Shown here piece after piece: positions 1 through 64,000 of a DNA stretch of 64,000 bases (positions within the stretch are counted from its first letter, which is position 1; every line of letters begins with the position of its first letter). A program made the translations under genes and the position numbers. Source of the stretch: Candidatus Moranbacteria bacterium GW2011_GWE2_35_2-. Its GTDB lineage: Bacteria > Patescibacteriota > Minisyncoccia > Moranbacterales > UBA9337. The stretch is from the NCBI GenBank assembly GCA_000990585.1, contig LBQD01000001.1:62965-126964 (forward strand), written 5' to 3'. The notes under the pieces were generated by a model. It did no database searches. It saw only the letters and a list, made by a program, of their open reading frames with translations, and was not told the DNA's origin.

Positions 1-978
1 ACTGGAGAAATTGGAGCATTAGTAGGAATGAAAAATACAACCACTGGTGATACTTTGACGGAAATCGGAAATCCAGTAGTGCTTGAAAAAATTATTTTTC
101 CCGAGCCGGTTATTGATATTGCCGTTGAACCAAAAACAAAAGCTGACCAAGAAAAAATGGGAATGGCCCTTAAGAAATTATCAGAAGAAGACCCAACTTT
201 TCGTGTGCGTAGCGACGAAGAAACCGGACAAACGATTATTTCCGGAATGGGAGAACTTCATTTGGATGTTTTGGTTGACAGAATGAAAAGAGAATTTAAA
301 GTCGAAGCGAATATCGGACAGCCGCAAGTTGCGTATCGTGAAACTATTAAGATAATGGCGGAAGCGGAAGGAAAATATATCAAACAATCCGGAGGGCGTG
401 GACAATACGGACATTGTTGGGTTCGTTTGGAACCACAAGATCCGGGTAAAGATTTTGAATTTATTGATGAAATCAAAGGAGGAGTTATTCCTCAGGAATA
501 TATAACTCCAATCGGAAAAGGAATCAAAGAAGCGATGCAAAACGGAGTTCTTGCTGGATATCCGATGGTAGACATTAAAGCCACTTTGTATGATGGATCA
601 TATCACGAAGTGGATTCGTCAGAAGCAGCTTTCAAAATTGCCGGATCGATGGCGTTTCAGGCAGCGGCAAAAAGAGCCAATCCTATTTTATTGGAGCCGA
701 TTATGAAAGTTGTAGCAATTACCCCGGAGAATTTTATGGGAGATGTTGTGGGTGATATCAATTCCCGTCGAGGAATTATTAAGGAAATCAATGACCGTGG
801 AGAAGGAAATGCGGTGATAAAAGAAATTGAAGCGGAGGTTCCGCTTGCGAATATGTTCGGTTATGCAACTCAACTTCGTTCAATGACACAGGGTAGAGCT
901 AGCTATGCAATGGAATTTGGACACTATGCTGAAGTTCCAAAAAACGTCGCCGAAGAAGTAATTGGAAAAGGGAAATGA
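1..978 (+). CDS. fusA: Elongation factor G, C-terminal part (5' end lies outside the window); ends with TGA
   Basis: Frame 1 is open from nt 1. Translation matches EF-G domains III-V (GELHLDV..., YHEVDSS, ...) throughout. Confidence 0.95.
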
Positions 979-1003
979 ACGACCTGGGAATATTTTCAAT
1001 AAA

Positions 1004-1037
1004 AAATAATCTTGCATTTCTACAAGATTATTTTTTA
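1004..1037 (+). terminator. Rho-independent terminator after fusA
   Basis: Stem ATAATCTTG / CAAGATTAT with an 8-nt loop, followed by a T6 run. Confidence 0.7.
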
Positions 1038-1204
1038 TTGAAATTGTAATTATTGTAAGTAATAATTTTTAGCAGTAAAAAATATAAATTGATTATTTTC
1101 ATAGAACAATTTAGATATGAAAAAAATTCAATCGAAAAATAAATATAATTTGCAGATATGTTGTGGAATATAGGATGTATAGTTGGAATTGATTGCGCGA
1201 ACTC

Positions 1205-1305
1205 TTGACAGGATTTATTTTGGTTGATATTATTAATAGGTTGAATTTTTTATTTGTGTACATACGGAAGGGGTTGACAGATGATTGGATTCTGTTAGTA
1301 TAGAA
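1205..1305 (+). promoter_or_regulatory. Two tandem sigma70-like promoters upstream of tuf
   Basis: TTGACA-17nt-TATTAT at ~1205-1233, and TTGACA-16nt-TAGTAT at ~1274-1301. Confidence 0.45.
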
Positions 1306-1424
1306 ATACGTTAAAAAACGAAATAAAATATTATTTATTTAAGTAATTAACAAGTTCGCAAGAATGCGAGAATTGTTTTAGCGCTTTGGCTGAAACTTCC
1401 GCAACATTTGCAAAAAATAAAACT

Positions 1425-2615
1425 ATGGCAGAGCAATTTAAGAGAGACAAGACCCATGTTAACGTTGGAACAATCGGACACGTTGATCATGGAAAAACAA
1501 CTTTGACCGCCGCTATTCTTCATGTGCTTTCTCTAAAAGGAATGGCAAAGGCAAGAAAAGTAGATGAAATTGATAATGCGCCGGAAGAAAGAGAACGCGG
1601 AATCACTATTGCTACCGCTCACTGTGAATATGAATCCGACAAAAGACACTATGCTCATGTTGACTGTCCGGGACATGCCGATTATATCAAAAATATGATC
1701 ACCGGGGCAGCTCAGATGGACGGAGCAGTTTTGGTTGTGAGCGCGACTGACGGACCTATGCCTCAGACTCGCGAGCACATTCTCTTGGCTCGCCAAGTAG
1801 GAGTGCCTGCTATTGTTGTTTTCATTAATAAAGTTGATATGGTTGATGATCCAGAATTGATTGATTTGGTTGAAGCTGAAGTTCGTGAACTTTTGTCTAA
1901 ATATGAATTTGACGGAGACAATGCAACCGTTGTCCGTGGAAGTGCTATTAAAGCTTTAGAATCTGCTTCCGTTGAAGATGAATCTGCAAAACCGGTAATT
2001 GATTTGATTGCTGCATTGGATGAAAAAATTCCTGATCCTATTCGAGATACAGAAAAGCCTTTACTTATGCCTATTGAAGATATTTTTTCAATTGAAGGGC
2101 GCGGAACAGTAGCTACCGGAAGAATTGAAAGAGGTGTTTTGAATTTGAATGACGAAGTTGAAATTATCGGAATCAAAGATACTCAAAAGACTGTTGTAAC
2201 CGGAATTGAAATGTTCAATAAACAATTGGATAAAGGAATGGCTGGGGATAATGCCGGAGTTCTCTTGCGAGGAATTAAAAAAGAAGATATTGAGCGCGGG
2301 CAGGTTATTGCCAAACCGGGTTCGATTACCCCGCATACTGAATTTGAAGGAGAAATTTATGTTTTAACAAAAGAAGAAGGCGGACGACATACCCCTTTCT
2401 TTAAGGGATATAAACCTCAATTCTATATTCGAACAACTGATGTTACTGGAGAAGTTATTCTTCCAGAAGGAACTGAGATGGTTATGCCTGGAGATACCGT
2501 GAGCTTGATTATTAAATTGGGATCACCGGTAGCGATGGAAGAGGGAATGAGATTTGCGATTCGTGAAGGAGGAAGAACAGTCGGTGCTGGTATTGCTACC
2601 AAGATTATTAAATAA
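1425..2615 (+). CDS. tuf: Elongation factor Tu
   Basis: [27 protein letters not shown]... A GTPase over its full length. The ATG at 1425 is preferred over the upstream TTG at 1386. Confidence 0.95.
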
Positions 2616-2629
2616 ATTTGTTGATGTTT

Positions 2630-2656
2630 TTCGGGAGCGGAGCAACTGCTCCCGAA
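2630..2656 (+). promoter_or_regulatory. Perfect 9-bp stem hairpin between tuf and rpsJ (leader/attenuator-like)
   Basis: TTCGGGAGC-ggagcaact-GCTCCCGAA. No T-run follows, but TATAAT-like sequence does. Confidence 0.4.
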
Positions 2657-2677
2657 AGTATAATTATAAAATTTGAA

Positions 2678-3001
2678 ATGACGAATAAATCAGAAGAACA
2701 ATCAAGAGTAAGGATTAAGATCAAGGCCTATGATAACAAAGTCATTGATCAATCTGCCAAGCAGATTGTTGAAACGGCTTTGCGTAGCGGTAGTGAAATT
2801 TCTGGACCGATTCCGCTTCCGACCGAGATTCACAAGGTTACTGTGAATAAGTCCACTTTTGTGCACAAAGACGCACGTGATCAATATGAAATGCGAGTTC
2901 ACAAGAGATTGATTGACATTATTAACCCGAAACCGAAAACGATTGATGATTTGACTAATCTTGATTTGCCGGCGGGAGTGGATATTGAAATTAAAATGTA
3001 A
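2678..3001 (+). CDS. rpsJ: 30S ribosomal protein S10
   Basis: [19 protein letters not shown]... matches S10. The internal ATG at 2678 is the preferred start. Confidence 0.93.
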
Positions 3002-3111
3002 CAAGAGATAGTCTGGTTAAAGTCCCGGTCGCGGGATACTCAACTGGCCAATAGATTCGAAAGAATAAAACTGGCTTTGGGTGAAAAAGCAGTTTTTTTA
3101 TTGAAAAAGAT

Positions 3112-3672
3112 ATGAAATTTATTTTAGGAAAAAAGATCGGGATGACAACTATATATGATGAACAGAAAGGCGCTTTAAATGTGACCTTGATTGAATGTGA
3201 ACCGAATATTGTGAATTGCGTTCGAAATATGGAAAAAGACGGATATACAGCTGTTCAAATTAAAACGAAAAAAACTTGCAATAAATCGCTTTGTCGTGAA
3301 ATGCGAGTGTCCGATGTTCAGATTAAAAAAGATGATAAAATTTCTTTGGATGTTTTTGAAATTGGAGATATTGTGAATATTCGTGGAATTACAAAAGGAA
3401 AAGGATTTCAGGGAGTAATGAAACGTCATGGATTTCATGGTTCCCCTGCTTCCCATGGACATAGGCACGATCATCGCGCCCCTGGTTCGATCGGAAGTGC
3501 TTTTCCGGAACACGTTATTAAGGGAAAAAAGATGGCAGGAAGAATGGGGACAAATAAATTAACAGTGAAAAATTTGGAAGTTGTATTTATTGATAAGGAA
3601 AATAATTTGCTCGCAGTTAAGGGAGCGATTCCGGGAGTTTCAGGAAGATTTGTTGAAGTTTTGGGAAAATAA
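3112..3672 (+). CDS. rplC: 50S ribosomal protein L3
   Basis: KIGMTTIYDEQ... and ...GKGFQGVMKRHGF match L3. Confidence 0.92.
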   Translation: MKFILGKKIGMTTIYDEQKGALNVTLIECEPNIVNCVRNMEKDGYTAVQIKTKKTCNKSLCREMRVSDVQIKKDDKISLDVFEIGDIVNIRGITKGKGFQGVMKRHGFHGSPASHGHRHDHRAPGSIGSAFPEHVIKGKKMAGRMGTNKLTVKNLEVVFIDKENNLLAVKGAIPGVSGRFVEVLGK

Positions 3673-3697
3673 GATGCAACGAAATTAAAAGAATTTT

Positions 3698-4339
3698 ATG
3701 GCAAAAATAACTATTCAAAATTTAAAGGGTGAGAAAGTCGGAGAGCTTAAACTTCTGGATGCTGTATTTGGATTGCCGGCTAATGATAGTTTGGTGCATC
3801 AGGTTTTTGTTTCAATGTCGGGAAATCGAAGGCAAGTAATCGCGCATGCAAAAGACAGAGGAGAAAGAGCTGGTTCGGGAAAAAAACCATGGAAACAAAA
3901 AGGCACAGGACGTGCCCGATCCGGAAGCGTGCGTAGTCCTCTTTGGAAAGGCGGAGGTGTTACCTTTGGTCCTACAAAGGATAGAAATTTTAAGTCAAAA
4001 ATCAACAAGAAGATGAGTCAAAAGGCTTTGAAAATTGTTTTAAGTGGGAAAGTTGCGGATAATTCTTTGATAGTTTTAGATGAATTGGCACTTGCTAAAA
4101 AGAAAACGAAACAGGCTGCTAGTGGATTGAAAAAACTTGGACTTAGTGGAAGTATTTTAATTGGATTTTCAGAAAAAGAAAAGGATTTTCAATTATTTTT
4201 TCAAAATATTGAAGGCGTATCAAATATCCCTGTTGAAGGTTTGAATGTATATGACATGCTTATGCGTAAGAATTTGGTTTTAAGTAAGGACGCTGTAAAA
4301 TATCTGGAAAAGAAATATTCTAAAGAAGAAAATAACTAA
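3698..4339 (+). CDS. rplD: 50S ribosomal protein L4
   Basis: KPWKQKGTGRARSGS...PLWKGGGVTFGP. Confidence 0.92.
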   Translation: MAKITIQNLKGEKVGELKLLDAVFGLPANDSLVHQVFVSMSGNRRQVIAHAKDRGERAGSGKKPWKQKGTGRARSGSVRSPLWKGGGVTFGPTKDRNFKSKINKKMSQKALKIVLSGKVADNSLIVLDELALAKKKTKQAASGLKKLGLSGSILIGFSEKEKDFQLFFQNIEGVSNIPVEGLNVYDMLMRKNLVLSKDAVKYLEKKYSKEENN

Positions 4340-4347
4340 GAAAAAAT

Positions 4348-4728
4348 ATGTCTCCAAGTAATGATGTAAAAAATGAAAATGAGAATAAAGCTGAGTTTAA
4401 GAATAAAGCTGATTTGAAAATGGAAACAAAAGAAGTTAAAAATAGTTTGGCGTATCGTTATTTGATTGCGCCATGGATTACCGAGAAATCTCACTCACAA
4501 ATGGCTTCGAATAAATATATTTTCAAGGTTTTCAAAAATTCTAATAAGAAAAATATTGCAGCAGCAGTGGAATCATTATATGGAGTTGATGTTATTGGAG
4601 TTAATACGGTTAGTATATCTTCTAAAAAAAGAAGATATGGAAAAACGATTGGCAAGAAATCTGCAATCAAAAAAGCAATGGTATCATTGAAAGAAGGAGA
4701 TAAGATTGATATTTTTGAAGGAGCATAA
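4348..4728 (+). CDS. rplW: 50S ribosomal protein L23 (N-terminal extension, or the true start is at the internal M near 4420)
   Basis: AYRYLIAPWITEKS... L23 core; position after L4. Confidence 0.85.
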   Translation: MSPSNDVKNENENKAEFKNKADLKMETKEVKNSLAYRYLIAPWITEKSHSQMASNKYIFKVFKNSNKKNIAAAVESLYGVDVIGVNTVSISSKKRRYGKTIGKKSAIKKAMVSLKEGDKIDIFEGA

Positions 4729-4756
4729 TAATTTTTTATCAACTAAGAGTTAAAAT

Positions 4757-5098
4757 ATGTCACGAAGTTTAAAAAAAGGTCCTTATGTGGATGAAAGGAT
4801 TTTGAAAAAAATTTCTAATAGAGCCGCCGGAGATAATTCAAGAATAAAGACATGGTCACGTTCTTGTACAGTTACGCCGGAAATGGTTGGAATTACATTC
4901 GAAATTCATAATGGAAAAATTTTTGTTCCTGTGTTTATTACTGAGGATATGGTAGGTCACAAATTCGGAGAATTTGCTCCAACTAGAACTTTCTTCCGTC
5001 ATGGAGGGAAGATGCAAAAGGAACAAGAATTAGCAGCTAAACAGAAAGAAATTGATACCGCGAAGGCAATTAAGGCGGATAGCGTAAAAAAGAAATAA
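4757..5098 (+). CDS. rpsS: 30S ribosomal protein S19
   Basis: [12 protein letters not shown]...TWSRS...HNGK...[20 protein letters not shown]. Confidence 0.93.
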
Positions 5099-5139
5099 GA
5101 AATTAGAAATTAAGAATAATTAGGAATTATATAAATCCA

Positions 5140-5715
5140 ATGAAGGTTAATGCAAAATTAAAAAATTTAAGAGTTTCTCCTCGCAAAGTTAGACTGACTA
5201 CTGAGTTAATAAAAGGTATGGAGGTTGGTGATGCGATAGATCAAATAAGCGCTAATATAAAGCGTGCCAACGAGCCTATTATTAAGCTAATCAAGAGCGC
5301 TGTTGCCAGTGCGGAGAATGATTTTGGTTTGGATGCGAGCAATTTGTATATTTCTGATATTCGTGTCGATGCCGGGATTACGTTAAAGAGATGGATGCCT
5401 CGGGCATATGGACGAGCTACACAAATTTTGAAAAGAAGTTCTTGTGTTAAGCTTACGTTAAATGAAATAGTTGAGGGGAAAAACAGAAAATCAAAACAGC
5501 AAATTGATAAAGAGAAAAAAGCGAGAGAAAAGTCTGTAAAGATTGCTGAAAAGGAAATTACTGAAGGCAAAAAAGAATTAAGCGAAAGAGTTGAAGAGAA
5601 AAAGGAATCTATTTTGACGGATGTAAAAAAAGAACATCATGAAGTTGAAGCGAAAAGAAAAGAAAGCAGGCAATCCGGATGGACAAATAAAATTTTTAGA
5701 AGAAAATCAAGCTAG
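5140..5715 (+). CDS. rplV: 50S ribosomal protein L22 with a ~80-aa K/E-rich C-terminal extension
   Basis: SPRKVRL...MPRAYGRATQILKRSSCVKL is the L22 core. A charged low-complexity tail follows. Confidence 0.9.
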   Translation: MKVNAKLKNLRVSPRKVRLTTELIKGMEVGDAIDQISANIKRANEPIIKLIKSAVASAENDFGLDASNLYISDIRVDAGITLKRWMPRAYGRATQILKRSSCVKLTLNEIVEGKNRKSKQQIDKEKKAREKSVKIAEKEITEGKKELSERVEEKKESILTDVKKEHHEVEAKRKESRQSGWTNKIFRRKSS

Positions 5716-5762
5716 GAATTAAGCGTAAATCAATTAAGTTGATAATTTAGTAAAGAAATAGC

Positions 5763-6590
5763 ATGGCGATTAAAGTTTACAAAAGAAATACTGCCGGGCG
5801 AAGAAATATGTCGATTGTGAAACCCGACAATCTTACTGATAAAAAACCAGAGAAATCTTTGCTTGCGAAAAAAAGCAAAAAATCAGGAAGATCTCATGGA
5901 AAAATTTCTGTGCGTCATATGGGTGGCGGACATAAGCAAAAATATCGAGTTATTGATTTTAAACAGAATAAACTTGGTATTTCCGGAAAAATTGAAGCAA
6001 TTGAAAAAGATCCAAATAGGAGCGCTTTGATAGCTTTGGTTTATTATAAGGATGGAGAGAAGCGGTATGTTATTGCTACTGAAAATATGAAGAAAGGGCA
6101 AGAAATAATTACAGATGAAAAAGCTCCATTAAAAGAGGGAAATAGATTGAAATTGAAAAATATTTTACCAGGAACTGTTATTTCCAATATTGAGATTGTT
6201 CAAGGAAAGGGAGGGCAAATGGTTAGAAGTGCTGGATCGGAAGCGACATTGATGGGTGTTGACAATAAGATGGCACAGATAAAATTGTCATCCGGAGAAA
6301 TAAGGTTGATTAACTGTCAATGTTATGCAACAATAGGAAAGGTTAGTAATTTTGAGCACAATGCGATTCGAATTGGAAAAGCAGGAAAGAGTCGTTGGTT
6401 GGGAAGACGTCCGGTAGTTCGAGGAAGCGCAATGAATCCGGTTGATCATCCACACGGAGGAGGAGAAGGTCGTCAAGGAATCGGATTGAAGTATCCTAAA
6501 ACTCCTTGGGGAAAACCAGCATTGGGAAAAAAGACTAGAAGAAGCAAGAAACATAGTAGTAAATATATAATTAAGCGAAGAACGAAATAA
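5763..6590 (+). CDS. rplB: 50S ribosomal protein L2
   Basis: GGGHKQKYRVIDF...HPHGGGEGR. Confidence 0.95.
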   Translation: MAIKVYKRNTAGRRNMSIVKPDNLTDKKPEKSLLAKKSKKSGRSHGKISVRHMGGGHKQKYRVIDFKQNKLGISGKIEAIEKDPNRSALIALVYYKDGEKRYVIATENMKKGQEIITDEKAPLKEGNRLKLKNILPGTVISNIEIVQGKGGQMVRSAGSEATLMGVDNKMAQIKLSSGEIRLINCQCYATIGKVSNFEHNAIRIGKAGKSRWLGRRPVVRGSAMNPVDHPHGGGEGRQGIGLKYPKTPWGKPALGKKTRRSKKHSSKYIIKRRTK

Positions 6591-6597
6591 TAAGGAT

Positions 6598-7239
6598 ATG
6601 GGAAAAAAGGTTAATCCAATAGGAATAAGACTGGGAATTACCACTTCGTGGAGGTCTAAATGGTTTGGCGGAAGAAATTTTGCCAAGAATTTGAAAGAAG
6701 ATGTGCAAATTCGCCAAGCAATAATGAAACAATGGAAAGCAGCAGCGATTGCTGATGTTAATATTGAAAGAAATTCGGGAATGATTAAGGTTATCATTCT
6801 TACGTCTCGACCTGGAATGTTAATTGGACGTGGAGGAACCGGAATCGAAGATATTAATCGTTTGATTAAACAAAAGTTTTTTGCAGGCAAGAAGATTGAA
6901 TTGAAAGTTGAGGTAAGGGAAATTCGTCAGTTTGAAGAAAATGCCCAGTTGGTGGCGCAACAAGTTGCGGAGCAATTAGAGAAAAGAATGCCGTTTCGAA
7001 GAGTTTTGAAATCTACGTTGGATCAGGTGAGAAAGAATAATAAGATAAAGGGAGTGAAAATTGAGGTATCCGGAAGATTGGGAGGAGCAGAAATGTCCAG
7101 ACGCGAGTGGCTTTCTAAGGGTACTATCCCGTTACACACTCTTCGCGCCGACATTGATTTTTCCAGAGCGACTGCTATGACCACCTATGGAGCTATCGGA
7201 GTGAAGGTTTGGATTTATAAAGGGGAAATATTTGAATAA
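6598..7239 (+). CDS. rpsC: 30S ribosomal protein S3
   Basis: MGKKVNPIGIRLGITTSWRSKWF... KH and S3-C domains. Confidence 0.95.
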   Translation: MGKKVNPIGIRLGITTSWRSKWFGGRNFAKNLKEDVQIRQAIMKQWKAAAIADVNIERNSGMIKVIILTSRPGMLIGRGGTGIEDINRLIKQKFFAGKKIELKVEVREIRQFEENAQLVAQQVAEQLEKRMPFRRVLKSTLDQVRKNNKIKGVKIEVSGRLGGAEMSRREWLSKGTIPLHTLRADIDFSRATAMTTYGAIGVKVWIYKGEIFE

Positions 7240-7240
7240 A

Positions 7241-7340
7241 TTTTACAAATTACTAATTTATTTACGAATATACTAATTACTAATAATATCTGATTGGCAA
7301 TTGGTATATTCGTACCTGATTGGTAATTAGTAAACCAAAA
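7241..7340. repeat. Structured AT-rich spacer between rpsC and rplP. It carries the TACTAATTA(C) motif twice directly and once inverted, and a 10-bp inverted repeat
   Basis: tacgaatata(7264-7273) pairs with tatattcgta(7305-7314). tactaattac(7271-7280) pairs with gtaattagta(7324-7333). ctgattgg is present twice. Confidence 0.6.
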
Positions 7341-7343
7341 GAG

Positions 7344-7757
7344 ATGTTAATGATGCCGAGAAAAGTTAAACACCGAAAAATACACCGCGGAGGAGCTATC
7401 AGAGGAGTTTCCACTCGTGGAGGTAGTGTTAGTTATGGAAAATTTGCTTTGAAAGCTTTGAGTAGTGGTCTTATTTCTGCGCGCCAAATTGAATCAGCCA
7501 GACGTGCGATGACTCGCTATGTGCAAAGAGGTGGAAAGATTTGGATAAGAATTTTTCCAAGCAAACCGATGACAAAAAAAGGAGATGAAACTCCTATGGG
7601 AAAAGGAAAGGGAAGTGTGGATCATTTTGTTTCCAAGGTAAGAGCGGGAAGAGTTATGTTTGAGATGGATGGTGTTGATAGAAGTGTAGCAAAAAAAGCG
7701 ATGCAATTGGCGGCATATAAACTGGGAATAAAAACTAAATTCGTAGAAAAAGACTAA
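7344..7757 (+). CDS. rplP: 50S ribosomal protein L16 (start ambiguous between 7344 and 7353)
   Basis: MPRKVKHRKIHRG...GKGKGSVDHFV... matches L16. Confidence 0.9.
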   Translation: MLMMPRKVKHRKIHRGGAIRGVSTRGGSVSYGKFALKALSSGLISARQIESARRAMTRYVQRGGKIWIRIFPSKPMTKKGDETPMGKGKGSVDHFVSKVRAGRVMFEMDGVDRSVAKKAMQLAAYKLGIKTKFVEKD

Positions 7758-7761
7758 TTTT

Positions 7762-7953
7762 ATGAATATTAAGGAAATTAAAGAAAAAAATTTTATTGAG
7801 CTTGGAAAGATGCTCGCAGAAAAAAGGAGTGAATCGCTGAAATTACGTTTTGATATTCAATCCAAACAAGCCAAGACTCATAGAAAATATCGTGATTGCA
7901 AGCGTAATATTGCTAGAATAATGACGGTTTTAAAAAATAAGGAAGTAAAATAA
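7762..7953 (+). CDS. rpmC: 50S ribosomal protein L29
   Basis: 63 aa; L29-like: L...SLKLRFDIQSKQ.. Position after L16. Confidence 0.85.
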   Translation: MNIKEIKEKNFIELGKMLAEKRSESLKLRFDIQSKQAKTHRKYRDCKRNIARIMTVLKNKEVK

Positions 7954-7975
7954 TATTTTTGTGTGAATAAATAAT

Positions 7976-8245
7976 ATGACAAAAATTACCGAAAAACAAA
8001 GCAGCAGCATTAAGGACGCATCAAAGAAAAAGATTAGCGGGGTTGTTATGAGTGATAAAATGGATAAAACCGTAGTAGTGATGGTTAATACCCTTAAAAC
8101 GCATAAAAAATATTTGAAAAAATATCTGTCTACGAAAAAATATAAAGTTCACGATGAAAATAATGTGAAAAAAGTCGGTGATAAAATTGATTTCATTGCG
8201 TGTCGGCCGGTAAGCGGAGGAAAAAAGTTCACAGTAGTCAAATAG
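7976..8245 (+). CDS. rpsQ: 30S ribosomal protein S17
   Basis: GVVMSDKMDKTVVV...HDENN...GDKI... OB fold. Position after L29. Confidence 0.88.
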   Translation: MTKITEKQSSSIKDASKKKISGVVMSDKMDKTVVVMVNTLKTHKKYLKKYLSTKKYKVHDENNVKKVGDKIDFIACRPVSGGKKFTVVK

Positions 8246-8272
8246 TGATTTGTAAATTGTAAGCTAATATTT

Positions 8273-8638
8273 ATGATACAAGCAGAGACAAAATTAAGAG
8301 TTGCGGATAATTCAGGCGCGAAAGTGATTGAATGTTTTAAAGTTTTAGGAGGAAGCCGTCGAAGGTATGCCTATGTTGGAGATGTTATAGTGGCATCTGT
8401 AAAATCATCCGAGCCGAGAGGATCGGTTAAAAAAGGTGATAAGGTAAAAGCTCTTATTGTGAGACAAAAGCAATCATTGCGAAGAAAAGACGGATCACAT
8501 ATTAGATTTGATGAAAATGCGGCTGTGATTGTGGAAGGGATAGAGCCGAAAGGAACGCGTGTATTTGGTCCTATTGCCAGAGAAGTAAAGGAGAAGGGAT
8601 TTAGTAAGATAGCGTCATTGGCAGTTGAAGTATTATAG
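8273..8638 (+). CDS. rplN: 50S ribosomal protein L14
   Basis: [17 protein letters not shown]... Confidence 0.95.
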
Positions 8639-8664
8639 AAATATATAACGATTAGAGTAATTAT

Positions 8665-8973
8665 ATGAAGATAAAAAAGGGAGATAAAGTTCAAATAATT
8701 TCCGGAAAAGACAAAGGAAAGAACGGAGTTGTTTTGCGTTCAATTCCGATTCGGGAAAGAATTGTTGTTGAAGGCATAAACATTATTAAAAAGCATTCTC
8801 GAGCGAGAAAAGAAGGAGAAAAAGGAACGCGAGTTGAAATTCCTGTTTCCATTTCTATTTCCAATGCGATGCTGGTTTGTCCTAAATGTGAAAAATCAAC
8901 CAGAGTCGGATATAAAATCGTAGATGAAAAAAAGTTTAGAATATGTAAGAAATGTAAAGAAGAAATTCAATGA
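8665..8973 (+). CDS. rplX: 50S ribosomal protein L24 with a C-terminal CxxC...CxxC zinc ribbon
   Basis: MKIKKGDKVQIISGKDKGK.. KOW motif; CPKC...CKKC. Confidence 0.88.
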   Translation: MKIKKGDKVQIISGKDKGKNGVVLRSIPIRERIVVEGINIIKKHSRARKEGEKGTRVEIPVSISISNAMLVCPKCEKSTRVGYKIVDEKKFRICKKCKEEIQ

Positions 8974-9512
8974 AAATAACACCGCTTAAAACTAAATATA
9001 AAGAAATAGTTTCTGAAATGAAAAAAGAATTTGGATATTCGAATGTTATGGCTGTCCCAATAATTCAGAAAGTTGTTGTTAATGTTGGAATCGGAAAGAT
9101 AAATAAAGAGAATGATAAAATTGAAGAATTACTTGTCGCTTTGGAGGCTATTACGGGGCAAAAACCAGTGAAAACTCGCGCCAAGAATTCAATTGCTGGA
9201 TTTAAAACGAGAAAGGGAATGGAGATTGGAGTAAAAGTTACTTTGCGTGGTGAGAAGATGTGGAGTTTTCTCGATCGATTGATTAATGTTGCTTTTCCAA
9301 GAACGAGAGATTTTCAGGGAATAAAAATAAGCGGAGTTGACGAGTATGGAAATTTTAGCGTTGGAATCAAGGAGCATCTCGTTTTTCCTGAAATTTCCGC
9401 TGAAAAAACCAAGAATCTGTTTGGACTTCAGATGAATATTCAGACAACCGCGAAAAACAAGAAAGAAGGAGAGAGACTGTTTCAATTATTGAAGTTTCCA
9501 TTTTATAAATAA
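8970..9512 (+). CDS. rplE: 50S ribosomal protein L5
   Basis: ...ITGQKPV.TRAK.SIA.FK.R.GM.IG.KVTLRG..M..FLDRL. Confidence 0.93.
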   Translation: MKITPLKTKYKEIVSEMKKEFGYSNVMAVPIIQKVVVNVGIGKINKENDKIEELLVALEAITGQKPVKTRAKNSIAGFKTRKGMEIGVKVTLRGEKMWSFLDRLINVAFPRTRDFQGIKISGVDEYGNFSVGIKEHLVFPEISAEKTKNLFGLQMNIQTTAKNKKEGERLFQLLKFPFYK

Positions 9513-9554
9513 TATAATTTTTTTCAAATAATTAAGGAAGTTTAAGCTAAAAAA

Positions 9555-9740
9555 ATGGCAAAAAAATCAACCCAAGCAAGAGCAAAAAAGACACCTAAAT
9601 TTTCCACTCGAGAAGTGAGACGTTGTTGGAAATGTGGAAGAAAAAATGGATATTTGAGAAAATTTGATATTTGCCGAATTTGTTTTCGGGAATTGGCAAG
9701 TAAAGGAGAAATTCCAGGAATAAAAAAGAGCAGTTGGTAA
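9555..9740 (+). CDS. rpsZ: 30S ribosomal protein S14 type Z (zinc-binding)
   Basis: 61 aa; CWKCGR...CRIC. Confidence 0.9.
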
Positions 9741-9825
9741 TAAAATGTTAAAATGTTTAAAACGTTAAAGCCGTTATAAACGATTAGAACGTATAGAACA
9801 AATTAGAACAAATTAGAACAAACTT
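9741..9825. repeat. Spacer with a tandem 11-nt repeat (acaaattagaa x ~3) and a palindromic gttaaaatgtttaaaacgttaaa segment
   Basis: agaacaaattagaacaaattagaacaaac is read directly. Confidence 0.6.
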
Positions 9826-10236
9826 ATGTTAGATCCAATCAGTGACATGTTAACAAGAATCAGAAACGCCCAAACGGCAGGTCGAAGCGTTGTTAGAGTG
9901 CCTTCTTCAAAGGTAAAGTTTGCGGTTGCGAAAATTTTAAAGGAAGAAGGTTTTGTCAGTGCGGTTGAACTTATGAAAACAGATAAAAAATTTGATTTTA
10001 TGGAAATATCTCTGAAATATGATTTTGATAAGGATACCAATCTGAAAGTTCCCGTTATTAGTGGAATTCAAAGAATAAGTAAGGAAGGACAGAGAATTTA
10101 TGTGAAAAAAGGAGAAATTCGCAGAGTGAAAAATGGTATGGGAGTTTCAATAATTTCAACGTCAAAGGGTGTTGTTTCAGGAGAAAAAGCGCGAAAAGAT
10201 GGACTGGGAGGAGAATTAATTTGTGAAGTTTGGTAA
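9826..10236 (+). CDS. rpsH: 30S ribosomal protein S8
   Basis: DPISDMLTRIRNA... Confidence 0.93.
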   Translation: MLDPISDMLTRIRNAQTAGRSVVRVPSSKVKFAVAKILKEEGFVSAVELMKTDKKFDFMEISLKYDFDKDTNLKVPVISGIQRISKEGQRIYVKKGEIRRVKNGMGVSIISTSKGVVSGEKARKDGLGGELICEVW

Positions 10237-10278
10237 TATATCAGACGAATAAGCCTAATATAAGATGTATCTAAATTT

Positions 10279-10818
10279 ATGAGCAGAATAGGAAAAAAAC
10301 CGATTGAAATAGTTTCTGGAGTCGAGGTTAAAGTTGAATCCAATACTGTTTCAGTAAAAGGAGCCAAAGGAAATTTGGAGTTTGTTTTTCGTCCGGAAGT
10401 TTCTGTTAAAGTTGAGGATAATTTGGTCAAGGTTGAGAGAAAGGCCAAATCAAAATTAGGATCTTCTTTATGGGGAACAACCAGTAGGATTATAGCGAGC
10501 ATGATTAAAGGAGTTTCCGAAGGATTTGAAAAAAAATTGGAGCTTAATGGGGTGGGATATCGTATGGAAGTTGCTGGGAAAAAAATAAAATTGGCCTTGG
10601 GATTCTCTCATCCGGTAGAAGTTGAAATTCCGGAGGGGATTAGCGCTTCAATTGAGAAAAATGTTATGATTATTTGCGGGATTGATAAGCAGAAAGTTGG
10701 ACAATTTGCAACTAATATTCGCGCGCTCAAGCCGGTAGAGCCGTATAAAGGAAAAGGTTTTAAATATGTTGGAGAAATTGTCAGACGAAAAGAAGGGAAG
10801 AAAGCATCATCTGATTAA
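10279..10818 (+). CDS. rplF: 50S ribosomal protein L6
   Basis: MSRIGKKPIEI..GV.V......V.VKG.KG.L. Two L6 domains. Confidence 0.93.
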   Translation: MSRIGKKPIEIVSGVEVKVESNTVSVKGAKGNLEFVFRPEVSVKVEDNLVKVERKAKSKLGSSLWGTTSRIIASMIKGVSEGFEKKLELNGVGYRMEVAGKKIKLALGFSHPVEVEIPEGISASIEKNVMIICGIDKQKVGQFATNIRALKPVEPYKGKGFKYVGEIVRRKEGKKASSD

Positions 10819-10856
10819 GCCGTTTAGTTTAGTATCACTATCATATAATTACAATT

Positions 10857-11207
10857 ATGAATAAAAAAAGCATATTAAGATATCAAAGGAGAAAAAAGGT
10901 TCGCGCTAAAATATCCGGGACTGCTAAGAGTCCGCGTCTTTCTGTTTTTAGAAGTTTGCGAGGAGTTTATGTTCAGGCTATTGACGATCAAAATGGAAAA
11001 ACGATAGCGTCTGCTCAATGGAAAGAGGCAGTGGGGAAAGCTAAAAGGAATAATATCGAAAGAGCTAAAGAGGTTGGAAAGTTGATAGCAGAGAAATGCT
11101 TGAAATTGAATGTTTCCAAAGCGGTTTTTGATAGAAATGGATATAAATATCATGGAAAGATTAAGGCTGTGGCTGAAGGTGCCCGCGAGGGAGGATTAAA
11201 GTTTTAA
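10857..11207 (+). CDS. rplR: 50S ribosomal protein L18
   Basis: PRLSVFRSLR..YVQAIDD..G.T... Confidence 0.9.
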   Translation: MNKKSILRYQRRKKVRAKISGTAKSPRLSVFRSLRGVYVQAIDDQNGKTIASAQWKEAVGKAKRNNIERAKEVGKLIAEKCLKLNVSKAVFDRNGYKYHGKIKAVAEGAREGGLKF

Positions 11208-11273
11208 AATTCTTTATGAATTACTAATTAAGTGTTAATATACTAATTACGAATTTTACAATTTTTATAATTT
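11208..11273. repeat. Second copy of the ~35-nt AT-rich element (aattactaatt-N8-atatactaattac) between rplR and rpsE
   Basis: gaattactaattaagtgttaatatactaattacgaatt. Compare 7247-7280: aattactaatttatttacgaatatactaattac. Confidence 0.6.
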
Positions 11274-11786
11274 ATGGATAAAAATAAGGAAAAAAAGGGG
11301 AATAAATTTGGCAGAAAACGAAAGGAAAAGCCCGAATTTGATCAGAAACTATTGGATTTAGCTAGAGTTACTCGTGTGGTTAAAGGTGGGCGCCGTTTTC
11401 GATTCCGAGCCACATTAGTTATCGGAGACCGAAAAGGACGAGTTGGTGTTGGTGTTGCCAAGGGTGCCGATGTTTCTGACGCAATTGGTAAAGCGCTTAA
11501 TGATGCTAAGAAAAAACTTATTACTGTTAATATTGTAAAAGGAACTTTGCCGCATGATGTTTCTTGTAAATTGGGAAGCGCAAAAGTTTTAATAAAACCG
11601 GCGACCAAAGGGCGTGGTATTGTTGCCGGAGGAGCGGTGCGGGCGGTTATGGATTTGGCAGGTGTGCATGATGTCGTTTCAAAGTCTCTCGGAACTTCAA
11701 ATAAGTTGAATGTAGCGCGAGCAACAGTAGCAGCTTTGAAACAGTTGAAAATAACACCATTAAGGAAAATGTCTGCGGAAAAATAA
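11274..11786 (+). CDS. rpsE: 30S ribosomal protein S5
   Basis: ...RVTRVVKGGRRFRFRALVVIGD..G.VG.G..KG.DV..AI.KA.... Confidence 0.93.
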   Translation: MDKNKEKKGNKFGRKRKEKPEFDQKLLDLARVTRVVKGGRRFRFRATLVIGDRKGRVGVGVAKGADVSDAIGKALNDAKKKLITVNIVKGTLPHDVSCKLGSAKVLIKPATKGRGIVAGGAVRAVMDLAGVHDVVSKSLGTSNKLNVARATVAALKQLKITPLRKMSAEK

Positions 11787-11825
11787 TTTTTTATCAAGTA
11801 GTAGGATTTTGTAAAATTCAAAGTT

Positions 11826-12386
11826 ATGCAAATACACGAATTAAAAGTTAAAGCAAAGAAAAGCAGAAAGCGTATTGGACGCGGAGGTAAAAGAGGAACT
11901 TATTCCGGAAAAGGAAATAAGGGGCAGAAGGCGCGATCAGGAGGTAATGTCGATCCTTTGTTTGAAGGAGGAAGATCTTCTTTGGTTGATCGTTTAAAAA
12001 AAGTGCGCGGTTTTAAATCGATTGTTTCGAAAAAATTGGTATTGGGATTGGATGTTTTGGAAAACAAATTTGTCGATGGGGAAACTGTAAATTTAAAAAC
12101 TTTGGTGGCGAAAAAAGTTTTTCGTGAGAGTGAAATAAAAAATGGAGTAAAAATTTTGGGAAATGGAGAAATTACCAAGAAAATTTTAGTAGATGGTGAA
12201 ATTTTAACTTCTGATTCGGCAAAGACGGCTATTATAAAGGCGGGAGGAAAAGTTGCGGGAGAATCAAAACGAGGAAGAGAAAGAATAGCGGATAAGATGA
12301 GAAATATAGAAAAAAAAGCGGAAAAGAAAATTGAGGAAAAAATAGAGAAAAAGCCTAAAAAAAAGACAATAGCAAAAAAGAAATAG
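11826..12386 (+). CDS. rplO: 50S ribosomal protein L15 with a K/E-rich C-terminal tail. No L30 gene lies between rpsE and rplO
   Basis: RKRIGRGGKRGTYSGKGNKGQKARSG... Confidence 0.9.
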   Translation: MQIHELKVKAKKSRKRIGRGGKRGTYSGKGNKGQKARSGGNVDPLFEGGRSSLVDRLKKVRGFKSIVSKKLVLGLDVLENKFVDGETVNLKTLVAKKVFRESEIKNGVKILGNGEITKKILVDGEILTSDSAKTAIIKAGGKVAGESKRGRERIADKMRNIEKKAEKKIEEKIEKKPKKKTIAKKK

Positions 12387-12411
12387 TATAGTTAAAATCA
12401 CTTCATATACA

Positions 12412-12443
12412 AAAATCCTGATCAAAAGTCAGGATTTTTGTTT
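12412..12443 (+). terminator. Rho-independent terminator after rplO
   Basis: AATCCTGA-tcaaaag-TCAGGATT followed by TTTTGTTT. Confidence 0.75.
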
Positions 12444-12470
12444 GACAAATTACTTTTTTAGTTATATGAT
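12442..12470 (+). promoter_or_regulatory. Sigma70-like promoter for typA
   Basis: TTGACA-17nt-TATGAT. Confidence 0.5.
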
Positions 12471-12641
12471 TATCAAGTTATGATTATTCTGCTTTTTATC
12501 GGGCAGTTTTTTATTCGTATTTATCTTATTTAGAAATTACGCGCTTGAAAAATATTCGTTCGGTTTTTTGAAAAAATATTTTTTTGAAAGATTTAATGCT
12601 TTTTATTAAAACGTGTAAATCCTATTATTTATTTAAAAATT

Positions 12642-14423
12642 ATGGAAATTAGAAATATTGCAATTATTGCTCATGTGGATCATGGAAAAACCACCATTAC
12701 CGATGCGATTTTGCGTCAAACCGGAATGGTGAGTGACGAAGGGATTTCGATGGATAGCAATGCCTTGGAGAAAGAAAGAGGGATTACGATTTATTCAAAA
12801 AATACATCCATTTTTTATAAGGACACAAAAATCAATATTGTGGACACGCCGGGACATGCTGATTTTGGAAGTGAAGTGGAACGTGTTTTACGTTCGATTG
12901 ATAGTGTAATTTTGGTAGTAGACGCGCAGGAAGGACCGATGCCGCAAACGCGTTTTGTACTTAAGAAATCTTTAGAACTAGGACTTAAGCCTATTGTAGT
13001 GCTTAATAAAATAGACAAGCCAGCTGCTCAGCCGGAAATTGCCAAGGAGCAAGTTTTTGAATTGTTTTTAGATTTGGGCGCCAGTGATGAACAATTGGAA
13101 TTTACAACTGTATATGCGATTGGGAGAGAAGGAATTGCCAAAATGAATTTAGATGATGATTCAAAGGATTTGATGCCGCTTTTGGATACAATCTTGAAAG
13201 AAGTGGCGCCTGCAAAATCTGATACAACCGTGCCATTTCGAATGCAACCTTTTTCTTTAGGATATGACAATTTTCTTGGGCGCTTGGCAATTGGAAGGGT
13301 ATATGAAGGAAAAGTGAAAAGCGGAGATGTAATAATCAAAAAACCGAATGGAGAGGTTCGTAAAGGGAAAATTATCAAGATTCAAACTTTCAAAGGATTG
13401 GTAAAAGAGGATGTTTCCGAGGCGATTGCCGGTGATATTGTGATGGTGGCGGGACTTCCGGATATTTTTATCGGAGAGACAATTTGTGAAAACGAAGACC
13501 AGCAACCGCTTCCGGCGATCAAAGTTGATGAGCCGACAATTTCTTTGAATTTTATGGTCAATGATTCGCCGTTTGCCGGACGGGAAGGGAAATTTGTTAC
13601 TAATAAACAAATTCGCGAAAGGTTGGAAAAGGAATTGGAAGTTAATGTGGGCTTGCGGATTGATTTTTCTTCTGATTCATATAAGGTTTATGGACGCGGG
13701 GAATTACATATTGCCGTGTTGCTTGAAAATATGAGAAGAGAGGGTTTTGAAATTCAGGTTTCTCAACCGCAAGTTATTATTAAAGAAGAAGATGGAAAAA
13801 AACTTGAACCATTCGAAGAAGTTACTGCGGATGTTCCCGAAGCATTATCAGGATCAGTGATTGAGAAAATAGGAAAAAGACAGGGGATAATGACTGAAAT
13901 GAAGCAGAAAAATGGACAAACACGTTTGGTTTTTGAAGCACCAACGCGCGGAATTTTGGGATATCGAAGTCAGTTTATTGTTGATACGAAAGGCGAGGGA
14001 ATTTTTTCCAGCCGGTTTTTGGAATTTCGTCCGTATGTTGGAGAAATCAAGAAGCGCAATGTTGGTTCAATGATTTCAATGATTGGCGGAAAAGCATTGG
14101 GATTTTCTTTGGCAAATCTTCAAGAGCGTGGAGTTTTGTATATTGGAGCGGGAACTGAAGTGTATGAAGGGATGGTTATTGGTAATGTTTCCAAGGGGGA
14201 AGATATGTCGGTTAATCCAATCAAGGGAAAACAACTTACGAATATGAGAGCCAGCGGTACGGATGATGCAATCCAGCTTGTTCCTCCGACGAAATTGGAT
14301 ATTGAGAAAGGAATGGAATTGATGGCCGAAGATGAATATTTGGAAGTGACTCCGCAAAGTGTTCGTTTGAGAAAACAGTATTTGACCGAGAATGACAGAA
14401 TAAGAGCGAAGAGGAAAAAATAG
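12642..14423 (+). CDS. typA: Translational GTPase TypA/BipA
   Basis: [14 protein letters not shown]...[14 protein letters not shown]...NKIDKP. 593 aa. EF-G-like domain set without an EF-G domain IV. Confidence 0.88.
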
Positions 14424-14494
14424 GGTTTGATATTTTTATATAGTAGTAATAGTTCTTTTTTTATTCTTTTCTTTAAAATAAAGGAGGGGGGAGA

Positions 14495-14815
14495 ATGAAG
14501 ATATGCTTTATCTGCAATTCTGATAATAATACAGCTGATGAAGTTGTGTCTGTTGTCAAAAAGTGCGCAGGTGATTTCCCTGAAGCATACTCTGTTGAAG
14601 ATGCGGATGTCATTTTTTATTTTTCTCCCAAGGATATGCGGGATAACTATCCGCCCTTAGTGCGAGGGAGAAAAAGACGTCTTATTCTTATATCTTCATT
14701 GGGAGCTCTGCATTGTCGCTTCAATGGTGGCAGTATAGTGGAAATAAATCTTGGCGATGATGATGCCGAGCAACAAATTGTTGCTTGCATCGAAGAGATG
14801 CAAAATTCCATGTAA
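14495..14815 (+). CDS. Hypothetical 106-aa protein, compositionally GC-richer than its neighbours
   Basis: Very strong SD aaaggagggggga 7 nt upstream. No recognisable motif except an N-terminal CFIC. Confidence 0.5.
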   Translation: MKICFICNSDNNTADEVVSVVKKCAGDFPEAYSVEDADVIFYFSPKDMRDNYPPLVRGRKRRLILISSLGALHCRFNGGSIVEINLGDDDAEQQIVACIEEMQNSM

Positions 14816-14947
14816 TAAGAAGGAGGTGTAAAAAGGGTGTCCATCCAGGCGCCCTTTAATTATATTCCATCGGCTTGAAATAATCTTCTTTTTGGTTTAT
14901 ATTTATATAAGAAACGGGGTGGGTAATTTTGAAATAACAATAAAAAA

Positions 14948-16219
14948 ATGATTGATAAAATAATGCAGGTTTTTCGGGTAAAAGAGCTTCGGAATAAGAT
15001 TTTGTTTATTCTTGGTCTTTTGGTGGTTTTTCGTTTGGCGGCCAATATTCCTCTTCCCGGAGTGGATACGGCTCAATTAAGAAGTTTTTTTGATGCTAAT
15101 CAACTGTTCGGGTTGCTTAATATGTTTTCCGGAGGAGGGCTTTCAAATATTTCCATTGTTCTTTTGGGAGTAGGTCCATATATCACTGCGTCGATTATTA
15201 TGCAACTTCTTACGATGATTGTTCCTCGCCTGGAACAACTTTATAAGGAAGAAGGAGAAGCTGGAAGGCAGAAATTTAATATGTGGACGCGTTGGATTAC
15301 GGTTCCTTTGGCGGCAATGCAAACTTTTGCAATGATTAGTCTTCTTCGCAGTCAGCAGGTTTTAGGCGAATTGTCGTCTTTTGATATGTTTGCAATTGTT
15401 GTGGTGGCGACGGCGGGAACGGTATTTTTAATGTGGCTCGGAGAATTGATAACAGAAAAGGGAATTGGAAACGGAGTGTCGCTTATTATATTTGCCGGAA
15501 TTGTTGCCAGCCTTCCTAGTGCCTTTTCTCGCTTGGCTGCTACTTTCAATAGCGCGGATTTTTTTAGTTATTTACTATTTACAGTAATCGGGTTGGCGAC
15601 TATTGCCGGAGTGGTCTTGGTCAATGAAGGGCAGAGAAATATTCCAATTTCTTATGCTAAGAGAATAAGGGGAAATAAAACATTAGGAGGAACATCCACT
15701 CATTTGCCTCTTCGGGTGAATCAAGCGGGAGTAATTCCGATTATCTTTGCTATTTCGATTATGCTTTTTCCGGGAGTGATTGCCAGCTTTTTTGTTAATT
15801 CCCAATATCAAGTTTTGGCAAATTCTGCTCAATTTGTGAGCCAGCTTTTCCAAAATCAGATTTTCTATGGTGTGGCATATTTTGTAATGGTGGTGTTGTT
15901 TACATATTTTTATACTGCGGTTGTTTTTGATCCGTACAAAATTTCCGATAATTTGCAAAAACAAGGCGGATATATTCCCGGAATCAGGCCAGGAGAATCT
16001 ACAGCATTGTATTTGAATAAAATAATAAACCGCATTACTCTTTCAGGTTCTTTGTTTTTGGGATTAATCGCCGTCTTGCCTTTGGTGGTTCAGGGAATAA
16101 CCAATATTGCGACAATGACAATCGGAGGAACCAGTATTTTGATTGCGGTTTCAGTGGTTATTGAAATGATAAAACAAATTGAAAGCCAAATGGTAATGAG
16201 GGATTACGAAGGATTCTAA
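14948..16219 (+). CDS. secY: Preprotein translocase subunit SecY
   Basis: Ten TM helices. LFILGLLVVFRLAANIPLPGVD... N-terminus. Confidence 0.93.
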   Translation: MIDKIMQVFRVKELRNKILFILGLLVVFRLAANIPLPGVDTAQLRSFFDANQLFGLLNMFSGGGLSNISIVLLGVGPYITASIIMQLLTMIVPRLEQLYKEEGEAGRQKFNMWTRWITVPLAAMQTFAMISLLRSQQVLGELSSFDMFAIVVVATAGTVFLMWLGELITEKGIGNGVSLIIFAGIVASLPSAFSRLAATFNSADFFSYLLFTVIGLATIAGVVLVNEGQRNIPISYAKRIRGNKTLGGTSTHLPLRVNQAGVIPIIFAISIMLFPGVIASFFVNSQYQVLANSAQFVSQLFQNQIFYGVAYFVMVVLFTYFYTAVVFDPYKISDNLQKQGGYIPGIRPGESTALYLNKIINRITLSGSLFLGLIAVLPLVVQGITNIATMTIGGTSILIAVSVVIEMIKQIESQMVMRDYEGF

Positions 16220-16264
16220 AATAATTTTCAATTTTTAATCAATTTATAATGACTAAACTTTAAA

Positions 16265-17035
16265 ATGGCTATTTCGATTAAAAATGAAAAAGAAATTGCG
16301 CTGATGCGGGAAAGCGGACGGCGGCTGGCTCAGATTATGGTTGAATTGGAAAAAAAGGTATGTCCGGGAATATCAACGCTGGAATTAGACAAGCTCGCTG
16401 AGGAGCTTGTTTTGCAAAAAGGAGGCATTCCTGCTTTCAAGGGATATGGGAAAGAAACCGGCAACCCGTTTCCGGCGACTATTTGTGCATCAATTAACAG
16501 TGAGGTTGTGCATGGTATACCATCAAGAAATGTTATTTTAAAAGAAGGCGATATATTGAAAATTGATATTGGAATGGAATATGAGGGATATTTTTCTGAT
16601 ATGGCAAGGAGTTTCGCAGTGGGAAATGTAAGCGCTAGAGCTAAAGAAATAATTGAGATGGTAAAGAACTCTTTTTATAAGGGATTTGAGAATATGAGGG
16701 CGGGAAAAAAAATAGGAGAATATTCTAAGGCAGTGCAAAGATATGTCGAGGCAAGCGGATACTCGGTAATTCGAAATTTGGTCGGGCATGGTATTGGTAA
16801 AAAGTTGCACGAAGATCCTCAGATTCCAAATTATTATGAAAAAAGAATGGGGAATTTAAAATTAGAAGTGGGAATGACATTAGCACTTGAGCCGATGATA
16901 AATGAAGGAGGATACGAAACTGTTCTAGGAAATGATGGATGGGTTTTTCAAACAAAAGACGGGAAACTTAGTGCGCATTGGGAAAATACAATTGTTATTA
17001 CAGAAAGAGGCGCGGAAATTTTGACACAGATTTAA
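16265..17035 (+). CDS. map: Methionine aminopeptidase type I
   Basis: ...DIGMEYEGYFSDMARSF... VGHGIG ... LALEPM. Pita-bread fold metal ligands. Confidence 0.92.
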   Translation: MAISIKNEKEIALMRESGRRLAQIMVELEKKVCPGISTLELDKLAEELVLQKGGIPAFKGYGKETGNPFPATICASINSEVVHGIPSRNVILKEGDILKIDIGMEYEGYFSDMARSFAVGNVSARAKEIIEMVKNSFYKGFENMRAGKKIGEYSKAVQRYVEASGYSVIRNLVGHGIGKKLHEDPQIPNYYEKRMGNLKLEVGMTLALEPMINEGGYETVLGNDGWVFQTKDGKLSAHWENTIVITERGAEILTQI

Positions 17036-17037
17036 CT

Positions 17038-17442
17038 ATGAATCAAGAAAAAAAATATCTGGGAATTGATTGGGGAAAAAGAAAAATTGGATTGGCGATT
17101 GCCGAGGGTGAAACGCGAATTGCTTTCGGGTATGGAAAAATAATAAACGATAGAAATTTGCTGGATAATTTGTTGGAAATAATTCACAAAGAAAATATTA
17201 CGGATGTTGTGATTGGAGTTCCTCAGCATTTTATGCGGCAAGGGGAAATTTTTGAAGGAAAAAAATTAGGAGAAGAAATTAAAAAAAAGTCCGGGTATGA
17301 AGTATATTATCAAAATGAAATGTTTACCACTAAGATGGCAAATGTTAATTTGATTGAGCAGGGAAAAAGAAAAATCAAAAATTTTGATGACAAAGAGGCG
17401 GCTAGAATAATATTACAACAGTGGTTGGATAATTTGAAATAG
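17038..17442 (+). CDS. ruvX: YqgF/RuvX putative pre-16S rRNA nuclease / Holliday junction resolvase-like
   Basis: LGIDWGKRKIGLAIAEGETRIA...DVVIGVPQ...DDKEAARIILQQWL. The ATG at 17038 follows the map stop, and the upstream part of the ORF overlaps map. Confidence 0.85.
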   Translation: MNQEKKYLGIDWGKRKIGLAIAEGETRIAFGYGKIINDRNLLDNLLEIIHKENITDVVIGVPQHFMRQGEIFEGKKLGEEIKKKSGYEVYYQNEMFTTKMANVNLIEQGKRKIKNFDDKEAARIILQQWLDNLK

Positions 17443-17486
17443 AAATAAGGCTCAATATCGGGAAAAATAAAAAACTTTTATTTTTA

Positions 17487-17515
17487 TTGAAAAGTTTATT
17501 ATTTTGTAGTATAAT
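17487..17515 (+). promoter_or_regulatory. Near-consensus sigma70 promoter for the pilin gene
   Basis: TTGAAA-17nt-TATAAT. Confidence 0.6.
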
Positions 17516-17554
17516 TTAATAGAGACGAAGAAGATATAAGTTCTTGAATGAAAA

Positions 17555-18094
17555 ATGAAAAATGAAAAATATTACAAAGGATTTACATTGATTGAACTTT
17601 TAATTACTATTGCAATTATCGGTATTTTATCGAGTGTGATTTTGGTAAGTCTGAATAGCGCTAGGGATAAAGCAAAGAGGACAAATGCTATTTCAATGGC
17701 AAGGAATATTCAAGCGGTATTAGAGATGTGTATGATTAATTATGCAGTTGTCGATGATGATGGAGCGGGAAGTTTTATTGCCGGTTGCGATCCTGACAAT
17801 GGAAGAGCTCTTTGTGATTTTAATCGCATATTAAATGATGGCGTTCCTGATGCAGGACTACCTATTTGTGATAATTTGGAGACGCCATGGGTTTGGCCTG
17901 ATTTTTCCTCAACTGGATATGAATATGTCAATTCTGCTTTTGCGCAGACCGATACGCATTTTTTTTATTTTGAAATTCACAAGCCAGGAGAGGAAACTTC
18001 GATTTGTTGTCATCAGAAAGGTTGTAGCGCTTCGAAATATGTTGTAGATGGAAATTCGTGTTTTTCGAAAATTATAATACCTAAGCCTAGCTAG
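17555..18094 (+). CDS. Type IV pilin/pseudopilin (prepilin-type N-terminal cleavage/methylation domain); Cys-rich C-terminal globular domain
   Basis: MKNEKYYKG^FTLIELLITIAIIGIL is a class III signal peptide. Ten Cys in the C-terminal half. Confidence 0.88.
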   Translation: MKNEKYYKGFTLIELLITIAIIGILSSVILVSLNSARDKAKRTNAISMARNIQAVLEMCMINYAVVDDDGAGSFIAGCDPDNGRALCDFNRILNDGVPDAGLPICDNLETPWVWPDFSSTGYEYVNSAFAQTDTHFFYFEIHKPGEETSICCHQKGCSASKYVVDGNSCFSKIIIPKPS

Positions 18095-18163
18095 TAATTA
18101 ATATAAGTAAGAGCATTTTTTAATTTAAAATAATTTAATTTAATAATTTTTAAAAAAAACAAG

Positions 18164-18913
18164 ATGGAAAATAAACCGTATTTGTCCGTTATTGTTCCTG
18201 CCTATAAGGAGGAAGATAGAATAGGAAGAAATTTATTAGAGATTGAAAAATATCTCAAAGGAAAAAATTTTGAATATGAAATTTTGGTTGTTGTGGATGG
18301 ATCGCCTGATAATACTGCGGAAGTCGCAAGTAATTATTCTCAGCAAATTACCAATTTGAGAGTGATTAATAATCCGGAAAATCATGGAAAGGGTTATGTT
18401 GTGCGTCAAGGGCTTTTGGAAGCGAAGGGAAAATATCGTCTCTTTATGGATGCGGATGGGTCAACTTCAATTACTCATCTTGACAAGTTTTTGCCGGAGT
18501 TTGAAAAAGGATTTGACGTAGTAATTGGTTCAAGAGATATCGAGGGAGCGTTTGTTCAGATTCATCAGCCTAAACACCGGGAAATTATGGGTGATGCCGG
18601 CAATTGGTTAATTAGGATTGTTTTGGGATTGTGGTCATATCCGGATACGCAATGTGGATTTAAAATGCTTAGTGAAAAAGCGTCCCAGGAAGTGGCGAGT
18701 CGAATGGTCGTAGATCGTTTCGGGTTTGATTTTGAATTAATTATATTGGCAAAAAAAATGGGATTCAAAATTAAGCAAATGCCGGTACGTTGGCTTAATG
18801 AAGAAGGTTCGACAGTCGGTTTGACAGGTCCCAATGGTTTTATTCAAGTTTTGATTGATTTGTTTAAAACAAAATTGAGGTTGATTATGGGAAAATATGA
18901 AATTAAAAAATAA
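18164..18913 (+). CDS. GT2 glycosyltransferase, polyprenol-phosphate mannose/glucose synthase-like (DPM1/GtrB catalytic domain, no TM)
   Basis: LSVIVPAYKEEDRI...VVDGSPDNT...MDADGS. Confidence 0.8.
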   Translation: MENKPYLSVIVPAYKEEDRIGRNLLEIEKYLKGKNFEYEILVVVDGSPDNTAEVASNYSQQITNLRVINNPENHGKGYVVRQGLLEAKGKYRLFMDADGSTSITHLDKFLPEFEKGFDVVIGSRDIEGAFVQIHQPKHREIMGDAGNWLIRIVLGLWSYPDTQCGFKMLSEKASQEVASRMVVDRFGFDFELIILAKKMGFKIKQMPVRWLNEEGSTVGLTGPNGFIQVLIDLFKTKLRLIMGKYEIKK

Positions 18914-18951
18914 TTTTTTCCGGTTATTTAACTTTTTTTTTGAAAAGAAAA

Positions 18952-20028
18952 ATGGAAATAAAAATATCCGCTCAGGATGAATTTACTTTGAGCGAAAAAG
19001 AAATAAAAGAAAAACAGCAGAAAATTAAAAATGTCGATAATGTTTCTGAGTTGCGTCAGGATTTGGTTACCGGAGATTGGGTGGTGATTGCGACTGGACG
19101 TGCTAAGCGGCCGGAAGATTTTTCCAAAAATGTGCGACAACTTTCCAATGATGATTCGAATGAGTGTCTTTTTTGCGAGCCGGAAAAGACTAATCAAGAA
19201 AAAGATGTTTTGATTTATCGCCAAGATGATGGAGACTGGACGTTACGAGTTTTTCCGAACAAATTTCCGGCTTTTTCTTCCGGTGGCGAAATGGAATTGT
19301 TGTCGGAAGGTCCATATTTTGCTGTGAGTGGATTTGGATACCATGAAGTATTGGTGACGCGAGATCACGAAAGGCATATGGCGCTTCTTGATGAAGTGGA
19401 GATTGCGGAGATTTTTGATGCTTATCAAGATCGATACTTGTCGTTAATGAAAGATAAAAATGTGAATTATATCAGTATTTTTCATAATCATGGAAAGGAA
19501 GCCGGTGCGTCAATTGCTCATCCGCATTCGCAGTTGATGGCGATTCCGGTTATTTCTCCATATGTGAAATTAGAATTGGAAGGATCAAAAAAATATTTTA
19601 AAGCGAATAATGATTTTGTGTATGAAGTAATGGTAGAATATGAAAGTCAAGAGAAAAAAAGAATTGTTTTTGAAAATGATCGGTTTATTGCGTTCTGTCC
19701 TTTTTCTTCTCGGGCGGCTTTTGAAGTTTGGGTGATGCCGAAATATCAACAGCCGTATTTTGAACGAACTAACAATGAGGATAAACTAAAATTGGCGGAA
19801 GTTTTTAAAAAAGCAATGTTCAGTATATGTAAGGCCTTGAATGATCCGGCGTATAATTTTTATATTCATACCGCCCCTTGTGACGGAAAAGATTATCCGT
19901 ATTACAGATGGCATATTGAAATTTTGCCGCACACATCCAATTGGGCGGGGTTTGAATTGGAAACCGGAATTGAAATTTCAACAATAGAACCGGAAAAAGC
20001 AGCAGAGTATTTGCGAAAGTGGTTATAA
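18952..20028 (+). CDS. galT: Galactose-1-phosphate uridylyltransferase family protein (HIT-like). An alternative TTG start lies at 18940
   Basis: CLFCEPE zinc motif...HNHGKEAGASIAHPHSQL resembles the GalT HPHGQ active-site region. Confidence 0.7.
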   Translation: MEIKISAQDEFTLSEKEIKEKQQKIKNVDNVSELRQDLVTGDWVVIATGRAKRPEDFSKNVRQLSNDDSNECLFCEPEKTNQEKDVLIYRQDDGDWTLRVFPNKFPAFSSGGEMELLSEGPYFAVSGFGYHEVLVTRDHERHMALLDEVEIAEIFDAYQDRYLSLMKDKNVNYISIFHNHGKEAGASIAHPHSQLMAIPVISPYVKLELEGSKKYFKANNDFVYEVMVEYESQEKKRIVFENDRFIAFCPFSSRAAFEVWVMPKYQQPYFERTNNEDKLKLAEVFKKAMFSICKALNDPAYNFYIHTAPCDGKDYPYYRWHIEILPHTSNWAGFELETGIEISTIEPEKAAEYLRKWL

Positions 20029-20056
20029 TTTTGTGTAATATATATTAAATTAAAAT

Positions 20057-20707
20057 ATGATTTCAGATATAATTTCGTTTTTGGCGCAGTTTATAATTTG
20101 GGGAATTGATTTGATGGGATATTCCGGCGTGGCTTTGATGATGGCAATTGAATCTGCGTGCGTGCCACTTCCTTCCGAGATAATTATGCCGTTTTCGGGA
20201 TATTTGGTTTCAACCGGACAGTTTTCTTTATGGGGAGTTTCTCTTGCTGGAGCAATTGGATGTGTTCTAGGTAGCACGGTGGCATATTGGGTAGGGTATT
20301 ATGGTGGTCGACCGGCAGCGGAAAAATACGGAAAGTATATTTTGGTTACCGAGCACGATTTAAACATTGCTGATAATTTTTTTGCAAAATACGGAAATGC
20401 CGCTGTTTTTATTTCTCGAATGCTTCCGGTGATACGGACATTTATTTCACTTCCGGCGGGAATTGCCAGAATGAATTTTCCTAAATTTATTGTCTATACA
20501 TTTGCCGGATCATTGCCATTTTGCTACATTTTGGCATACATTGGAAAGCAATTGGGAGATAATTGGGACACGCTCGGGGTATATTTCCACAAATTCGACG
20601 CGGTGATTGGGGTATTGATTTTACTCGGCTTAATTTGGTTTGTGCGAAGGCATATAAATATCAAGAATTCTCATTCAAAAATGTCTAATTCTGCACAAAT
20701 TGATTAA
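20057..20707 (+). CDS. DedA/SNARE-associated family membrane protein
   Basis: GYSGVALMMAIESACVPLPSE...YGGRPAAEKYGKY... is the DedA signature. Confidence 0.82.
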   Translation: MISDIISFLAQFIIWGIDLMGYSGVALMMAIESACVPLPSEIIMPFSGYLVSTGQFSLWGVSLAGAIGCVLGSTVAYWVGYYGGRPAAEKYGKYILVTEHDLNIADNFFAKYGNAAVFISRMLPVIRTFISLPAGIARMNFPKFIVYTFAGSLPFCYILAYIGKQLGDNWDTLGVYFHKFDAVIGVLILLGLIWFVRRHINIKNSHSKMSNSAQID

Positions 20708-20792
20708 TATAAATAAAAATAGTAGTCGGAAATCCAAAGTGCCACCCTTTTGGGAAGTAAGCCTCTGATTGAAACCTTAATGATTTAATTTT

Positions 20793-21566
20793 ATGAACAA
20801 GAAGACAATAATAGGGAATATTAAGATGAATCTTATTACTCTTTCGGAAAGAGATAGTTATTTGAAGGCGCTTAAGAGTGATATTAAAAAAGTTAAACTT
20901 GGGGATGATGTGGAAATGGTTTTATGTGTTCCTTTTGTACATTTGGAATTTTTTGCGAAAAATTTAAAAAGAACAAAGATTAAATTGGGTGTGCAGAATA
21001 TTTTCTGGCAAGAAAGGGGGTCGTTTACCGGAGAAATATCTCCTGTAATGGCAAAAGAATACGGAGCTGATTATTCTATTATCGGGCATAGCGAAAGAAG
21101 AGGATATTTTAAGGAAAATAATCAAGAAATAAACTTGAAAATAAAGTCAGCAATCAAGAATGGAATTATCCCTATTTTGTGTATAGGGGAAACTTTACAA
21201 GAAAGACAGAAAGGATTAATCAATGATATTATTTCTCGCCAATTGAATGAAGGATTGGAAGGTATTTCCCGGATGCAAGCGGAAAAAATAATTATTGCTT
21301 ATGAACCGGTTTGGGTAATCGGATCTGATGCGGAGCCTACAAGTGATGAAATAATGGAAGCGAGAATTTTGATTCGCAAAATTTTAACGGGGAAATATGG
21401 ATCCGATACAACTGGAAAAATAAAAGTTTTATATGGCGCAAATGTGAAAGCGAGTTTAATAAAGAAAATGTGCTTGGATCCGCAGATGGATGGAGTGCTC
21501 GTCGGAAGAGAAAGTTTGGTGCCGTTTAATTTAATTGAGATAGTTAAAGGTTTTGAAAAATGTTAA
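20793..21566 (+). CDS. tpiA: Triosephosphate isomerase
   Basis: IIGNIKMN...IIGHSERR...CIGETL...AYEPVWVIGS. Confidence 0.92.
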   Translation: MNKKTIIGNIKMNLITLSERDSYLKALKSDIKKVKLGDDVEMVLCVPFVHLEFFAKNLKRTKIKLGVQNIFWQERGSFTGEISPVMAKEYGADYSIIGHSERRGYFKENNQEINLKIKSAIKNGIIPILCIGETLQERQKGLINDIISRQLNEGLEGISRMQAEKIIIAYEPVWVIGSDAEPTSDEIMEARILIRKILTGKYGSDTTGKIKVLYGANVKASLIKKMCLDPQMDGVLVGRESLVPFNLIEIVKGFEKC

Positions 21567-21581
21567 ATAAAAAATAAAAAT

Positions 21582-22454
21582 ATGATTGTTGGAGTAGGTG
21601 AAATCTTGAAAAAAGCGAAAGATGGCGGGTATGCCGTTGGAGCTTTTAATGTTGTTAATATGGAAACCGTTCAGGCAATTTTGCAGGCTGCATCGGAAGT
21701 TCGCTCTCCGGTAATACTTCAAGTAACGGAAAAAACGATGGATTATTCCGGAGGAAGAAATATTTTTCATATCATCAAAAATACGGCCGAATTTTATTAT
21801 CCTGAAGTTCCGGTGGGAATTCACTTGGATCACGGAAAAAGTTTTGAAGTTGTTCAACGAGCAGTGGAAATCGGTTTTGATTCAGTAATGTATGACGGTT
21901 CCAGAAGAGAATATGAAGACAATTTGGCGATGACAAAAAAAGTGGTTGAATTTTGTCAAGAAAATTTTGCCGGAAAAGTTAGTGTGCAAGCTGAATTAGG
22001 AAGCGTTCCTTATCTCGGAGAAGTTAATATGAATGATAATGAATGGGAGAAATATATGACGGATCCGGGGCAAGCGGAAGAGTTCGTAAAAGAAACCGGA
22101 ATTTCTGCCTTAGCAGTAGCAATTGGGAACGCACATGGATTTGCCAAGGAGCGCAAGGAGCCGGATTATGCTCGGTTAGAAATGATTAATAAATTAGTAG
22201 ATATTCCTTTGATTTTGCACGGAGCGTCGGATTGGGAAAACGGAAGAGTAAAGGAAGTGATTAAGAGAGGAATTTGTTGTTTCAATGTGGATACTGCTAC
22301 TAGAATGGCTTTTATTAACAATATTATGGTGGCGCTCAAAGATGAGGGTGGCGGTTCGTTTGATATGCGCCGACTTTTGGGCAATGCACGTGAAGCAATT
22401 AAGGAAGTAGTAAAAACCAAGATGAAATATTTTGGAAGTGATGGAAAGATATAA
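21582..22454 (+). CDS. fba: Fructose-bisphosphate aldolase class II
   Basis: YAVGAFNV.NME..QAIL.AA.E..SPVILQ...HLDHG.... Confidence 0.9.
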   Translation: MIVGVGEILKKAKDGGYAVGAFNVVNMETVQAILQAASEVRSPVILQVTEKTMDYSGGRNIFHIIKNTAEFYYPEVPVGIHLDHGKSFEVVQRAVEIGFDSVMYDGSRREYEDNLAMTKKVVEFCQENFAGKVSVQAELGSVPYLGEVNMNDNEWEKYMTDPGQAEEFVKETGISALAVAIGNAHGFAKERKEPDYARLEMINKLVDIPLILHGASDWENGRVKEVIKRGICCFNVDTATRMAFINNIMVALKDEGGGSFDMRRLLGNAREAIKEVVKTKMKYFGSDGKI

Positions 22455-22561
22455 TTTAAAAATAAAAATGACAATTAAAAACTTTAAATTATAATAAGTT
22501 TTTTAATATTGTATAATTTTTTTAAATTTGATATTTGCATTTTGAATTTAGCGAATTGATT

Positions 22562-22759
22562 ATGTGTCTTGCTTATCCCGGAAAAATTAAATCAATAAAA
22601 AACGGTTTGGCAACCGTTGATTTTGATGGTATTGAAAAAGAAGTGAATGTTTCTTTGGTGGATGCTAAAAAAGGAGACTATGTAATTGTCCATGCCGGAT
22701 TTGCGATTGAAGTTATGGATAAAAAAACAGGAGAAGATAGTCAGGAAATATTTAAATAA
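22562..22759 (+). CDS. hypC: [NiFe]-hydrogenase maturation chaperone HypC/HupF
   Basis: Begins MCLAYPGKI (conserved N-terminal Cys2). The tracked ORF starts 27 nt upstream, but HypC requires Met-Cys. Confidence 0.8.
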   Translation: MCLAYPGKIKSIKNGLATVDFDGIEKEVNVSLVDAKKGDYVIVHAGFAIEVMDKKTGEDSQEIFK

Positions 22760-23797
22760 ATGAGAATGCAACAAAAATTAATCAGTGAAATTAATAAACT
22801 GGCCAGGGAGATTGGGCGAGGGGTGAACTTAATGGAAGTTTGCGGGACGCATACGCAAGCAATCAGTCGAAACGGAATTCGTCAAATTTTGCCCGAAAAT
22901 ATCAATTTGATTACCGGACCGGGATGTCCGGTTTGTGTTAGTTCGCAAAAAGACATTGATGCAATTGTAAGTTTGGCACTGGCGGGAATTCCGGTGGCGA
23001 CATATGGCGATGTCCTTCGCGTTGCGGGAAGATTTGGCAGTTTGGATGATGCGCGCGAAAAAGGTGCGCGAGTTTTCGGCGTGTATGATGTTGTCGAGGC
23101 ACTGGCTTTGCAAAAAAAATATCCAAACTTGGTTTTTTTCGGATTGGGATTCGATACGACAACGCCAATGACTGCTTGGGCAATTAAGAAAGGTTTAATG
23201 GTTTATTCTTCTCATAAAATTTTTATTCCGGCGATGCAAGCACTTTTGGATTTAGGCGAAGTGAATATTGATGGATTTATTGATCCGGGACATGTTAGCG
23301 CTATAATCGGCAGTAAACCGTATGAAATTCTTGGAGTTGCGCAAGTAATAACCGGATTTGAAGCGCAGGATATTTTGGAAGGAATTTTAATGTTACTCGC
23401 GCAAATAAAAGATGGACGAAAGGAAGTAGAAAATCAATATCAAAGAGTGGTGAAAAAAGAAGGAAATAGGAAGGCGCGAAATTTGATTTTTGAAGTTTTT
23501 GAAATTAGTGATGGTAATTGGCGAGGTTTTGGAAAAATTCCTGGTTCCGGATTGGAAATAAAAAAAGAATTTTCGCATTTTGACGCGAAAGTGAAATATA
23601 AAAATATTTTAGACAAAGTTGATTTTTCACTTTCCAAAGAGCCATTGGGATGCCGGTGTGGCGAGGTGGTGAGAGGTTTGATTTTACCAAAAAAATGTCC
23701 AATGTTCGGGAAAAAATGCACACCAGAAAATCCTATTGGACCGTGCATGGTTTCATTGGAGGGTGCATGTCATAATTTTTTTTCATCGAAAAATTAG
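22760..23797 (+). CDS. hypD: [NiFe]-hydrogenase maturation protein HypD
   Basis: MEVCGTHT, GPGCPVCV, and a C-terminal Cys cluster CRCGE...CPMFG..C. Confidence 0.88.
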   Translation: MRMQQKLISEINKLAREIGRGVNLMEVCGTHTQAISRNGIRQILPENINLITGPGCPVCVSSQKDIDAIVSLALAGIPVATYGDVLRVAGRFGSLDDAREKGARVFGVYDVVEALALQKKYPNLVFFGLGFDTTTPMTAWAIKKGLMVYSSHKIFIPAMQALLDLGEVNIDGFIDPGHVSAIIGSKPYEILGVAQVITGFEAQDILEGILMLLAQIKDGRKEVENQYQRVVKKEGNRKARNLIFEVFEISDGNWRGFGKIPGSGLEIKKEFSHFDAKVKYKNILDKVDFSLSKEPLGCRCGEVVRGLILPKKCPMFGKKCTPENPIGPCMVSLEGACHNFFSSKN

Positions 23798-23816
23798 ATA
23801 GGTATTTTTTTATTTG

Positions 23817-24878
23817 TTATTGTTGCATTTTTAATTTGATATCTTCTTCCATTAGCGCATCAATAATTTTTTCTATTTCTCCATCTAAAATTGACGGTAA
23901 ATTGCTCCAATTTTGTTTGATGCGATGGTCGGTGACGCGGTCTTGCGGGAAATTGTAGGTTCTTATTTTTTCACTGCGGTCGCCAGTTCCAATTTGGCTT
24001 TTTCTGGCATCTCCCAATTCTTTAGCTCTTTTATCCTGCTCAATTTGAACCAAGCGAGACCGCAGAACTTTCATTGCTTTATCTTTATTTTTATGCTGTG
24101 ATTTTTCATCTTGACAAGAAACAATCAGTCCGGTAGGAAGGTGAGTGATGCGAATGGCGGATTTGGTTGTGTTGACCGATTGACCTCCCGGTCCAGATGA
24201 GCAGAAGGTATCGATGCGCAAATCTTTTTCATCGATTTTGAATTCTACTTCTTCGATTTGAGGAAGTACGGCAACAGTGGCAGTAGAAGTATGAATTCTC
24301 CCCATTTTTTCTGTTTCTGGGGTTCTCTGAACGCGGTGTACTCCGGATTCATATTTCATTTTTCCAAAAACGTTTGTTCCGATTATTTCAAAAATAACTT
24401 CCTTAAAACCGCCAATTCCAGTTTGATTGGAACTCATAAGAGAAATTTTCCATCCCTGATTTTCCGCAAATCGAGAGTACATACGAAATAGATCTCCGGC
24501 AAAAAGCGCAGATTCATCTCCGCCGGCGCCGGCGCGAATTTCTACGATAACGTCTTTGTTGTCGTTAGGATCTTTGGGAAGTAGCATTTGCTCCAATTTT
24601 TTATCCAGTTCATCTTTTTTTGGAGAAAGTTTGATATTTTCGTCCATCGCCATTTGTTTCATTTCTGGGTCAGTTTCTGTGTTTACGATTTGGGCATTTT
24701 CCCGCATTTCCTTCTTGATTTTTTCCAATTCGAAAATTACACCGATTATTTCGGTCATTTCCGCTTGTCTTTTACCTAGCTCGGCCATTTTTTTCATATC
24801 GGAAACTATTTCAGGAGAATTGAGTTTTTCTTGGATTTCAGCATATTCGTTTTTAATAACTTGTATTTTATGTTGCAT
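23817..24878 (-). CDS. prfA: Peptide chain release factor 1
   Basis: GGQ motif (SGPGGQSVN) and a PxT-type tripeptide (RTPET), not SPF. Confidence 0.88.
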
Positions 24879-25003
24879 AGAAATAGCATTTTTTATATAT
24901 TTATTCTGATTATTAAGTATATTAGAATTATACCACTAAGTCAATTTTGCATATAGTAAAATAAAAAACAGACGACTTTTTCGGTGCGTCTGTTTTTATG
25001 ATA

Positions 25004-28000
25004 TTAGGAATTTTTTCTTTCGAAAAGATAATAGAGAATAGGGAAGACTAATAGAGTGAGAAGTGTTGAAGCGGTGAGACCAAAGACGATCGCCCAAGCT
25101 AAACCTTCCCAAACCGGGTCGGCGACGATTGTGAGTGAACCGAGGATGGCGGTGAGTGAAGTGAGAATGATCGGCAAAAGGCGGATGCGTCCAGTTTCAA
25201 CTAAGGCATCTTTGAGCGGCAAACCTTTCTTTCGGAGCGGTTCCAAATACTCCAAATAGATAATGGCGTTTTTAACCGCTAAGCCGGACAGAGCAATGAC
25301 GCCGATCATTGAAGTTGCATTGAAATAGGTACCTTTTATAATTCCTAGAAAGGCAAACCCTGGTAAAACTCCGATGAGCGAAAGTGGGATACTACCCATA
25401 ATAAGAAGCGGGATGATTAATGATTCGGTTTGGGCGGCAACAACGAAATAAATGAGGAATATAACAAGAGCCATCACAATGCCGAGATCGCGAAAAACTT
25501 CCAATGTAAGTTTCCATTCCCCGTCGATCATAACAGAATATTGCTCTCCTGTTTCCGTATCGGTATATGTTACTCCGAATGGAGTCCATGTAGTTTTTGT
25601 TTCTTGGGCGTTCGGTAATTTGTAGGCTAGCAATTTTGGGAAAATATCTAATACGGCATAAACTACGCTTCGGTCTTCCATTTCCGCCGAAATGGAAGCG
25701 GTTTTTTGGCGTTCGTCGGTGTAAATTATACTGTCTTTTTCTGCTTCGGTTTTAAGAAGAAGTTCGGGTAGAGGAATCGGTGTTCCGTCGGCGCTTAGGA
25801 TGGTTAGACGATTGAAATTTTCCGCGAATTCACGGTCTTTCTTGTCTAAACGGACAATGATTTGCTCTTGATCATTTGTTTGGCCAAGATTGTCGTCACG
25901 GCGGTGATAAACGCCTATTGGTAAGCCGTGCAATTCGAGAAAAAGCATTTGATTGATAGCGCTTGGTGCGATGCCTAATTGTTGAGATTTCTCAATATTT
26001 ACTCGGTAAGATTGGTCATAATTTTGTTCCAAAATGGATGTGTCTAAATCAACGACACCGTCGATTTCGGAAACAGTTTTCTTGATGTCTCGAGCGATAG
26101 CAGTTATTTTTTTAGTATCTTCTCCTTGTACTTTGAGAAAAAGCGTCGCTAAGACCGGTGGTCCTGGTGGATCCTCGATGATTTTAATATTGGCGTCTGG
26201 ATGCTCTTCGGAAAATTTCAAGGAAATATCCCTGATGTCAGAGGCGATATCTTCACTGGTTGTGTCCCTTTCTTCTGGATGGGTTAGATTTATTTTTAAT
26301 GTTGCTTGATTTTGCTGGACGCGGAACGAACTGCCTTTGAAGAGTCCGTTAAAATCGACGATTTGCGATTGTCCGACAAAACTTTCCACACTTTTGATAT
26401 TTTCTTGAGTAAGGATATTTTTTTCCAATTTAGTAGAAAGCAGTGCAGTTTTTTCAATATTAGTTCCGTCCGGTAGATCTAAATATAGATAAAATTGTTC
26501 TTTGTCGGCTTTGGGAAGCATTCTAAATTTTACTATTTTGACAAGCGGCAGGGAAAGTGAAAAAATAATGGCGAAAGCGGTGCTGGCGATAAATATATTC
26601 CGAGCTTTTGATTGGTCAAGTAATATTCTAATGGTTTTAGCATAGGACGTTTCAATTTTTTTGATTACGCGGTCGATGAAATTGGTTTTTTTTTCATGAA
26701 TACTTTCTTTATGTAATAGGTGGGCGAAAAACGGATTAAGGGTGACGGCGAAAAGTAAAGAAGCTGCTAGTGCTACTGGTACGAAAAAGGGAATTGGTCC
26801 AATGTAAGGTCCCATCATTCCAGTTACAAACGCCATTGGAACAAAAGCCAAAATCATCGTGAGAGTGGACATAAAAAGTGCTGAACCAACTTCGTCTACG
26901 GCGAGAACTACGGTTTCTGTTTTATTTAATCCTAATTTCATCCGGAAATAGCGGTTGATATTTTCTACGACCACAATCGCGTCATCTACTAAAAGTCCGA
27001 GAGAGAGGATGAGCGCGAAAAGTGTGATGCGGTTAATTGTTTCGCCAAAAACATTTCCGATGGCGAAAACGGCGAAAAGGATTAATGGGATGACTAAGGA
27101 AATAATAAGCGCACTTCGAAATCCCAATATTAGAAGAATGACCGCACCGACGATAGCGATTGATTTAGCAAGTTCGATTGATAATTTGGTGATTTCTTCG
27201 CTGGCAGTTGCGCCTTCGTTGCGAAGGATTTTGGTTTTTATTTCTTTTGGAAGGGAAGAATTTTTAATTTCATCCAGCTTGGTAATAACATTTTCTGCGA
27301 TCGTGGTGGCGTTAGTGCCTTTTAATTTGGAAATGGCGATATAAACTACCGGTTGGGCGGAGCCGTTATCTTCTTTTTCTCGCAAGCGGACGTAGTTAGT
27401 GATTTCTCCCGGTCCGTAATCGACAGTAGCGACATCGGATATGCGAATAATGGAAGAGTTTTGTGAACGAATGATGATGTTTTCCAATTCTGTTGCGTCG
27501 CGAATATTTCCGTCAACGGTCAAAATGGAATTATAATTGTCGTTTTTGAAAGTATGTACGCCGTAATTTCCGTTGGCTGATTGAATGGCTTGGACGATTT
27601 CAAAAGGGGAAATTTCAAGAGCGGTAAGTTTTCCGACATCCAAAGATACATTGAGGTTGTTGATACGACCGCCTTTGATTTCGATTTTGGAAGTTCCTGA
27701 AACTTGTTTGAGATTGTCGGATATTTCAATTGCTGCTTTGCGTAAAGCCTGCTCGGAAAATTCATCTGAAAAAAGACCGATGGAGATAATTGGCACGTCC
27801 TCAGAATCCATTGTTTGGACGATTGGTTCGGAAGCTCCGGAAGGTTTCAATTGAATATTATCTCGTAGTTTTTGATTAAGGGTGGTTTTGGCTTTTTCTA
27901 AATCGGCGCCGACATAAAATTTGACAACTACGACGCTTTTCCCGCCGGAAAATGATTGGGAGGATATTTCATCCACTTCCGGGATTTCCTTGAGGACGTC

Positions 28001-28240
28001 TTCCATTTTGCGAGTGATTAATTCGAAAACTTCTTGACTGGTGGCATTGGGAAAATCAGTTGAGATAATGAAGGCCGGTGCAACGATTTCCGGATTGTAT
28101 TGTTTAGGCATTAGGATAAAACTCACGATACCCCACGCGGCAATGATGAGTATAGAAAGGATGCTCAATTCTCGATTATTGAGAAAAAGGCGTGTGATTT
28201 TGCCTGAGATGCCCAAGGTGTTTTTTTTATTATTATTCAT
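25004..28240 (-). CDS. RND superfamily efflux permease (AcrB/CusA-like, 12 TM plus two large periplasmic loops)
   Basis: 1078 aa. Architecture and conserved TM4/TM10 regions match RND pumps. Confidence 0.88.
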   Translation of the reverse strand: MNNNKKNTLGISGKITRLFLNNRELSILSILIIAAWGIVSFILMPKQYNPEIVAPAFIISTDFPNATSQEVFELITRKMEDVLKEIPEVDEISSQSFSGGKSVVVVKFYVGADLEKAKTTLNQKLRDNIQLKPSGASEPIVQTMDSEDVPIISIGLFSDEFSEQALRKAAIEISDNLKQVSGTSKIEIKGGRINNLNVSLDVGKLTALEISPFEIVQAIQSANGNYGVHTFKNDNYNSILTVDGNIRDATELENIIIRSQNSSIIRISDVATVDYGPGEITNYVRLREKEDNGSAQPVVYIAISKLKGTNATTIAENVITKLDEIKNSSLPKEIKTKILRNEGATASEEITKLSIELAKSIAIVGAVILLILGFRSALIISLVIPLILFAVFAIGNVFGETINRITLFALILSLGLLVDDAIVVVENINRYFRMKLGLNKTETVVLAVDEVGSALFMSTLTMILAFVPMAFVTGMMGPYIGPIPFFVPVALAASLLFAVTLNPFFAHLLHKESIHEKKTNFIDRVIKKIETSYAKTIRILLDQSKARNIFIASTAFAIIFSLSLPLVKIVKFRMLPKADKEQFYLYLDLPDGTNIEKTALLSTKLEKNILTQENIKSVESFVGQSQIVDFNGLFKGSSFRVQQNQATLKINLTHPEERDTTSEDIASDIRDISLKFSEEHPDANIKIIEDPPGPPVLATLFLKVQGEDTKKITAIARDIKKTVSEIDGVVDLDTSILEQNYDQSYRVNIEKSQQLGIAPSAINQMLFLELHGLPIGVYHRRDDNLGQTNDQEQIIVRLDKKDREFAENFNRLTILSADGTPIPLPELLLKTEAEKDSIIYTDERQKTASISAEMEDRSVVYAVLDIFPKLLAYKLPNAQETKTTWTPFGVTYTDTETGEQYSVMIDGEWKLTLEVFRDLGIVMALVIFLIYFVVAAQTESLIIPLLIMGSIPLSLIGVLPGFAFLGIIKGTYFNATSMIGVIALSGLAVKNAIIYLEYLEPLRKKGLPLKDALVETGRIRLLPIILTSLTAILGSLTIVADPVWEGLAWAIVFGLTASTLLTLLVFPILYYLFERKNS

Positions 28241-28252
28241 ATACTGGAAAAA

Positions 28253-29398
28253 TTAATAAATTACTGTATCGCCAGCGTGGATTTCATGAATTCCTTCTGT
28301 GATGACGATGTTTCCCGGTTCTAATCCGGAAACAATTTCTATTTGTCCAGCGTTGGTTTTTCCGACTGTGACTTTTTTCTTGTGAACAATTTTATCTTGA
28401 ATGATAAAAATAAAAGAATCTCCGAATTCATATAAAAGGGCATTTTCCGGAACAATAAGCGCCTTTTTGGAATTTTCCAGTGGAAGTTGCGCGCAGATGT
28501 AGTCTCCAATTGAAATAGAATGTGATGTGTTTTCTTTGGTACGCAAGCGAATGATTCCATTTTGATTTGCAAAATTAGTGAAAGCACTTTTAGCATATAT
28601 AAGACCAATTGTGGAGATGGAATTTTCTTTAGTAAGAAATATTTCTTGATTGATTGATAATTTTTCGATGATATTTTTTGGTGCGGAAATTTCGATCTCA
28701 GCTGTGTCGAGAGCGGATAGGGAATAGAGCGGGGTTCCGGCGATGACGAAAGTTCCAATTGTTATGTGGCGGCGAGTGATCGTTCCGGAGAAAGGTGCGC
28801 GGATAGTTTGTTTTTGTGCATAGTTGTCGGCAATCGATTGTTGATTTTCGATTTCAGAAACTTGGATGCGAGTGGAGGAAATTTGCAGATCGCGGGTGCG
28901 TCTGGCACTTTTAACCGATTCTTCGGCTAAAAACACATCCTTTTTAGTGGCGTTGCCATTATCAAAATCTTTTTCGATTTTTTTAAGTGCAGCTTTGGCT
29001 TCGTCGACTTTCTGATCATATAGTTTTTCGGTGTCGACAGCGGACTTTTTTGCGTTGTTTGAAACTTGCGCCAAACCGCGTGCGTTTGCGCTGATTGTTG
29101 AGTCGTCGATGATAGCTAGTATTTCGCCGGCACGGACTAAGTCGCCTTCATTTTTGAAAAGTTGCCGGACCATGCCGTTTATTTCCGGGGTTATTTCTGT
29201 ACGGTTTTTGCCGACTGCGAAAGCACAGTACGAGTTTTCGGGCAAAAATTCAGAAAGCGCGATAGGGGTCGCAATCACTTTTTTAGCAGGATTGCTATTC
29301 GCTACTACGGTTTTGGGTGAGGTATTGTGAAAGAATAAAAAAGTGCCACTTATACCGGCGATTGCGACAAACATAAAGAGAGACTTATTTTTAAGCAT
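28253..29398 (-). CDS. RND efflux membrane-fusion (periplasmic adaptor) protein
   Basis: N-terminal TM, lipoyl/beta-barrel MFP pattern (...NGMVRQLFKNEGDLVRAGEILAIIDD...). Immediately upstream of the pump. Confidence 0.8.
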   Translation of the reverse strand: MLKNKSLFMFVAIAGISGTFLFFHNTSPKTVVANSNPAKKVIATPIALSEFLPENSYCAFAVGKNRTEITPEINGMVRQLFKNEGDLVRAGEILAIIDDSTISANARGLAQVSNNAKKSAVDTEKLYDQKVDEAKAALKKIEKDFDNGNATKKDVFLAEESVKSARRTRDLQISSTRIQVSEIENQQSIADNYAQKQTIRAPFSGTITRRHITIGTFVIAGTPLYSLSALDTAEIEISAPKNIIEKLSINQEIFLTKENSISTIGLIYAKSAFTNFANQNGIIRLRTKENTSHSISIGDYICAQLPLENSKKALIVPENALLYEFGDSFIFIIQDKIVHKKKVTVGKTNAGQIEIVSGLEPGNIVITEGIHEIHAGDTVIY

Positions 29399-29422
29399 AT
29401 TTTTTTAAAATATAAAATTAGA

Positions 29423-29710
29423 TTATTTGTTTTGTGCAGTACGGATTATTTTCAGGATTTCTGTTTGCATTGTTTCAAAGTTGCGTCGCGACAGTTTATT
29501 TTTATTGGCGCTGTCAAGATGCTGTTGCATATAACTTTCCAGCATCAAGAGATTAGTGTTTTTTAGCAGACCGATAATCGCCAAATTTTGTTGAATAATA
29601 GAAAAGCAATTTTTTTCTTGCTCGACCATCGGGATTATTTTTTCCAGTGAAGTCCGAGCTTTTTTGAGAGCAATAAGGATTCTCTCTTTATTTGCGGTTG
29701 ATTTTTTCAT
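29423..29710 (-). CDS. CsoR/RcnR/FrmR-family metal-sensing transcriptional repressor (DUF156)
   Basis: 95 aa; all-helical ...EQEKNCFSIIQQNLAIIGLL...LESYMQQHLD pattern with conserved Cys/His positions. Confidence 0.65.
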   Translation of the reverse strand: MKKSTANKERILIALKKARTSLEKIIPMVEQEKNCFSIIQQNLAIIGLLKNTNLLMLESYMQQHLDSANKNKLSRRNFETMQTEILKIIRTAQNK

Positions 29711-29741
29711 AGTGATATTATTTTGTTTAATGAATTAAACT

Positions 29742-29760
29742 CCTATACCTAGGGTATAGG
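29742..29760. promoter_or_regulatory. Perfect 8-3-8 palindrome CCTATACC-tag-GGTATAGG immediately upstream of the CsoR-like gene (candidate operator)
   Basis: Read directly; resembles CsoR-type TACC-N-GGTA operators; TATAAT follows at 29761. Confidence 0.55.
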
Positions 29761-29947
29761 TATAATAAAGCAGATATTTTTATTTGTCAAATTTTAAGAA
29801 AAAAACAATATATTCCTAATTAAGGAACGTTTTTATATTATGATGGAAGATAATAATATCAATTATTTTAAAAAATAATTGAACTTCTATGCGATAGTGT
29901 AAAAGTTTAATGGAGTTTTTTTTGTTTAAATGCGTGAGTTGTTGAAT

Positions 29948-29982
29948 TAAAAAACGCTTCGAAATATTTTGTGAGCGTTTTT
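29948..29982. terminator. Bidirectional rho-independent terminator (A-run, AACGCT stem/AGCGTT, T-run)
   Basis: aaaaaacgct...agcgtttttt; lies downstream of the minus-strand gene ending at 30049. Confidence 0.55.
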
Positions 29983-30048
29983 TAAATCAGACTAATTTTT
30001 TTGGTGCGTAGTTTCCCTTAAGAGCTGTTTGGCGGTTTGATTTTAATT

Positions 30049-30873
30049 TTATTCGGAAGGGTTTGTTTTTTCTTCCGTTGTTTTATTTGAAACAAATTCT
30101 TTCCATACATCAAATCCTCCGTCAAGTGTTTTTGCTGTGAGTATTCCTAGATCAAAAAGTTTTGATCCAGCTTGAAAACTTTCAATCGCATCTTGCCCAT
30201 AGACGATAATTTCTTTAAATTTTGGTATTTCTTCTTCGCGTGCTTCCAATTCGGAAAGCGGAATATTTATAGAATTATGAATGCTTTCAGTGTTAAAAAG
30301 TGATGAATCGCGAACATCTAAAATAAAAAGCGGGGCATTATTGTTTAATGCGACTTGAAATTCTGTCGGAGATATGTAGATAACTTTCGATTGGTCGGAG
30401 ATAGAGCTTGGATCTCCTGTGGAAATTGTAGAGAAAAGGTTTTCCGTCCATCCCTCAATTCCATTATACAAAACTGAAATATTTGAAAACCCGTTTCTTT
30501 CAAGCAGTTTCACTGAATCAGAAATATTTTTTTTACTTTCAGGGTAGGCAATTATGATTATTTCCTTTTTTGAGTCTAAAATATCGCCTTTTTTTTGAAG
30601 ATCATCATTGGGAATGTTTATTGAATTTGCAATGTGTTCTATTTCAAAATCTGCATTACTGCGTAAATCAAGAATTTGAATGTTTTCTTTTTGTTTGATT
30701 TTTTCGCTCAATTCTTTGGGATAGATAATTGAGTAATCAGTGGGAGTTTCCGTCGGAGAATTGATTATGTTTTTTTCTTTTTTTCCCGGGCGGATAAATG
30801 TAATAAGAAAAACTATTCCAATTAGAATAATTCCAATGAGAACAATATAATTTTCTTTGTTGTTTTTTTGCAT
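30049..30873 (-). CDS. Membrane-anchored tandem rhodanese-like domain protein, apparently lacking catalytic Cys
   Basis: N-terminal TM. Two rhodanese-fold segments, with no Cys at either active-site loop position. Confidence 0.6.
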   Translation of the reverse strand: MQKNNKENYIVLIGIILIGIVFLITFIRPGKKEKNIINSPTETPTDYSIIYPKELSEKIKQKENIQILDLRSNADFEIEHIANSINIPNDDLQKKGDILDSKKEIIIIAYPESKKNISDSVKLLERNGFSNISVLYNGIEGWTENLFSTISTGDPSSISDQSKVIYISPTEFQVALNNNAPLFILDVRDSSLFNTESIHNSINIPLSELEAREEEIPKFKEIIVYGQDAIESFQAGSKLFDLGILTAKTLDGGFDVWKEFVSNKTTEEKTNPSE

Positions 30874-30893
30874 CGGATTAGTTTAATTTAGCA

Positions 30894-31859
30894 TTATTTC
30901 AAAATACTGCCGATAAAATCAGGATGTCCGTTGGAAAAATCTTTTGCCGATATTGAATCTTTCCCTTCTAATTGGATCTGGCTTAATATAATTACTCCAT
31001 TTCCGGTTTGCACGCCGATTTCTTCTCCGATTTGAAAAATTTCTCCTAGTCGGTGTCGACTCTGTGGATTTGTTTTTTGTAGAGAAATTTTATTGAGTTT
31101 TATTCTTTTTGTTAATCCATTTTCATCCCAAAAGGAAAAAATTCCCGGCCATGGATGGAATGCGCGATAGCGATTATAGATATCTTGTGCATCATTGTCC
31201 CAGATTATTTTTCCATCAGAACGCTCAATGAGTTGGCAGAGAGTAACTTTGGATGGGTCTTGTTTAACGGGGGATATTTTTTTTTCAATCCAGAGCGGAA
31301 TGGTTTTCAGAAGTGTTTCGGCGCCTTTATTTTTCAGTTTTTCCATTAAAATAGGCGTTGTATCATTCTGATCGATGGAAATTTTTTCTTGCGATAAAAT
31401 ATCTCCGGTATCCATTCCTCTGTCCATAAGCATAATAGTTATTCCGGTTTTGCTTTCTCCGGACAAAATTGCGTTTTGAATAGGGGATGCTCCGCGGAAT
31501 TTAGGTAAAAGAGAGGCATGTACGTTTATGGATCCGAACCCGGGAATTTCTAAGGCTTTTTCCGGAAGAATTTTTCCATAAGCGGCAACTATAACTAAAT
31601 CTGGTTTCAGTTCTTTTAAGGATAAAACCGCTTGTTCGTCGAATTTTTCCGGCTGGATTACGGGTATGTTGTTTTTTTCCGCCAATATTTTTACGGGGCT
31701 GGGCGTGAATTCATTTTTACGTCCAGATTTTTTGTCCGGTTGAGTAAAAACAGCAAGAATGTTATATTTTTCTTCCAGTAAGGATGAGAGTATTTTTTCA
31801 GCAAAGGACGGCGTTCCCATAAAAACAACCCTTAATTTAATTGGCTTTTTTTCTTTCAT
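30894..31859 (-). CDS. fmt: Methionyl-tRNA formyltransferase
   Basis: RVVFMGTPSFA...INVHASLLPKFRGASPIQ. Confidence 0.92.
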   Translation of the reverse strand: MKEKKPIKLRVVFMGTPSFAEKILSSLLEEKYNILAVFTQPDKKSGRKNEFTPSPVKILAEKNNIPVIQPEKFDEQAVLSLKELKPDLVIVAAYGKILPEKALEIPGFGSINVHASLLPKFRGASPIQNAILSGESKTGITIMLMDRGMDTGDILSQEKISIDQNDTTPILMEKLKNKGAETLLKTIPLWIEKKISPVKQDPSKVTLCQLIERSDGKIIWDNDAQDIYNRYRAFHPWPGIFSFWDENGLTKRIKLNKISLQKTNPQSRHRLGEIFQIGEEIGVQTGNGVIILSQIQLEGKDSISAKDFSNGHPDFIGSILK

Positions 31860-32293
31860 TTTTGTTTTTTATCAATAATTAGAATTCCATTCAAATGGTC
31901 TATTTCATGTTGGAAGGCACGAGCAAGAAGTCCGCGCGCTTTTATTTTACACTTTTCTCCTTTTTCATTCAAATAGCGAACCTTTATTTCATCACTTCTT
32001 TCAATAGGGATCCACTTCCCTGGAACACTGAGGCATCCCTCTTCGGTGATTATTTTTTCCATGGAAGTTGATTTTATTTGGGGGTTTATGAGAACATAAA
32101 GAATCCCACTTTCTTCGATAACACAGAGACGAATGGATTTTCCGATTTGTGGAGCGGCCAATCCCAAGCCTTTAGCGGCCCGCATTGTCTCAATCATTTG
32201 AGGAATCAGTTCCTGAATTTCTTTATCTAAGGGATTTTTTATTTTTTTGGCCTTTTTGCGTAATATTGGATTTGGTTCGTGTAGTATTTCCAT
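31856..32293 (-). CDS. def: Peptide deformylase
   Basis: GLGLAAPQIG, EGCLSVPG, HEIDHLNG. Confidence 0.93.
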   Translation of the reverse strand: MEILHEPNPILRKKAKKIKNPLDKEIQELIPQMIETMRAAKGLGLAAPQIGKSIRLCVIEESGILYVLINPQIKSTSMEKIITEEGCLSVPGKWIPIERSDEIKVRYLNEKGEKCKIKARGLLARAFQHEIDHLNGILIIDKKQK

Positions 32294-32298
32294 AGCTG

Positions 32299-32646
32299 TT
32301 AATATATTTTATAAATCTCTTTCTCTTTTTCGCCCGTCAAAACTTTAATTATATTTTTTCTTTTTTCTTGAATTCTAATTGGATTAATATGAATTATTTG
32401 GTTGGAATTTTTTTCAATTTCTAAATTTCCTTCGGTTATTTTTTCTAAGTCGCGCCAATATTCCCAATGGAAGTTTTGTTTTTTGTCTTGGTTGTCAATT
32501 ATAAAAGAAATATTTTCTTCTGTTGGATTTTCAAAAGATAAAAACCATTGATTGCTTTGCAAATATTGTTTTCTTTCCGTTTGCGCCAAAAAGAAAAAGC
32601 TGACGGCGAAAAATATTACGATTGAAAGTATTATTTTATTTTGCAT
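32299..32646 (-). CDS. Hypothetical membrane-anchored protein (start trimmed to the Met after the upstream gene's stop)
   Basis: ORF with a single N-terminal TM; no recognised domain. Confidence 0.45.
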   Translation of the reverse strand: MQNKIILSIVIFFAVSFFFLAQTERKQYLQSNQWFLSFENPTEENISFIIDNQDKKQNFHWEYWRDLEKITEGNLEIEKNSNQIIHINPIRIQEKRKNIIKVLTGEKEKEIYKIY

Positions 32647-32648
32647 AA

Positions 32649-34568
32649 TTATTTTCGATAATAAACTCCGATATCTTTTCCGGAAAATACTTTCCAAAAT
32701 TGTTCGGTTTTTTCAAATTGAATACTATCATATTTTGGATTTAATATGATAAAATTTATTCCTAAATCAGAAAAGCATTTCTGTCCATTTTCAGTGTTAG
32801 GAGTGGAAATCATCCAAAGCGTACACATTTCTCTCGGTTTGGTAGGGTCTTCATATCTTTTGAAAAAACTGCGGGAAAGCGGATAATTATAGTCTTGCAT
32901 AAAAAACAATTTTATCCAAGAATCGGCGGTGAGGTAATTGTGATCTTTTAATACTTTGTCATTTGACGAGGATTTTTCAGATACATATTTAGAGGCTGTG
33001 AATATTGCTATGGCTTTCGTCGGATTGCTTTCCGAGGAAAGAGATTGAGTATTGTCAAAAAATCCACTATATGTAATAAATGTAAAAAAAAGAATTATAG
33101 CAGGGAAAATTATTTTTAAGGGAAGATATTTTTTAGCAAATGAAAAAATCCAAAAAACAGCAAAGGCTGATGTTATGATTAAAGGAAAGATAAAATAGTT
33201 AGCAATTCTATTTGAAGGGATGTCGAGGTACAGCCATCCAGGTTTAATTGACATAAGGAAAATTGAAATTGTCCAACCGATTATAAATACAAAAGAATAT
33301 GTTTTTTTGTATTTACTAGCTAAAAGAATTATTAATCCGACAAGTCCGATTGCCATTCTTGCTTGACCGGAGCTGAATGTGAGTTGTTCAAGAGAAAGTC
33401 CGGCACGAGTTGATTTGGATGGTCCGCCGACGGCAGTTTCTATTGCATTAACCTCGAGATAATTCGGAGTATAGATTAAAACAGCAAACAATAAACAACT
33501 TGCAATCAATAATAGAACAGGAAATGATAAAATCATTTTCAACCAATCTTTTATATATAATCGGATATTTTTAAGGTTGAACAAGATAAAAAATAGTAGA
33601 GTAAAAATAAAAATATAAATAAATACAAAAGAGCTTAGATGATGAATGTAGAATAGTCCGATGGTTGTAAAAATTCCTAAGGATAGCATTGGTTTGTTTT
33701 TTTTCTCCAAAGCGCGTAGGAAAAAGTAAAGTATTAAAGGAATGAGGAAATTTCCAAAAGTGTTTCCGATTACTCCTCCACTGGCAAATTTTGCCTGAGG
33801 AGAGGCAAGAGTATAGATAGGTCCGGCGAGAAATAAAGCAAATATGTTTATTGTTCGTGCTTGAATTGTTCCAAAATTTTCAAAAAGGCGCAGTGTCAGA
33901 ATAAAAATAATCAAGACAGTAAAAATATTGAATAAAAAAAGAACAAGTGTCGGAAAATAAGAAATAAAATCAATTCCGGAAAAAAGATTGATAGCGGAAA
34001 AAATCAAATGCTCTCCAATGATAAAGTCGGCAATCGGTTTAGGATTGCTGATTTGATAATTTTCTCCGACTTGAATGACGTCGCTTTCTTGATAATCCGG
34101 CAATTCATTAGTTTGGGAGATTAGCTTTGACCAGTACATGTGATGCCCCATATCGGTGGAAGTGGGGAATATTGTATCGGATAGGTAGACGGTTTTGATA
34201 AAAAAAGTCAGCGCTAAAATCAAAATTATTAAAACCGTATGTTTTTTGGAAAAAGAAAATAATTTGTCGGACGCATCTTTTTCTTCTATGGAAATTTGTT
34301 TATTTTTTTGTGTTTTATATATTATCGCATTCAAAAGAAGGAATAATAAATTTGCGATTATTATTGATTTTCCGGTTATAGGAATTCCGGATTTTCCAAT
34401 AAGAATAATGAGAAAGTTTATTGACACAAGACTGAGTCCTGGAGCGATGATAAATTTTTCCAAGCGGGAAAGTTTATTGGATTTTCCAAAAATTGCTAAT
34501 ATTAAAAACCATCCCGGCAGGAATAGGAGAAAAAATATGGAAATATAAAATAAAATCAGCTGCATCAT
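32649..34568 (-). CDS. Large polytopic membrane protein, putative GT-C-type glycosyltransferase or oligosaccharide polymerase
   Basis: 639 aa, >12 predicted TM segments, adjacent to GT4 and GT2 genes. Family not identified from sequence alone. Confidence 0.45.
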   Translation of the reverse strand: MMQLILFYISIFFLLFLPGWFLILAIFGKSNKLSRLEKFIIAPGLSLVSINFLIILIGKSGIPITGKSIIIANLLFLLLNAIIYKTQKNKQISIEEKDASDKLFSFSKKHTVLIILILALTFFIKTVYLSDTIFPTSTDMGHHMYWSKLISQTNELPDYQESDVIQVGENYQISNPKPIADFIIGEHLIFSAINLFSGIDFISYFPTLVLFLFNIFTVLIIFILTLRLFENFGTIQARTINIFALFLAGPIYTLASPQAKFASGGVIGNTFGNFLIPLILYFFLRALEKKNKPMLSLGIFTTIGLFYIHHLSSFVFIYIFIFTLLFFILFNLKNIRLYIKDWLKMILSFPVLLLIASCLLFAVLIYTPNYLEVNAIETAVGGPSKSTRAGLSLEQLTFSSGQARMAIGLVGLIILLASKYKKTYSFVFIIGWTISIFLMSIKPGWLYLDIPSNRIANYFIFPLIITSAFAVFWIFSFAKKYLPLKIIFPAIILFFTFITYSGFFDNTQSLSSESNPTKAIAIFTASKYVSEKSSSNDKVLKDHNYLTADSWIKLFFMQDYNYPLSRSFFKRYEDPTKPREMCTLWMISTPNTENGQKCFSDLGINFIILNPKYDSIQFEKTEQFWKVFSGKDIGVYYRK

Positions 34569-34570
34569 TT

Positions 34571-35698
34571 CTAAATTATTGTTTTCTTTATTTCTTCCAA
34601 ATATTTTTTAGCGATTATTTCCCATGTGTAATTTTCTTTGACAAACTCGCGGGCGCGCTCGCCGAAAATTTTTCGCACGTCGTCATTTTCTAAAAGCGCC
34701 TTAATTTTGGCGGCATATTTTTCGGTATTTTCAGGATCAACAAGGAAGCCGTTTTTTCCATTAGTAATGGCATCTTTGAGTCCTTCCAGTTCTGAGGTAA
34801 TGACAACTCTTCGGCAAACTGCTGCTTCCAAAACAACGAGCCCAAAACCTTCCATATCACCTGCGACTTTGATATTCGGCTGAACAAAAAGATCAACGGT
34901 ATTGTAAAGAAGAAATTTTTCTGGATCAGTTGCTGGACCGAAAAGTTTTACACGATCAAATTGCTTGGTTCTTTTGATGGCAGCTTTGATATTTTCTTTG
35001 TCCGGACCGTTTCCGGAAACAACATAAATTATATTATTCGGAAGTTTTGGCATTACATTTTCAATAAACCAAGCAACACCTTTTCTTCTTGCTAATCTTC
35101 CGAGAGTGAGAAGGACTTTCTTTTCAGAAAGATTCATATTGATGGTTTTTTCCAAATCATGGCGTGAATAATTTCTTGTTCCGAGAAATTTTTCCGTGTC
35201 CACTCCATTGGGAACAAAAACGAATTTTTCCTTAGGGATTCCGAGTTTCACACCTTCTTTGATAGTGGTGTTTCCAACGGCGATAAATTTGTCAATTTTT
35301 TCAAAAAAAATCTCTACCCAGAGTTTTTTGTATAATTTAATGAGAATTTTTTCATACCAAACTCCCAACGAGGAGCTGTTCCAATTCAGATCCAATCCGT
35401 GCGCAATAGAAATGACGGGTTTTTGGGAAAAAAGCTTAACGAACCATCCGATAATGCTCAAAACTCCATCACCCAAAAGAATGACATCATATTTTGGAAG
35501 AAGGAAAATGATTTGTATTAATGCGTATGGCGCGAAAAGCGGGAGCATTTTTCTGCCAAATTTATTGGCGATTATTTTTACGTCGGCAATTTCAGAGAGG
35601 CTTTTGGATATTTCATAATTTTGGTTTTCAATTCCGCCAAGAATCGGAGGATACGCCCGGCTGATGAACAAAATTTTCGGATAATTTGGTTTTTCCAT
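34571..35698 (-). CDS. GT4 (group 1) glycosyltransferase
   Basis: ...GRLARRKG...E.FGLVVLEA...G.PVI. Confidence 0.82.
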   Translation of the reverse strand: MEKPNYPKILFISRAYPPILGGIENQNYEISKSLSEIADVKIIANKFGRKMLPLFAPYALIQIIFLLPKYDVILLGDGVLSIIGWFVKLFSQKPVISIAHGLDLNWNSSSLGVWYEKILIKLYKKLWVEIFFEKIDKFIAVGNTTIKEGVKLGIPKEKFVFVPNGVDTEKFLGTRNYSRHDLEKTINMNLSEKKVLLTLGRLARRKGVAWFIENVMPKLPNNIIYVVSGNGPDKENIKAAIKRTKQFDRVKLFGPATDPEKFLLYNTVDLFVQPNIKVAGDMEGFGLVVLEAAVCRRVVITSELEGLKDAITNGKNGFLVDPENTEKYAAKIKALLENDDVRKIFGERAREFVKENYTWEIIAKKYLEEIKKTII

Positions 35699-35702
35699 AT
35701 TT

Positions 35703-36707
35703 TTAGAAATTAGATGAATTATCAGCCAAGGACCGATCCGTATTTAGCGGAGAAATTTTTTTTCTGTATTTTTCTTTTCGCATTAAATACATTTGGTCTT
35801 CGGTGAGTTTACGGTTGGATTTAATCATATCGGCAATGAGAGCAAAAATTATAAATTGCAATCCGACTAAAAGAGAAGTAATGGAAAGTAAAAGATAATT
35901 TCGATAGGGTGAGATTTTGAATTCTTGAAAATAGAAAATCGCAAAAACTGCAAAGATAAATAAAGAAAGAAATATCAAGCATAATCCCGGCACGCCGAAA
36001 AACTTCATCGGACGAACGTCACGAATGGCTTTGATGATTATTTTTCCGCTGTTGTTGACGTAATTGTAGACGCTTTTGACAACGCGGGATTTTCTGTCGT
36101 CGAAATAGGTCACTTCCACAGGAATCCATCTGACTTTCAAGTTTTTTCCAATAGCATCAATGATCACTTCTTGTGTGTAGGTGAAGTTTCCCGGAAGATT
36201 GAGGCGGAGGAGACATTCGCGATTGTAGGCGCGGAAACCGCAAGTGAGGTCGTTGATTTTTTGATTGAGAAAACTTCCGATGATTTTGGCAGCTACGCGA
36301 TTGAGAAAATCTTTGATCCACGGGATGTTCTTGGCTTGATGCTTTCCGAAACGGTCGGCGCTCACCATATCAACTTCTCCATTTAAAATTGGTTTGATTA
36401 TTTTTTCAATGTCATTGGGATCGAATTGTCCGTCGGCATCGATGTTTACCATAATGTCCGCCCCGTTTCCCAAGGCTTTGTATACGGCAGTGCGAAAAGT
36501 AACTCCAATTCCGCGATTGACTTCGTGAATGTGAACCATATCTGCGCCGGCATCTTTTGCAACTTGTGCGGTGTTATCCTTTGATCCATCGTCGATGACT
36601 TGCACAAAAACTTCATCAACTCCGTCAAAATGGCGGGGAATTCTTTTGATGGTTTGGGCGATTTTTTCTGCTTCATTGTAAGCAGGAAGATTTACTACTA
36701 AGCGCAT
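35703..36707 (-). CDS. GT2 polyprenol-phosphate glycosyltransferase (GtrB/ArnC-like) with two C-terminal TM helices
   Basis: VVNLPAYNEAEKI...VIDDGSKDNT...IDADGQ. C-terminal hydrophobic pair. Confidence 0.82.
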   Translation of the reverse strand: MRLVVNLPAYNEAEKIAQTIKRIPRHFDGVDEVFVQVIDDGSKDNTAQVAKDAGADMVHIHEVNRGIGVTFRTAVYKALGNGADIMVNIDADGQFDPNDIEKIIKPILNGEVDMVSADRFGKHQAKNIPWIKDFLNRVAAKIIGSFLNQKINDLTCGFRAYNRECLLRLNLPGNFTYTQEVIIDAIGKNLKVRWIPVEVTYFDDRKSRVVKSVYNYVNNSGKIIIKAIRDVRPMKFFGVPGLCLIFLSLFIFAVFAIFYFQEFKISPYRNYLLLSITSLLVGLQFIIFALIADMIKSNRKLTEDQMYLMRKEKYRKKISPLNTDRSLADNSSNF

Positions 36708-36744
36708 ATGATTATACCGATTCGAATAACGAATTAAATGTGAA

Positions 36745-36810
36745 TCTGCGAATATAATAAGTGAAATTTATTTTTAAAATTATTCGTAGATTTGAATGTA
36801 TTCGCAGTTT
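36745..36810. repeat. Nested inverted repeat (CTGCGAATA ... TATTCGCAG, ~40-nt loop) in the spacer between the small Cys protein and the GT2 gene
   Basis: Read directly. Confidence 0.4.
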
Positions 36811-36819
36811 CGCATCGGT

Positions 36820-37050
36820 TTATTTTTTCTTAATGATTAATTTTGGATCGACACAGTCGAATTTGCATTGGGCGTTGTCTAATCCTTGGTGTAAAACTTC
36901 TTTTTGGCATTCTTTGAGTTTTTGCTGGCATTCTCCTTTTCTTTCAGAAAAATAACCTTTATTGATTTCATATCCAAAATAGTCGAGCGCGAAAGAAGCG
37001 ACAACCGCAAAACCGACAATCCAAATTATTGATTTGATTAGTCCAAACAT
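36820..37050 (-). CDS. Small membrane-anchored protein with 4 Cys (hypothetical)
   Basis: N-terminal TM, then C-x7-C...C-x3-C in a charged tail. Confidence 0.35.
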   Translation of the reverse strand: MFGLIKSIIWIVGFAVVASFALDYFGYEINKGYFSERKGECQQKLKECQKEVLHQGLDNAQCKFDCVDPKLIIKKK

Positions 37051-37137
37051 ATCTAAATACTACCCCAAACAAACCAAAAAAGCAATAAAAATTCAGTAGT
37101 TATTGTGCGGAGGGGTGATTTTTGGTAGGATTGGGTT

Positions 37138-38430
37138 ATGGATAAAAAGAAGACAATCAGGAAAAATAAAACCGTCAAAGACAAGAAGAAAAAGCGGGTG
37201 GTTTTGGCGCTTTCCAGCGGGGTGGATTCTTCTGTTTCGGCGGCGCTTCTTAAAAAACAAGGATATGATGTCGTTGGCGTTTTTATGCATTTCTGGAAAG
37301 ACCCCGAAGAAAATGAATTGGTGGAAAACAAATGTTGCTCGCTGGAGGCATATGAAGATGCGCGTAAAGTGGCACAGATTTTAAATATTCCTTTATATAC
37401 GATAAACGTTGCGAAAGAGTTCAAAAAAGAAGTGGTGGATTATTTTTTGGATGAAATCAAAGCGGGACGCACGCCAAATCCATGCGTGGCTTGCAATCCG
37501 CGCATTAAATTCAAATTTTTATTTCAAAAAATGTTGGAAATGGATGCGGATTTTGTGGCGACGGGACACTATGCCTGCATAAAGCGGGGATTACCAATTA
37601 CCAATAACCAATTTTCAAAAAAATCCAATTCGCCAGCTGGCGGACAAAATTCAAAATCAAAAATTAAGAGTTATTATTTGTTTCAATCCGAGGATGAGGG
37701 AAAAGATCAAACATATTTTTTGTATAATTTGACGCAAAAGCAACTCGGAAAAATAATTTTTCCAGTTGGGAAATATCAAAAACCGGAAATTCGTAAAATG
37801 GCGAAAGAGTTTGGACTTCCGGTTTTTGACAAAGATGATTCGCAGGGAATTTGTTTTACGCAAGAAAAATATCCGACAAATTTTATCCGAAGAAATACTC
37901 CGATGAAAAAAGGAAAAATTATAAATACTGACGGTAAAATAGTCGGTGAACACGAAGGGCTTTCAATTTATACTATCGGTCAGCGCAAGGGAATTAATAT
38001 CGGCGGAACGGGGCCGTATTATGTTGTCGAGAAAGATTTGAAGAAAAATGTTTTGATTGTTACGAACAAAGAAGATGACCCAAAACTTTTCAAAAAAGAA
38101 ATGCAGGTGCGTGATATTAATTGGATTGCGGGAAGCGAGCCGAAATTTCCGCTTAAAGCAAAAGTAAAAATTCGCTACCGAAATCCGTTGGTTGATGTTA
38201 TAATAAAGAAAAAGATACAAGATACCTCGAAAAACTTCGTCTCGGGGCAAGTAAAAAACAAGATACAAAAAGATATTAAGATACAAGATGCAAGAAACAA
38301 GAAGCAAACAGGGAGCGACGGAGTTTATGTTGGGGAGTTTTTGGAGGCGCAAAAAGCGATTACACCCGGACAATCGGCGGTATTTTATACAGAAAATGGA
38401 GAGGTTTTGGGCGGGGGAATAATAGTTTAA
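37138..38430 (+). CDS. mnmA: tRNA-specific 2-thiouridylase MnmA
   Basis: PP-loop SSGVDSS, NPCVACN. Lys-rich insertions make it 430 aa. Confidence 0.9.
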   Translation: MDKKKTIRKNKTVKDKKKKRVVLALSSGVDSSVSAALLKKQGYDVVGVFMHFWKDPEENELVENKCCSLEAYEDARKVAQILNIPLYTINVAKEFKKEVVDYFLDEIKAGRTPNPCVACNPRIKFKFLFQKMLEMDADFVATGHYACIKRGLPITNNQFSKKSNSPAGGQNSKSKIKSYYLFQSEDEGKDQTYFLYNLTQKQLGKIIFPVGKYQKPEIRKMAKEFGLPVFDKDDSQGICFTQEKYPTNFIRRNTPMKKGKIINTDGKIVGEHEGLSIYTIGQRKGINIGGTGPYYVVEKDLKKNVLIVTNKEDDPKLFKKEMQVRDINWIAGSEPKFPLKAKVKIRYRNPLVDVIIKKKIQDTSKNFVSGQVKNKIQKDIKIQDARNKKQTGSDGVYVGEFLEAQKAITPGQSAVFYTENGEVLGGGIIV

Positions 38431-38474
38431 TTTAGTATTTTGAATTATTTAGTTAATTATTAAAAAATAAAAAT

Positions 38475-38765
38475 ATGGCATTGAATAATTTGAGTTTTCG
38501 AGGAAAGCTTGGTTCTTCCGTGGGAAATATTTCTCGCGATGGTGCGCGCAGTGTAATTGATGAGAATTTTAAAGATTTGGATTTGAGTCACAAAGCCAAA
38601 GATTATTTTTCTCGAAAGATGGATGATGCAGGAAATATTGAGGGGAGAAAATTTAATAGCATAGTTGATCAAGCGCAGAAAAATGGACTGATTAGTCATG
38701 AGAAGGCCGAGAAAATAAAAGATAGAGTGGATTTGCCTGATAATTTGAATGAACATTGGAATTAA
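38475..38765 (+). CDS. Hypothetical protein (96 aa, soluble)
   Basis: Charged composition, the sense-strand ORF in a co-directional trio. No motif recognised. Confidence 0.5.
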   Translation: MALNNLSFRGKLGSSVGNISRDGARSVIDENFKDLDLSHKAKDYFSRKMDDAGNIEGRKFNSIVDQAQKNGLISHEKAEKIKDRVDLPDNLNEHWN

Positions 38766-38797
38766 TTTTTTTTTAAATTTAATTTGAAATAAAAAAT

Positions 38798-39007
38798 ATG
38801 AGAAAATTGCATGCGGCGGTTTTGCAAATTGCCACCAGAAAAGGAGAAAAATTAACTTCCGGTTTTGAAGGAAGACTTCAGGATTGGGCGAGAGATTTTG
38901 AAGGTGGGAAAATTTCTGCAAGTGATGCAGTTTCCAAGGTAAAAGGAGAGTTTCGTTATCATTGGACAGACGATGATTACAGAGAATTGGAAAAAGCGAT
39001 AAAATAA
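38798..39007 (+). CDS. Hypothetical protein (69 aa)
   Basis: As above. Confidence 0.45.
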   Translation: MRKLHAAVLQIATRKGEKLTSGFEGRLQDWARDFEGGKISASDAVSKVKGEFRYHWTDDDYRELEKAIK

Positions 39008-39014
39008 TATTTTT

Positions 39015-39719
39015 ATGTACGAAAAATCTTATCTTGAAAAAGCTCCGGTAAAGTCCGAAGAAAAAAAAGAGCGGATGAGTGATTCATGTTTAGAAGGACT
39101 TATTAAGCATATTAGGGAATATGAAGGTTTTTATGATAGTAAGTTTGTGCGGGAGTCCAGTAATAATGAATTTGGATTTTCAGAAGATGAGGGGCGGGAA
39201 ATGGAAATGATCATCAGAAAATTGAAGGATAAAATATTAGATTTGTATGAAAATAATCACGACTTCTTTATTGAAGGAGAGGGGCAAGCAAAGCATATAT
39301 TTGGAAATTCAATATTGGTTAATGCGGGTGCTTTTGCTCGAAGATATTCCGAAGGAAAGAAGGTTCGGGACGATGTTAGAAAAATAATACGTTATGAAAT
39401 GAGTCTATTAAATGAATATACGAAGGGTTTACTGGAAGATGATGATTTTTTGCGAGATGAAATAACATTCGAAAAAGGTTATTTAAATGGATTCAAGAAG
39501 TTTTTTAAGGATAAAAAAGAGATAAGTCCTAAATCGCCAAATAGAATCGCGTTGGCTAATTTTTTTCATGATCTTAGTAGGGGTGGAATAAAGAAAAGTG
39601 ATTTTGAAAGAAGATTGGAAGATGTTCAGGAAAGTCAAAATATTTTGAATGAAGATGAATTGCAAAAACATTTGTTTGCGGTTGACAATAAAGGCGAGGA
39701 ATATTATAAATTGGTTTAA
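39015..39719 (+). CDS. Hypothetical protein (234 aa, acidic, helical)
   Basis: As above. Confidence 0.5.
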   Translation: MYEKSYLEKAPVKSEEKKERMSDSCLEGLIKHIREYEGFYDSKFVRESSNNEFGFSEDEGREMEMIIRKLKDKILDLYENNHDFFIEGEGQAKHIFGNSILVNAGAFARRYSEGKKVRDDVRKIIRYEMSLLNEYTKGLLEDDDFLRDEITFEKGYLNGFKKFFKDKKEISPKSPNRIALANFFHDLSRGGIKKSDFERRLEDVQESQNILNEDELQKHLFAVDNKGEEYYKLV

Positions 39720-41491
39720 TGGGCGTTGGACAAAAAGAAGAACATACTATGACAGCACAAGAACTTAGGCAAAAATATTTGGAATTTTTCAAGTCGAAGG
39801 GACACACAATCATCCCTTCGGCTTCTTTGGTGCCGGAAAATGATCCGACAACGCTTTTTACAACTGCCGGAATGCACCCTTTGGTGCCATATATTATGGG
39901 AGAAAAGCATCCAGGGGGAAAGAGGGTGGCAAATGTTCAAAAGTGCGTGAGAACAACAGACATTGATGAAGTAGGGGACGCGACACATCACACTTTTTTT
40001 GAAATGTTGGGAAATTGGAGTTTCGGTGATTATTTCAAGAAAGATTCAATCGAAATGAGCTTCGAGTTTTTAACTTCTTCCGAATGGATGGGATTAGACA
40101 AAAATCGGCTGGCAGTTTCAGTTTTTGAAGGAGATGAAAACGTTTCTTTCGATGACGAGTCTTTTGAGAAGTGGAAAGCGCTTGGAATTTCAGAAAATAA
40201 AATTGCGAAGCTTCCCAAGAAAAATAATTGGTGGGGTCCAGCTGGAGAGACAGGACCATGTGGACCGGACACAGAGATTTTTTATTGGGTTGGCGAACTG
40301 GACAAAATCCCGGAAAGTTTTGCTGATGATAATGATCAATGGGTGGAAATTTGGAATAATGTTTTTATGCAGTTTGAAAAAAATAAAGAAGGAAAATTTG
40401 TTCCATTGGCAAAAAAGAATGTCGATACGGGAATGGGAATGGAAAGAATACTTTCGGCATTGAATGGATTTGATGACAATTACAAAACAGAATTATTTTG
40501 GCCGATTATTGAGAAAATTGAAGAACTTTCCGGAAAAAAATATGAAGATTTCAAAAAAGAATTTCGTATTATTTCCGATCATATCAAAGCGGCAACATTT
40601 GTGATTTCCGAAGGAATCACTCCGTCAAATACCGATCAAGGATATGTGGTGCGTCGGCTCATTCGCCGGGCAATTCGCTATGGAAAAATGATTGGAATTG
40701 AGAATAATTTTACCAAAGAAATTGCAAAAGTCGTTTTTGAAATTTATGGAGAAGTTTATCCGGAAATTATTAGTGTGAAAGAAATTGTCTTTATTGAATT
40801 GGAAAAAGAGGAAAATAAATTCAGACAGACTTTGGAAAAAGGCTTGAAAGAATTTAATAAACTGACTTTGATTACAGGAAAAGATGCTTTTAATTTATAT
40901 CAATCATACGGATTTCCGTTGGAGATGACAGAAGAGTTAGCCAAGGAAAAGAATTTTGCGGTTAATAAAAAAGATTTTGAAGATGAATTTAAAAAACACC
41001 AAGAACTTTCTCGAACTGCTTCGGCGGGGAAATTCAAGGGTGGGTTGGCTGATTCCGGTGAAGAAACAGTGAAATTGCATACTGTGGCGCATCTTCTTTT
41101 GGCGGCGCTTCGTGAAGTGTTGGGAGAGGAAATTTATCAAAAAGGATCGAATATTACTGCCGAAAGATTGCGCTTTGATTTCAATTATCCGGAAAAATTG
41201 ACCGCAGAACAATTGAAACAAGTTGAGGATTTGGTAAACCGGAAAATTGAAGAGAAAATTGAAGTCGAGATGGTTGAAATGCCGAAAAATAAAGCTTTGG
41301 AAAAAGTGAAGGTTTCTTTTGATTCATCCAAATATGGCGACGTTGTGAAAGTATATTCAATCGGAGATTTTAGTGCTGAACTTTGCGGAGGACCGCACGC
41401 GGGAAATACCGGCGAGCTTGGACATTTCAAAATTAAAAAAGAAGAGTCCTCCAGCGCCGGAGTTCGCCGAATTAAAGCAGTTTTGGAATAG
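39719..41491 (+). CDS. alaS: Alanyl-tRNA synthetase, compact form (catalytic + editing domains, no C-Ala domain). An alternative start lies at 39749
   Basis: AlaRS class II core (...FTTAGMHPL..., GNWSFGDYFK) and editing motifs HTVAHLL...CGGPH. Confidence 0.85.
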   Translation: MGVGQKEEHTMTAQELRQKYLEFFKSKGHTIIPSASLVPENDPTTLFTTAGMHPLVPYIMGEKHPGGKRVANVQKCVRTTDIDEVGDATHHTFFEMLGNWSFGDYFKKDSIEMSFEFLTSSEWMGLDKNRLAVSVFEGDENVSFDDESFEKWKALGISENKIAKLPKKNNWWGPAGETGPCGPDTEIFYWVGELDKIPESFADDNDQWVEIWNNVFMQFEKNKEGKFVPLAKKNVDTGMGMERILSALNGFDDNYKTELFWPIIEKIEELSGKKYEDFKKEFRIISDHIKAATFVISEGITPSNTDQGYVVRRLIRRAIRYGKMIGIENNFTKEIAKVVFEIYGEVYPEIISVKEIVFIELEKEENKFRQTLEKGLKEFNKLTLITGKDAFNLYQSYGFPLEMTEELAKEKNFAVNKKDFEDEFKKHQELSRTASAGKFKGGLADSGEETVKLHTVAHLLLAALREVLGEEIYQKGSNITAERLRFDFNYPEKLTAEQLKQVEDLVNRKIEEKIEVEMVEMPKNKALEKVKVSFDSSKYGDVVKVYSIGDFSAELCGGPHAGNTGELGHFKIKKEESSSAGVRRIKAVLE

Positions 41492-41515
41492 TTAAAAATA
41501 TGTTATACTGAAGAT

Positions 41516-42031
41516 ATGAAAAAGAAAATTTCTCAAAAAAAGAAAAATATTATTGGAAAAAACGATCAATTCGGGGTTATTTTGGAAGATATTAATTCCA
41601 AATTCGATTTGATAATGGAAAGTTTTGACGGAATGAATCGCAAGATTGATAAAAATCATGAAGAATTTCTTGAATTTAAAGAAGATATGACCGGATTTAA
41701 AAATAATATGACTGAATTTAAATCTGATATGACAGGATTTAGAAAAGATATGGTTGAATTTAAATCTGATATGACAGGATTTAGAAAAGATATGGTTGAA
41801 TTTAAATCTGATATGACCGGATTTAAAAAAGAGTCAGAGAGTAAATTTGATACCATTTTGTCATATTTAATGTCAATTGATGAAGAACTGAAAGAAATAA
41901 AAATGGAACTTGAAATATTCAAAAAGAGTGAAAAATATCAGAATGAAGAAATAAGATTACTGGAAATTAGAATAAAAAAACTAGAGAAAGACAATGTAAA
42001 ATTGCACAAATTATTGATAAAAGCAAGCTAG
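41516..42031 (+). CDS. Coiled-coil protein with four tandem 14-aa repeats (EFKSDMTGFRKDMV)
   Basis: A 42-nt DNA unit gaatttaaatctgatatgacaggatttagaaaagatatggtt is perfectly duplicated at 41714-41797 and flanked by diverged copies. Confidence 0.6.
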   Translation: MKKKISQKKKNIIGKNDQFGVILEDINSKFDLIMESFDGMNRKIDKNHEEFLEFKEDMTGFKNNMTEFKSDMTGFRKDMVEFKSDMTGFRKDMVEFKSDMTGFKKESESKFDTILSYLMSIDEELKEIKMELEIFKKSEKYQNEEIRLLEIRIKKLEKDNVKLHKLLIKAS

Positions 42032-42215
42032 TATCGTGTTCGCTTTTTAGTTATTCATTATCATAGAGTTGCAGGTAGTTGCTTTTAATTGTTAGTTTGA
42101 TATATTGAAATTAGGAAAAATTAAATAAAAGGAGGAATTGTTCCTTAAAAACAAAGCAGCGCGCAGTCGTTAGCTTTTTTATTTTTTGGCAAATAACCCA
42201 TGTCAAGGAGGAAAT

Positions 42216-43580
42216 ATGACAACTCAACAATCAGTAGAAAGAGAAACATTTGTGCTTGACGCAAGTGTTTTTCTGCATGATCCAAGAGCGCTGGATCATC
42301 TGCGGAATTGCGATGTGGTGATTCCGTTTGCGGTGATTGAGCAATTGGACCAGATGAAGAAATTGGACGGAACAAAAGGGATGAATTCCCGGCGTTCGTT
42401 GCAATATCTGGATGATTTGCGACGGTTCGGTAGTTTTAGGGAGGGAATAAAAATTTCCGACAACCAGATAGTGAAAATATTGTCGACAGTACCGGAAATT
42501 ATTCGAAATATTTCGTGTCGCTTTGATCCGGAGATTCTTGAGCATCAAGTTTTGGCGGTGGCGAATTATTTACACCGGCAGAATGCAAAAAAGACCATTC
42601 TTCTTTCCAAGGATTTGCATATGCGCGTCAAAGCTAATATTCTCGGGATTAAAACGATGGATTTTGTTGAGACCGAGAAAAATGATGTTTTATTTGATAA
42701 CAGATTTAAGGGTTATCGAAACATCGATGCTCCCGAAGGTTTAATAAAGGATTGTTGTTGCAATGGGAGTCGGTATCCTTTGGAAAAAATTTTTAGTGAT
42801 GTTGATGGTATTGACCTAGCGGGATTGATGGCGAATGAGTTCGTCATAATGGCAAATGGCAATCGAAAATATCTTGGTCGTTATGACGGCAATGGCGATC
42901 TTTGCCGGCACAAATGGGAGATGCCCAATTCTTGCGGTATTTGGCCGAAAAATATTGAGCAGATAATGGCATATCATCTGCTCACAGATCCAAGTGTGCA
43001 GGTTGTAACATTGACCGGAAAAGCCGGAACCGGAAAGACGATGTTGGCCCTTTTGGCGGGATTATCCCAGACTTCAAATGGGAAAAAAATGTATGAAAAA
43101 ATTCTTTTTTCCCGGCCGATTATTTCGATTGGAAATGATTTGGGTTATCTTTCCGGGGATAAAGAAGATAAGCTTTCTTCCTGGATGAAGTCCTGCTCGG
43201 ATAACCTCTATTTTATTTTGAGCAGGGCGGAAAGTATGGGCATTAAAAGAAAGAAAAAGAATAAAAGCGAAGATGCGGTACAGTTGGAGGCGCTTACTTT
43301 TATTCGAGGAAGATCGATTTGCGGACGATATTATATTGTCGATGAAGCGCAAAATCTGACGCCATTCGAGGTGAAAACCATCATCAGTCGCGCCGGAGAG
43401 GGAACTAAATTTGTTCTTCTTGGCGACCCCGGACAGATTGATAATCCATATGTTGACGCGGAGAGTAATGGTTTGACACACGCAGTGAGAAAACTTTCTC
43501 CACTGTCGATTCACGGACACATTACTCTTTTGGGTGGTTGTCGTAGTAACTTGGCGGATGTTGCTGCGAGTTATTTATAA
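42216..43580 (+). CDS. PhoH2/YlaK: N-terminal PIN domain fused to a PhoH-like ATPase
   Basis: Walker A GKAGTGKT, DEAQN. PIN acidic residues at the N-terminus. AGGAGG lies 7 nt before the ATG at 42216. Confidence 0.85.
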   Translation: MTTQQSVERETFVLDASVFLHDPRALDHLRNCDVVIPFAVIEQLDQMKKLDGTKGMNSRRSLQYLDDLRRFGSFREGIKISDNQIVKILSTVPEIIRNISCRFDPEILEHQVLAVANYLHRQNAKKTILLSKDLHMRVKANILGIKTMDFVETEKNDVLFDNRFKGYRNIDAPEGLIKDCCCNGSRYPLEKIFSDVDGIDLAGLMANEFVIMANGNRKYLGRYDGNGDLCRHKWEMPNSCGIWPKNIEQIMAYHLLTDPSVQVVTLTGKAGTGKTMLALLAGLSQTSNGKKMYEKILFSRPIISIGNDLGYLSGDKEDKLSSWMKSCSDNLYFILSRAESMGIKRKKKNKSEDAVQLEALTFIRGRSICGRYYIVDEAQNLTPFEVKTIISRAGEGTKFVLLGDPGQIDNPYVDAESNGLTHAVRKLSPLSIHGHITLLGGCRSNLADVAASYL

Positions 43581-43605
43581 TCTCGCGGCTAAAAGTCGCT
43601 CAGGA

Positions 43606-43641
43606 GAGGGATTGCACGATGTGCAGTCCCTCATTTTTTTT
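43606..43641 (+). terminator. Rho-independent terminator after phoH2
   Basis: GAGGGATTGCAC-gat-GTGCAGTCCCTC + T8. Confidence 0.8.
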
Positions 43642-43645
43642 AACT

Positions 43646-43674
43646 TTGACCTGGATGCTTTTTTGGTGTATTAT
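43646..43674 (+). promoter_or_regulatory. Sigma70-like promoter for mreB
   Basis: TTGACC-17nt-TATTAT. Confidence 0.45.
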
Positions 43675-43740
43675 TGAAGAAAATAACAAAAAGAAATCTA
43701 AATATTTGAAGATGAGCCGAGAGGCTTGTTAAATTTTTTT

Positions 43741-44829
43741 ATGTCAAATAAATTCAGAAATATATATCGAAAAATAACCGGAAGTTTTTTTGGAAAATTT
43801 TCCAAAGATATTGGGATTGATTTGGGAACCGCTAACACTCTGGTTTATGTAAGCGGGAAAGGAATTGTTATTAATGAGCCTTCCGTGGTGGCGATTAATA
43901 AGAGAACCGGACAAATTTTGGCAATTGGAAAAGAAGCTAAAAAAATGGTCGGAAAAACCCCGGGACATATTGTTGCGATTCGTCCATTGGTTGATGGAGT
44001 AGTGAGTGATTTTGAGGTGACCCAACAAATGCTTCGATATTTTATTGATAAAATTCACAAGGATTCTTTTTCTTTACTTCCTCGTCCGCGCGTGTTAGTA
44101 GGAATTCCATCCGGAGTAACGGAAGTGGAGAAGCGCGCTGTAATTGATGCATCGCTCAATGCCGGAGCGCGAGAAGCGTATGTGATTGATGAGCCGATGG
44201 CGGCGGCAATCGGAGCGCGTCTTCCTGTAACTACTCCGGCAGGAAATATGATTGTTGATATTGGTGGAGGAACAGCGGAGATCGCTGTTATTTCTTTGGG
44301 CGGTGTGGTGGTTTCACGCAGTTTGCGGGTTGCCGGCGACGAAATGAATGAAGATATTGTGAGATTTTGCCGGGATGAATTTAATTTACTGATTGGAGAA
44401 AGAACAGCGGAAGATGTTAAAATTGCTATCGGTAGCGCCTATCCTCAACCGAAGCCGCTTTCAATGATGATTCGTGGGCGAGATTTGGTAAGCGGACTTC
44501 CGAAAGAAGTAAAGGCGAATGATGAACAAATTCGCGAAGCACTTTCTCGTTCCATTAGGATTATTATAAATAATATCAAGACTATTATCGAGGAAACTCC
44601 GCCGGAACTTATTTCCGATATTATGCAACGGGGAATAATTTTAGCGGGAGGGGGCAGTTTGATTCGCGGATTGGATAAATCAATTGCCAATCATACGGAA
44701 ATGCCGGTACGAATGATGGAAGATCCTTTGACGGCGGTGGTGCGTGGAACAGGAATTGTTCTTGAAGATTTGGATAATTTGAAAGAAGTTCTAATTGATA
44801 ACCAATATGACGATCGTCCTTTGAGGTAG
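43741..44829 (+). CDS. mreB: Rod shape-determining protein MreB
   Basis: DIGIDLGTANTLVYV. Actin fold. Confidence 0.92.
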   Translation: MSNKFRNIYRKITGSFFGKFSKDIGIDLGTANTLVYVSGKGIVINEPSVVAINKRTGQILAIGKEAKKMVGKTPGHIVAIRPLVDGVVSDFEVTQQMLRYFIDKIHKDSFSLLPRPRVLVGIPSGVTEVEKRAVIDASLNAGAREAYVIDEPMAAAIGARLPVTTPAGNMIVDIGGGTAEIAVISLGGVVVSRSLRVAGDEMNEDIVRFCRDEFNLLIGERTAEDVKIAIGSAYPQPKPLSMMIRGRDLVSGLPKEVKANDEQIREALSRSIRIIINNIKTIIEETPPELISDIMQRGIILAGGGSLIRGLDKSIANHTEMPVRMMEDPLTAVVRGTGIVLEDLDNLKEVLIDNQYDDRPLR

Positions 44830-44850
44830 AATTATAAATATAAATATAAA

Positions 44851-45663
44851 ATGTTTAAAAGTTTTTATAATCGAAAAATATTCAGAGTTATTGTTGTGGT
44901 TGCGGTTTTTGGTTTTTTGATTTTTTGGAATCCATTTAATTTTTTCGATTTTTTTAGAGGAGTGATTTTCCGTGTTGCCTATCCTTTTGGAAAAATACTT
45001 TTTGTATCTTCTGAAAAAACCAAGCAAACAATTTTTTTTGTTTCTTCGATCGGAGAAATGAAAAGTGAAAATGAAAAGTTGAATGATGAGAATGTGCGTT
45101 TGGCGGCGGAAAATGCGATGCTTCGCGATATGAAAAAAGAAAATGATATTCTTAGAGAACAAAATAATCTTTTTCCACGAGACAGGTTTGAAGGTCAGAT
45201 GGCGCAAGTAATCGGTCGTGATGTCGGTGGTGTGGGAAACTGGATAATGATTGACAAAGGAATTCGTGATGGTATTTCTGATGGAATGCCGGTGATTGCT
45301 TTTGGAAAAAATTTGGTTGGCCGCGTAAAAAAAGCATATGCGACTTCATCGCAAGTAATGTTATTATCCAATCCGGAAAGCTCTATTAACGCGGAAATGG
45401 GAATGACTCAAGCAAAGGGAATCGTGCGGGGGGAATATGGACTGGGATTAATATTAGATAATGTTCTGCAAACAGACAAAATTGATATTGGAGATGAAAT
45501 TATAACTTCCGGAATTGGCGGCGGTATGCCGAGAGGGCTATTAATAGGGAAAGCGAAAGAAGTTTATGCATCGCCGGATCATCTTTTTTGGCGTGCAATT
45601 GTGTTTCAATTAATAGTGCCTACTGATTTGCGATTTGTTTCTGTAATTAAAAGCGGTCAATGA
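44851..45663 (+). CDS. mreC: Rod shape-determining protein MreC
   Basis: N-terminal TM, coiled coil, then ...VIGRD...GMPV..G..LVGRV. Confidence 0.82.
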   Translation: MFKSFYNRKIFRVIVVVAVFGFLIFWNPFNFFDFFRGVIFRVAYPFGKILFVSSEKTKQTIFFVSSIGEMKSENEKLNDENVRLAAENAMLRDMKKENDILREQNNLFPRDRFEGQMAQVIGRDVGGVGNWIMIDKGIRDGISDGMPVIAFGKNLVGRVKKAYATSSQVMLLSNPESSINAEMGMTQAKGIVRGEYGLGLILDNVLQTDKIDIGDEIITSGIGGGMPRGLLIGKAKEVYASPDHLFWRAIVFQLIVPTDLRFVSVIKSGQ

Positions 45664-45670
45664 TAACTAG

Positions 45671-46207
45671 ATGAAAAATTTTTTTTTCAGAACAGTGTCG
45701 GTTTTTGCGATTGCTTTTTTTCAAGTATATTTTTTTGCTTCCTTTCCTTTTGGCGGACAAGCTGTTGGTTTTGGATTGATGGCGGCGGTGGCGTGGACGG
45801 TCGTTTCCGGTTTTGAGAAAATATGGGTGTATATTCTTGGATTAGGAATTCTTATTGATTTGCTGTCCTTTGAACGAGTAGGAGAAAATGTGATAATATT
45901 TATTATTGCGATATATTTTGTGAGTTTTATTTCTAAAAGAATTTTACTTCAAAGTGTCGGAGGGAGTTTTTTGTTGATAATTTTTATTATTATAGCAATA
46001 ACTTTTTTCAGCAATTTTCTCTCGTTTGTTTTTTCTTTTTTTCAGGGCGAAGTGTCGAATTTTTTTGATGGCGGAATTTTGTTTTTTGCAAAGGGCGTCT
46101 TTTGGGAATCGTTTTGGAATATTCCATCTTTTTATTTTCTTTATTGGTTGATAAATCGAATGGAGAAGAATATATCTTTTTATGAAAAATCAGTAAAGAT
46201 TAGGTAA
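45671..46207 (+). CDS. mreD: Rod shape-determining protein MreD (polytopic membrane)
   Basis: Position after mreC; 5-6 TM; 178 aa. Confidence 0.6.
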   Translation: MKNFFFRTVSVFAIAFFQVYFFASFPFGGQAVGFGLMAAVAWTVVSGFEKIWVYILGLGILIDLLSFERVGENVIIFIIAIYFVSFISKRILLQSVGGSFLLIIFIIIAITFFSNFLSFVFSFFQGEVSNFFDGGILFFAKGVFWESFWNIPSFYFLYWLINRMEKNISFYEKSVKIR

Positions 46208-46212
46208 TATTT

Positions 46213-48102
46213 ATGACAAATAAAAAATACCAAATAAAAAGGGAAATATTGGATCAATTTGAGGTGGAAGACTCATTGATGACACTTTCTAGACAGGAAG
46301 CTTGTCGACTAGAAAATCCTTTTAATAAGAAATTATTGGATATTTTTTGGTTTTTTTTGCTGGCGGTTTTATTTGTGATGGCAGGAAGAGTTTTTTATTT
46401 AAATATTGTTAAGGGGGAATATTATCGCGAGATTGCCAAGGAGAATAGCATCCGCTCGATAAGTATCAAAGCCCCGAGAGGAAAAATATATGATCGATAT
46501 GGTAAAGTTTTAGTTAACAATACCCCTAGTATGGATGTTGTCGCCATTCCAGCCGATCTTCCGGCAGAATCGTCGGAAAGAAGAAATAAGGTTGAAGAAA
46601 TAGCAAAAATTCTTGCGATAGATAAAAATAAGATATGGGAAATTTTGGAAAATGTAAAGATGTCTTCTTTGTCTCCAATTTTAGTAAAGGAAAATATAAA
46701 TCAAGAAGAATCTCTGATAATAGAAGAGAAAAAAGGAGAATTTCCTGGGTTTAATATTGAAAAAAACGCAGTAAGGAGATATGAAGATGGGTTTATTTTT
46801 TCTCACATTTTGGGTTATGAAGGAAAAATTCGTGTCGAAGAATTGAAAGATAATCCGGATTATGTTCTTACGGATTATATTGGAAAGCAAGGAATAGAAA
46901 AGGCATATGAAGAAAAGTTGCGGGGAAAAAACGGAGCAAGAAGGGTGGAGGTGGATTCAATGGGACGCACTAAACGGGAATTTGGTATTGTGAGTTCTGA
47001 GCCGGGAAGTGATTTGATTTTGAATATAGATGCTCAGTTGCAAAAAAAATTATTTGACAGTATTAGTAGTGTTTTAGAGAAAAATCAATTGAAAACCGCC
47101 GCTGCCGTAGCGATGAGTCCTAATGACGGAGGAATTTTGGCAATGGTAAGTATCCCCAGTTTCGATAATAATCTTTTTGCTTCCGGTATTTCTTTGGATA
47201 AATATCAGCAACTAATGAATGATCCGTTTCGTCCGATGTTTAATCGGGCGCTTTCGGGGGAATATGCTCCCGGTTCGACAATAAAGCCCTTGCTTGCTTG
47301 TGCTGCGCTCAGGGAGGGAATAATAACAGAGCAAACTCAGATTGAAAGTCGAGGTGGAATTAGTGTAGGTAGTTATTTTTTTGGTGATTGGAAAACTCAC
47401 GGATTTACGGATGTTAGGCGGGCGATTGCTGTTTCAAGCGATGTTTTTTTCTATAGTGTCGGAGGAGGATATGGAAATGTGAAAGGATTGGGAATGGAAA
47501 AGATGAAACAATATTACAATTTGTTCGGTTTTGGAAGTGCAACCGGAATTGATATTCCCGGAGAGGCGAAAGGGTTTATTCCGGATGAAAATTGGAAGTT
47601 GGAGAAATTTGGAGAAAAATGGTATATCGGAAACAGTTATCATGCGTCCATTGGACAGGGATATATTACGGCAACACCACTTCAAATCGCTGCTTATATT
47701 TCTGTTATCGCCAATGGCGGAACATTGTATCAGCCGAGAATTGTTTCGCAGGCGCGTAATCTGAAAGGTGAAACGGAAAATTATTCTCCGCGGATTATTC
47801 GGTCGCAAATTATTGATTCTCAAATTTTGAAAGTTGCGCAAGAAGGGATGAAAATGACGATAACCGAAGGAACGGCACAAAGTCTCAAAAATCTTCCTAT
47901 GGAGGTTGCCGGAAAAACCGGAACGGCGCAATATGGAGGAGAGGGAAAAACGCACGGCTGGTTTGCTTCCTATGCTCCATATGAAAAGCCGGAGATTGTT
48001 TTAGTGGTGTTGGTTGAAGGTCAAGGCGAAGAAAGTTATAACGCAGTGCCGGTTGTCGAGGAAGTATATCGTTGGTATTGGGAAAATCGAATGAATAATT
48101 AA
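46213..48102 (+). CDS. mrdA: Penicillin-binding protein 2 (elongasome transpeptidase)
   Basis: SxxK (GSTIKP), SSD(V), KTGTAQ. Confidence 0.88.
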   Translation: MTNKKYQIKREILDQFEVEDSLMTLSRQEACRLENPFNKKLLDIFWFFLLAVLFVMAGRVFYLNIVKGEYYREIAKENSIRSISIKAPRGKIYDRYGKVLVNNTPSMDVVAIPADLPAESSERRNKVEEIAKILAIDKNKIWEILENVKMSSLSPILVKENINQEESLIIEEKKGEFPGFNIEKNAVRRYEDGFIFSHILGYEGKIRVEELKDNPDYVLTDYIGKQGIEKAYEEKLRGKNGARRVEVDSMGRTKREFGIVSSEPGSDLILNIDAQLQKKLFDSISSVLEKNQLKTAAAVAMSPNDGGILAMVSIPSFDNNLFASGISLDKYQQLMNDPFRPMFNRALSGEYAPGSTIKPLLACAALREGIITEQTQIESRGGISVGSYFFGDWKTHGFTDVRRAIAVSSDVFFYSVGGGYGNVKGLGMEKMKQYYNLFGFGSATGIDIPGEAKGFIPDENWKLEKFGEKWYIGNSYHASIGQGYITATPLQIAAYISVIANGGTLYQPRIVSQARNLKGETENYSPRIIRSQIIDSQILKVAQEGMKMTITEGTAQSLKNLPMEVAGKTGTAQYGGEGKTHGWFASYAPYEKPEIVLVVLVEGQGEESYNAVPVVEEVYRWYWENRMNN

Positions 48103-48126
48103 TTTAAAATAATTATAAAAAACAAT

Positions 48127-49083
48127 ATGAAAATTCTCATTACGGGCGGAGCGGGGTTTATTGGTAGTGCGATTGCGAAAGCATTGATGGACCGGGGAGA
48201 TAAAGTTGTTTTGATGGATAATTTTAATGACTATTACGATCCAAAACTAAAGAGAGATAGAATAAAAAAATTTCTTGTTGGCTATGATTTTAAATTATAT
48301 AAATCTGATATTCGTTATTACAAAAAATTAGAAAGAATCTTCAAAAAAGAAAGTCCTGAAAAAGTTATTCATTTAGCTGCAATGGCCGGAGTTCGTTATT
48401 CTTTGGAAAATCCTCTCTTATATGGAGAAGTTAATTTTATGGGGACACTCAATCTTCTGGAACTTTCTCGAATTTATGGTATCAAAAACTTCATCTACGC
48501 TTCATCTTCTTCCGTATACGGAGTAAATAAAAAAATTCCATTTTCAGAAACAGATAATGTTGATAATCCAATCTCTCCATATGCAGCAACAAAAAAATCA
48601 ACCGAGCTTTTGGCACATGTGTATAGTTATACGCATAAAATGAAAACAACAGGTCTTCGATTTTTCACTGTATATGGACCTTGGGGGCGTCCAGATATGG
48701 CATATTTCAAGTTTGCTAATAATCTTTTTGCGGGCAAGCCAATTGAAATTTATAACAAAGGAAAAATGCTTCGAGATTTCACATATATCGATGATATTGT
48801 TGAGGGCATGCTGAAAGTTTTGGATGCAGATTTTGATTGCGAAGTGATGAATATTGGAGCGGAAAAACCGGAAAAATTGATGGATTATATCGAAGTGATT
48901 GAAGATAAATTCGGAAGAAAATTCAAAAAGAAAATGCTTCCAATGCAGCCGGGAGATGTTCCGCAAACAGTGGCTGATGTTTCAAAATTGAGAAAACTTG
49001 GTTGGCAGCCAACAACAAAAATCGAAAAGGGAATTGAAAAATTTGTTGATTGGTATCAGGAATATTATAAAGTAAGGAAGTAA
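48127..49083 (+). CDS. NAD-dependent sugar-nucleotide epimerase (UDP-glucuronate/UDP-GlcNAc 4-epimerase-like SDR)
   Basis: GGAGFIGS; YASSSSVYG...YAATK. Confidence 0.8.
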   Translation: MKILITGGAGFIGSAIAKALMDRGDKVVLMDNFNDYYDPKLKRDRIKKFLVGYDFKLYKSDIRYYKKLERIFKKESPEKVIHLAAMAGVRYSLENPLLYGEVNFMGTLNLLELSRIYGIKNFIYASSSSVYGVNKKIPFSETDNVDNPISPYAATKKSTELLAHVYSYTHKMKTTGLRFFTVYGPWGRPDMAYFKFANNLFAGKPIEIYNKGKMLRDFTYIDDIVEGMLKVLDADFDCEVMNIGAEKPEKLMDYIEVIEDKFGRKFKKKMLPMQPGDVPQTVADVSKLRKLGWQPTTKIEKGIEKFVDWYQEYYKVRK

Positions 49084-49084
49084 A

Positions 49085-49891
49085 ATGAATATTGATATTG
49101 AAAAAATAAAAGAAATCGCCAAAAAATCCGGGGAAAAAGTTTTGGAATATTATTACAAAGATTATAATATTTCATACAAAGATAGTGGTGGCAAAAAATC
49201 ACCTTTGACTGAGGCGGATTTAGCGTCGAATAAAATAATCATGGAAGAACTTGAAAAATATAATTTTCCGATTTTGAGTGAAGAAACGGAAGATGATTTA
49301 TCAAGGCTTCAAAGTGAATATGTTTGGATTGTTGATCCGTTGGATGGTACGAGTGATTTTATGGAAAAGACCGGTGAATTTTCGATTCTTATCGGGTTAG
49401 TAAAAAATGGTGAGCCGGTTTTGGGTGTGGTTTTCGAGCCGGCAAAAAATACTTTTTATTGGGCAGAAAAAGGGAAAGGCGCTTTTATGGAAAAAAATGG
49501 AAAAATCAAAAAAATAAATGTTTCCAATGAGGATAATTTTCAAGATATGACTATTTTGCTCTCGCGAAATCATCTTTTGGAAAGCGATAAAAAACTTTGT
49601 GAAAATTTGAAAATAGGAAAACAAACAAAAAGAGGGTCGACTTCCAAGATGTGCGTGATTGCGCGTGGAGATGCGGAAATCTATGTAAATACCAGTGATA
49701 AAACGGGGGAGTGGGATACTTGCGCGCCACAAGTAGTCTTGACGGAAGCGGGAGGTAAAATCGTGGATATGCGGGGAAAAGAACTAATGTATAACAAAAA
49801 AAACCCGAAGAATCTTAATGGATTTGTGGTGTCAAATGGTGAAAATTATGCTAGAATAGTTGAGGAATTGAAAAGGGTAATAAAAAGTTAA
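49085..49891 (+). CDS. cysQ: 3'(2'),5'-bisphosphate nucleotidase CysQ (inositol monophosphatase family)
   Basis: WIVDPLDGT. The context with cysC and sat supports a PAP phosphatase. Confidence 0.75.
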   Translation: MNIDIEKIKEIAKKSGEKVLEYYYKDYNISYKDSGGKKSPLTEADLASNKIIMEELEKYNFPILSEETEDDLSRLQSEYVWIVDPLDGTSDFMEKTGEFSILIGLVKNGEPVLGVVFEPAKNTFYWAEKGKGAFMEKNGKIKKINVSNEDNFQDMTILLSRNHLLESDKKLCENLKIGKQTKRGSTSKMCVIARGDAEIYVNTSDKTGEWDTCAPQVVLTEAGGKIVDMRGKELMYNKKNPKNLNGFVVSNGENYARIVEELKRVIKS

Positions 49892-49905
49892 ATTCAATAA
49901 GAATA

Positions 49906-50427
49906 ATGAAAAAAGGAATAGTGATTTGGCTTACGGGCTTGCCGTGCAGTGGGAAAACAACATTATCCAAGGAAATCGAAAAATATTTTCAGCAAAAGAA
50001 TTTGCCTATTCAGAGATTGGATGGCGATGTGGTGCGTGAAACCATCAGCAAGGATTTGGGATTTTCAAAAAAAGATCGCGACATTAACATAGAACGCCTT
50101 TCATATGTGGCGCAGATGCTTTCGGATAATGGAGTGAATGTGGTGTCTGCTTTTGTTTCTCCATATCAAAAAATGCGTGATTTTACCAGAAGTCTTTGTG
50201 AAAATTTCGTAGAAGTTTATGTTAAATGCGATATTGAAGAATGCAAGAAAAGAGATGTAAAAGGAATGTATGCCAAAGCCGCCAAGGGACAAATAAAAGA
50301 TTTCACAGGAGTTGATGACCCTTACGAAAACCCAAAGAATCCGGAAATTGTCGTGAGTACGGAAAAAGAAAATATAAAAGAAAGTGTCGAGAAAATCATC
50401 AACTATCTTGAAAAAAATAACGGATGA
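49906..50427 (+). CDS. cysC: Adenylylsulfate (APS) kinase
   Basis: IWLTGLPCSGKTTL...LDGD..R. Confidence 0.9.
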   Translation: MKKGIVIWLTGLPCSGKTTLSKEIEKYFQQKNLPIQRLDGDVVRETISKDLGFSKKDRDINIERLSYVAQMLSDNGVNVVSAFVSPYQKMRDFTRSLCENFVEVYVKCDIEECKKRDVKGMYAKAAKGQIKDFTGVDDPYENPKNPEIVVSTEKENIKESVEKIINYLEKNNG

Positions 50428-51485
50428 AAAAAATAAAAGCATCGGATGAAATTATTCAGGAGGCGCGTAATATTGTTGATGGATTGTATTTTCCCCTACA
50501 AGGATTTTTGAATGAAGATGACTTACGATCAATCTTGGAAAATATGCGTCTTAAAAGCGGACAAGTTTGGTCTATGCCGGTTGTTTTTGATATTTCCGAG
50601 AATGAAGCGCAAGAATTGAAAAATGAAAATTCAATTATTATTACAAATAAAAAAGATGAATTTTTTGTGAAAGATATTTCAATTTTCAAGTGGGACAGGG
50701 AATTTTTTGTCAAAAATTTATATGGAACATTAGATGGCGCGCATCCGGGAGTCGAGCGGGCAATGAAAATGAAAAAATTTCTTTTGAGTGGAAAAGTTGA
50801 AAAAATCAGAAACAGTGAAAAACCGGGAGTTTTTCATTTGACCTCCGAGCAAGCCAAAGATATTTTCAAAAAGAATGGCTGGGCGAATGTAGTAGCTTTT
50901 CAGACTAGAAACCCGCCACATCGCAGTCACGAGCATTTGCAAAAAACCGCTCTTGCGGAAGTTGACGGAATTTTGATAAATCCGGTAATCGGATCCAAGA
51001 AATCCGGAGATTTTCGCGACAAGCATATCATCGGCGCCTATCAGAAACTTATCAAGCACCATTACGAGCCGGGAAAAGCAGTTTTGGGGACACTGCACAC
51101 CTTTATGCGTTATGCCGGTCCCAGAGAGGCGGTTTTCCACGCTTTGGTGCGACGCAATTTAGGCTGTACTCATATGATTATCGGGCGGGATCACGCCGGC
51201 GTGGGGGATTATTATGGGACATATGACGCGCAAAAGATTTTCGATAATTTTACAGAAGATGAATTGGGGATTAGAATATTAAGGTATGAAAATGTGACGT
51301 ATTGTCAGGGTTGTGGCGATATGTCCGAAGATGGAAGTTGCGACCACAGCCAAGACCAAAAAATTCATCTTTCCGGCACAAAATTGCGAGAAAAACTCAA
51401 TAATAACGAAGAAATCCCAGAAGAATTTATGCGAAAGGAAGTGATTGAGTATTTGAAGGATAATAAGGATGATTTGTTTGTGTGA
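50424..51485 (+). CDS. sat: Sulfate adenylyltransferase (ATP sulfurylase, homo-oligomeric type)
   Basis: QTRNPPHRSHE, GRDHAG. Confidence 0.9.
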   Translation: MKKIKASDEIIQEARNIVDGLYFPLQGFLNEDDLRSILENMRLKSGQVWSMPVVFDISENEAQELKNENSIIITNKKDEFFVKDISIFKWDREFFVKNLYGTLDGAHPGVERAMKMKKFLLSGKVEKIRNSEKPGVFHLTSEQAKDIFKKNGWANVVAFQTRNPPHRSHEHLQKTALAEVDGILINPVIGSKKSGDFRDKHIIGAYQKLIKHHYEPGKAVLGTLHTFMRYAGPREAVFHALVRRNLGCTHMIIGRDHAGVGDYYGTYDAQKIFDNFTEDELGIRILRYENVTYCQGCGDMSEDGSCDHSQDQKIHLSGTKLREKLNNNEEIPEEFMRKEVIEYLKDNKDDLFV

Positions 51486-51665
51486 TAAAGTGGGTTGTAC
51501 GTAATTTAGGTTCTATCATAAGTAAGATATGATGCAAGTAGTTAATTTTAACGATTTACATGATAAGGTGTTAAGAGATATCAAAAACAAATGAATTTTT
51601 ATATAAAAAATAATTCAAAAAGAGTAGTTATTGAAAAAATTCACATCTTATTTTTTGGACATAAA

Positions 51666-52910
51666 ATGAGTCCAATGATGAAAAATTTTTTAAAAAATAT
51701 TTCTTGGACATCTTTTGGTTTTCTTGTGAGTTCTTTGATATTATTTACAGTTAATGTGTTAGCAGGAAGGTTTCTAGGACCAAGCGGATATGGGGAATAT
51801 AATTTTATTTTATCCGTTGCATCAATTGTTTCACTGCTTATTATTATGGGATTTGATTCATCGTCTATTAAATATATATCCGAATCAAAAACAGATAAGG
51901 ACAAAAATGAATACTTATCGGGATCATTGTGGGTTGTAATATTCTTAGCAATAGTTGTTTTGGTTGTAGTATTTTTAGCTCAAAATATTTTAAAAATATT
52001 TTTTGATATAAAAGAAGAAATTATAATAGTGTCTGTATTTTATGCTGCTTTATTGGGAATAAGAAAAATTTTAAGCAGTTTTTTGTCTAGTTTGAATTTT
52101 TTTAAGTTTCAATCAGTAATTATGATAATAGAAAGTTTAGCGGTGATATTATTATTTTTATACTTGTTTGTTATCTTAGGCTATAACCATTATTTATATT
52201 ATATTATTTCACTGTCTTTTGGAATTTTGTTGTTTTGCCTAACGACAATATTGAAAATAAGAAAAAGAGTTTTAAGGTATGATATAGATAAGATTTTATT
52301 TTTAAAACGCTATGCTATAGTCGCCTTTTTAACAGCCTTGGCAATTGCAACTCCTGTATCGCTAATAAAATTGTTTATTGGTAAATATCTTAGTATCCAG
52401 GATCTTGGAATATTTAGTGCATATATGGCAGTGACGGCTATTTTTGTAGGACAATTTATCCTTATAATTAATAATGTTTTTTTTCCGATGGTAAGTTCGA
52501 TCAATGATAAGCGACCAATTATTAATAAAATAAATAAAATTTCTTTTATTAGTTTTATTCCAATCACAGTGATTATTTTTTTAGTGGCATTTTTCATGTT
52601 GAAATTTTATGGAGATAATTATAAATTTAATATAATTTATGTAGGCATGCTATCTGTTATTTCATCATTGTTGCTTATAAATAACTTTTACAGAGTAATA
52701 GTGCAAACATACAATGAATATTACTTTAAATTACATAAATTTAACTATGTAAATATTTTATTTCTAAGTGCAGGTCTTTTTTTTATCAACATACTAGCGT
52801 TAAATAAAATGGCTTATGTTATCGGTATGTATATGCTTTATGTAGTAATAAATTTCTTTGTTCTATTTTTATTTACAAATTACTATATATTTAAAAATAA
52901 AAATATATGA
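51666..52910 (+). CDS. Wzx-like polysaccharide flippase (MOP superfamily). The ORF is open from 51591 and the start is ambiguous
   Basis: 12-14 TM; N-terminus KNFLKNISWTSFG is typical of Wzx. Confidence 0.75.
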   Translation: MSPMMKNFLKNISWTSFGFLVSSLILFTVNVLAGRFLGPSGYGEYNFILSVASIVSLLIIMGFDSSSIKYISESKTDKDKNEYLSGSLWVVIFLAIVVLVVVFLAQNILKIFFDIKEEIIIVSVFYAALLGIRKILSSFLSSLNFFKFQSVIMIIESLAVILLFLYLFVILGYNHYLYYIISLSFGILLFCLTTILKIRKRVLRYDIDKILFLKRYAIVAFLTALAIATPVSLIKLFIGKYLSIQDLGIFSAYMAVTAIFVGQFILIINNVFFPMVSSINDKRPIINKINKISFISFIPITVIIFLVAFFMLKFYGDNYKFNIIYVGMLSVISSLLLINNFYRVIVQTYNEYYFKLHKFNYVNILFLSAGLFFINILALNKMAYVIGMYMLYVVINFFVLFLFTNYYIFKNKNI

Positions 52911-53833
52911 ATAAAATTAAACTCCCATTTTTTATTGTCGGATCAGGACGTTCCGGAACGACATTATTACAATCTATGATCATGACAATTCAAGGAATAT
53001 ACATACCGCCAGAAACTAAATTACTTGGTTTGATAGAAAATATTGAAACTTTTCATGGATCAATTACTAATAATAAATCTTTCAGGCTATTGATTTATGA
53101 GATAATTAATCTATGTAAAAGAGATGAATTTCCTGTTAATTTAGTAAAATTAAAAAAAGAGCTAACGTTAATAAATAGAACGAGAAGATCAGTATTCGAT
53201 GTATTGTTATATCATATTCAAAAGCAAAGTGGTTGCAGGAGAATTGGAGAAAAATCACCTTTGCATCTTGAATATTCTAAGGATATTTTGAAAATATTTC
53301 CTGATGGAAAAATTATTGCAATAATACGTGATGGTCGTGATGTTGCATCTAGTCAGAAGGAAATTTTTAAGTTGAATGTGCTACACACTGCTCTTGTTTG
53401 GAGAAGAGATCAACAACTTATTGATAAATATTTAAAATCAGTATCGAGAGAGAGATTTATGGCTATTAGGTATGAAGACTTAATTGCTAATCCTAAAAAA
53501 GAGCTGAAAAATATCTGTCTTTTTTTAAAAGAAGATTTCAATGAATCGATGCTGGAGTTTTATAAAAGAAAAAATATTGGATTTGCAAAAAGAGAAAAGC
53601 ATAAATATGATACGCAAAAGCCAATATTCAATACAAAGCAAAATCGATATAAAAATGATTTATCCGATAGAGAAATAGCCCTTTTTGAGTTAATTGCTAA
53701 AAAACAGCTTATTGATAATAATTATAAATTAGAAAAAAAATATGTTATAGGGGGAATTTTTCAGATAATAATATGTATGCCATCCTTGATTTATGTTAAA
53801 TTAAAATGGATTATAAATAATTTGATTAGATAA
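52907..53833 (+). CDS. PAPS-dependent sulfotransferase
   Basis: 5'-PSB motif FFIVGSGRSGTTLL and 3'-PB motif IIRDGRDVASS. Confidence 0.85.
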   Translation: MNKIKLPFFIVGSGRSGTTLLQSMIMTIQGIYIPPETKLLGLIENIETFHGSITNNKSFRLLIYEIINLCKRDEFPVNLVKLKKELTLINRTRRSVFDVLLYHIQKQSGCRRIGEKSPLHLEYSKDILKIFPDGKIIAIIRDGRDVASSQKEIFKLNVLHTALVWRRDQQLIDKYLKSVSRERFMAIRYEDLIANPKKELKNICLFLKEDFNESMLEFYKRKNIGFAKREKHKYDTQKPIFNTKQNRYKNDLSDREIALFELIAKKQLIDNNYKLEKKYVIGGIFQIIICMPSLIYVKLKWIINNLIR

Positions 53834-53837
53834 AAAA

Positions 53838-55934
53838 ATGCTTGATAATTTATTAATGATATTTATTTTTTTCATAGTTCCATCAGTACTTGTTCTTAAT
53901 TTTCTCATAATTAAAAATCGAGGAAAGATCAGTATTTTTTTTATCACTCTTATTTCATTAGGGGTGGGCCCATTAATAAATGGATTATTATTCTTTTATT
54001 TGATGTGGTTTTTTCCCGAAAAAAGTGATTTATTTTATATATTGTCCCTATTGCTTTTTTGGGTAATTCCTGTTGTTTATTTGATTATTTCAATAAGATC
54101 TTTTTGTGAATTTTTATATTTGTTTATAGAAAAAATAGTTAATAAAAAAAATATAATTTATGATAGAAAATTTTTAGTGGGATATTTAATCATTGTCTTT
54201 GCTATTAGTATATTTATAACTCAGGCATTATTTTACCCCGCGGCAGATAATGATAGATCCTTATATTTAAATCAATCCGAGGCTATTTATGGGAGTAAAA
54301 ATTTTGATTGGAGAACAGAAAATAAAAATGTAATAATAAGAGGAAATGATGAATATAAATATAACCCTGCGATTAGACCGGGAATACCGTTTTCGATGAT
54401 TGTGACCTACGCATACAATGAGGATTATGATAGCAGGGATTTTTTTATTAGATTTCAGTCTGTGTATTATTATGTATTACTTTTATTATTATTCATTCTT
54501 GTTGTTTATCGATTTTCATTGAAGATTGATATTGATCCAGGAAAATCATTATTTTCATCATTGATTTTATTCGTTTTTTCTTCTGGATTGAGTCGGATGG
54601 TTATTTTCGGAAGTAAAGAAACGGCAATATATTTTTTTGCATTAGCTAGTCTCTATTTACTTATTGAAACGAATTTGTTAAAAAAAAGAGATTTATATAC
54701 TGAGTTTATTTTGGGAGTAGTTTTAGGACTTAATTCTTTTATAAATTTGCATGGTACTTTTGTCGCAGGAATAATAATTATATTAGTATTTTTATTTTCA
54801 AAAATAAAAATCGTAAAAAGAATTTCCCAAGTGTTTTCATTGGTTTTAATGATGTTTATTTTCGGAGGTATGGAAATTTTTTCTTTGGTTAAATTGATAT
54901 TTTTCAATAGAGTAATGGTGTCATCAGTGGGCGATAATACCATGTCAATTAGCAAGTTATCTAATGATATAGCAACAGTTGCCACAAGAAATAAAGAGAA
55001 TCTTACAAATATATATCAAACAAATAATATAACAGATACATATCTTAAGGGAAGATTGCAGATTCTGACTAATATTGGATATTTTGGATATCATTTCTGG
55101 ATATTTTTGATTATTATTTTTTTTAAGTGGAAAGATATTCTTAAAACACATTTTGGAAAAATAGTTAGTGTTTTTATTTTAATTTATTTTGTATTAGTGT
55201 TAGATCCATTTAATTTAAATTCCAATAGATATGCAGATATTCTATGGGGAAGTGTTAAATACGCTATGCTAGTACTTCTTTTGAGTATTATATTTTCAGG
55301 AACATTCATTCATTTATTTATGAAAAATATTGTTGATTTTATCGTAAGAAGAAGAAGATATTTAATAGTATCTGTATCAATATTTTTAATGTCCGCATAT
55401 TTTTTTTATAAACAAATAAGGGAAATTGGATTAAGTATGCTATTCTCGGTTATAAAAATCTATAAGGATACGTCTTTTTATGAGCAAAAATTCGATATAT
55501 ATTTTAAATTTCTGTTATTGATTTTAGTGGTATTTATTCTTGCTTTAATTCTTTATAGATTAATAGATAGTAAAAATTTTAATTTTATTATTTTCTCAAT
55601 GATTTGGCTGGTTATTATTACTCCATTTTTTATAATTGATATGGGAAAAGTTCCTATTTTAAAAACTTTTTCTTATGTTAAATATAAAAAGGAAGAAAAA
55701 TTGAAAAATATGGTTATGAATGGGGATGTATTTGATGTGTATTTTTACGCAAAAAAAATATTACCCAAAGATTCTGTTTTAATGACTGGGTTTAATGAGA
55801 TATTTCCATATGATGATCATTTTTCTTTGACAAAAAGAAAAACAAAAGATACATCATATTCAATATCTAAAAAATGCGACGTTGATTCAAAGATTCTATA
55901 TGAAAAAAATGGAATTTTTCTTTGTTCTAAGTGA
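53838..55934 (+). CDS. Large polytopic membrane protein (698 aa), putative Wzy-like polymerase or GT-C glycosyltransferase
   Basis: >14 TM segments; no catalytic motif recognised; context only. Confidence 0.4.
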   Translation: MLDNLLMIFIFFIVPSVLVLNFLIIKNRGKISIFFITLISLGVGPLINGLLFFYLMWFFPEKSDLFYILSLLLFWVIPVVYLIISIRSFCEFLYLFIEKIVNKKNIIYDRKFLVGYLIIVFAISIFITQALFYPAADNDRSLYLNQSEAIYGSKNFDWRTENKNVIIRGNDEYKYNPAIRPGIPFSMIVTYAYNEDYDSRDFFIRFQSVYYYVLLLLLFILVVYRFSLKIDIDPGKSLFSSLILFVFSSGLSRMVIFGSKETAIYFFALASLYLLIETNLLKKRDLYTEFILGVVLGLNSFINLHGTFVAGIIIILVFLFSKIKIVKRISQVFSLVLMMFIFGGMEIFSLVKLIFFNRVMVSSVGDNTMSISKLSNDIATVATRNKENLTNIYQTNNITDTYLKGRLQILTNIGYFGYHFWIFLIIIFFKWKDILKTHFGKIVSVFILIYFVLVLDPFNLNSNRYADILWGSVKYAMLVLLLSIIFSGTFIHLFMKNIVDFIVRRRRYLIVSVSIFLMSAYFFYKQIREIGLSMLFSVIKIYKDTSFYEQKFDIYFKFLLLILVVFILALILYRLIDSKNFNFIIFSMIWLVIITPFFIIDMGKVPILKTFSYVKYKKEEKLKNMVMNGDVFDVYFYAKKILPKDSVLMTGFNEIFPYDDHFSLTKRKTKDTSYSISKKCDVDSKILYEKNGIFLCSK

Positions 55935-56636
55935 GGTTATTTCTTTTCTTGCTTTAATTATAATATTTGGGAGAAGTAGAGATCCCCACCAGTTTCTGAA
56001 GTTTAAAAATATTCCTGAGCCGGTAGTTTTTTCTATAATAAAATTCTCTTCTTTGAGGGCTTTTTGCAAATCTTTTCTGGTAAAATATCCAATATGACCG
56101 CCATCCCATCCGTAACCCCAAGACGTTCTTGGTCTTATTCCGAAAAGGAATTTTAAACGATAGGGAAGGAAGACAATATTGGGAACTTCCAAAATAAAAA
56201 CTCCTCTTGGTTTTGTTATTCTCGCAACTTCCTTGATTGCAAAAATTGGATCGAATACATGTTCAAGGGTTGCAATCATAAATACTAGATCGAATTTTTC
56301 TTTTTCAAAAGTTAATCCGTCGTCGATGTTTTGAAAAGAAAAATTTTTTTCAAAATCTTTGAATTTTTCTTTGCAAGTTTCTACTGATTTTTTGCAGACA
56401 TCAATTCCAAATATATTTGCTTTTGGATTATCCTCCTTGAATCTTCGCAAAAGCTCTCCCTCATCGCATCCAATATCCAAAACAGCCGAAACATTTTTAG
56501 GGGATAATTTTAGCGCAACGTCTTTTCGTGTTATTTCGTATTTTGTGAGCTTATCATGCAGATAACCGAGAAATCCCAGTTGCGCAATATTCTTAGATCT
56601 GTTGTCGTAAAATTTATTGACGAAATTATTACTCAT
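55896..56636 (-). CDS. Class I SAM-dependent methyltransferase
   Basis: VLDIGCDEGELL motif I. Confidence 0.8.
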   Translation of the reverse strand: MSNNFVNKFYDNRSKNIAQLGFLGYLHDKLTKYEITRKDVALKLSPKNVSAVLDIGCDEGELLRRFKEDNPKANIFGIDVCKKSVETCKEKFKDFEKNFSFQNIDDGLTFEKEKFDLVFMIATLEHVFDPIFAIKEVARITKPRGVFILEVPNIVFLPYRLKFLFGIRPRTSWGYGWDGGHIGYFTRKDLQKALKEENFIIEKTTGSGIFLNFRNWWGSLLLPNIIIKARKEITSLRTKKNSIFFI

Positions 56637-56641
56637 TTTTT

Positions 56642-57796
56642 TTATTTTTCGATGAATGTTTTAATATTTTTTATAACATAATCAATTTCATTTTTAGATA
56701 AGTCGTAATAAAAAGGCAGTCGTAATATTCTCGAACTCAGTGATTCTGTATTTTTAAGGTCATTTTTTTTGTAGCCAAATTTTCTGCCCATTTTTGAAGA
56801 ATGAAGTGGAAGGTAATGGAATACCGCTAATATATTGTTGGTTTTTAGAAATCTCATTAAGTCATTTCTCCTTTTTTCTGTCGGTAATACAATATAAAAC
56901 ATATGATAATTTTGATTGCAACTTTCTGGAACACTTGGCAATCGAAGAAGTTTTTTTTCTTCCAGTGATCTTAGTTTTTTATAATAATATTCAAAAATGC
57001 TTTTTCTTTTTTTCTGTATTCGATCCATTTTTTCAAGTTGAGCATAAAGAGTGGCGGCTATGATCTCGGAAGGAAGATATGATGAACCTAAATCAACCCA
57101 TCCGTATTTATTTACTTCTCCACGAAAAAATTTACTGCGATTAGTTCCTTTTTCGCGAATAATTTCTGCTCTTTCGATGAATTTTTTGTTATTTATGACG
57201 AGAGCTCCTCCTTCACCACAAGAATAATTTTTGGTTTCATGAAAACTGTATATTCCAAGATCCCCGATAGTTCCAAGATATTTATTTTTGTATTTAGCAT
57301 TAACCCCCTGAGCGGCATCTTCCACTACGTAAAGTTTGTATTTCTCGGCTATTTTAATTATTGTATCCATTTCACAAGCAACGCCAGCATAGTGCACAAC
57401 AAAGATTGCCTTGGTTTTATTGGTTATTTTTTCTTCAATTAAATTTTCATCAATGTTTAGGGTGTCTTCTCTTATATCGACAAAAATAGGGATGGCTCCT
57501 TGTAAAACAAAAGCATTCGCCGTGGAGGTGAATGTATATGATGGAACAATGACTTCATCTCCGGGCTTAAGATTTAAGAGCAGGGCGGCCATATCTAAAG
57601 CATGTGTCCCTGAAGTGGTCAATAAAACTTTTTTTGCATTAAATTTTTCTTCCATCAGTAGGGAGCATTTTTTTGTAAATTCTCCGTCTCCGGAAAGTTT
57701 TCTATTTTTAAAAACTTCTGAGATGTATCTCAGCTCATTTCCAGCATATGCAGGAATGTTGAATAATATTTTCATAGGGGGTGTTTTATGGTTCAA
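56642..57796 (-). CDS. DegT/DnrJ/EryC1 family PLP-dependent sugar aminotransferase (WecE-like dTDP-4-keto-6-deoxyhexose transaminase)
   Basis: ...SGTHAL..., PSYTFTSTANA, FHETKN. Confidence 0.85.
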   Translation of the reverse strand: MNHKTPPMKILFNIPAYAGNELRYISEVFKNRKLSGDGEFTKKCSLLMEEKFNAKKVLLTTSGTHALDMAALLLNLKPGDEVIVPSYTFTSTANAFVLQGAIPIFVDIREDTLNIDENLIEEKITNKTKAIFVVHYAGVACEMDTIIKIAEKYKLYVVEDAAQGVNAKYKNKYLGTIGDLGIYSFHETKNYSCGEGGALVINNKKFIERAEIIREKGTNRSKFFRGEVNKYGWVDLGSSYLPSEIIAATLYAQLEKMDRIQKKRKSIFEYYYKKLRSLEEKKLLRLPSVPESCNQNYHMFYIVLPTEKRRNDLMRFLKTNNILAVFHYLPLHSSKMGRKFGYKKNDLKNTESLSSRILRLPFYYDLSKNEIDYVIKNIKTFIEK

Positions 57797-58187
57797 AGAT
57801 ATAGTATTTTAGTTTAAATCCAGCTTTTTCAAATAATTTCATACTAGGATTGTTATCAATTTTTATTTTTGCCTGGATATTTTTATTTTTTTTCATCAAT
57901 TCCTTGACCATAAATAGACCTATACCGTTTCCTTGATATTTTGGATGGGTAGCAATTCGTATATCTCCATCTATGGTTCCAATGAATCCAGCTGGATTTC
58001 CATCCACAAGACAGATGTAATAATTTTCTTTATATTTTTTCATGTATTCAACTTGTTGAGCGGGAGTAATATTAACCTGCTCGATGAATCCTTTTTGCAC
58101 GATAGTGTCATTTCGCAAAAGTCGCATAAATTCGTAATATTTCTCAGAATTTTTCACAAATTCAATTTTTTTCGGTATTTTTTTCAT
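57786..58187 (-). CDS. GNAT family N-acetyltransferase (WecD-like candidate)
   Basis: ...QGNGIG...; size and fold pattern; adjacent to the aminotransferase. Confidence 0.65.
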   Translation of the reverse strand: MKKIPKKIEFVKNSEKYYEFMRLLRNDTIVQKGFIEQVNITPAQQVEYMKKYKENYYICLVDGNPAGFIGTIDGDIRIATHPKYQGNGIGLFMVKELMKKNKNIQAKIKIDNNPSMKLFEKAGFKLKYYIFEP

Positions 58188-59469
58188 TGATTTTATCTTG
58201 AAGTAATTTGTTTAAAAAATCCAAATAATGCCTAATTATTATATCATTTGTGCATACCTGTGTCGAATTTTTTGTACCATCCTTATTTTCTTTGAATAGG
58301 ACGGTTTGTAGATTATCCGAAAAATTTTCGTATTTAAAATTCTCAGTACAGTATCCATTTACTCCTGGAATTATCAAGTCAGGGGCTATTCCGATGTTAT
58401 AGGCGACAACTGGAGTGCCACAAGCAATTGATTGGTTGACCATAATTGGTCCAGCATCTTCAATTGATGGACTTGCGAATACGTTTGCGGATTGATAGGC
58501 GAGTGCTAATTTTTTGATATCTTGGATCCATCCAAGGTGGGTGTGTTTGAAAATATGATTTAAACTAGGTATTTCTCTGCCGGCGGAAACCAGCAGGATT
58601 GATTTTTCTTGTTCGAAGGAAAGGGTTTTTTTGAGATTTTCCAGGGATTTAATCAGATAGTCCATTCCCTTCCTTTCATCTTGGAAATCTTGAGAGCCGA
58701 AAAATATTATTTTGTTTTCGATCGGAAGATTGAGATTTTTTCTCGCTAGTGATTTGTTTATTTTTTTAAATATGTTTTCGTCAATATTCAAAAATATTTT
58801 TTCAACAGGTCTGTTTTTAAATAACGAGCTTTCTTTGATCTTTGATTCTACCCATGATGATGTTCCTATGAAATACAGTTCGAGATCTGATAGATATTTT
58901 CTTTTATTTTCCCATATTTTTCTGGAACGGTCATTTGCTTTATCTGACTTCAGTTGCGGGCACTTTCCGCATGAATTCTTGAATCCTGGACAAGCTCCTG
59001 GATAATGGCAGCCACCGGTTATCGGTTCCAAATCCTGCATTATCCATATTATTCGAGCCCCGCTATATTTTTGGATGTGGTTTATTAGTTTGGGAGTCAG
59101 AAATCCGTCCGTCCAGTGAATGAATATGAAATCAGTGGATTCGATATGTGGTTTTATCGATTCGAAATCTACCGGACTCTCATTGCTGTTGAAAACGTTG
59201 AGTATTTCGTAGCGGTTGATTTTTTTGAGTAAACGTTTTATTTTGCCGAAAACAAAATAGGTGAGGGGATTTCTCAAAAGGTGTTGAAAAAATTTTCCAT
59301 TAAAAAATCCGCCATTTATTCCGATAACGGATGGGTCTTGTGAGCTTTTGTAGCGCACTAACATTAGTGATTCCATATTATCGGTTTGATTGAATAATTT
59401 GTGAAGTTGATAGGCTGCCATTGCAGCTCCTCCGTTTTGGTCAAACGTATTAAAATGGACTATTTTCAT
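58162..59469 (-). CDS. Glycosyltransferase (GT4-like C-terminal domain) with an internal Cys cluster
   Basis: C-terminal ...ASPSIEDAGPIMVNQSIACGTPVVA...; GGCHYPGACPGFKNSCGKCP. Confidence 0.65.
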   Translation of the reverse strand: MKIVHFNTFDQNGGAAMAAYQLHKLFNQTDNMESLMLVRYKSSQDPSVIGINGGFFNGKFFQHLLRNPLTYFVFGKIKRLLKKINRYEILNVFNSNESPVDFESIKPHIESTDFIFIHWTDGFLTPKLINHIQKYSGARIIWIMQDLEPITGGCHYPGACPGFKNSCGKCPQLKSDKANDRSRKIWENKRKYLSDLELYFIGTSSWVESKIKESSLFKNRPVEKIFLNIDENIFKKINKSLARKNLNLPIENKIIFFGSQDFQDERKGMDYLIKSLENLKKTLSFEQEKSILLVSAGREIPSLNHIFKHTHLGWIQDIKKLALAYQSANVFASPSIEDAGPIMVNQSIACGTPVVAYNIGIAPDLIIPGVNGYCTENFKYENFSDNLQTVLFKENKDGTKNSTQVCTNDIIIRHYLDFLNKLLQDKINEKNTEKN

Positions 59470-60590
59470 AGTATTGTTATTTCTTTTAATATATTGTCAA
59501 CACGTATTTTTTCTAGTATCTGCGTCGAATTATTGGTTTTGTTGATATTTTTTTTGAATACATTGTCAATGGATTCCGATATGCATTCGGCACAATTTTC
59601 CCTGATAATGTATCCGTTTTTTCCATTTTCGATAAGATCAGCGCTCGCTCCTACTTTTTCAGTGGTAATTACCGGTAATCCACAGGCGATTGCTTCATTA
59701 ACCACTTGTCCCCAAATATCTTGTCGCGATGGAAATAATAATAAGTCTGAAATTCCATAATATTTATATAATTCCTTATATTGTACAAATCCCGCGAAGA
59801 ATACATTTTTTATGTTATCTTTCTTGATAATTTCTTTTAATTTTTCTTCATCAGGACCGGTGCCCATTAGGATGAGAGAAGTGTTAGAATCTTTTTTTAA
59901 GTACTCTTTAAACGCTACAATCATTTCAAAAATACCTTTCATTTCTATCAATCTTCCGCTAAAAAGAATAGTTTTCGTTGTTTTAATCCCTATCTTTTTT
60001 CGGAGTTCGTTTTTTTGATTGTCAGTAAATGAGCGTATTTTTTCTTGAAAAAAATCGACATCAATGGTGTTGTAAAATATCTCCACGTTTTTTTCAGGTG
60101 CTCCTAATGAAATCAGATATTCTTTGGATCTTGTTCCATAGGATAAAAATTTGTGGCTTCTTTTCACGATATATTTTACCAACGGACCAAAGAGGGTCCT
60201 TCTCCAACTCGGTTCATATTTAGTGCTTCCTGACCAAAGAATGAATTCTTTTTTGTTTTTGCGTGCCCACCAGTTTGCTGCGTAAGCAGCAAAATGATCC
60301 CAACCGAAACATATTATTTTATCTGGATTTTCTGATTTCAATAATTTTATCATTCCAAGGTTTATAAAAAAGGTATTTAAATCCTTTCCATGTTCTCTAA
60401 TTGCAAAATTATTTAATATAGTATAGTCAAATTTCATTCCTTGTTCTCGTTTCCAGTTTCTATTTTTATCTGATTCACTTAAAAAAACAACCTTAAGATT
60501 GCGATTATGTTTTTTTAGATAGTCGTAGATTTTGTTAAACAAAAAAACTCGTATCGGACCTATGTAGTTTATGATTATTAAAATTTTCAT
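59466..60590 (-). CDS. GT4 (group 1) glycosyltransferase
   Basis: ...E.FG.V..EA.ACG.PVI.... Confidence 0.82.
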   Translation of the reverse strand: MKILIIINYIGPIRVFLFNKIYDYLKKHNRNLKVVFLSESDKNRNWKREQGMKFDYTILNNFAIREHGKDLNTFFINLGMIKLLKSENPDKIICFGWDHFAAYAANWWARKNKKEFILWSGSTKYEPSWRRTLFGPLVKYIVKRSHKFLSYGTRSKEYLISLGAPEKNVEIFYNTIDVDFFQEKIRSFTDNQKNELRKKIGIKTTKTILFSGRLIEMKGIFEMIVAFKEYLKKDSNTSLILMGTGPDEEKLKEIIKKDNIKNVFFAGFVQYKELYKYYGISDLLLFPSRQDIWGQVVNEAIACGLPVITTEKVGASADLIENGKNGYIIRENCAECISESIDNVFKKNINKTNNSTQILEKIRVDNILKEITIL

Positions 60591-61370
60591 TTATTTCATA
60601 AGGCTCAATAATCGATAAATCATAGTTATCTTGTAATAATTGAATTTATGCAAGAATAATGATGCTGGATATTTTTTTCCGTATTTTTTAGCTAGCCTTA
60701 GTTCATCTTGAAATTGTTTTTTGTTGACACTGCCACTTTTGCTGTTTGGATAATATCTGAAATTCGCCAGATAATTATTAATAACTCCGGCTGGGTATTT
60801 TTGACCGATTCTAAGCCAAAATTCATAATCCATACACAGATGCTCATTTTCATCAAAAAAACCCCTCTCGGCGTGAATTTCGCGCTTCCAGAAGGTTGCT
60901 GGTTGGGAGATGAAATTTTCCGACAGCAATTTCGGGTAGCTGAATTTTTTGAGCAGTAAGTTCTTGTAAGTAGTTATCGGTTTGCGTATTTCTTGATCAT
61001 TTTCGTTTACTATTTTGCATTTTCCATAAGCCCAGAGTTTATCCGGATTTTTTTGAAAAAATTCCGTGACTTTTTTGAATGCTTCCGGTTCATAGGTGTC
61101 GTCGGAGTTGAGATAGGCGACGATTTCGCCGGTCGCCATTTCGAGACCCTTGTTAATTGCATCTGATTGCCCGTTGTCTTTTTCGGATTTCCAGATGACG
61201 CGGTCGGAATATTTTTTCAAAATTTCAATTGTTCCGTCAGTTGATCCTCCGTCCATAATGATATATTCAAGATTCGGATAATCTTGCTTGAGCACGCTCA
61301 AAATCGTCCGTTCAATAAATTCGGCTTGATTGTATGATGGGGTAATAATTGAAATTTTAGGATTGTTCAT
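60591..61370 (-). CDS. GT2 glycosyltransferase
   Basis: [14 protein letters not shown]...DGGSTDGT...NSDD. Confidence 0.85.
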
Positions 61371-62292
61371 AATTTTTCAGAAACCATTGGTAGGTATCTT
61401 TGATTCCTTGATTGAGTTCAATTTTGTGCTTCCAATTGAGACTGTGCAATTTGGAAACATCCAGAAGTTTTCTTGGTGTGCCGTCCGGTTTTGATGTGTC
61501 ATTTTTTATTTCTCCTTCAAATCCGACTATCCGTTTGACTGCTTCGGCTAATTCTCGAATGGAAATATCCTGTCCGGTTCCAATGTTTACGATTTCATTT
61601 TCGTTGTAATTTTCCATCAAAAAAATACAAGCGTCAGCCAAATCATCAACGTGCAAAAATTCTCTTTTTGGGGAACCTGTTCCCCAAATCAATACTTCTT
61701 TTTGATTATTGATTTTCGCTTCGTGAAATTTTCGGAGTAGGGCAGGGAGAACATGAGATGAATTCAAATCAAAATTATCATTCGGTCCGTATAAGTTTGT
61801 CGGCATAACAGAAATATATTTTGTGCCATATTGTTTGTTATATGACTGGCACATTTTAATTCCGGAGATTTTGGCAACAGCGTAGGCTTCATTTGTTCTT
61901 TCCAGCGGTCCGGTCAAAAGATATTCTTCTTTGATTGGTTGGGGACATTCGCGCGGATAAATGCAAGAGCTTCCGAGAAAAAGAAGTTTTTTGACTCCAC
62001 TTAGATAGGCATTGTGAATAATATTGTTTTGTATTTGCAGATTTTGAAAAATGAAATCGGCGGGATAGGTATCGTTTTCCAATATTCCGCCAACTCTCGC
62101 AGCTGCCAGAAAAACATATTCCGGTTTTTCTGTTTCAAAGAATTTTTTTACTTCCTGCCAGTCGAGCAGATCTAATTCTTTGTGTGTTTTCAAAACGAGA
62201 TTGTTAAATCCGTTTGATTTGAGATTGCGAATAATAGCTGAACCGACAAGTCCATTATGCCCCGCGATATATATTTTAGAATTCTTTTCCAT
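61357..62292 (-). CDS. fcl: GDP-L-fucose synthase (GDP-4-keto-6-deoxymannose 3,5-epimerase/4-reductase)
   Basis: [14 protein letters not shown]...GSSCIYP...YAVAK. Confidence 0.88.
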
Positions 62293-62302
62293 ATGCTTTG
62301 TC

Positions 62303-63340
62303 TTATGATTCTTTTTTCATATCCGCTTTCATCATTATTTTTACCAATTCTTTGAATTTGGTTTTCGGCTTCCACTTCAATTCCTTTGCCGCCTTTGTCG
62401 GATCTCCCAGAAGTAGATCAACTTCAGTAGGGCGGTAATATCTTGGATCGATTCTAATTATTATTTTCTTTGTATTTTCATCAATTCCAACTTCTTTTTC
62501 TTTTTTTCCTTTCCATTTCAATTTTATTTTGGCGACTTTGCAAGCCTCTTCAACAAATTCTCGCACGCTGTGAGTTTCGCCTGTTGCCAAAACGAAATCA
62601 TCCGGAGTTTTTTGTTGGAGCATCAGCCACATCCCTTCCACATAATCTTTTGCATAGCCCCAGTCCCGTTTGGAATCGATATTTCCCAAATAGAGGCAGT
62701 CATCTTTTCCGGCTAAAATTCTGGCAAGTCCGCAAGTGATTTTTCTGGTCACAAAAGTTTCTCCGCGACGCGGTGATTCATGATTGAAAAGAATTCCATT
62801 GCAAGCGTATAGGTCATAACTTTCTCGATAATTTACGGTTATCCAATAAGAATATAGTTTAGCGACTCCATATGGTGAGCGGGGATAAAACGGAGTAGTT
62901 TCTTTTTGCGGGGTTTCTTGAACAAGTCCGAAAAGTTCACTGGTGGAGGCTTGGTAAAATTTGGTTTTTATTCCTGACTCTTTGATTGCATCTAAAATTC
63001 TCAACGTTCCAATGCCGGTGACATCGGCGGTATATTTTGGAACATCAAAACTAACTTTTACGTGGCTTTGAGCGGCAAGGTTGTATATTTCATCCGGCTT
63101 TATTTTTTCAATTATGCGGCTAATATTGCTTCCGTCCGACAAATCTCCATAGTGCAAAAACAAACGCACATTGTTCAGGTGCGGATCTTTGTATAAATGA
63201 TTTATTCTTCCTGTGTTGAATGAGCTTGATCGGCGAATTATTCCGTGAACCTCGTAGCCTTTTTCAAGAAGTAATTCAGCTAGGTATGATCCGTCTTGTC
63301 CCGTTATTCCCGTTATTAATGCTTTTTTCTTTTTTTTCAT
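62303..63340 (-). CDS. gmd: GDP-mannose 4,6-dehydratase
   Basis: [29 protein letters not shown]. Confidence 0.9.
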
Positions 63341-63373
63341 TATCGCGCAGTGTATTAGATTTTTTACGATTGT

Positions 63374-63721
63374 TTATTGTTTGATCTTAGATTCGTCAAT
63401 GGTCTTTTTTCTTACGATTTCAGTCATTTGCTGTTCCAGTCTTTCGATGGCGGAGAGCAGTTTGAATATCATTAGGAATATTAAAAGAAATCCGGCAAGT
63501 ATTACGGCGTTTATATTTCCTTCAAGTCCAATTACGCGAGCCATTATATTGGTAAAAGAAGGAAAGAGCGCAATCAGAATCATTCCACCCCAGACAAAAA
63601 AACGAATGGATAGCTTATAAAAATTCTGACCCGTCTTACCTTTGACAAAATTTACAATTCCGGAATAAATCATCGATGAGGAAACCAGAATTACGATAAA
63701 TTGATATAAATGTAATTGCAT
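63374..63721 (-). CDS. Small 3-4 TM membrane protein (DUF2304-like) commonly found beside GT2 genes
   Basis: Size, TM pattern and C-terminal amphipathic helix; context. Confidence 0.5.
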   Translation of the reverse strand: MQLHLYQFIVILVSSSMIYSGIVNFVKGKTGQNFYKLSIRFFVWGGMILIALFPSFTNIMARVIGLEGNINAVILAGFLLIFLMIFKLLSAIERLEQQMTEIVRKKTIDESKIKQ

Positions 63722-63782
63722 AAGTGTATATTTTTAGATAGCAAACTAATTTTTTTTAGTTTAGCATATTTTTTTAAAATAT

Positions 63783-63817
63783 AAAATGCTTACAAGTCGC
63801 GGACTTGTAAGCATTTT
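63783..63817. terminator. Strong hairpin (GCTTACAAGTC-gcg-GACTTGTAAGC) flanked by A- and T-runs
   Basis: Read directly; sits just downstream of the stop of a minus-strand ORF fragment. Confidence 0.65.
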
Positions 63818-63839
63818 GAGGTTCGTGTCAGTCCAGTTT

Positions 63840-64000
63840 TTAATTTGTTCTTTGTATGCCGAATTTTATAGCTTTGGGGTAGTTCAGCAAGCACCCTGAT
63901 ACATAATAATTGATGTACATGCTGTCATAAAAAACTAACTTTGTCTGCTCTTCCATATCTTCCGACATGGCTATCGCATCCTCCGTAAGAAGCTCGTTTA
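63840..64000 (-). CDS. 3' end of a minus-strand CDS continuing beyond the window (C-terminal ~52 codons)
   Basis: Frame open from the window edge to TAA at 63840-63842, followed by the hairpin. No function assignable. Confidence 0.3.
   Translation of the reverse strand, partial: NELLTEDAIAMSEDMEEQTKLVFYDSMYINYYVSGCLLNYPKAIKFGIQRTN

Follow-up and report, generated by a model that had tools for sequence, protein, structure and literature searches.

The spacer between the genes for ribosomal proteins S3 and L16 in the 64,000-nt stretch of DNA analysed here (the 64-kb window) probably houses a gene-less palindromic DNA element of ~ 85-90 nt, MITE- or REPIN-like, and the spacer between the L18 and S5 genes probably preserves a single arm from an older member of the same family, a longer form of which bears a GxxExxY gene. 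A miniature selfish insertion was among the origins suggested in an earlier note on this DNA, and it is now the favoured one because the element is present or absent between close relatives, belongs to a dispersed family with fixed arms and has gene-bearing relatives in which the arms form terminal inverted repeats.

Spacer 1 (S3|L16, 7240..7343, 104 nt) is preceded by rpsC (6598..7239; Pfam Ribosomal_S3_C and KH_2), whose product is 100% identical to S3 from Candidatus Moranbacteria bacterium GW2011_GWE2_35_2-, and followed by rplP (7344..7757; Pfam Ribosomal_L16), whose start, ATGTTAATGATG, lies 10 nt past the hairpin described below and is kept in relatives. Spacer 2 (L18|S5, 11208..11273, 66 nt), likewise intercistronic, separates rplR (10857..11207; Pfam Ribosomal_L18p) from rpsE (11274..11786; Pfam Ribosomal_S5 and S5_C), and all these features are on the plus strand. 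The two-block motif previously described in both spacers is real: AATTACTAATT (7248-7258 in spacer 1, 11219-11229 in spacer 2) is followed by ATATACTAATTAC (7268-7280 and 11238-11250, respectively) after 9 nt in the first spacer and 8 nt in the second. The 10-mer TACTAATTAC had been counted at least four times; the exact number in the window is three (7271 plus, 7323 minus and 11241 plus), with two further copies carrying one mismatch (7244 and 11222), and its excess over chance does hold, 0.01 copies being expected and three being reached in 0 of 100 shuffles. Mapping over the window confined the exact copies to spacers 1 and 2. When TACNAAT/ATTNGTA heptads are counted instead, spacer 1 displays 9 units (+++++----) and spacer 2 displays 3 (+++), and in 200 simulations with a second-order Markov model the largest cluster had 1.5 units on average and no more than 3 in any run. 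These two spacers of one operon are the only heptad clusters of the window, the first being a full copy and the second a half copy.

Folding of spacer 1 confirms the long hairpin proposed earlier and gives a stronger stem than was described, with 37 bp, -34.7 kcal/mol and z = -7.8; it is the strongest GC-corrected fold of the whole window (z = -5.3). In the MFE structure the left arm (7244..7283, plus strand), with TACAAAT at 7244, TACTAAT at 7251, TACGAAT at 7263, TACTAAT at 7271 and an extra TACTAAT at 7277, is joined through the loop AAUAUCUG (7285..7292, plus) to the right arm (7293..7334, plus), which carries ATTGGTA at 7300, ATTCGTA at 7308, ATTGGTA at 7319 and ATTAGTA at 7326 as well as the tip and the outer pairing. 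The arms differ mostly at the N of each heptad, and the terminal inverted repeats of this short non-coding element, between 7244-7283 and 7300-7332, measure 22 nt (86%), 14 nt (93%) and 9 nt (100%). A terminator scan found no intrinsic terminator at spacer 1, the stem being AT-rich and followed by AACCAAAAGAG, as opposed to a GC-rich stem with a U-tract. No Rfam family matched above its gathering threshold, and relaxing the cut-off to E ≤ 1 adds a single, spurious match to a miRNA-precursor hairpin.

In spacer 2 there is neither a right arm nor a hairpin, and the fold is not significant (z = 0.19). It carries a decayed left arm (11215..11254, plus strand) that reads TATGAAT TACTAAT TAAG TGTTAAT A TACTAAT, then TACGAAT. 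The orthologous spacers measure 65 nt in L081 and 63 nt in L082, and in the latter the arm is an intact left arm, TACTAAT TACTAAT TAAG TACTAAT A TACTAAT. Spacer 2 is best read as a one-armed remnant older than the spacer-1 copy.

The same junctions were compared in relatives. In the sister species L213, L214 and L215, which share ~ 90% nucleotide identity with the window, the S3|L16 spacer is 17 nt long versus 104 nt, and the blastn alignment stops at 7248/7249 and restarts at 7344. The L18|S5 spacer measures 35 nt in L213 (half-deleted) and 15 nt in L215 (deleted) versus 66 nt in the window, and it is also deleted in L083. The remaining operon spacers are near-identical among the three species. 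L213 has a family member of its own, ~ 80 nt of TACGAAT units at S10|L3, which is missing from the window and from L215. Furthermore, spacer 1 is unlike that of every relative compared at S3|L16, a possible right-arm remnant (CGTAATTAG) being seen at this junction in L081. When the flanks ATTTTACAAA / AAACCAAAAGAG are set against the empty site AGTTTAGAAAAACCATT, there is an ambiguous A-run at most and no readable target-site duplication, and the length difference may have arisen by gain in the window lineage or by loss from the sister species. The statement that rpsC-rplP and rplR-rpsE are normally contiguous is valid for the sister species, though expanded spacers occur at many junctions of many Moranbacteria-like genomes.

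Across many Patescibacteria (CPR) genomes, the element appears as two arms in inverted orientation within intercistronic spacers. Each arm has four heptads, TACNAAT-(T)-TACNAAT-N3-5-TACNAAT-A-TACNAAT, with a free central N; 19 of 21 arms fit this pattern, N being T 41 times, G 22, C 7 and A 6. The arm orientation is fixed, the TACNAAT arm coming first and the ATTNGTA arm second. In a motif-unbiased sample, made of r-protein loci fetched through L14, ++++---- palindromes are found at L14|L24 (L002), at S10|L3 (L003 and L011) and three times within 8.7 kb of L008 (L5|L14, L6|L18 and after L15). Clusters number 13 in ~ 0.32 Mb of CPR loci versus a single weak one in ~ 0.64 Mb from other bacteria. 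Moreover, the spacer-1 left arm is identical to L132 at 36/37 positions and to L153 at 36/38, linker included, and the linker lies outside the search pattern. L132, L153, L172 and L120 come from a motif-seeded scan, so that this share of the sample is biased. Among the matches listed, near-identical arms stand in unrelated contexts: between epimerase and CpsB, at MurJ, between PilB/PilT/PilC, between S8 and L6, next to TK and EF-G, and upstream of RecJ. The window's own genome is not among the matches listed in the metagenome scan. We found no description of the TACNAAT-arm family in the literature that could be searched.

The longer form consists of one co-oriented gene for a ~ 130-aa GxxExxY protein (PD-(D/E)XK, PF13366/TIGR04256) between heptad arms. 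The inverted repeats around these genes measure 38 nt (95%) in L204, 38 nt (89%) in L206, 36 nt (97%) in L220, 17 nt (94%) plus 19 nt (89%) in L212, 35 nt (86%) in L120 and 27 nt (81%) in L172, and they have the four-heptad layout in common with the spacer-1 left arm. Indeed, L204, L206, L212 and L220 were found via GxxExxY protein homology alone, and all four (4/4) have heptad inverted repeats on both sides. Where a TraC-like gene adjoins VirB4, the form with the gene occurs in L204 and a 76-nt hairpin without a gene in L206. The window itself contains no GxxExxY gene. No recent transposition was caught, identical GxxExxY proteins being found in a single context each (P0133 on 14 contigs, P0178 on 22 contigs). 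In the protein alignment D72, E82 and K84 are invariant, and an AlphaFold model (pLDDT 92) matches Cas4, lambda exonuclease, Hjc and tRNA-splicing endonuclease at the fold level only (TM about 0.4-0.5). To our knowledge, GxxExxY is a widespread family without known function or activity and is not a known transposase.

The hairpin of spacer 1 might instead be an intercistronic RNA structure selected by the host for processing or stability, the motif being merely the building material of its stem; cleavage by RNase III or a block to 3' exonucleases might then separate the fate of the S10-S3 part of the transcript from that of L16 onward. Besides the very strong fold and its end 10 nt upstream of the L16 start, the sense strand is more stable than the antisense one by 10 kcal/mol (-34.7 versus -24.7 kcal/mol), with four U.G pairs versus one A.C mismatch, which would also fit selection on RNA, and hairpins of unrelated sequence occupy S3|L16 in L082/L217, L083, L003, L004, L008 and L016. 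However, the hairpin is missing from sister species whose other spacers are near-identical, and over 14 family members G.U pairs show no preference for the sense strand (19 versus 22), so that this test gives no sign of selection on RNA. Every left-arm heptad of L002 reads TACGAAT and every right-arm one TACTAAT, with a mismatch at every N; it is the TAC/AAT letters that are conserved and not the pairing. In addition, the arms are partnerless in spacer 2 and surround a gene elsewhere. We regard host selection of the hairpin as unlikely.

Local turnover has a slimmer chance still. It would have AT-rich spacers of this lineage expand by slippage and template switching of short units, the likeness of the two spacers to each other and to other genomes arising by convergence or occasional ectopic conversion, with neither a mobile element nor a dedicated protein. 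Genome-specific short repeats do fill expanded spacers of Moranbacteria-like genomes, such as the CAAATTGT arrays of L016 and the GTTGTAAG hairpins of L081; ATTAGAAC units are found in the S14|S8 spacer of the window and tandem ATTACTAA arrays in many metagenome contigs among the matches listed. Against this, the four-heptad arm with its fixed orientation recurs where r-proteins are only 52-63% identical to those of Moranbacteria (L156), and the 36/37 match to L132 continues through a linker outside the search pattern. Furthermore, one specific gene family is bracketed by inverted repeats of 89-97%, and the 23S_rRNA_IVP gene of L204, within the operon of the GxxExxY gene, has its own, different inverted-repeat type.

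An internal promoter or transcription-factor operator, in which a regulator or RNA polymerase would recognise direct repeats spaced by some two turns of the helix and drive or gate transcription of rplP and rpsE, is very improbable: AATTACTAATT is a 5+1+5 palindrome and spacer 2 has one 9/12 sigma-70-like match (TTAATA-16-TACAAT, 11235-11262), but promoter-like sites are not enriched (15 observed versus 13.3 +/- 4.3 in shuffles), L215 lacks that site and L213 half of it, and in other loci both orientations of the element are seen between genes that run in the same direction. Hardly credible is the autoregulatory operator or protein-binding site of the earlier note, where the motif would mimic rRNA and an r-protein bound to it would repress the translation of downstream cistrons; only the location in the S10-spc cluster, shared with known r-protein leaders (the S10, spc and alpha operon operators), and the motif common to both spacers speak for it, and we rejected it since the empty sites contradict it, no relative compared has the same spacer 1, and spacer 2 is missing from L215 and L083. 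Unlike such leaders, the element is not conserved even at 90% nucleotide identity, is not specific to r-protein operons, standing between genes for pili, capsule, cell wall and DNA repair in other CPR bacteria, and has no Rfam leader match. The S10|L3 spacer holds a separate conserved structured element, which is a better leader candidate than the TACNAAT element.

If spacer 1 is a selfish DNA element, the short form of the family would be, like a MITE or REPIN, a non-autonomous derivative, and a heptad-reading protein would copy or maintain it, the enclosed nuclease being the obvious candidate. The spacer-1 element would be co-transcribed with the operon, so that the RNA would form a 37-bp stem shortly before the L16 start. 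This stem, of adequate length, would be a plausible RNase III substrate and might be processed; no rnc gene is present among the window ORFs scanned. As RNase III could cut the stem, the host may tolerate the element as selfish or neutral DNA and not as a needed regulator. More tentatively, the arms may be the ends of a new class of selfish element whose sole gene, the GxxExxY nuclease, reads the heptads and copies, maintains or excises both gene-bearing and gene-less forms, with a parallel system using other repeat units for the four-helix-bundle '23S rRNA IVS protein' genes. If true, the four-heptad arms would be the cognate ends of a previously unrecognised bacterial selfish-element class, a CPR counterpart of REPIN-RAYT or, if RNA-acting, an mRNA counterpart of rRNA intervening sequences.

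The Correia elements of Neisseria are MITEs that are transcribed along with host genes and cleaved by RNase III. They are ~ 100-nt AT-rich intergenic inverted-repeat elements that form mRNA hairpins and are present or absent between close strains, a description that would also suit the element of spacer 1 with its putative mRNA hairpin; spacer 1 also resembles MITEs in the terminal inverted repeats of a short non-coding element and its presence or absence at orthologous sites. The arm differs in being a heptad array and not a single terminal inverted repeat, and neither a target-site duplication nor a parent IS was found. The longer relatives carry GxxExxY genes between the same arms, although the family is not among the known transposases and none of the copies was seen to move. 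REP/REPIN sequences of Pseudomonas and E. coli are short extragenic palindromes in operon spacers, two inverted repeats being the mobile unit; inverted REPs flank the RAYT transposase gene and REPs are co-transcribed with host genes (PMC3116915, PMC3337134). Spacer palindromes, an inverted pair as the unit and an associated gene between the same inverted repeats are found here as well, and co-transcription with host genes would be a further likeness, but the arms are TACNAAT heptads without a GTAG/CGTC tetranucleotide head, the enclosed gene encodes a ~ 130-aa PD-(D/E)XK GxxExxY protein and not an IS200/IS605-type (Y1) tyrosine transposase, and the elements reside in CPR bacteria, whose genomes are very small.

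Within the PD-(D/E)XK families, PDDEXK_2 is listed as a putative transposase and PDDEXK_3 as unknown (PMC3424549). Like Tn7 TnsA and the Rpn/YhgA-like PDDEXK_2 proteins, which are linked to transposition or recombination, GxxExxY is a restriction-endonuclease-fold protein associated with element ends, and its own alignment has an invariant D..ExK, but it is much smaller and stands alone, its structural matches being at the fold level. Finally, the 23S rRNA IVS of Coxiella burnetii forms a 28 bp stem from terminal inverted repeats and is excised by RNase III with the host unharmed; such IVSs are selfish inserts, some with a small ORF and adjoining heptameric tandem repeats (PMC4990558). The element described here lies between the protein cistrons rpsC and rplP and not in a 23S rRNA helix, the window containing no rRNA, and its ORF family is GxxExxY versus the S23p four-helix bundle. 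Nevertheless, both would be selfish inserts with a long inverted-repeat stem in a highly transcribed unit, RNase III excision being putative here, and in L204 a gene of the 23S_rRNA_IVP family, set in its own inverted repeats, shares an operon with the GxxExxY gene.

The + strand of the window carries the S10-spc ribosomal-protein cluster (S10, 2618, to L15, 12386), whose S3 matches that of Candidatus Moranbacteria bacterium GW2011_GWE2_35_2- (CPR/Patescibacteria) at 100% identity. Two spacers of the cluster were compared, one between S3 and L16 (rpsC-rplP; spacer 1, 7240-7343, 104 nt) and one between L18 and S5 (rplR-rpsE; spacer 2, 11208-11273, 66 nt). Few known genomes are as small and compact as those of CPR/Patescibacteria, and repeats in them are assumed to be rare; intergenic DNA amounts here to ~ 3.9 kb of 64 kb, i.e. 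~ 6% of the window. The two-block motif reported in the earlier note, AATTACTAATT followed after a gap of 9 or 8 nt by ATATACTAATTAC, is indeed present in both spacers. The 10-mer TACTAATTAC is repeated as well (0.01 expected), at an exact count of three, short of the at least four copies claimed: 7271 (+), 7323 (-) and 11241 (+), all in spacers 1 and 2. Both spacers can be read as heptads, TACNAAT (+) or ATTNGTA (-), arranged as +++++---- at 7244-7332 in spacer 1 and as +++ at 11222-11254 in spacer 2. No further cluster of at least three heptads was found elsewhere in the window, and the largest cluster never exceeded three units in 200 Markov simulations.

Folding of spacer 1, for which a long hairpin had been proposed, gives a 37-bp hairpin (-34.7 kcal/mol, z = -7.8) which is, after GC correction, the strongest local fold of the window; spacer 2 shows no significant fold. 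In absolute terms the + strand folds most strongly at 42186-44829 (-46 and -45 kcal/mol per 110 nt), inside a PIN/PhoH-like gene and just upstream of an MreB gene, two ORFs called with TTG starts and each preceded by a 160-184-nt spacer. A second AT-rich palindrome, of NCGAAT units (gattcgaataacgaattaaatgtgaatctgcgaatataat // attattcgtagatttgaatgtattcgcagtttcgcatc), is found at 36708-36819 upstream of a glycosyltransferase gene, folds at -31.3 (+ strand) and -23.3 kcal/mol (- strand), and is possibly related, in degenerate form, to the TACNAAT family.

A complete element consists of two four-heptad arms in inverted orientation. The parse TACNAAT-(T)-TACNAAT-N3-5-TACNAAT-A-TACNAAT, in short form TACNAAT-(T)-TACNAAT-N3-5-TACNAATATACNAAT, fits 19 of the 21 arms examined. 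Across arms, TAC and AAT hardly vary and the central N may be any base (T41, G22, C7, A6), and the left and right arms of one element differ mainly at N. In the ribosomal locus L002 every heptad of the left arm is TACGAAT and every heptad of the right arm TACTAAT, a mismatch at every N, which indicates that the letters are conserved and not base pairing. Consistent with this, a sense-strand G.U test for RNA selection shows no bias over 14 elements (19 vs 22). A processing hairpin selected by the host lacks support across the family, but it is possible for the window copy, which has a bias of its own: the hairpin reaches -34.7 kcal/mol on the sense strand vs -24.7 on the antisense, with 4 U.G vs 1 A.C. 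The 37-bp RNA stem lies 10 nt before the L16 start and could be processed there by RNase III; a scan of ten further window ORFs revealed no RNase III.

Both spacers were then aligned, as had been suggested, in the nearest GTDB representatives and genus-level relatives, fetched via L14 and S3. DNA identity to the window is ~ 90% for the sister species (L213/L214 and L215) and ~ 79% for the genus-level relatives (L081 to L083); two loci with 100%-identical S3 (L218, L219) are the window's own genome at 100% nucleotide identity, so that the strain-level variation they offer is nil. Spacer 1 is empty in L213, L214 and L215, with 17 nt only (AGTTTAGAAAAACCATT or CGTTTAGAACAAACATT) between S3 and L16, and blastn alignments to the sister species stop at 7248/7249 and restart at 7344. 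In L081 this junction measures 35 nt and retains a possible right-arm remnant, and in L082/L217 and L083 it holds hairpins unrelated to that of the window. Because spacer 1 is not homologous between species, covariation could not be sought in it, and no target-site duplication is readable there. Spacer 2 is orthologous among the window, L081 and L082; only 35 nt of it is left in L213 and 15 nt in L215, and L083 has another sequence in its place. The window copy represents a decayed left arm, its L082 ortholog being an intact left arm without a right arm. The remaining operon spacers are nearly identical between the window, L213 and L215, except for the S10-L3 spacer of L213, which has an additional ~ 80 nt of hairpin-forming TACGAAT units. 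In view of the empty and shortened spacers in such near relatives, both elements are dispensable indels, the one in spacer 2 probably being older than the one in spacer 1, and the heptad family appears to have been active in the window's clade. In the case of spacer 1, the element may have been gained by the window lineage or lost by the sisters.

The same loci display other differences. In L215 a GC-rich hairpin of 62 nt (ttgccgtttttcgggagcggagcaactgctcccgaaag...) is inserted between EF-Tu and S10 (tuf-rpsJ; 2006-2067), a spacer of 2-5 nt in the window and L213. Two hairpins of L081, at 5078-5165 (L22-L2) and 8004-8085 (L14-L24), have common arm sequences (3' arm GTTGTAAGTTGTAAG, 5' arm ACAAC/AACCAATAACC) and represent a repeat type distinct from the heptads, specific to this genome and placed at other junctions. 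The gene order at 4348-7239, L23-S19-L22-L2-S3 with rplB displaced to behind rplV, is unusual; it is common to the window, L001, L002, L081-L083, L213 and L215, and the order L23-L2-S19-L22-S3 is kept in L003 and more distant relatives. The S5-L15 interval of the window is without an L30 gene, and the window contains no tRNA or tmRNA genes.

Ribosomal-protein loci obtained via L14, a sample free of motif bias, contain ++++---- palindromes between L14 and L24 (L002), between S10 and L3 (L003, L011) and, in L008, between L5 and L14, between L6 and L18 and after L15. Altogether 13 heptad clusters were counted in ~ 0.32 Mb of CPR loci, one Saccharibacteria locus included, and one weak cluster in ~ 0.64 Mb from other phyla. 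Metagenomes were scanned with the pattern TTACTAATTN{6,14}ATACTAATTAC, so that part of the family sample is motif-selected, and many of the matches listed belong to other, unrelated families of repeats or to tandem arrays of 8-mers; the window's own genome is not among them. Among the matches listed are near-copies of the window left arm (36/37 in L132, 36/38 in L153), which include the TTACGAAT linker lying outside the search pattern. Metagenome copies sit among a wide variety of co-directional genes, in the spacers between epimerase and CpsB, PsbP-like and MurJ, S8 and L6, PilB/PilT/PilC, and a response regulator and either L19 or RecJ, as well as beside thymidine kinase and upstream of EF-G. 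Furthermore, the ribosomal proteins of L156 are only 52-63% identical to those of Moranbacteria, hence the family spans distant lineages. Among the matches listed, ~ 30 contigs (GC ~ 0.31) of the Ga0164313/15/18 loci (L085-L199) carry another dispersed repeat, ttaaTTACTAATT(A/G)CCA(G/A)TATACTAATTACttgc...atattaaaaatatcccag, and a further family has aaatagtaTTACTAATTAAAATAAAAAGCAATACTAATTAC.

Both the empty sites and the non-ribosomal contexts contradict the suggestion that the motif is an autoregulatory ribosomal-protein operator, as does Rfam, which returned only a spurious miRNA-like hairpin for the whole window at gathering threshold and for 2600-12700 at E<=1; this calls for caution in taking such spacer motifs for operators. 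An internal promoter is contradicted by the same empty sites and contexts and by a scan of 6900-11600, which showed no enrichment of sigma-70 promoters or intrinsic terminators.

A gene-bearing form of the element was also found. A ~ 130-aa GxxExxY protein (PF13366, PDDEXK_3/TIGR04256) is encoded between a + arm and a - arm in L172 and L120/L113. Since these loci came from the motif scan, homologs were re-collected by protein alone, and the heptad inverted repeats flank the gene in 4/4 independent loci found in this way: L204 (38 nt, 95%), L206 (38 nt, 89%), L220 (36 nt, 97%, TACAAAT units) and L212 (17 nt, 94% and 19 nt, 89%). The corresponding repeats measure 35 nt (86%) in L120 and 27 nt (81%) in L172. 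Within a conserved PrgI/TraC-like/VirB4 operon, the gene-bearing element lies between TraC-like and VirB4 in L204 and between PrgI and TraC-like in L206, and the spacer between TraC-like and VirB4 in L206 holds a 76-nt palindrome of these heptads, without a gene. Identical GxxExxY proteins occur in one context each, in every case. D72, E82 and K84 are invariant in the alignment, and the predicted structure (pLDDT 92) matches PD-(D/E)XK nucleases at the fold level (Cas4, lambda exonuclease, Hjc, tRNA-splicing endonuclease); no solved structure was found by sequence. The Pfam-level literature gives PDDEXK_3 as of unknown function (PMC3424549). No homolog was detected in the 64-kb window by tblastn and no relative in a scan of IMG/VR. 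More distant GxxExxY genes (31-33% identity) are likewise bracketed by repeats: a 16-nt inverted repeat in Treponema pTS1 (L230, 1449-1464 / 1894-1909; TTGTCACACGGATTCG / CGAATCCGTGTTATAA), a direct repeat of ~ 22 nt in Fusobacteria pZRK30-1 (L231, both sides of 1495-1869; CAGATTTAATCCGTGTACCTAT), the two having AATCCGTGT in common, and AATCC units in Persicobacter (L232).

In the same operon of L204, a four-helix-bundle 23S_rRNA_IVP gene (PF05635/TIGR02436) in the PrgI-TraC-like interval is flanked by another inverted repeat, of GAAT-like units (1303-1354 / 1739-1790; 52 nt, 71%), and gene-less GAAT-type palindromes lie upstream of PrgI in L204 (636-885) and L206 (1763-2047). Two gene families, each with its own repeat type, argue for a specific gene-repeat pairing and not for a generic landing pad. 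A loose resemblance to these GAAT-type units is seen in the window in the S14-S8 spacer (9741-9825; 3-4 tandem ATTAGAAC units, conserved in all genus-level relatives) and the S19-L22 spacer (5099-5139; ATTAGAA/ATTAGGAA units).

On the best-supported reading, 7244-7332 is a palindrome of this family without a gene, and 11215-11254 a one-armed remnant. The selfish insertion put forward by the earlier note is favoured in this form by the way the arms are built, their spread over different genomes, the indels between sister species and the inverted repeat-gene-inverted repeat form; its mobility would be in trans, with the GxxExxY nuclease as the putative reader of the heptads. The closest analogues are REPIN/RAYT, in which inverted repeats likewise flank the RAYT gene (PMC3116915, PMC3337134), and the intervening sequences of 23S rRNA, which RNase III excises and which have inverted-repeat stems, heptamer repeats and in some cases a small ORF (PMC4990558). 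However, the heptad element has neither a GTAG-headed REP nor a tyrosine transposase and is not in rRNA, and therefore falls outside both classes; no description of a TACNAAT palindrome family was found in the searchable literature. Such a family colonises intercistronic spacers, those of the ribosomal-protein operon included, with turnover between species ~ 10% diverged. It gives a first concrete genomic context to the large GxxExxY protein family, whose function is unknown and whose position between heptad inverted repeats, with gene-less copies dispersed, makes the nuclease-repeat pairing directly testable; moreover, the heptad pattern can be used to annotate elements in CPR MAGs.

A separate structured element of ~ 100 nt, without a match in Rfam, was observed in the S10-L3 spacer (3002-3111, conserved core 3010-3111), a spacer which is long in every Moranbacteria-like locus (108-974 nt). 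Its first hairpin is CTGGTTAAAGTCCCG...CGGGATACTCAACTGGCC, and the second has a terminal U-run that immediately precedes the L3 start. The window, L081-L083, L213 and L215 share this element with hardly a base changed, and it is a candidate ribosomal-protein leader or attenuator.

What the first reader, a model, noticed from the sequence alone, without database searches (positions are those of the whole stretch)
22562..23797. Orphan hypC-hypD pair with its own extended -10 promoter, no hydrogenase or hypEF in view
HypC and HypD form the Fe(CN)2CO-assembly scaffold for [NiFe] hydrogenases. Here they sit between fba and prfA without hypA, hypB, hypE, hypF or structural hydrogenase genes nearby. 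Either the remaining genes are elsewhere (some CPR carry group 3b/4 hydrogenases) or the pair has been retained for another function.
Basis: partly seen in the sequence, partly recalled or inferred. Interest (0 to 1): 0.5.

Follow-up and report, generated by a model that had tools for sequence, protein, structure and literature searches.

The report
hypCD split from its hydrogenase genes
The hypC-hypD pair is real and intact, but it is not an orphan: the same chromosome carries hypE, hypF, a hypA-like gene and a [NiFe] hydrogenase about 140-157 kb away, apparently separated by one large inversion, so the finding is ordinary.

Summary
hypC (22562-22759) and hypD (22760-23797) are bona fide, with all catalytic motifs intact. 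No other hyp or hydrogenase gene lies anywhere in the 64-kb window.

The window is 100 % identical to part of a 421-kb Rifle groundwater scaffold of a Candidatus Moranbacteria bacterium (Patescibacteria/CPR). That same scaffold carries hypF, a group-3b-like [NiFe] hydrogenase small and large subunit and a hypA-like gene about 141-146 kb from hypD. hypE sits about 157 kb away. NCBI protein accession numbers from three further assemblies place these genes 136-150 genes from hypCD.

Close relatives with the same upstream synteny (…tpiA-fba-hypC-hypD) continue directly into hypE-hypF-hydSL-hypA. More distant relatives have prfA-prmC-x218-DUF192-mraY-like.

In this genome the junctions are hypD|prfA(-) and prmC(-)|hypE(+). 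That is what one ~157-kb inversion with breakpoints hypD|hypE and prfA|prmC would produce. The inverted segment spans a GC-skew switch, probably the replication terminus.

The "own extended -10 promoter" is neither statistically nor comparatively supported. Verdict: a normal maturation gene pair in a split hyp cluster, of low interest.

The parts
22562..22759 (+). hypC. [NiFe]-hydrogenase maturation chaperone, 65 aa, with the N-terminal Met-Cys2 and the conserved VHxGFAI histidine.
   Evidence: PF01455 E 2.7e-24 and TIGR00074 66.9 bits against cutoff 48. Aligns from residue 1 to T. kodakarensis HypC 2Z1C, E 8e-15. The upstream TTG at 22535 (74-aa call in some assemblies) would bury the essential N-terminal Cys.
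22760..23797 (+). hypD. Fe-S scaffold protein for Fe(CN)2CO assembly, 345 aa (343 aa if started at 22766, as in public gene calls).
   Evidence: PF01924 E 4.8e-124 and TIGR00075 387 bits against cutoff 193. Matches 2Z1D HypD at E 1e-81 over residues 4-341. Motifs CGTHTQ (28-33), GPGCPVC (53-59), GFDTT (130-134), PGHVSAIIG (176-184) and CX14CX6CX16C (298-337) are all present.
22455..22561 (+). fba-hypC spacer, 107 bp and AT-rich.
   Evidence: 11/12 match, but the site density is not above shuffles; the spacer is not conserved in L007 or L002 and is only 15 bp in L003. Read-through from tpiA-fba is therefore at least as likely as an autonomous promoter.
23798..23816 (.). Inferred inversion breakpoint: the 19-bp gap between the hypD stop and the stop of the convergent prfA.
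   Evidence: Relatives L002, L003 and L001 continue from hypD into hypE. Here, and in L007, prfA(-) follows. The reciprocal junction prmC(-)|hypE(+) is in L008 and L020.
23817..24878 (-). prfA (peptide chain release factor 1). It is the first gene of the inverted segment and is detached from its usual partner prmC.
   Evidence: PF03462 and PF00472. In 15 related genomes prfA is followed by prmC. In this genome prmC lies next to hypE.
20793..22454 (+). tpiA-fba, the conserved upstream neighbours of hypCD in this Moranbacteria subclade.
   Evidence: Pfam hits. The same order is seen in L002, L003 and L007.

Best explanation
These are the normal hypC and hypD of a Candidatus Moranbacteria bacterium (Patescibacteria/CPR, Rifle aquifer) that has a [NiFe] hydrogenase. 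HypC and HypD form the scaffold on which the Fe(CN)2CO unit is built. HypE and a short HypF supply the cyanide, and the unit is then delivered to the large subunit of a group-3b-like hydrogenase. All of those partner genes exist on the same chromosome. They sit 141-157 kb from hypCD because a chromosomal inversion of about 157 kb, with breakpoints between hypD|hypE and between prfA|prmC, split an ancestrally contiguous cluster (fba-hypC-hypD-hypE-hypF-...-hydS-hydL-hypA). Shown here: gene identities, intact motifs, the location of every partner gene on the same scaffold, both novel junctions, and both ancestral junctions in relatives. Inferred: that a single inversion produced the split, that the pivot is the replication terminus, and that the proteins function as in model organisms.
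For: (1) Identity and integrity of HypC and HypD. (2) The window is 100 % identical over 20,873 bp to L005, which is ENA ERZ28564383 ANAN16-1_SAMN03203000 scaffold_2, 421,435 bp. hypD lies at scaffold positions 334,913-335,944. (3) The same scaffold at 182,684-203,946 (L016) carries hypF (414 aa), hydS (250 aa), hydL (420 aa) and a hypA-like gene of 91 aa. HydL has both NiFe-binding motifs, RICGICPVVH and DPCISCAVH. Its best solved match, over the full length, is P. furiosus sulfhydrogenase I alpha, E 1e-60. (4) hypE matches TIGR02124 at 337 bits against a cutoff of 252 and ends in PRIC. It lies in L008, L009 and L020, which overlap L016 over 5,820 bp (100 % identity for L008 and L009, 99.8 % for L020). 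(5) Accession arithmetic in three independent assemblies. HypC/HypD = KKP71277/71278, HydL = KKP71414, HypE = KKP71426 (locus tag UR69_C0001G0250). HypD/HypC = HBO16935/16936, HydL = HBO16797, HypE = HBO16785. HypD/HypC = KKQ22900/22901, HydL = KKQ22764, HypE = KKQ22752. The longest contig for these proteins is 788,208 bp. (6) Ancestral state of the first junction: L002 (HypD 87 % identical) and L003 (79 %) share secY...tpiA-fba-hypC-hypD with the window, and then continue into hypE-hypF(-)-RNaseT-pilins-hydS-hydL-hypA. L001 has the same hyp order in a different context. (7) Ancestral state of the second junction: prfA-prmC in 15 related loci. In L025-L028 the full run prfA-prmC-x218-DUF192(-)-mraY-like(-)-GT2 is present, and L030 and L033 show parts of it. 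That block is the one that abuts hypE in this genome. (8) Orientation: on the scaffold's forward strand the order is prmC(-)|hypE(+) ... prfA(+)|hypD(-). Flipping the interval restores both prfA->prmC and hypC->hypD->hypE. (9) The hypD|prfA junction is seen in all 24 contigs read (36 index blocks), from several samples and assemblers, and in a second species, L007, whose HypD is 89 % identical. It is therefore not a mis-assembly. (10) The replicative GC-skew component has opposite sign at the two ends of the segment and no discontinuity at either junction, as expected for an inversion that spans ori or ter. (11) Literature: Moranbacteria from this same Rifle dataset were already classified as carrying group 3b (and 1a) [NiFe] hydrogenases (PMC5037454), and 3b enzymes are described in Moranbacteria (PMC10811913).
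Against: No hypB and no maturation endopeptidase was seen in any stretch I could read. That is the window plus about 37 kb of the remote locus; roughly 300 kb of the scaffold is unread. The 'full hyp set' is therefore not literally shown. The HypF is only the Kae1-like C-terminal half and the HypA-like protein has no cysteine, so the maturation pathway may deviate from the E. coli model. In L003's genome, where hypD-hypE is intact, prfA (L022) is also not followed by prmC. The prfA|prmC junction is thus unstable in this subclade, and the history may have involved more than one event. hypE and hypF are 9.7 kb apart here but adjacent in relatives, which needs at least one further insertion or rearrangement. 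hypE's coordinates on scaffold_2 are inferred from overlapping contigs of other assemblies, not read directly from that scaffold.
Confidence: 0.88

Rival explanations
1. The pair is split from its partners, but not by one inversion. Several events (translocation, insertion of foreign DNA, or successive inversions) moved hypE...hypA away from hypCD.
For: L022 shows prfA without prmC in a genome that keeps hypD-hypE. L024 joins the fba block to prmC-prfA at different breakpoints and lacks hypCD. Six housekeeping genes (amidohydrolase, murD, trxB, GT4, DUF4012, murJ) lie between hypE and hypF here but not in relatives. Defence-like inserts occupy the hypD|hypE gap in L002 and L003.
Against: Both novel junctions combine exactly one side of each ancestral junction, in the orientation a single inversion predicts. 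The GC skew is continuous across both junctions. Extra events are needed only for the hypE-hypF spacing.
Confidence: 0.1
2. True orphan or moonlighting pair: hypCD is kept for a job other than hydrogenase maturation.
For: hypCD is consistently tied to tpiA-fba rather than to the hydrogenase in this subclade. The split arrangement has persisted across two species.
Against: Intact hypE, hypF, a hypA-like gene and hydSL sit on the same scaffold. Every HypD and HypC residue needed for the canonical role is kept. HypD is 65-89 % identical to homologues that sit inside complete hyp-hydrogenase clusters.
Confidence: 0.02
3. Assembly artefact: a chimeric join after hypD in a metagenome scaffold.
For: The source is a metagenome-assembled sequence, and the junction is a 19-bp gap between convergent genes.
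Against: The same junction appears in all 24 contigs read, from ENA, NCBI and JGI assemblies of different samples, and in a different species at about 83 % DNA identity.
Confidence: 0.01

Closest known systems
HypC-HypD scaffold complex of [NiFe]-hydrogenase maturation (Thermococcus kodakarensis HypC/HypD, PDB 2Z1C, 2Z1D, 3VYR; E. coli HypC/HypD)
   Same: Full-length homology: HypD E 1e-81 to 2Z1D and HypC E 8e-15 to 2Z1C. HypC has the N-terminal Cys2. HypD has CGxH, GPGCPVC, PxHVSxxxG and the CX14CX6CX16C [4Fe-4S] motif.
   Different: The GFETT motif reads GFDTT here, as it does in 28 of the 120 closest homologues. The genes are not next to hypE/hypF.
Contiguous hyp-hydrogenase cluster of related Moranbacteria (loci L001, L002, L003: hypC-hypD-hypE-hypF-hydS-hydL-hypA)
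   Same: The same genes are present. HypD is 69-87 % identical and HydL 72-88 %. L002 and L003 share the upstream synteny secY...tpiA-fba.
   Different: In this genome, and in L007, the cluster is cut after hypD. The rest lies 141-157 kb away in inverted orientation.
Group 3b [NiFe] hydrogenase (sulfhydrogenase) of Pyrococcus furiosus, and the 3b enzymes reported in CPR bacteria (PMC5037454, PMC10811913)
   Same: The remote HydL and HydS match sulfhydrogenase alpha and delta best. The literature already assigns 3b enzymes to Moranbacteria from the same aquifer.
   Different: Scores are far below the NCBIfam equivalog cutoffs (241 against 880 bits). Only the alpha and delta genes are adjacent, and no beta or gamma (diaphorase) genes were seen in the 21-kb locus.
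Organisms with dispersed hyp genes, such as Synechocystis sp. PCC 6803 (own knowledge, not tested here)
   Same: hyp genes scattered around the chromosome still serve a single hydrogenase.
   Different: Here the dispersal is recent enough for its cause, an inversion, to be reconstructed from relatives.

Membership tests
HypC/HupF/HybG chaperone family | Profile match above the curated cutoff (PF01455, TIGR00074) | tested here: met
   85.5 bits against 28.5, and 66.9 bits against 48
HypC/HupF/HybG chaperone family | N-terminal Met-Cys (Cys2, the Fe ligand) and the conserved His in the VHxGFAI motif | tested here: met
   The sequence starts MCLAYPGK and contains VIVHAGFAIE. It aligns from residue 1 with 2Z1C.
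HypD | Equivalog-level profile match (TIGR00075, PF01924) | tested here: met
   387.4 bits against 192.8, and 414 bits against 25
HypD | Conserved motifs CGxHxx, GPGCPVC, GFETT and PxHVSxxxG, plus the C-terminal CX14CX6CX16C [4Fe-4S] ligands | tested here: met
   All are found. GFETT is GFDTT, a variant shared with 28 of the 120 closest homologues.
HypD | Works with HypE, HypF and a [NiFe] large subunit encoded in the same genome | tested here: met
   hypF, hydS, hydL and a hypA-like gene are on the same scaffold. hypE is on overlapping contigs, 100 % identical for L008 and L009. Accession series from three assemblies agree.
HypD | Actual Fe(CN)2CO assembly activity and HypC-HypD complex formation | not testable with these tools
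   Needs biochemistry.
Complete canonical hyp set (hypABCDEF) | All six genes present and full length | tested here: inconclusive
   hypC, hypD and hypE are full length. hypF is only the Kae1-like half (TIGR00143 positions 383-739; 233 bits against a cutoff of 466). The hypA-like gene is 91 aa, has no Cys and scores below cutoff. hypB was not found in about 101 kb read, and the rest of the genome is unread.
   They lie on the same scaffold, 141-157 kb away.

The most novel reading that the evidence does not exclude
Two readings remain open. First, this Moranbacteria lineage may run a stripped-down [NiFe] maturation pathway: HypC, HypD, HypE, a HypF reduced to its Kae1-like half, a cysteine-free HypA-like protein, no HypB, and no C-terminal processing of the large subunit. 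That pathway would serve a two-gene 3b-like hydrogenase. Second, hypCD may be transcriptionally tied to tpiA-fba, coupling cofactor assembly to glycolytic or fermentative flux. The inversion would then have left hypCD under glycolytic control while the rest of the system is regulated separately.
Probability: 0.2. Interest if true: 0.35.

Novelty: already known. Interest (0 to 1): 0.1.

Why it matters
It matters little beyond annotation. It shows that a hyp pair with no partners in a 64-kb view should not be called orphan without checking the rest of the replicon. It also documents a clean example of an inversion that splits a functional gene cluster, and the prfA-prmC pair, in a small CPR genome. 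The reduced HypF and HypA and the missing HypB in this clade could interest people who study minimal hydrogenase maturation. That is a side observation and not the finding itself.

Tried and rejected
(1) An exact look-up of the 345-aa HypD found nothing. The cause was the start codon: public gene calls use the ATG at 22766, and the 343-aa form is on record.

(2) I first suspected that the minus-strand block at 56-64 kb (ORFs of 435, 374, 259, 311, 345 and 115 aa) was a 3b hydrogenase with hypE and hypA, because the sizes fit. Pfam shows glycosyltransferases, GDP-mannose dehydratase, an epimerase and DUF2304.

(3) I looked for pseudogene remnants of hypE, hypF, hydSL and hypA in the window by tblastn at E up to 10 and found none. 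Simple deletion with decay in place is therefore rejected.

(4) I tried to recognise the organism's large subunit from the 'longest contig' column of the homologue table. That column describes only the cluster representative, so it was uninformative. Cluster membership solved the problem.

(5) The genome-contig scan with PrfA did not return the window's own genome. It still gave the outgroup arrangement.

(6) I compared the two junction sequences by eye and saw no shared or inverted repeat that could have mediated the inversion. This was not a systematic test.

(7) Rfam and tRNA scans of the window found nothing.

Full report
**Observation**

The ORF list and profile searches confirm the two genes at the stated coordinates. 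hypC is 22562-22759 (65 aa, starting MCL). It matches PF01455 at E 2.7e-24 and TIGR00074 above its cutoff. hypD is 22760-23797 (345 aa). It matches PF01924 at E 4.8e-124 and TIGR00075 at 387 bits against a cutoff of 193.

Both align end to end with the solved Thermococcus kodakarensis proteins. HypD carries these motifs:
- CGTHTQ
- GPGCPVC
- GFDTT, a variant of GFETT shared with 28 of the 120 closest homologues
- PGHVSAIIG
- the CX14CX6CX16C iron-sulfur ligands

The neighbours are tpiA and fba upstream and a convergent prfA 19 bp downstream.

I scanned about 60 of the window's ORFs of 110 aa or more with Pfam. They comprise:
- fusA-tuf, the S10/spc ribosomal operon, bipA, secY, map and ruvX
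- a pilin, GT2, galT-like, dedA, tpiA, fba, hypCD and prfA
- an RND pump with its membrane-fusion protein, rhodanese, fmt and def
- glycosyltransferases, mnmA, alaS, phoH, mreBC and PBP2
- PAPS synthesis genes, a sulfotransferase and further sugar genes

None is a hyp or hydrogenase gene. tblastn with relatives' HypE, HypF, HydS, HydL, HypA and RNase T found no remnant. The local observation is therefore correct.

**The promoter claim**

The fba-hypC spacer is 107 bp and AT-rich. The scan's best site is ATGACA-16-TATAAT at 22468-22495. Promoter-like sites are no more frequent in the region than in shuffled sequence: 12 found against 14.1 +/- 4.1 expected.

The spacer is not conserved in the closest relatives, and in L003 hypC starts 15 bp after fba. 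An autonomous promoter is possible but unsupported. Read-through from tpiA-fba is at least as likely.

**Whose genome this is**

The window's Fba is on record. The locus fetched around it, L005, is 100 % identical to window 11582-32454. L005 comes from ENA assembly ERZ28564383, ANAN16-1_SAMN03203000 scaffold_2, 421,435 bp, from Rifle aquifer groundwater.

The 343-aa HypD call carries NCBI accessions KKP71278.1, KKQ22900.1, KKQ06423.1 and HBO16935.1. The source name is Candidatus Moranbacteria bacterium GW2011_GWE2_35_2-, and the longest contig is 788,208 bp. HypD maps to scaffold_2 positions 334,913-335,944 on the minus strand.

**What relatives look like**

HypD has thousands of homologues in Patescibacteria at 65-89 % identity. 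Two close relatives share the window's upstream synteny from bipA-secY to tpiA-fba-hypC-hypD. They are L002 (HypD 87 % identical) and L003/L004 (79 %). After a defence-like insert, both continue into hypE, hypF (minus strand) and an RNase T-like exonuclease. L003 goes on through pilins, hydS, hydL and hypA; L002 ends at a pilin gene.

A more distant relative, L001, has the same hyp-hydrogenase order in a different context. The contiguous cluster is therefore the common state.

Only the window's species and L007 have prfA(-) directly after hypD. L007 is a different species, with HypD 89 % identical and DNA about 83 % identical.

**Where the partners are**

- *hypE.* Searching with L002's HypE returned a cluster whose members carry accessions from the same assemblies as the window's HypCD: KKP71426.1 (locus tag UR69_C0001G0250), KKQ22752.1 and HBO16785.1.
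- *Large subunit.* Searching with L003's large subunit returned a cluster containing KKP71414.1, KKQ22764.1 and HBO16797.1.
- *Spacing.* In three assemblies, HypD, HydL and HypE are therefore 136-138 and 148-150 protein accessions apart.
- *Direct location.* The exact large-subunit protein lies on the window's own scaffold_2 at 192,684-193,946 (L016).
- *Gene order in L016.* The order is GT4, DUF4012, murJ, hypF(-), RNase T-like, a PEP-CTERM-like protein, a pilin, hydS, hydL, hypA-like, gap, lepA.
- *Linking hypE to the scaffold.* The hypE loci L008 and L009 overlap the first 5,820 bp of L016 at 100 % identity, and L020 at 99.8 %. This puts hypE at about 177.4-178.5 kb of the scaffold.

The partner proteins look functional:
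- HypE passes TIGR02124 (337 bits against 252) and ends in PRIC.
- HydL has RICGICPVVH and ends in DPCISCAVH.
- HydL and HydS match sulfhydrogenase (group 3b) alpha and delta best.

The literature already lists group 3b (and 1a) [NiFe] hydrogenases in Moranbacteria from this same dataset (PMC5037454). It also describes 3b enzymes in Moranbacteria more generally (PMC10811913).

The caveat is hypB, which I did not see in the roughly 101 kb I could read.

**How the split arose**

On the scaffold's forward strand the order is prmC(-) | hypE(+) ... hypF, hydS, hydL, hypA ... acrB(+), prfA(+) | hypD(-), hypC(-), fba(-). Inverting the interval between the two bars (about 177.4-334.9 kb, roughly 157 kb) restores two arrangements at once:
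- hypC-hypD-hypE, as in L002, L003 and L001
- the canonical prfA-prmC pair

I tested the second ancestral junction with a genome scan using PrfA. In 15 related Patescibacteria loci, prfA is followed by prmC. In L025-L028 the full run prfA-prmC-x218-DUF192(-)-mraY-like(-)-GT2 is present, and L030 and L033 show parts of it. In the window's genome that block abuts hypE instead.

The replicative component of GC skew is +0.16 on the forward strand at L016 and L020, and +0.16 on the window's top strand. The window's top strand is the scaffold's reverse strand. There is no jump at either junction. A skew switch, most simply the terminus, therefore lies inside the inverted segment, and the inversion kept genes on their leading or lagging strands. 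This is the usual pattern for inversions that pivot on ori or ter.

The junction is present in all 24 contigs read, from several samples and assemblers, and in a second species. Mis-assembly is excluded.

**Complications**

- In L003's genome prfA (L022) is also not followed by prmC.
- L024 joins the fba block to prmC-prfA at different breakpoints, with no hypCD.
- hypE and hypF are 9.7 kb apart here but adjacent in relatives.
- These two neighbourhoods have been rearranged more than once in this clade. I therefore hold the 'single inversion' step at roughly 0.75, and the 'not orphan, partners on the same replicon' conclusion at about 0.9 or higher.

**Comparison and verdict**

HypC and HypD pass every sequence-level membership test for their families. 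The category 'orphan hypCD' fails its defining test. Dispersed hyp genes serving one hydrogenase are known elsewhere, for example in Synechocystis (own knowledge, not tested here).

Nothing about the pair itself is new. The finding is ordinary, and I score its interest at about 0.1.

The most novel reading not excluded concerns the system as a whole. HypF is reduced to its Kae1-like half (TIGR00143 positions 383-739). The HypA-like protein has no cysteine. No hypB was seen. The large subunit ends at the motif histidine, so no endopeptidase step would be needed. Only the alpha and delta hydrogenase genes are adjacent. This may be a minimal maturation route worth a specialist's look, but it lies outside the finding I was given and needs the full genome to evaluate.

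Noticed in passing
window 49085-55934: A 25 % GC island at about 51.6-55.9 kb, against about 36 % elsewhere. It holds a flippase-like gene, a sulfotransferase and a 698-aa protein with no Pfam match. Directly upstream are a CysQ-like phosphatase, APS kinase and ATP sulfurylase. This looks like a PAPS-supply plus sulfotransferase module for a sulfated surface glycan in a CPR bacterium.
   Followed up: partly
L016:5513-6757 (-), same scaffold as the window: HypF is only 414 aa. It covers positions 383-739 of the 741-position TIGR00143 model (the Kae1-like domain) and has no acylphosphatase, Zn-finger or YrdC-like domains. Relatives have 390-454 aa versions.
   Followed up: partly
L016:11330-11605 (+): The HypA-like protein is 91 aa and starts MHD. 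It contains no cysteine, so the usual CxxC...CxxC zinc site is absent, and it matches only the N-terminal 70 positions of the HypA models. No hypB was seen nearby.
   Followed up: partly
L016:9194-11263 (+): The hydrogenase locus has only small (delta-like) and large (alpha-like) subunit genes, with no adjacent beta or gamma diaphorase genes. The large subunit ends exactly at the DPCISCAVH histidine. The locus is flanked by an RNase T/ExoX-like exonuclease, a PEP-CTERM-like 178-aa protein and a pilin, and this flank is conserved in L003.
   Followed up: partly
L002:11206-17419 and L003:11160-13567: In relatives that keep the contiguous cluster, the hypD|hypE gap is filled with defence-like cargo. 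L002 has an N6_N4 methyltransferase plus ResIII/RE_endonuc. L003 has SLFN_AlbA_2/HATPase_c_4. The site where this genome is broken is thus a variable hotspot.
   Followed up: no
L024:8001-16208: Another lineage (QKEW01000011.1) has prfA-prmC immediately followed by fba(-)-tpiA(-)-galT(-)-GT2(-)-ruvX(-), with no hypCD. The same two neighbourhoods are joined at different breakpoints, which suggests recurrent inversion between them.
   Followed up: partly
window 17555-18094: A type IV pilin-like gene (N_methyl motif) sits between ruvX and GT2 only in the window's species. It is absent at this position in L002, L003 and L007.
   Followed up: no
window 12642-14423: bipA/typA and a small ORF lie between rplO and secY inside the ribosomal protein operon. 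The arrangement is conserved in L002, L003 and L007.
   Followed up: no
window 25004-30873 (-): An RND pump (AcrB family, 1078 aa), a membrane-fusion protein, a CsoR-like metal repressor (called in L005) and a double-rhodanese protein sit upstream of prfA. This may be a metal or sulfur stress module.
   Followed up: no
window 39719-41491: The alanyl-tRNA synthetase is only 590 aa and ends at the second additional domain. It is preceded and followed by ORFs with no Pfam match.
   Followed up: no
L022:4799-7876 (-): In L003's genome a 1025-aa subtilase-like secreted protein is inserted between acrB and prfA. prfA is followed there by unrelated minus-strand genes rather than prmC.
   Followed up: no

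What the first reader, a model, noticed from the sequence alone, without database searches (positions are those of the whole stretch)
25004..29790. CsoR-type repressor with a perfect palindromic operator controlling an RND pump plus membrane-fusion protein
The small gene 29423-29710 has CsoR/RcnR-like helical architecture and conserved Cys/His positions. Immediately upstream lies CCTATACC-tag-GGTATAGG, resembling CsoR TACC-N-GGTA-type operators. The downstream operon is MFP plus a 1078-aa RND permease with no outer-membrane factor, consistent with a metal (Cu/Ni/Co) or aldehyde-responsive efflux system in a probably monoderm cell.
Basis: partly seen in the sequence, partly recalled or inferred. 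Interest (0 to 1): 0.5.

Follow-up and report, generated by a model that had tools for sequence, protein, structure and literature searches.

The report
CsoR-family repressor controlling an efflux pump
A small copper-sensor-type repressor with a conserved DNA binding site controls its own gene and a two-part drug-type efflux pump in an ultra-small groundwater bacterium, but the repressor has lost most of its copper-binding residues, so its signal is probably not the usual copper.

Summary
On the minus strand a 95-aa CsoR/RcnR-family protein (29710..29423), a membrane-fusion protein (29398..28253) and a 1078-aa RND permease (28240..25004) form a tight operon. The best sigma-70 promoter of the region precedes it, and the palindrome CCTATACC-N3-GGTATAGG starts two bases after the -10 hexamer.

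The palindrome is the core of a 25-bp box (ATACCTATACC-N3-GGTATAGGTAT). That box recurs at the same promoter position in 25 of 28 orthologous loci that have upstream sequence. Regulator-MFP-RND synteny holds in 29 genome loci, mostly Moraniibacteriota (candidate phyla radiation).

The metal/aldehyde reading is not supported. The fingerprint is x-Cys35-Tyr60-His64. FrmR's Pro2, RcnR's His3 and CstR's second Cys are absent.

The RND-linked regulators form one clade (bootstrap 439/500). The clade lost the Cu(I)-sensor second-shell Tyr34 (0/30) and mostly Cys64 (5/30), and keeps only Cys35-Phe36 invariant. Sister regulators are invariant Tyr-Cys…His…Cys…Glu (51/51) and mostly sit next to copA.

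The pump carries AcrB's proton relay. It lacks the CusA methionine triad and has no adjacent outer-membrane factor.

Verdict: a real module and a new variant of a known kind, with the inducer unknown. Interest is moderate.

The parts
29785..29790 (-). -35 hexamer TTGACA of the operon promoter
   Evidence: best promoter-like site in 24800-31000 (11 of 12 matches). It is invariant across five related loci whose surrounding DNA does not align. A TTGAC-type -35 is present in 22 of 25 orthologous promoters scored.
29762..29767 (-). -10 hexamer TATTAT, 17-nt spacer from the -35
   Evidence: Its last two bases overlap the outer left half-site of the operator.
29739..29763 (-). 25-bp operator ATACCTATACC-CTA-GGTATAGGAGT. 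The inner perfect palindrome is 29742-29760. The outermost right half-site is degenerate in this genome (GGAGT instead of GGTAT).
   Evidence: Exact and unique in the window. The consensus ttATAcCTATACCataGGTATAGGTATA was derived from 25 of 28 RND-linked loci, with the centre 27-58 nt (one at 105 nt) before the regulator ATG. The centre lies -1 to +16 nt from the end of the -10 in 22 of 23 loci with a good promoter. It carries TAC/GTA dyads like experimentally defined CsoR-family sites (PMC3902906, PMC10318464). Binding is inferred, not shown.
29423..29710 (-). CsoR/RcnR-family repressor, 95 aa; fingerprint x-Cys35-Tyr60-His64; a single Cys in the protein
   Evidence: PF02583 at 43.8 bits. phmmer hits to Mtb CsoR, FrmR and Tth CsoR. 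AF2 pLDDT 88.6 with three helices. The top 17 Foldseek PDB matches are all family members. Fingerprint read against E. coli RcnR and FrmR and Mtb CsoR.
28253..29398 (-). Membrane-fusion (periplasmic adaptor) protein, 381 aa; N-terminal membrane anchor, no lipobox Cys
   Evidence: TIGR01730 at 157.7 bits against a cut-off of 94.9; CzcB/NccB TIGR00999 at 102 bits against a cut-off of 319. PF16576 and PF13437. It starts 24 nt after the regulator stop. It follows the regulator in 29 related loci. The N-terminal anchor and lack of lipobox Cys were read from the sequence.
25004..28240 (-). RND permease, 1078 aa, HAE-type: AcrB-like proton relay Asp419, Asp420, Lys990, Arg1020, Thr1027
   Evidence: PF00873 at 511 bits. 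NCBIfam multidrug RND_permease_2 at 419 bits against CusA/CzcA at 269 bits, both below their cut-offs. All 60 listed PDB hits are HAE1 pumps. AcrB 206 bits against CusA 154 bits. Relay residues conserved; CusA M573/M623/M672 correspond to L/Q/A in the multiple alignment (L/G/I in the pairwise BLASTP). It starts 12 nt after the MFP stop.
29943..29989 (-). Terminator-like hairpin plus U-run ending the upstream rhodanese gene; upstream boundary of the unit
   Evidence: -14.3 kcal/mol, z = -5.8, followed by UUUUUUAAUU. Its function as a terminator is inferred.

Best explanation
This is an autoregulated three-gene operon: repressor, membrane-fusion protein and RND permease.

How it works:
- The 95-aa CsoR/RcnR-family protein binds a 25-bp box of nested TAC/GTA dyads. 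By analogy it does so as a tetramer or a pair of tetramers.
- The box runs from the last bases of the -10 hexamer across the transcription start. Binding therefore blocks RNA polymerase.
- An inducer acting at the inter-subunit site around the single, invariant Cys35 releases the repressor. The cell then makes an HAE-type, proton-driven RND exporter with its adaptor.
- The exporter works without an outer-membrane channel, in an envelope that probably has one membrane.

Origin: the regulator belongs to a Moraniibacteriota-centred clade that branched from the copA-linked Cu(I)-sensing CsoRs of the candidate phyla radiation. The clade kept their operator but dismantled their Cu(I) site.

Most likely inducer: I think it is sensed through Cys35 chemistry, that is, thiol modification by an electrophile, an oxidant or a reactive sulfur species. 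Tyr60 and His64 would tune the thiol. I think this more likely than canonical trigonal Cu(I) binding, and I expect the pump to export organic or amphiphilic compounds rather than metal ions.

Shown: gene identities, operon structure, promoter and operator conservation, clade structure, residue patterns.
Inferred: DNA binding, repression, the nature of the inducer, the substrate.
For: Family and fold of the regulator.

Tight operon with gaps of 24 and 12 nt.

Promoter and operator:
- Best promoter with the palindrome abutting the -10.
- Among five related loci only the -35, the -10 and the operator align upstream.
- The operator is present in 25 of 28 RND-linked loci with upstream sequence.
- Its centre lies -1 to +16 nt from the -10 in 22 of 23 loci with a good promoter.

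Synteny and clade:
- Regulator-MFP-RND synteny in 29 genome loci (RND 46-87% identical).
- The same synteny in the 2 metagenome loci that were found by the operator alone and carry the 'CF' signature.
- The RND-linked regulators form one clade, bootstrap 439/500.

Sensor residues:
- Canonical class: Tyr34-Cys35...His60...Cys64...Glu84 in 51 of 51. A copA-like ATPase lies in 47 of 52 of those loci.
- RND clade: Tyr34 in 0 of 30, Cys35-Phe36 in 30 of 30, Cys64 in 5 of 30, with eight other residues at position 64.
- The window protein has one Cys, Tyr60 and His64.

Pump:
- AcrB relay conserved and CusA Met triad absent; 1.6% Met and 0 Cys.
- PDB and NCBIfam similarity favours HAE over HME.

No riboswitch or other known RNA element in the region.
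Against: - No experiment links this protein to this DNA or to any inducer.
- Basal members of the clade (L016, L017, L021, L026) still have Cys-His-Cys. The ancestral RND-linked regulator may therefore have sensed Cu(I).
- Members that lost Cys64 almost always gained Met56 (24 of 25). Met56 could serve as a replacement soft-metal ligand.
- T. thermophilus CsoR senses Cu with C-H-H (PMC8643695).
- No copA lies near any RND-type locus, and no canonical csoR-copA locus in the set was labelled Moraniibacteriota. The pump might therefore replace copA rather than supplement it.
- A single Cys cannot form the inter-protomer di- or polysulfide used by CstR.
- The pump scores below every curated NCBIfam subfamily cut-off, so the substrate class is only a similarity argument.
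Confidence: 0.55

Rival explanations
1. The regulator is still a soft-metal sensor, for Cu(I) or Ag(I). Its site has been remodelled: Cys35 with His60 or His64, and Met56 taking the place of Cys64. The RND system is the copper-stress effector of Moraniibacteriota and stands in for the CopA ATPase.
For: - The clade descends from Cu(I) CsoRs and keeps their operator.
- Basal members keep C-H-C.
- Met56 is present in 24 of 25 members without Cys64, but in only 1 of 5 members with Cys64 and in 2 of 51 canonical regulators.
- Cys35 is invariant and His60 is present in 24 of 30.
- None of the 47 copA-linked loci is labelled Moraniibacteriota.
- In metagenome locus L148 a canonical CsoR box lies between csoR-dsbD-copA and a divergent ZIP-MFP-RND cluster.
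- A C-H-H variant is known to sense Cu in Thermus (PMC8643695).
Against: - The second-shell Tyr34 is lost in 30 of 30 members, while it is invariant in 51 of 51 Cu-type sisters.
- Position 64 takes nine different residues, including Ala, Leu and Val. That is unlike a constrained ligand.
- In the window protein His60 is Tyr. Met56 and His64 lie two helical turns apart (geometric inference).
- The pump lacks the CusA Met triad and the CusA or CzcA transmembrane motifs. It has 1.6% Met and no Cys.
- The Met56/Cys64 pattern may reflect only one or two evolutionary events.
Confidence: 0.28
2. The regulator binds a pump substrate or another small organic molecule non-covalently, as TetR-type pump regulators do. 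Cys35-Phe36 and Met56 would line a hydrophobic pocket.
For: - The class-specific changes are hydrophobic: Ile/Val36 to Phe and Leu56 to Met.
- The pump is of the multidrug type.
- Position 64 is variable, which is compatible with a loosely defined pocket.
Against: - No CsoR-family member is known to sense a ligand non-covalently (my own knowledge, plus the family survey in PMC8643695).
- The small three-helix protomer offers little pocket volume.
- Strict invariance of Cys35 points to chemistry rather than shape.
Confidence: 0.1
3. The palindrome is an RNA hairpin, acting as an attenuator or terminator, and not a protein-binding site.
For: The consensus scan lists it as terminator-like on the minus strand. 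Some orthologues show symmetric changes in both arms, for example CCTGTACC...GGTACAGG.
Against: - It begins 2 nt after the -10 hexamer, so the predicted transcription start falls inside the left arm and the full hairpin cannot be transcribed.
- The tail AGTTTAATTC is a poor U-run.
- The conservation is of sequence (TAC/GTA dyads), including outer half-sites, and matches known CsoR-family boxes (PMC3902906, PMC10318464).
- There is no Rfam match.
Confidence: 0.03

Closest known systems
Cu(I)-sensing CsoR (M. tuberculosis, B. subtilis, S. lividans); most closely the copA-linked CsoRs of the candidate phyla radiation found here
   Same: - Same Pfam family and three-helix fold.
- Same X-position Cys.
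- Same operator family, with an identical consensus in the copA-linked sisters.
- TAC/GTA dyads as in PMC3902906.
- Same autoregulated arrangement, with the operator overlapping the promoter.
   Different: - His60 is Tyr, Cys64 is His, and the second-shell Tyr34 is Asn.
- The regulated genes are MFP plus RND, not copZ/copA.
- The operator has no G/C tract of 4 or more bases.
- The dyad spacing is TAC-N11-GTA, with two dyads offset by 6 bp in the clade consensus (the second dyad is degenerate in this genome). The usual spacing is TAC-N9-GTA.
RcnR (E. coli, Ni/Co) and InrS
   Same: Same family. Cys35 and His64 align with the RcnR ligands.
   Different: - No His3 and no His60.
- Only 17% identity to RcnR.
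- No rcnA-type exporter nearby.
- The operator is not of the TACT-G6-N-AGTA type (PMC3902906).
FrmR (formaldehyde sensor)
   Same: - It is the best NCBIfam and Foldseek match.
- It shares Cys35 and a non-Cys residue at Z.
- The broader RND clade often reads C-H-E or C-H-T, like FrmR.
   Different: - Pro2, the partner of the methylene bridge, is absent (N-terminus MKKST).
- His60 is Tyr.
- NF008464 scores 26 bits against a cut-off of 133.
- No frmA/frmB genes are nearby.
CstR and TTHA1953 (thiol-based, reactive-sulfur-responsive CsoR-family repressors)
   Same: - They are non-metal, cysteine-chemistry sensors within the family. This is the mechanism class I favour.
- The TTHA1953 box TACNNTACNNNNGTANNGTA has the same nested-dyad layout and also lacks a G-tract (PMC10318464).
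- Rhodanese genes recur near some orthologous operons.
   Different: - There is only one Cys per protomer, so no inter-protomer di- or polysulfide can form.
- The window's rhodanese neighbour has no Cys at all and is a separate transcription unit.
- The regulated genes are an RND pump, not sulfur-detoxification enzymes.
AcrAB-type HAE1 RND pumps, and RND pumps of monoderm bacteria such as B. subtilis SwrC (the latter from my own knowledge)
   Same: - The TM4 motif GLLVDDAIVVVEN is identical to AcrB's.
- Lys in TM10 and Arg/Thr in TM11 are conserved.
- A membrane-fusion partner is encoded alongside.
   Different: - 25% identity to AcrB.
- Below all curated subfamily cut-offs.
- No outer-membrane factor in the window or in 84 related loci.
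- It is controlled by a CsoR-family repressor rather than a TetR, MarR or two-component regulator.

Membership tests
CsoR/RcnR superfamily (PF02583) | Sequence match to the family profile above the curated threshold | tested here: met
   PF02583 at 43.8 bits against a cut-off of 22.8, E = 3.4e-11.
CsoR/RcnR superfamily (PF02583) | All-helical protomer of three helices, with the sensing Cys at the start of helix 2 | tested here: met
   AF2 pLDDT 88.6; helices 2-30, 35-68 and 75-94; Cys35 is the first residue of helix 2. The top 17 Foldseek PDB hits are FrmR, CsoR, InrS and CstR.
CsoR/RcnR superfamily (PF02583) | Dimer-of-dimers assembly that binds a pseudo-palindromic operator overlapping the promoter | not testable with these tools
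   A conserved TAC/GTA operator sits at the -10/+1 region. Oligomeric state and binding need experiments.
Cu(I)-sensing CsoR (x-C-H-C) | First-shell ligands: Cys (X), His (Y), Cys (Z) | tested here: not met
   Cys35 is present, but Y is Tyr60 and Z is His64.
Cu(I)-sensing CsoR (x-C-H-C) | Second-shell Tyr before the X Cys, and Glu in helix 3 (Mtb Tyr35/Glu81) | tested here: not met
   Asn34 replaces the Tyr. Tyr34 occurs in 0 of 30 members of the RND clade and in 51 of 51 canonical sisters. Glu84 is kept.
Cu(I)-sensing CsoR (x-C-H-C) | Genomic link to copA/copZ | tested here: not met
   No copA-like hit in the window or in any of the 30 RND-type loci. 47 of 52 canonical loci have one.
RcnR/InrS Ni/Co sensors (H-C-H-H / H-C-H-C) | His3 (W) and His60 (Y) ligands together with Cys35 and His/Cys64 | tested here: not met
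   Alignment with E. coli RcnR gives Lys at W and Tyr at Y. Only Cys35 and His64 match.
FrmR formaldehyde sensors (P-C-H-x) | N-terminal Pro2 that cross-links to Cys35; curated equivalog score | tested here: not met
   The N-terminus is MKKST. NF008464 scores 26.3 bits against a cut-off of 133.
CstR persulfide sensors (x-C-x-C) | Two Cys (X and Z) that form inter-protomer polysulfide links; adjacent sulfurtransferase or sulfide-detoxification genes | tested here: not met
   There is a single Cys in the protein. The neighbouring rhodanese has no Cys and has its own terminator-like hairpin.
HME-RND (CusA/CzcA) | Curated family score; CusA Met573/Met623/Met672 triad; CusA-type relay (single Asp in TM4, Glu939, Lys984) | tested here: not met
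   TIGR00914 scores 269 bits against a cut-off of 701. The triad positions read L/Q/A in the window (multiple alignment; L/G/I in the pairwise BLASTP) and are never conserved in 27 orthologues. Positions E939 and K984 read Lys and Ile.
HAE1-type RND (AcrB-like) | Proton relay Asp407, Asp408, Lys940, Arg971, Thr978 | tested here: met
   Asp419, Asp420, Lys990, Arg1020 and Thr1027.
HAE1-type RND (AcrB-like) | Curated subfamily score, and a tripartite assembly with an outer-membrane factor | tested here: not met
   RND_permease_2 scores 419 bits against a cut-off of 1250. There is no CusC-like hit in the window or in 84 loci. The pump works like an HAE pump but is not a member of the Gram-negative tripartite set.
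RND membrane-fusion proteins (TIGR01730) | Curated subfamily score | tested here: met
   157.7 bits against a cut-off of 94.9.

The most novel reading that the evidence does not exclude
A lineage of CsoR-family repressors specific to the candidate phyla radiation has abandoned metal sensing. It uses one invariant Cys35-Phe36 unit, tuned by a His/Tyr pair that can swap positions 60 and 64, as a one-cysteine thiol switch for a non-metal signal such as an electrophile, an oxidant or a reactive sulfur species. That switch controls a two-component RND exporter working without an outer-membrane channel in an ultra-small, probably episymbiotic bacterium. This would be a new effector class for the family and the first RND pump known to be controlled by it.
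Probability: 0.35. Interest if true: 0.55.

Novelty: new variant of a known kind. Interest (0 to 1): 0.4.

Why it matters
CsoR/RcnR proteins are a textbook case of one small fold being re-tuned for copper, nickel/cobalt, formaldehyde or persulfide by a few residues.

This clade shows such a re-tuning with both the ancestor and the descendant visible. The operator is unchanged. The copper site is taken apart stepwise: first Tyr34 is lost and Phe36 gained, then Cys64 is lost and Met56 gained, then His60 becomes Tyr. The output is switched from a copper ATPase to a drug-type RND pump.

This gives a defined set of residues to test for what sets effector specificity. It also points to a regulated efflux function in candidate-phyla-radiation bacteria, whose physiology and envelope are poorly known.

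Public records currently name the protein 'metal-sensing transcriptional repressor'. That name probably overstates what is known.

Tried and rejected
- FrmR-like formaldehyde sensing: rejected. There is no Pro2 and the equivalog score is far below the cut-off.
- CstR-like persulfide sensing suggested by the rhodanese neighbour: rejected for this locus. The regulator has one Cys. The rhodanese has no Cys and is separated by a terminator-like hairpin. Rhodanese and YgaP-like genes do recur near other orthologues, so I recorded that as a lead.
- Second copy of the operator: none in the window, and at most one core match (ATACCNNNGGTAT) per orthologous locus, at the regulator promoter; the single exception lies at the start of the RND gene in L007.
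- Metagenome scan with the operator: it mostly returned canonical csoR-copA loci. It confirmed the link between signature and context but found no new regulon member for the RND type.
- Outer-membrane factor: no CusC-like hit.
- Riboswitch or other known RNA in the leader: none.
- Palindrome as proof by itself: rejected. Perfect 8+8 repeats are common in this AT-rich DNA.
- A Biopython bootstrap timed out. I replaced it with a numpy neighbour-joining bootstrap.
- Literature searches found no paper on CsoR-family control of an RND pump or on this clade.


Full report
**What is there**

The window comes from Candidatus Moranbacteria GW2011_GWE2_35_2-, a candidate-phyla-radiation bacterium. The regulator sequence is identical to a protein of that genome. 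On the minus strand three genes follow each other with gaps of 24 and 12 nt:

- A 95-aa protein (29710..29423) that matches Pfam PF02583, 'metal-sensitive transcriptional repressor', at 43.8 bits against a cut-off of 22.8.
- A 381-aa membrane-fusion protein (29398..28253) that matches TIGR01730 at 157.7 bits against a cut-off of 94.9.
- A 1078-aa RND permease (28240..25004) that matches PF00873 at 511 bits.

Upstream lies a rhodanese-domain gene (30873..30049). It ends in a stable hairpin followed by a U-run (-14.3 kcal/mol, z = -5.8). Downstream, prfA has its own promoter-like site. The unit is therefore three genes. No Rfam family matches the region.

**Promoter and operator**

The best sigma-70-like site between 24800 and 31000 is TTGACA-17-TATTAT at 29790..29762 on the minus strand, with 11 of 12 matches. 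The reported palindrome CCTATACC-CTA-GGTATAGG (29760..29742) begins two bases later. It is exact and unique in the window, where 0.04 copies are expected.

A perfect 8+8 inverted repeat is weak evidence on its own. The window holds 31 instances, against a mean of 11.6 in shuffles. The weight comes from comparison with related loci:

- In five related loci (77-87% regulator identity) the upstream DNA does not align except for the -35, the -10 and the operator.
- Of the 28 RND-linked loci with upstream sequence, 25 carry the box ttATAcCTATACCataGGTATAGGTATA. Its centre lies 27-58 nt before the start codon, with one outlier at 105 nt.
- The centre lies -1 to +16 nt from the end of the -10 in 22 of 23 loci with a good promoter.

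The palindrome is therefore the inner part of a 25-bp operator (29763..29739) built from nested TAC/GTA dyads. In the clade consensus these form two TAC-N11-GTA dyads offset by 6 bp. In this genome the outermost right half-site is degenerate (GGAGT for GGTAT), so the second dyad is imperfect.

TAC/GTA dyads are the element that S. lividans CsoR needs for binding, in a TAC-N9-GTA arrangement (PMC3902906). The nested layout without a G-tract resembles the selected site of Thermus TTHA1953, TACNNTACNNNNGTANNGTA (PMC10318464). Repression by promoter occlusion is the straightforward inference.

**The regulator's fingerprint**

Ungapped alignment with M. tuberculosis CsoR and alignment with E. coli RcnR and FrmR give W-X-Y-Z = x-Cys35-Tyr60-His64. 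This departs from each known type:

- CsoR is x-C-H-C.
- RcnR is H-C-H-H.
- FrmR is P-C-H-x.
- CstR is x-C-x-C (PMC8643695).

The protein has one cysteine. It has no His3, and no Pro2, since the N-terminus is MKKST. The FrmR equivalog model scores 26 bits against a cut-off of 133.

The fold is as expected. AlphaFold gives three helices with mean pLDDT 88.6. The 17 best PDB matches are FrmR, CsoR, InrS and CstR.

**Relatives and context**

A scan of one genome per species returned 80 loci, all from candidate-phyla-radiation-like bins. They split cleanly into two groups.

*RND-linked group.* Twenty-nine loci, mostly labelled Moraniibacteriota, keep the order regulator-MFP-RND. RND identity to the window ranges from 46 to 87%.

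*copA-linked group.* Of the other 52 loci, 47 have an HMA-DsbD_2 membrane protein and/or an HMA-containing P1B-type ATPase (copA-like) within the locus, in most cases directly downstream of the regulator. No RND-type locus has these.

*Tree.* In a neighbour-joining tree the RND-linked regulators form one clade together with one orphan, L020. Bootstrap support is 439 of 500. The window's subclade scores 500 of 500.

*Residue patterns*:

| Position | copA-linked class (51) | RND clade (30) |
|---|---|---|
| Tyr34 | 51 | 0 |
| Cys35 | 51 | 30 |
| Position 36 | Ile, Val or Thr | Phe in 30 |
| His60 | 51 | 24 (Tyr in the 6 of the window subclade) |
| Cys64 | 51 | 5 (otherwise His, Tyr, Glu, Ala, Thr, Ser, Leu or Val) |
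| Glu84 | 51 | 24 |

The copA-linked set is the complete first and second shell of a Cu(I) CsoR.

*Order of changes.* The four deepest-branching RND-linked members (L016, L017, L021, L026) keep Cys-His-Cys. This suggests a sequence of steps:
1. Tyr34 was lost and Phe36 gained when the regulator became linked to the pump.
2. Cys64 was then lost. This loss coincides with Leu/Ile56 changing to Met: 24 of 25 members without Cys64 have Met56.
3. In the window subclade His60 became Tyr and position 64 became His.

Seven other members carry the reverse pair, His60 with Tyr64.

*Independent check.* I scanned metagenomes with the operator sequence alone. Sixty of 80 loci had a csoR-like gene within 250 bp. 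Those with Tyr-Cys-(Ile/Val)...His...Cys sat with copA or dsbD. The two with Cys-Phe (L119, L157) sat with MFP and RND.

**The pump**

All 60 listed PDB matches (of 81) are multidrug-type HAE1 pumps (AcrB, MexB, CmeB, MdtB, MexK, TriC-like). No CusA or ZneA entry is among them. BLASTP gives 206 bits and 25% identity to E. coli AcrB, against 154 bits and 23% to CusA. NCBIfam ranks the two multidrug RND models (419 and 392 bits) above CusA/CzcA (269 bits). All of these are below their cut-offs.

In an alignment of 27 orthologues with AcrB and CusA:
- The window protein has the full AcrB relay: Asp419, Asp420, Lys990, Arg1020 and Thr1027.
- Its TM4 reads GLLVDDAIVVVEN, exactly as in AcrB.
- The CusA copper-binding triad Met573/Met623/Met672 corresponds to Leu, Gln and Ala in this multiple alignment (Leu, Gly and Ile in the pairwise BLASTP), and is never conserved among the orthologues.
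- The protein has 1.6% Met and no Cys.

No CusC-like outer-membrane factor is found in the window or in 84 related loci. By sequence, the adaptor has an N-terminal membrane anchor and no lipobox cysteine.

The pump therefore works like an HAE-type proton antiporter. It is not a member of the curated Gram-negative subfamilies, and it shows no metal signature.

**Most likely mechanism**

The apo or reduced repressor sits on the box and blocks the promoter of its own operon. An inducer acting at the inter-subunit site around Cys35 releases it, and the adaptor and pump are then made.

Only Cys35 and Phe36 are under strict constraint, while the former metal ligands drift. I therefore favour a one-cysteine thiol switch with Tyr/His tuning the thiol, responding to an electrophile, an oxidant or a reactive sulfur species. 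I expect an organic or amphiphilic substrate for the pump.

My rough probabilities for the inducer class are:
- thiol-based non-metal signal: 0.4
- remodelled soft-metal site: 0.3
- non-covalent organic ligand: 0.1-0.15
- something else: the remainder

The architecture (autoregulated repressor, operator, MFP-RND operon) is much better supported than the identity of the inducer.

**The main rival**

A Cu(I) or Ag(I) sensor with a Cys35/His/Met56 site cannot be dismissed, for these reasons:
- The clade's ancestry lies among Cu(I) sensors, and it keeps their operator.
- Basal members keep C-H-C.
- Met56 and Cys64 show a complementary pattern.
- Among the fetched loci, Moraniibacteriota bins show only the RND-linked type.
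- In locus L148 a canonical CsoR box lies between csoR-dsbD-copA and a divergent ZIP-MFP-RND cluster.

Against it stand:
- the complete loss of the allosteric Tyr34
- the unconstrained position 64
- the window's own Tyr60
- the absence of a metal signature in the pump

**Comparison and novelty**

The module is a CsoR-family repressor-operator pair of a familiar design. Its combination of features matches none of the described subclasses in the family-wide survey (PMC8643695):
- fingerprint x-C-Y-H (x-C-H-variable in the wider clade)
- loss of the second-shell Tyr
- an invariant Cys-Phe
- an MFP-RND output

I found no paper describing control of an RND pump by this family, or this clade.

I rate it a new variant of a known kind, of moderate interest.

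Noticed in passing
L011:12653-12889 and the equivalent position in 15 other loci (e.g. L014, L016, L018, L019, L021, L022, L024): An ~80-aa membrane protein of the YgaP-like_TM / DUF2892 family (motif TGYCP) directly follows the RND gene in 16 of 29 orthologous loci. The window has none.
   Followed up: partly
RND orthologues in L001-L055; window RND residues Asp420 and Lys990: The AcrB Asp408/Lys940 pair co-varies perfectly. Thirteen pumps have Asp+Lys and 14 have Ser/Ala/Asn+Asn. Thirteen of the 14 altered pumps have the DUF2892 gene downstream, against 3 of the 13 Asp/Lys pumps.
   Followed up: partly
L011:12870-15348; also L022, L024, L029: Downstream of RND-DUF2892 lie a beta-CASP metallo-beta-lactamase-fold protein and a 176-aa rhodanese with a catalytic Cys and a C-terminal membrane segment. 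Rhodanese genes thus recur near these operons in two different arrangements.
   Followed up: partly
window 30049-30873 (- strand): The neighbouring protein has a membrane anchor and two rhodanese domains but no cysteine at all. It cannot be an active sulfurtransferase.
   Followed up: partly
L148:241-10117: In this metagenome locus one canonical CsoR box lies between csoR-dsbD-copA on one strand and a ZIP transporter, a 633-aa MFP and a 1170-aa RND (32% identical to the window pump over its N-terminal half, 24% over the C-terminal half) on the other.
   Followed up: partly
L097:1131-2709, L115:664-1866, L118:12390-13167: Operator boxes with no adjacent csoR gene lie upstream of CopZ-like HMA proteins and proteins with a DLRYINAMIAHH motif (DUF305-like by eye). 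They are probably further members of the copper regulon in candidate-phyla-radiation bacteria.
   Followed up: no
Regulators of L001-L055, alignment positions 56, 60 and 64: Loss of Cys64 goes with Leu/Ile56 changing to Met (24 of 25). His60/Tyr64 in seven loci is mirrored by Tyr60/His64 in the window subclade.
   Followed up: partly
L025 (complete genome CP064994.1), 8287-12422: The MFP and RND genes appear broken into several ORFs. This may be a decaying operon or a set of assembly errors.
   Followed up: no
L020:7977-8258: A regulator of the RND clade (Cys-Phe, His60, Glu64; sister to L013) has no MFP or RND gene within 8 kb. Its downstream genes are on the opposite strand.
   Followed up: no
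window 22535-23797: hypC and hypD hydrogenase-maturation genes lie next to fructose-bisphosphate aldolase in this small genome (Pfam marks).
   Followed up: no
window 29860-29881: An AT-only perfect palindrome, CAATTATTTTAAAAAATAATTG, lies about 70 nt upstream of the -35. It is not conserved in the closest relative L005.
   Followed up: no
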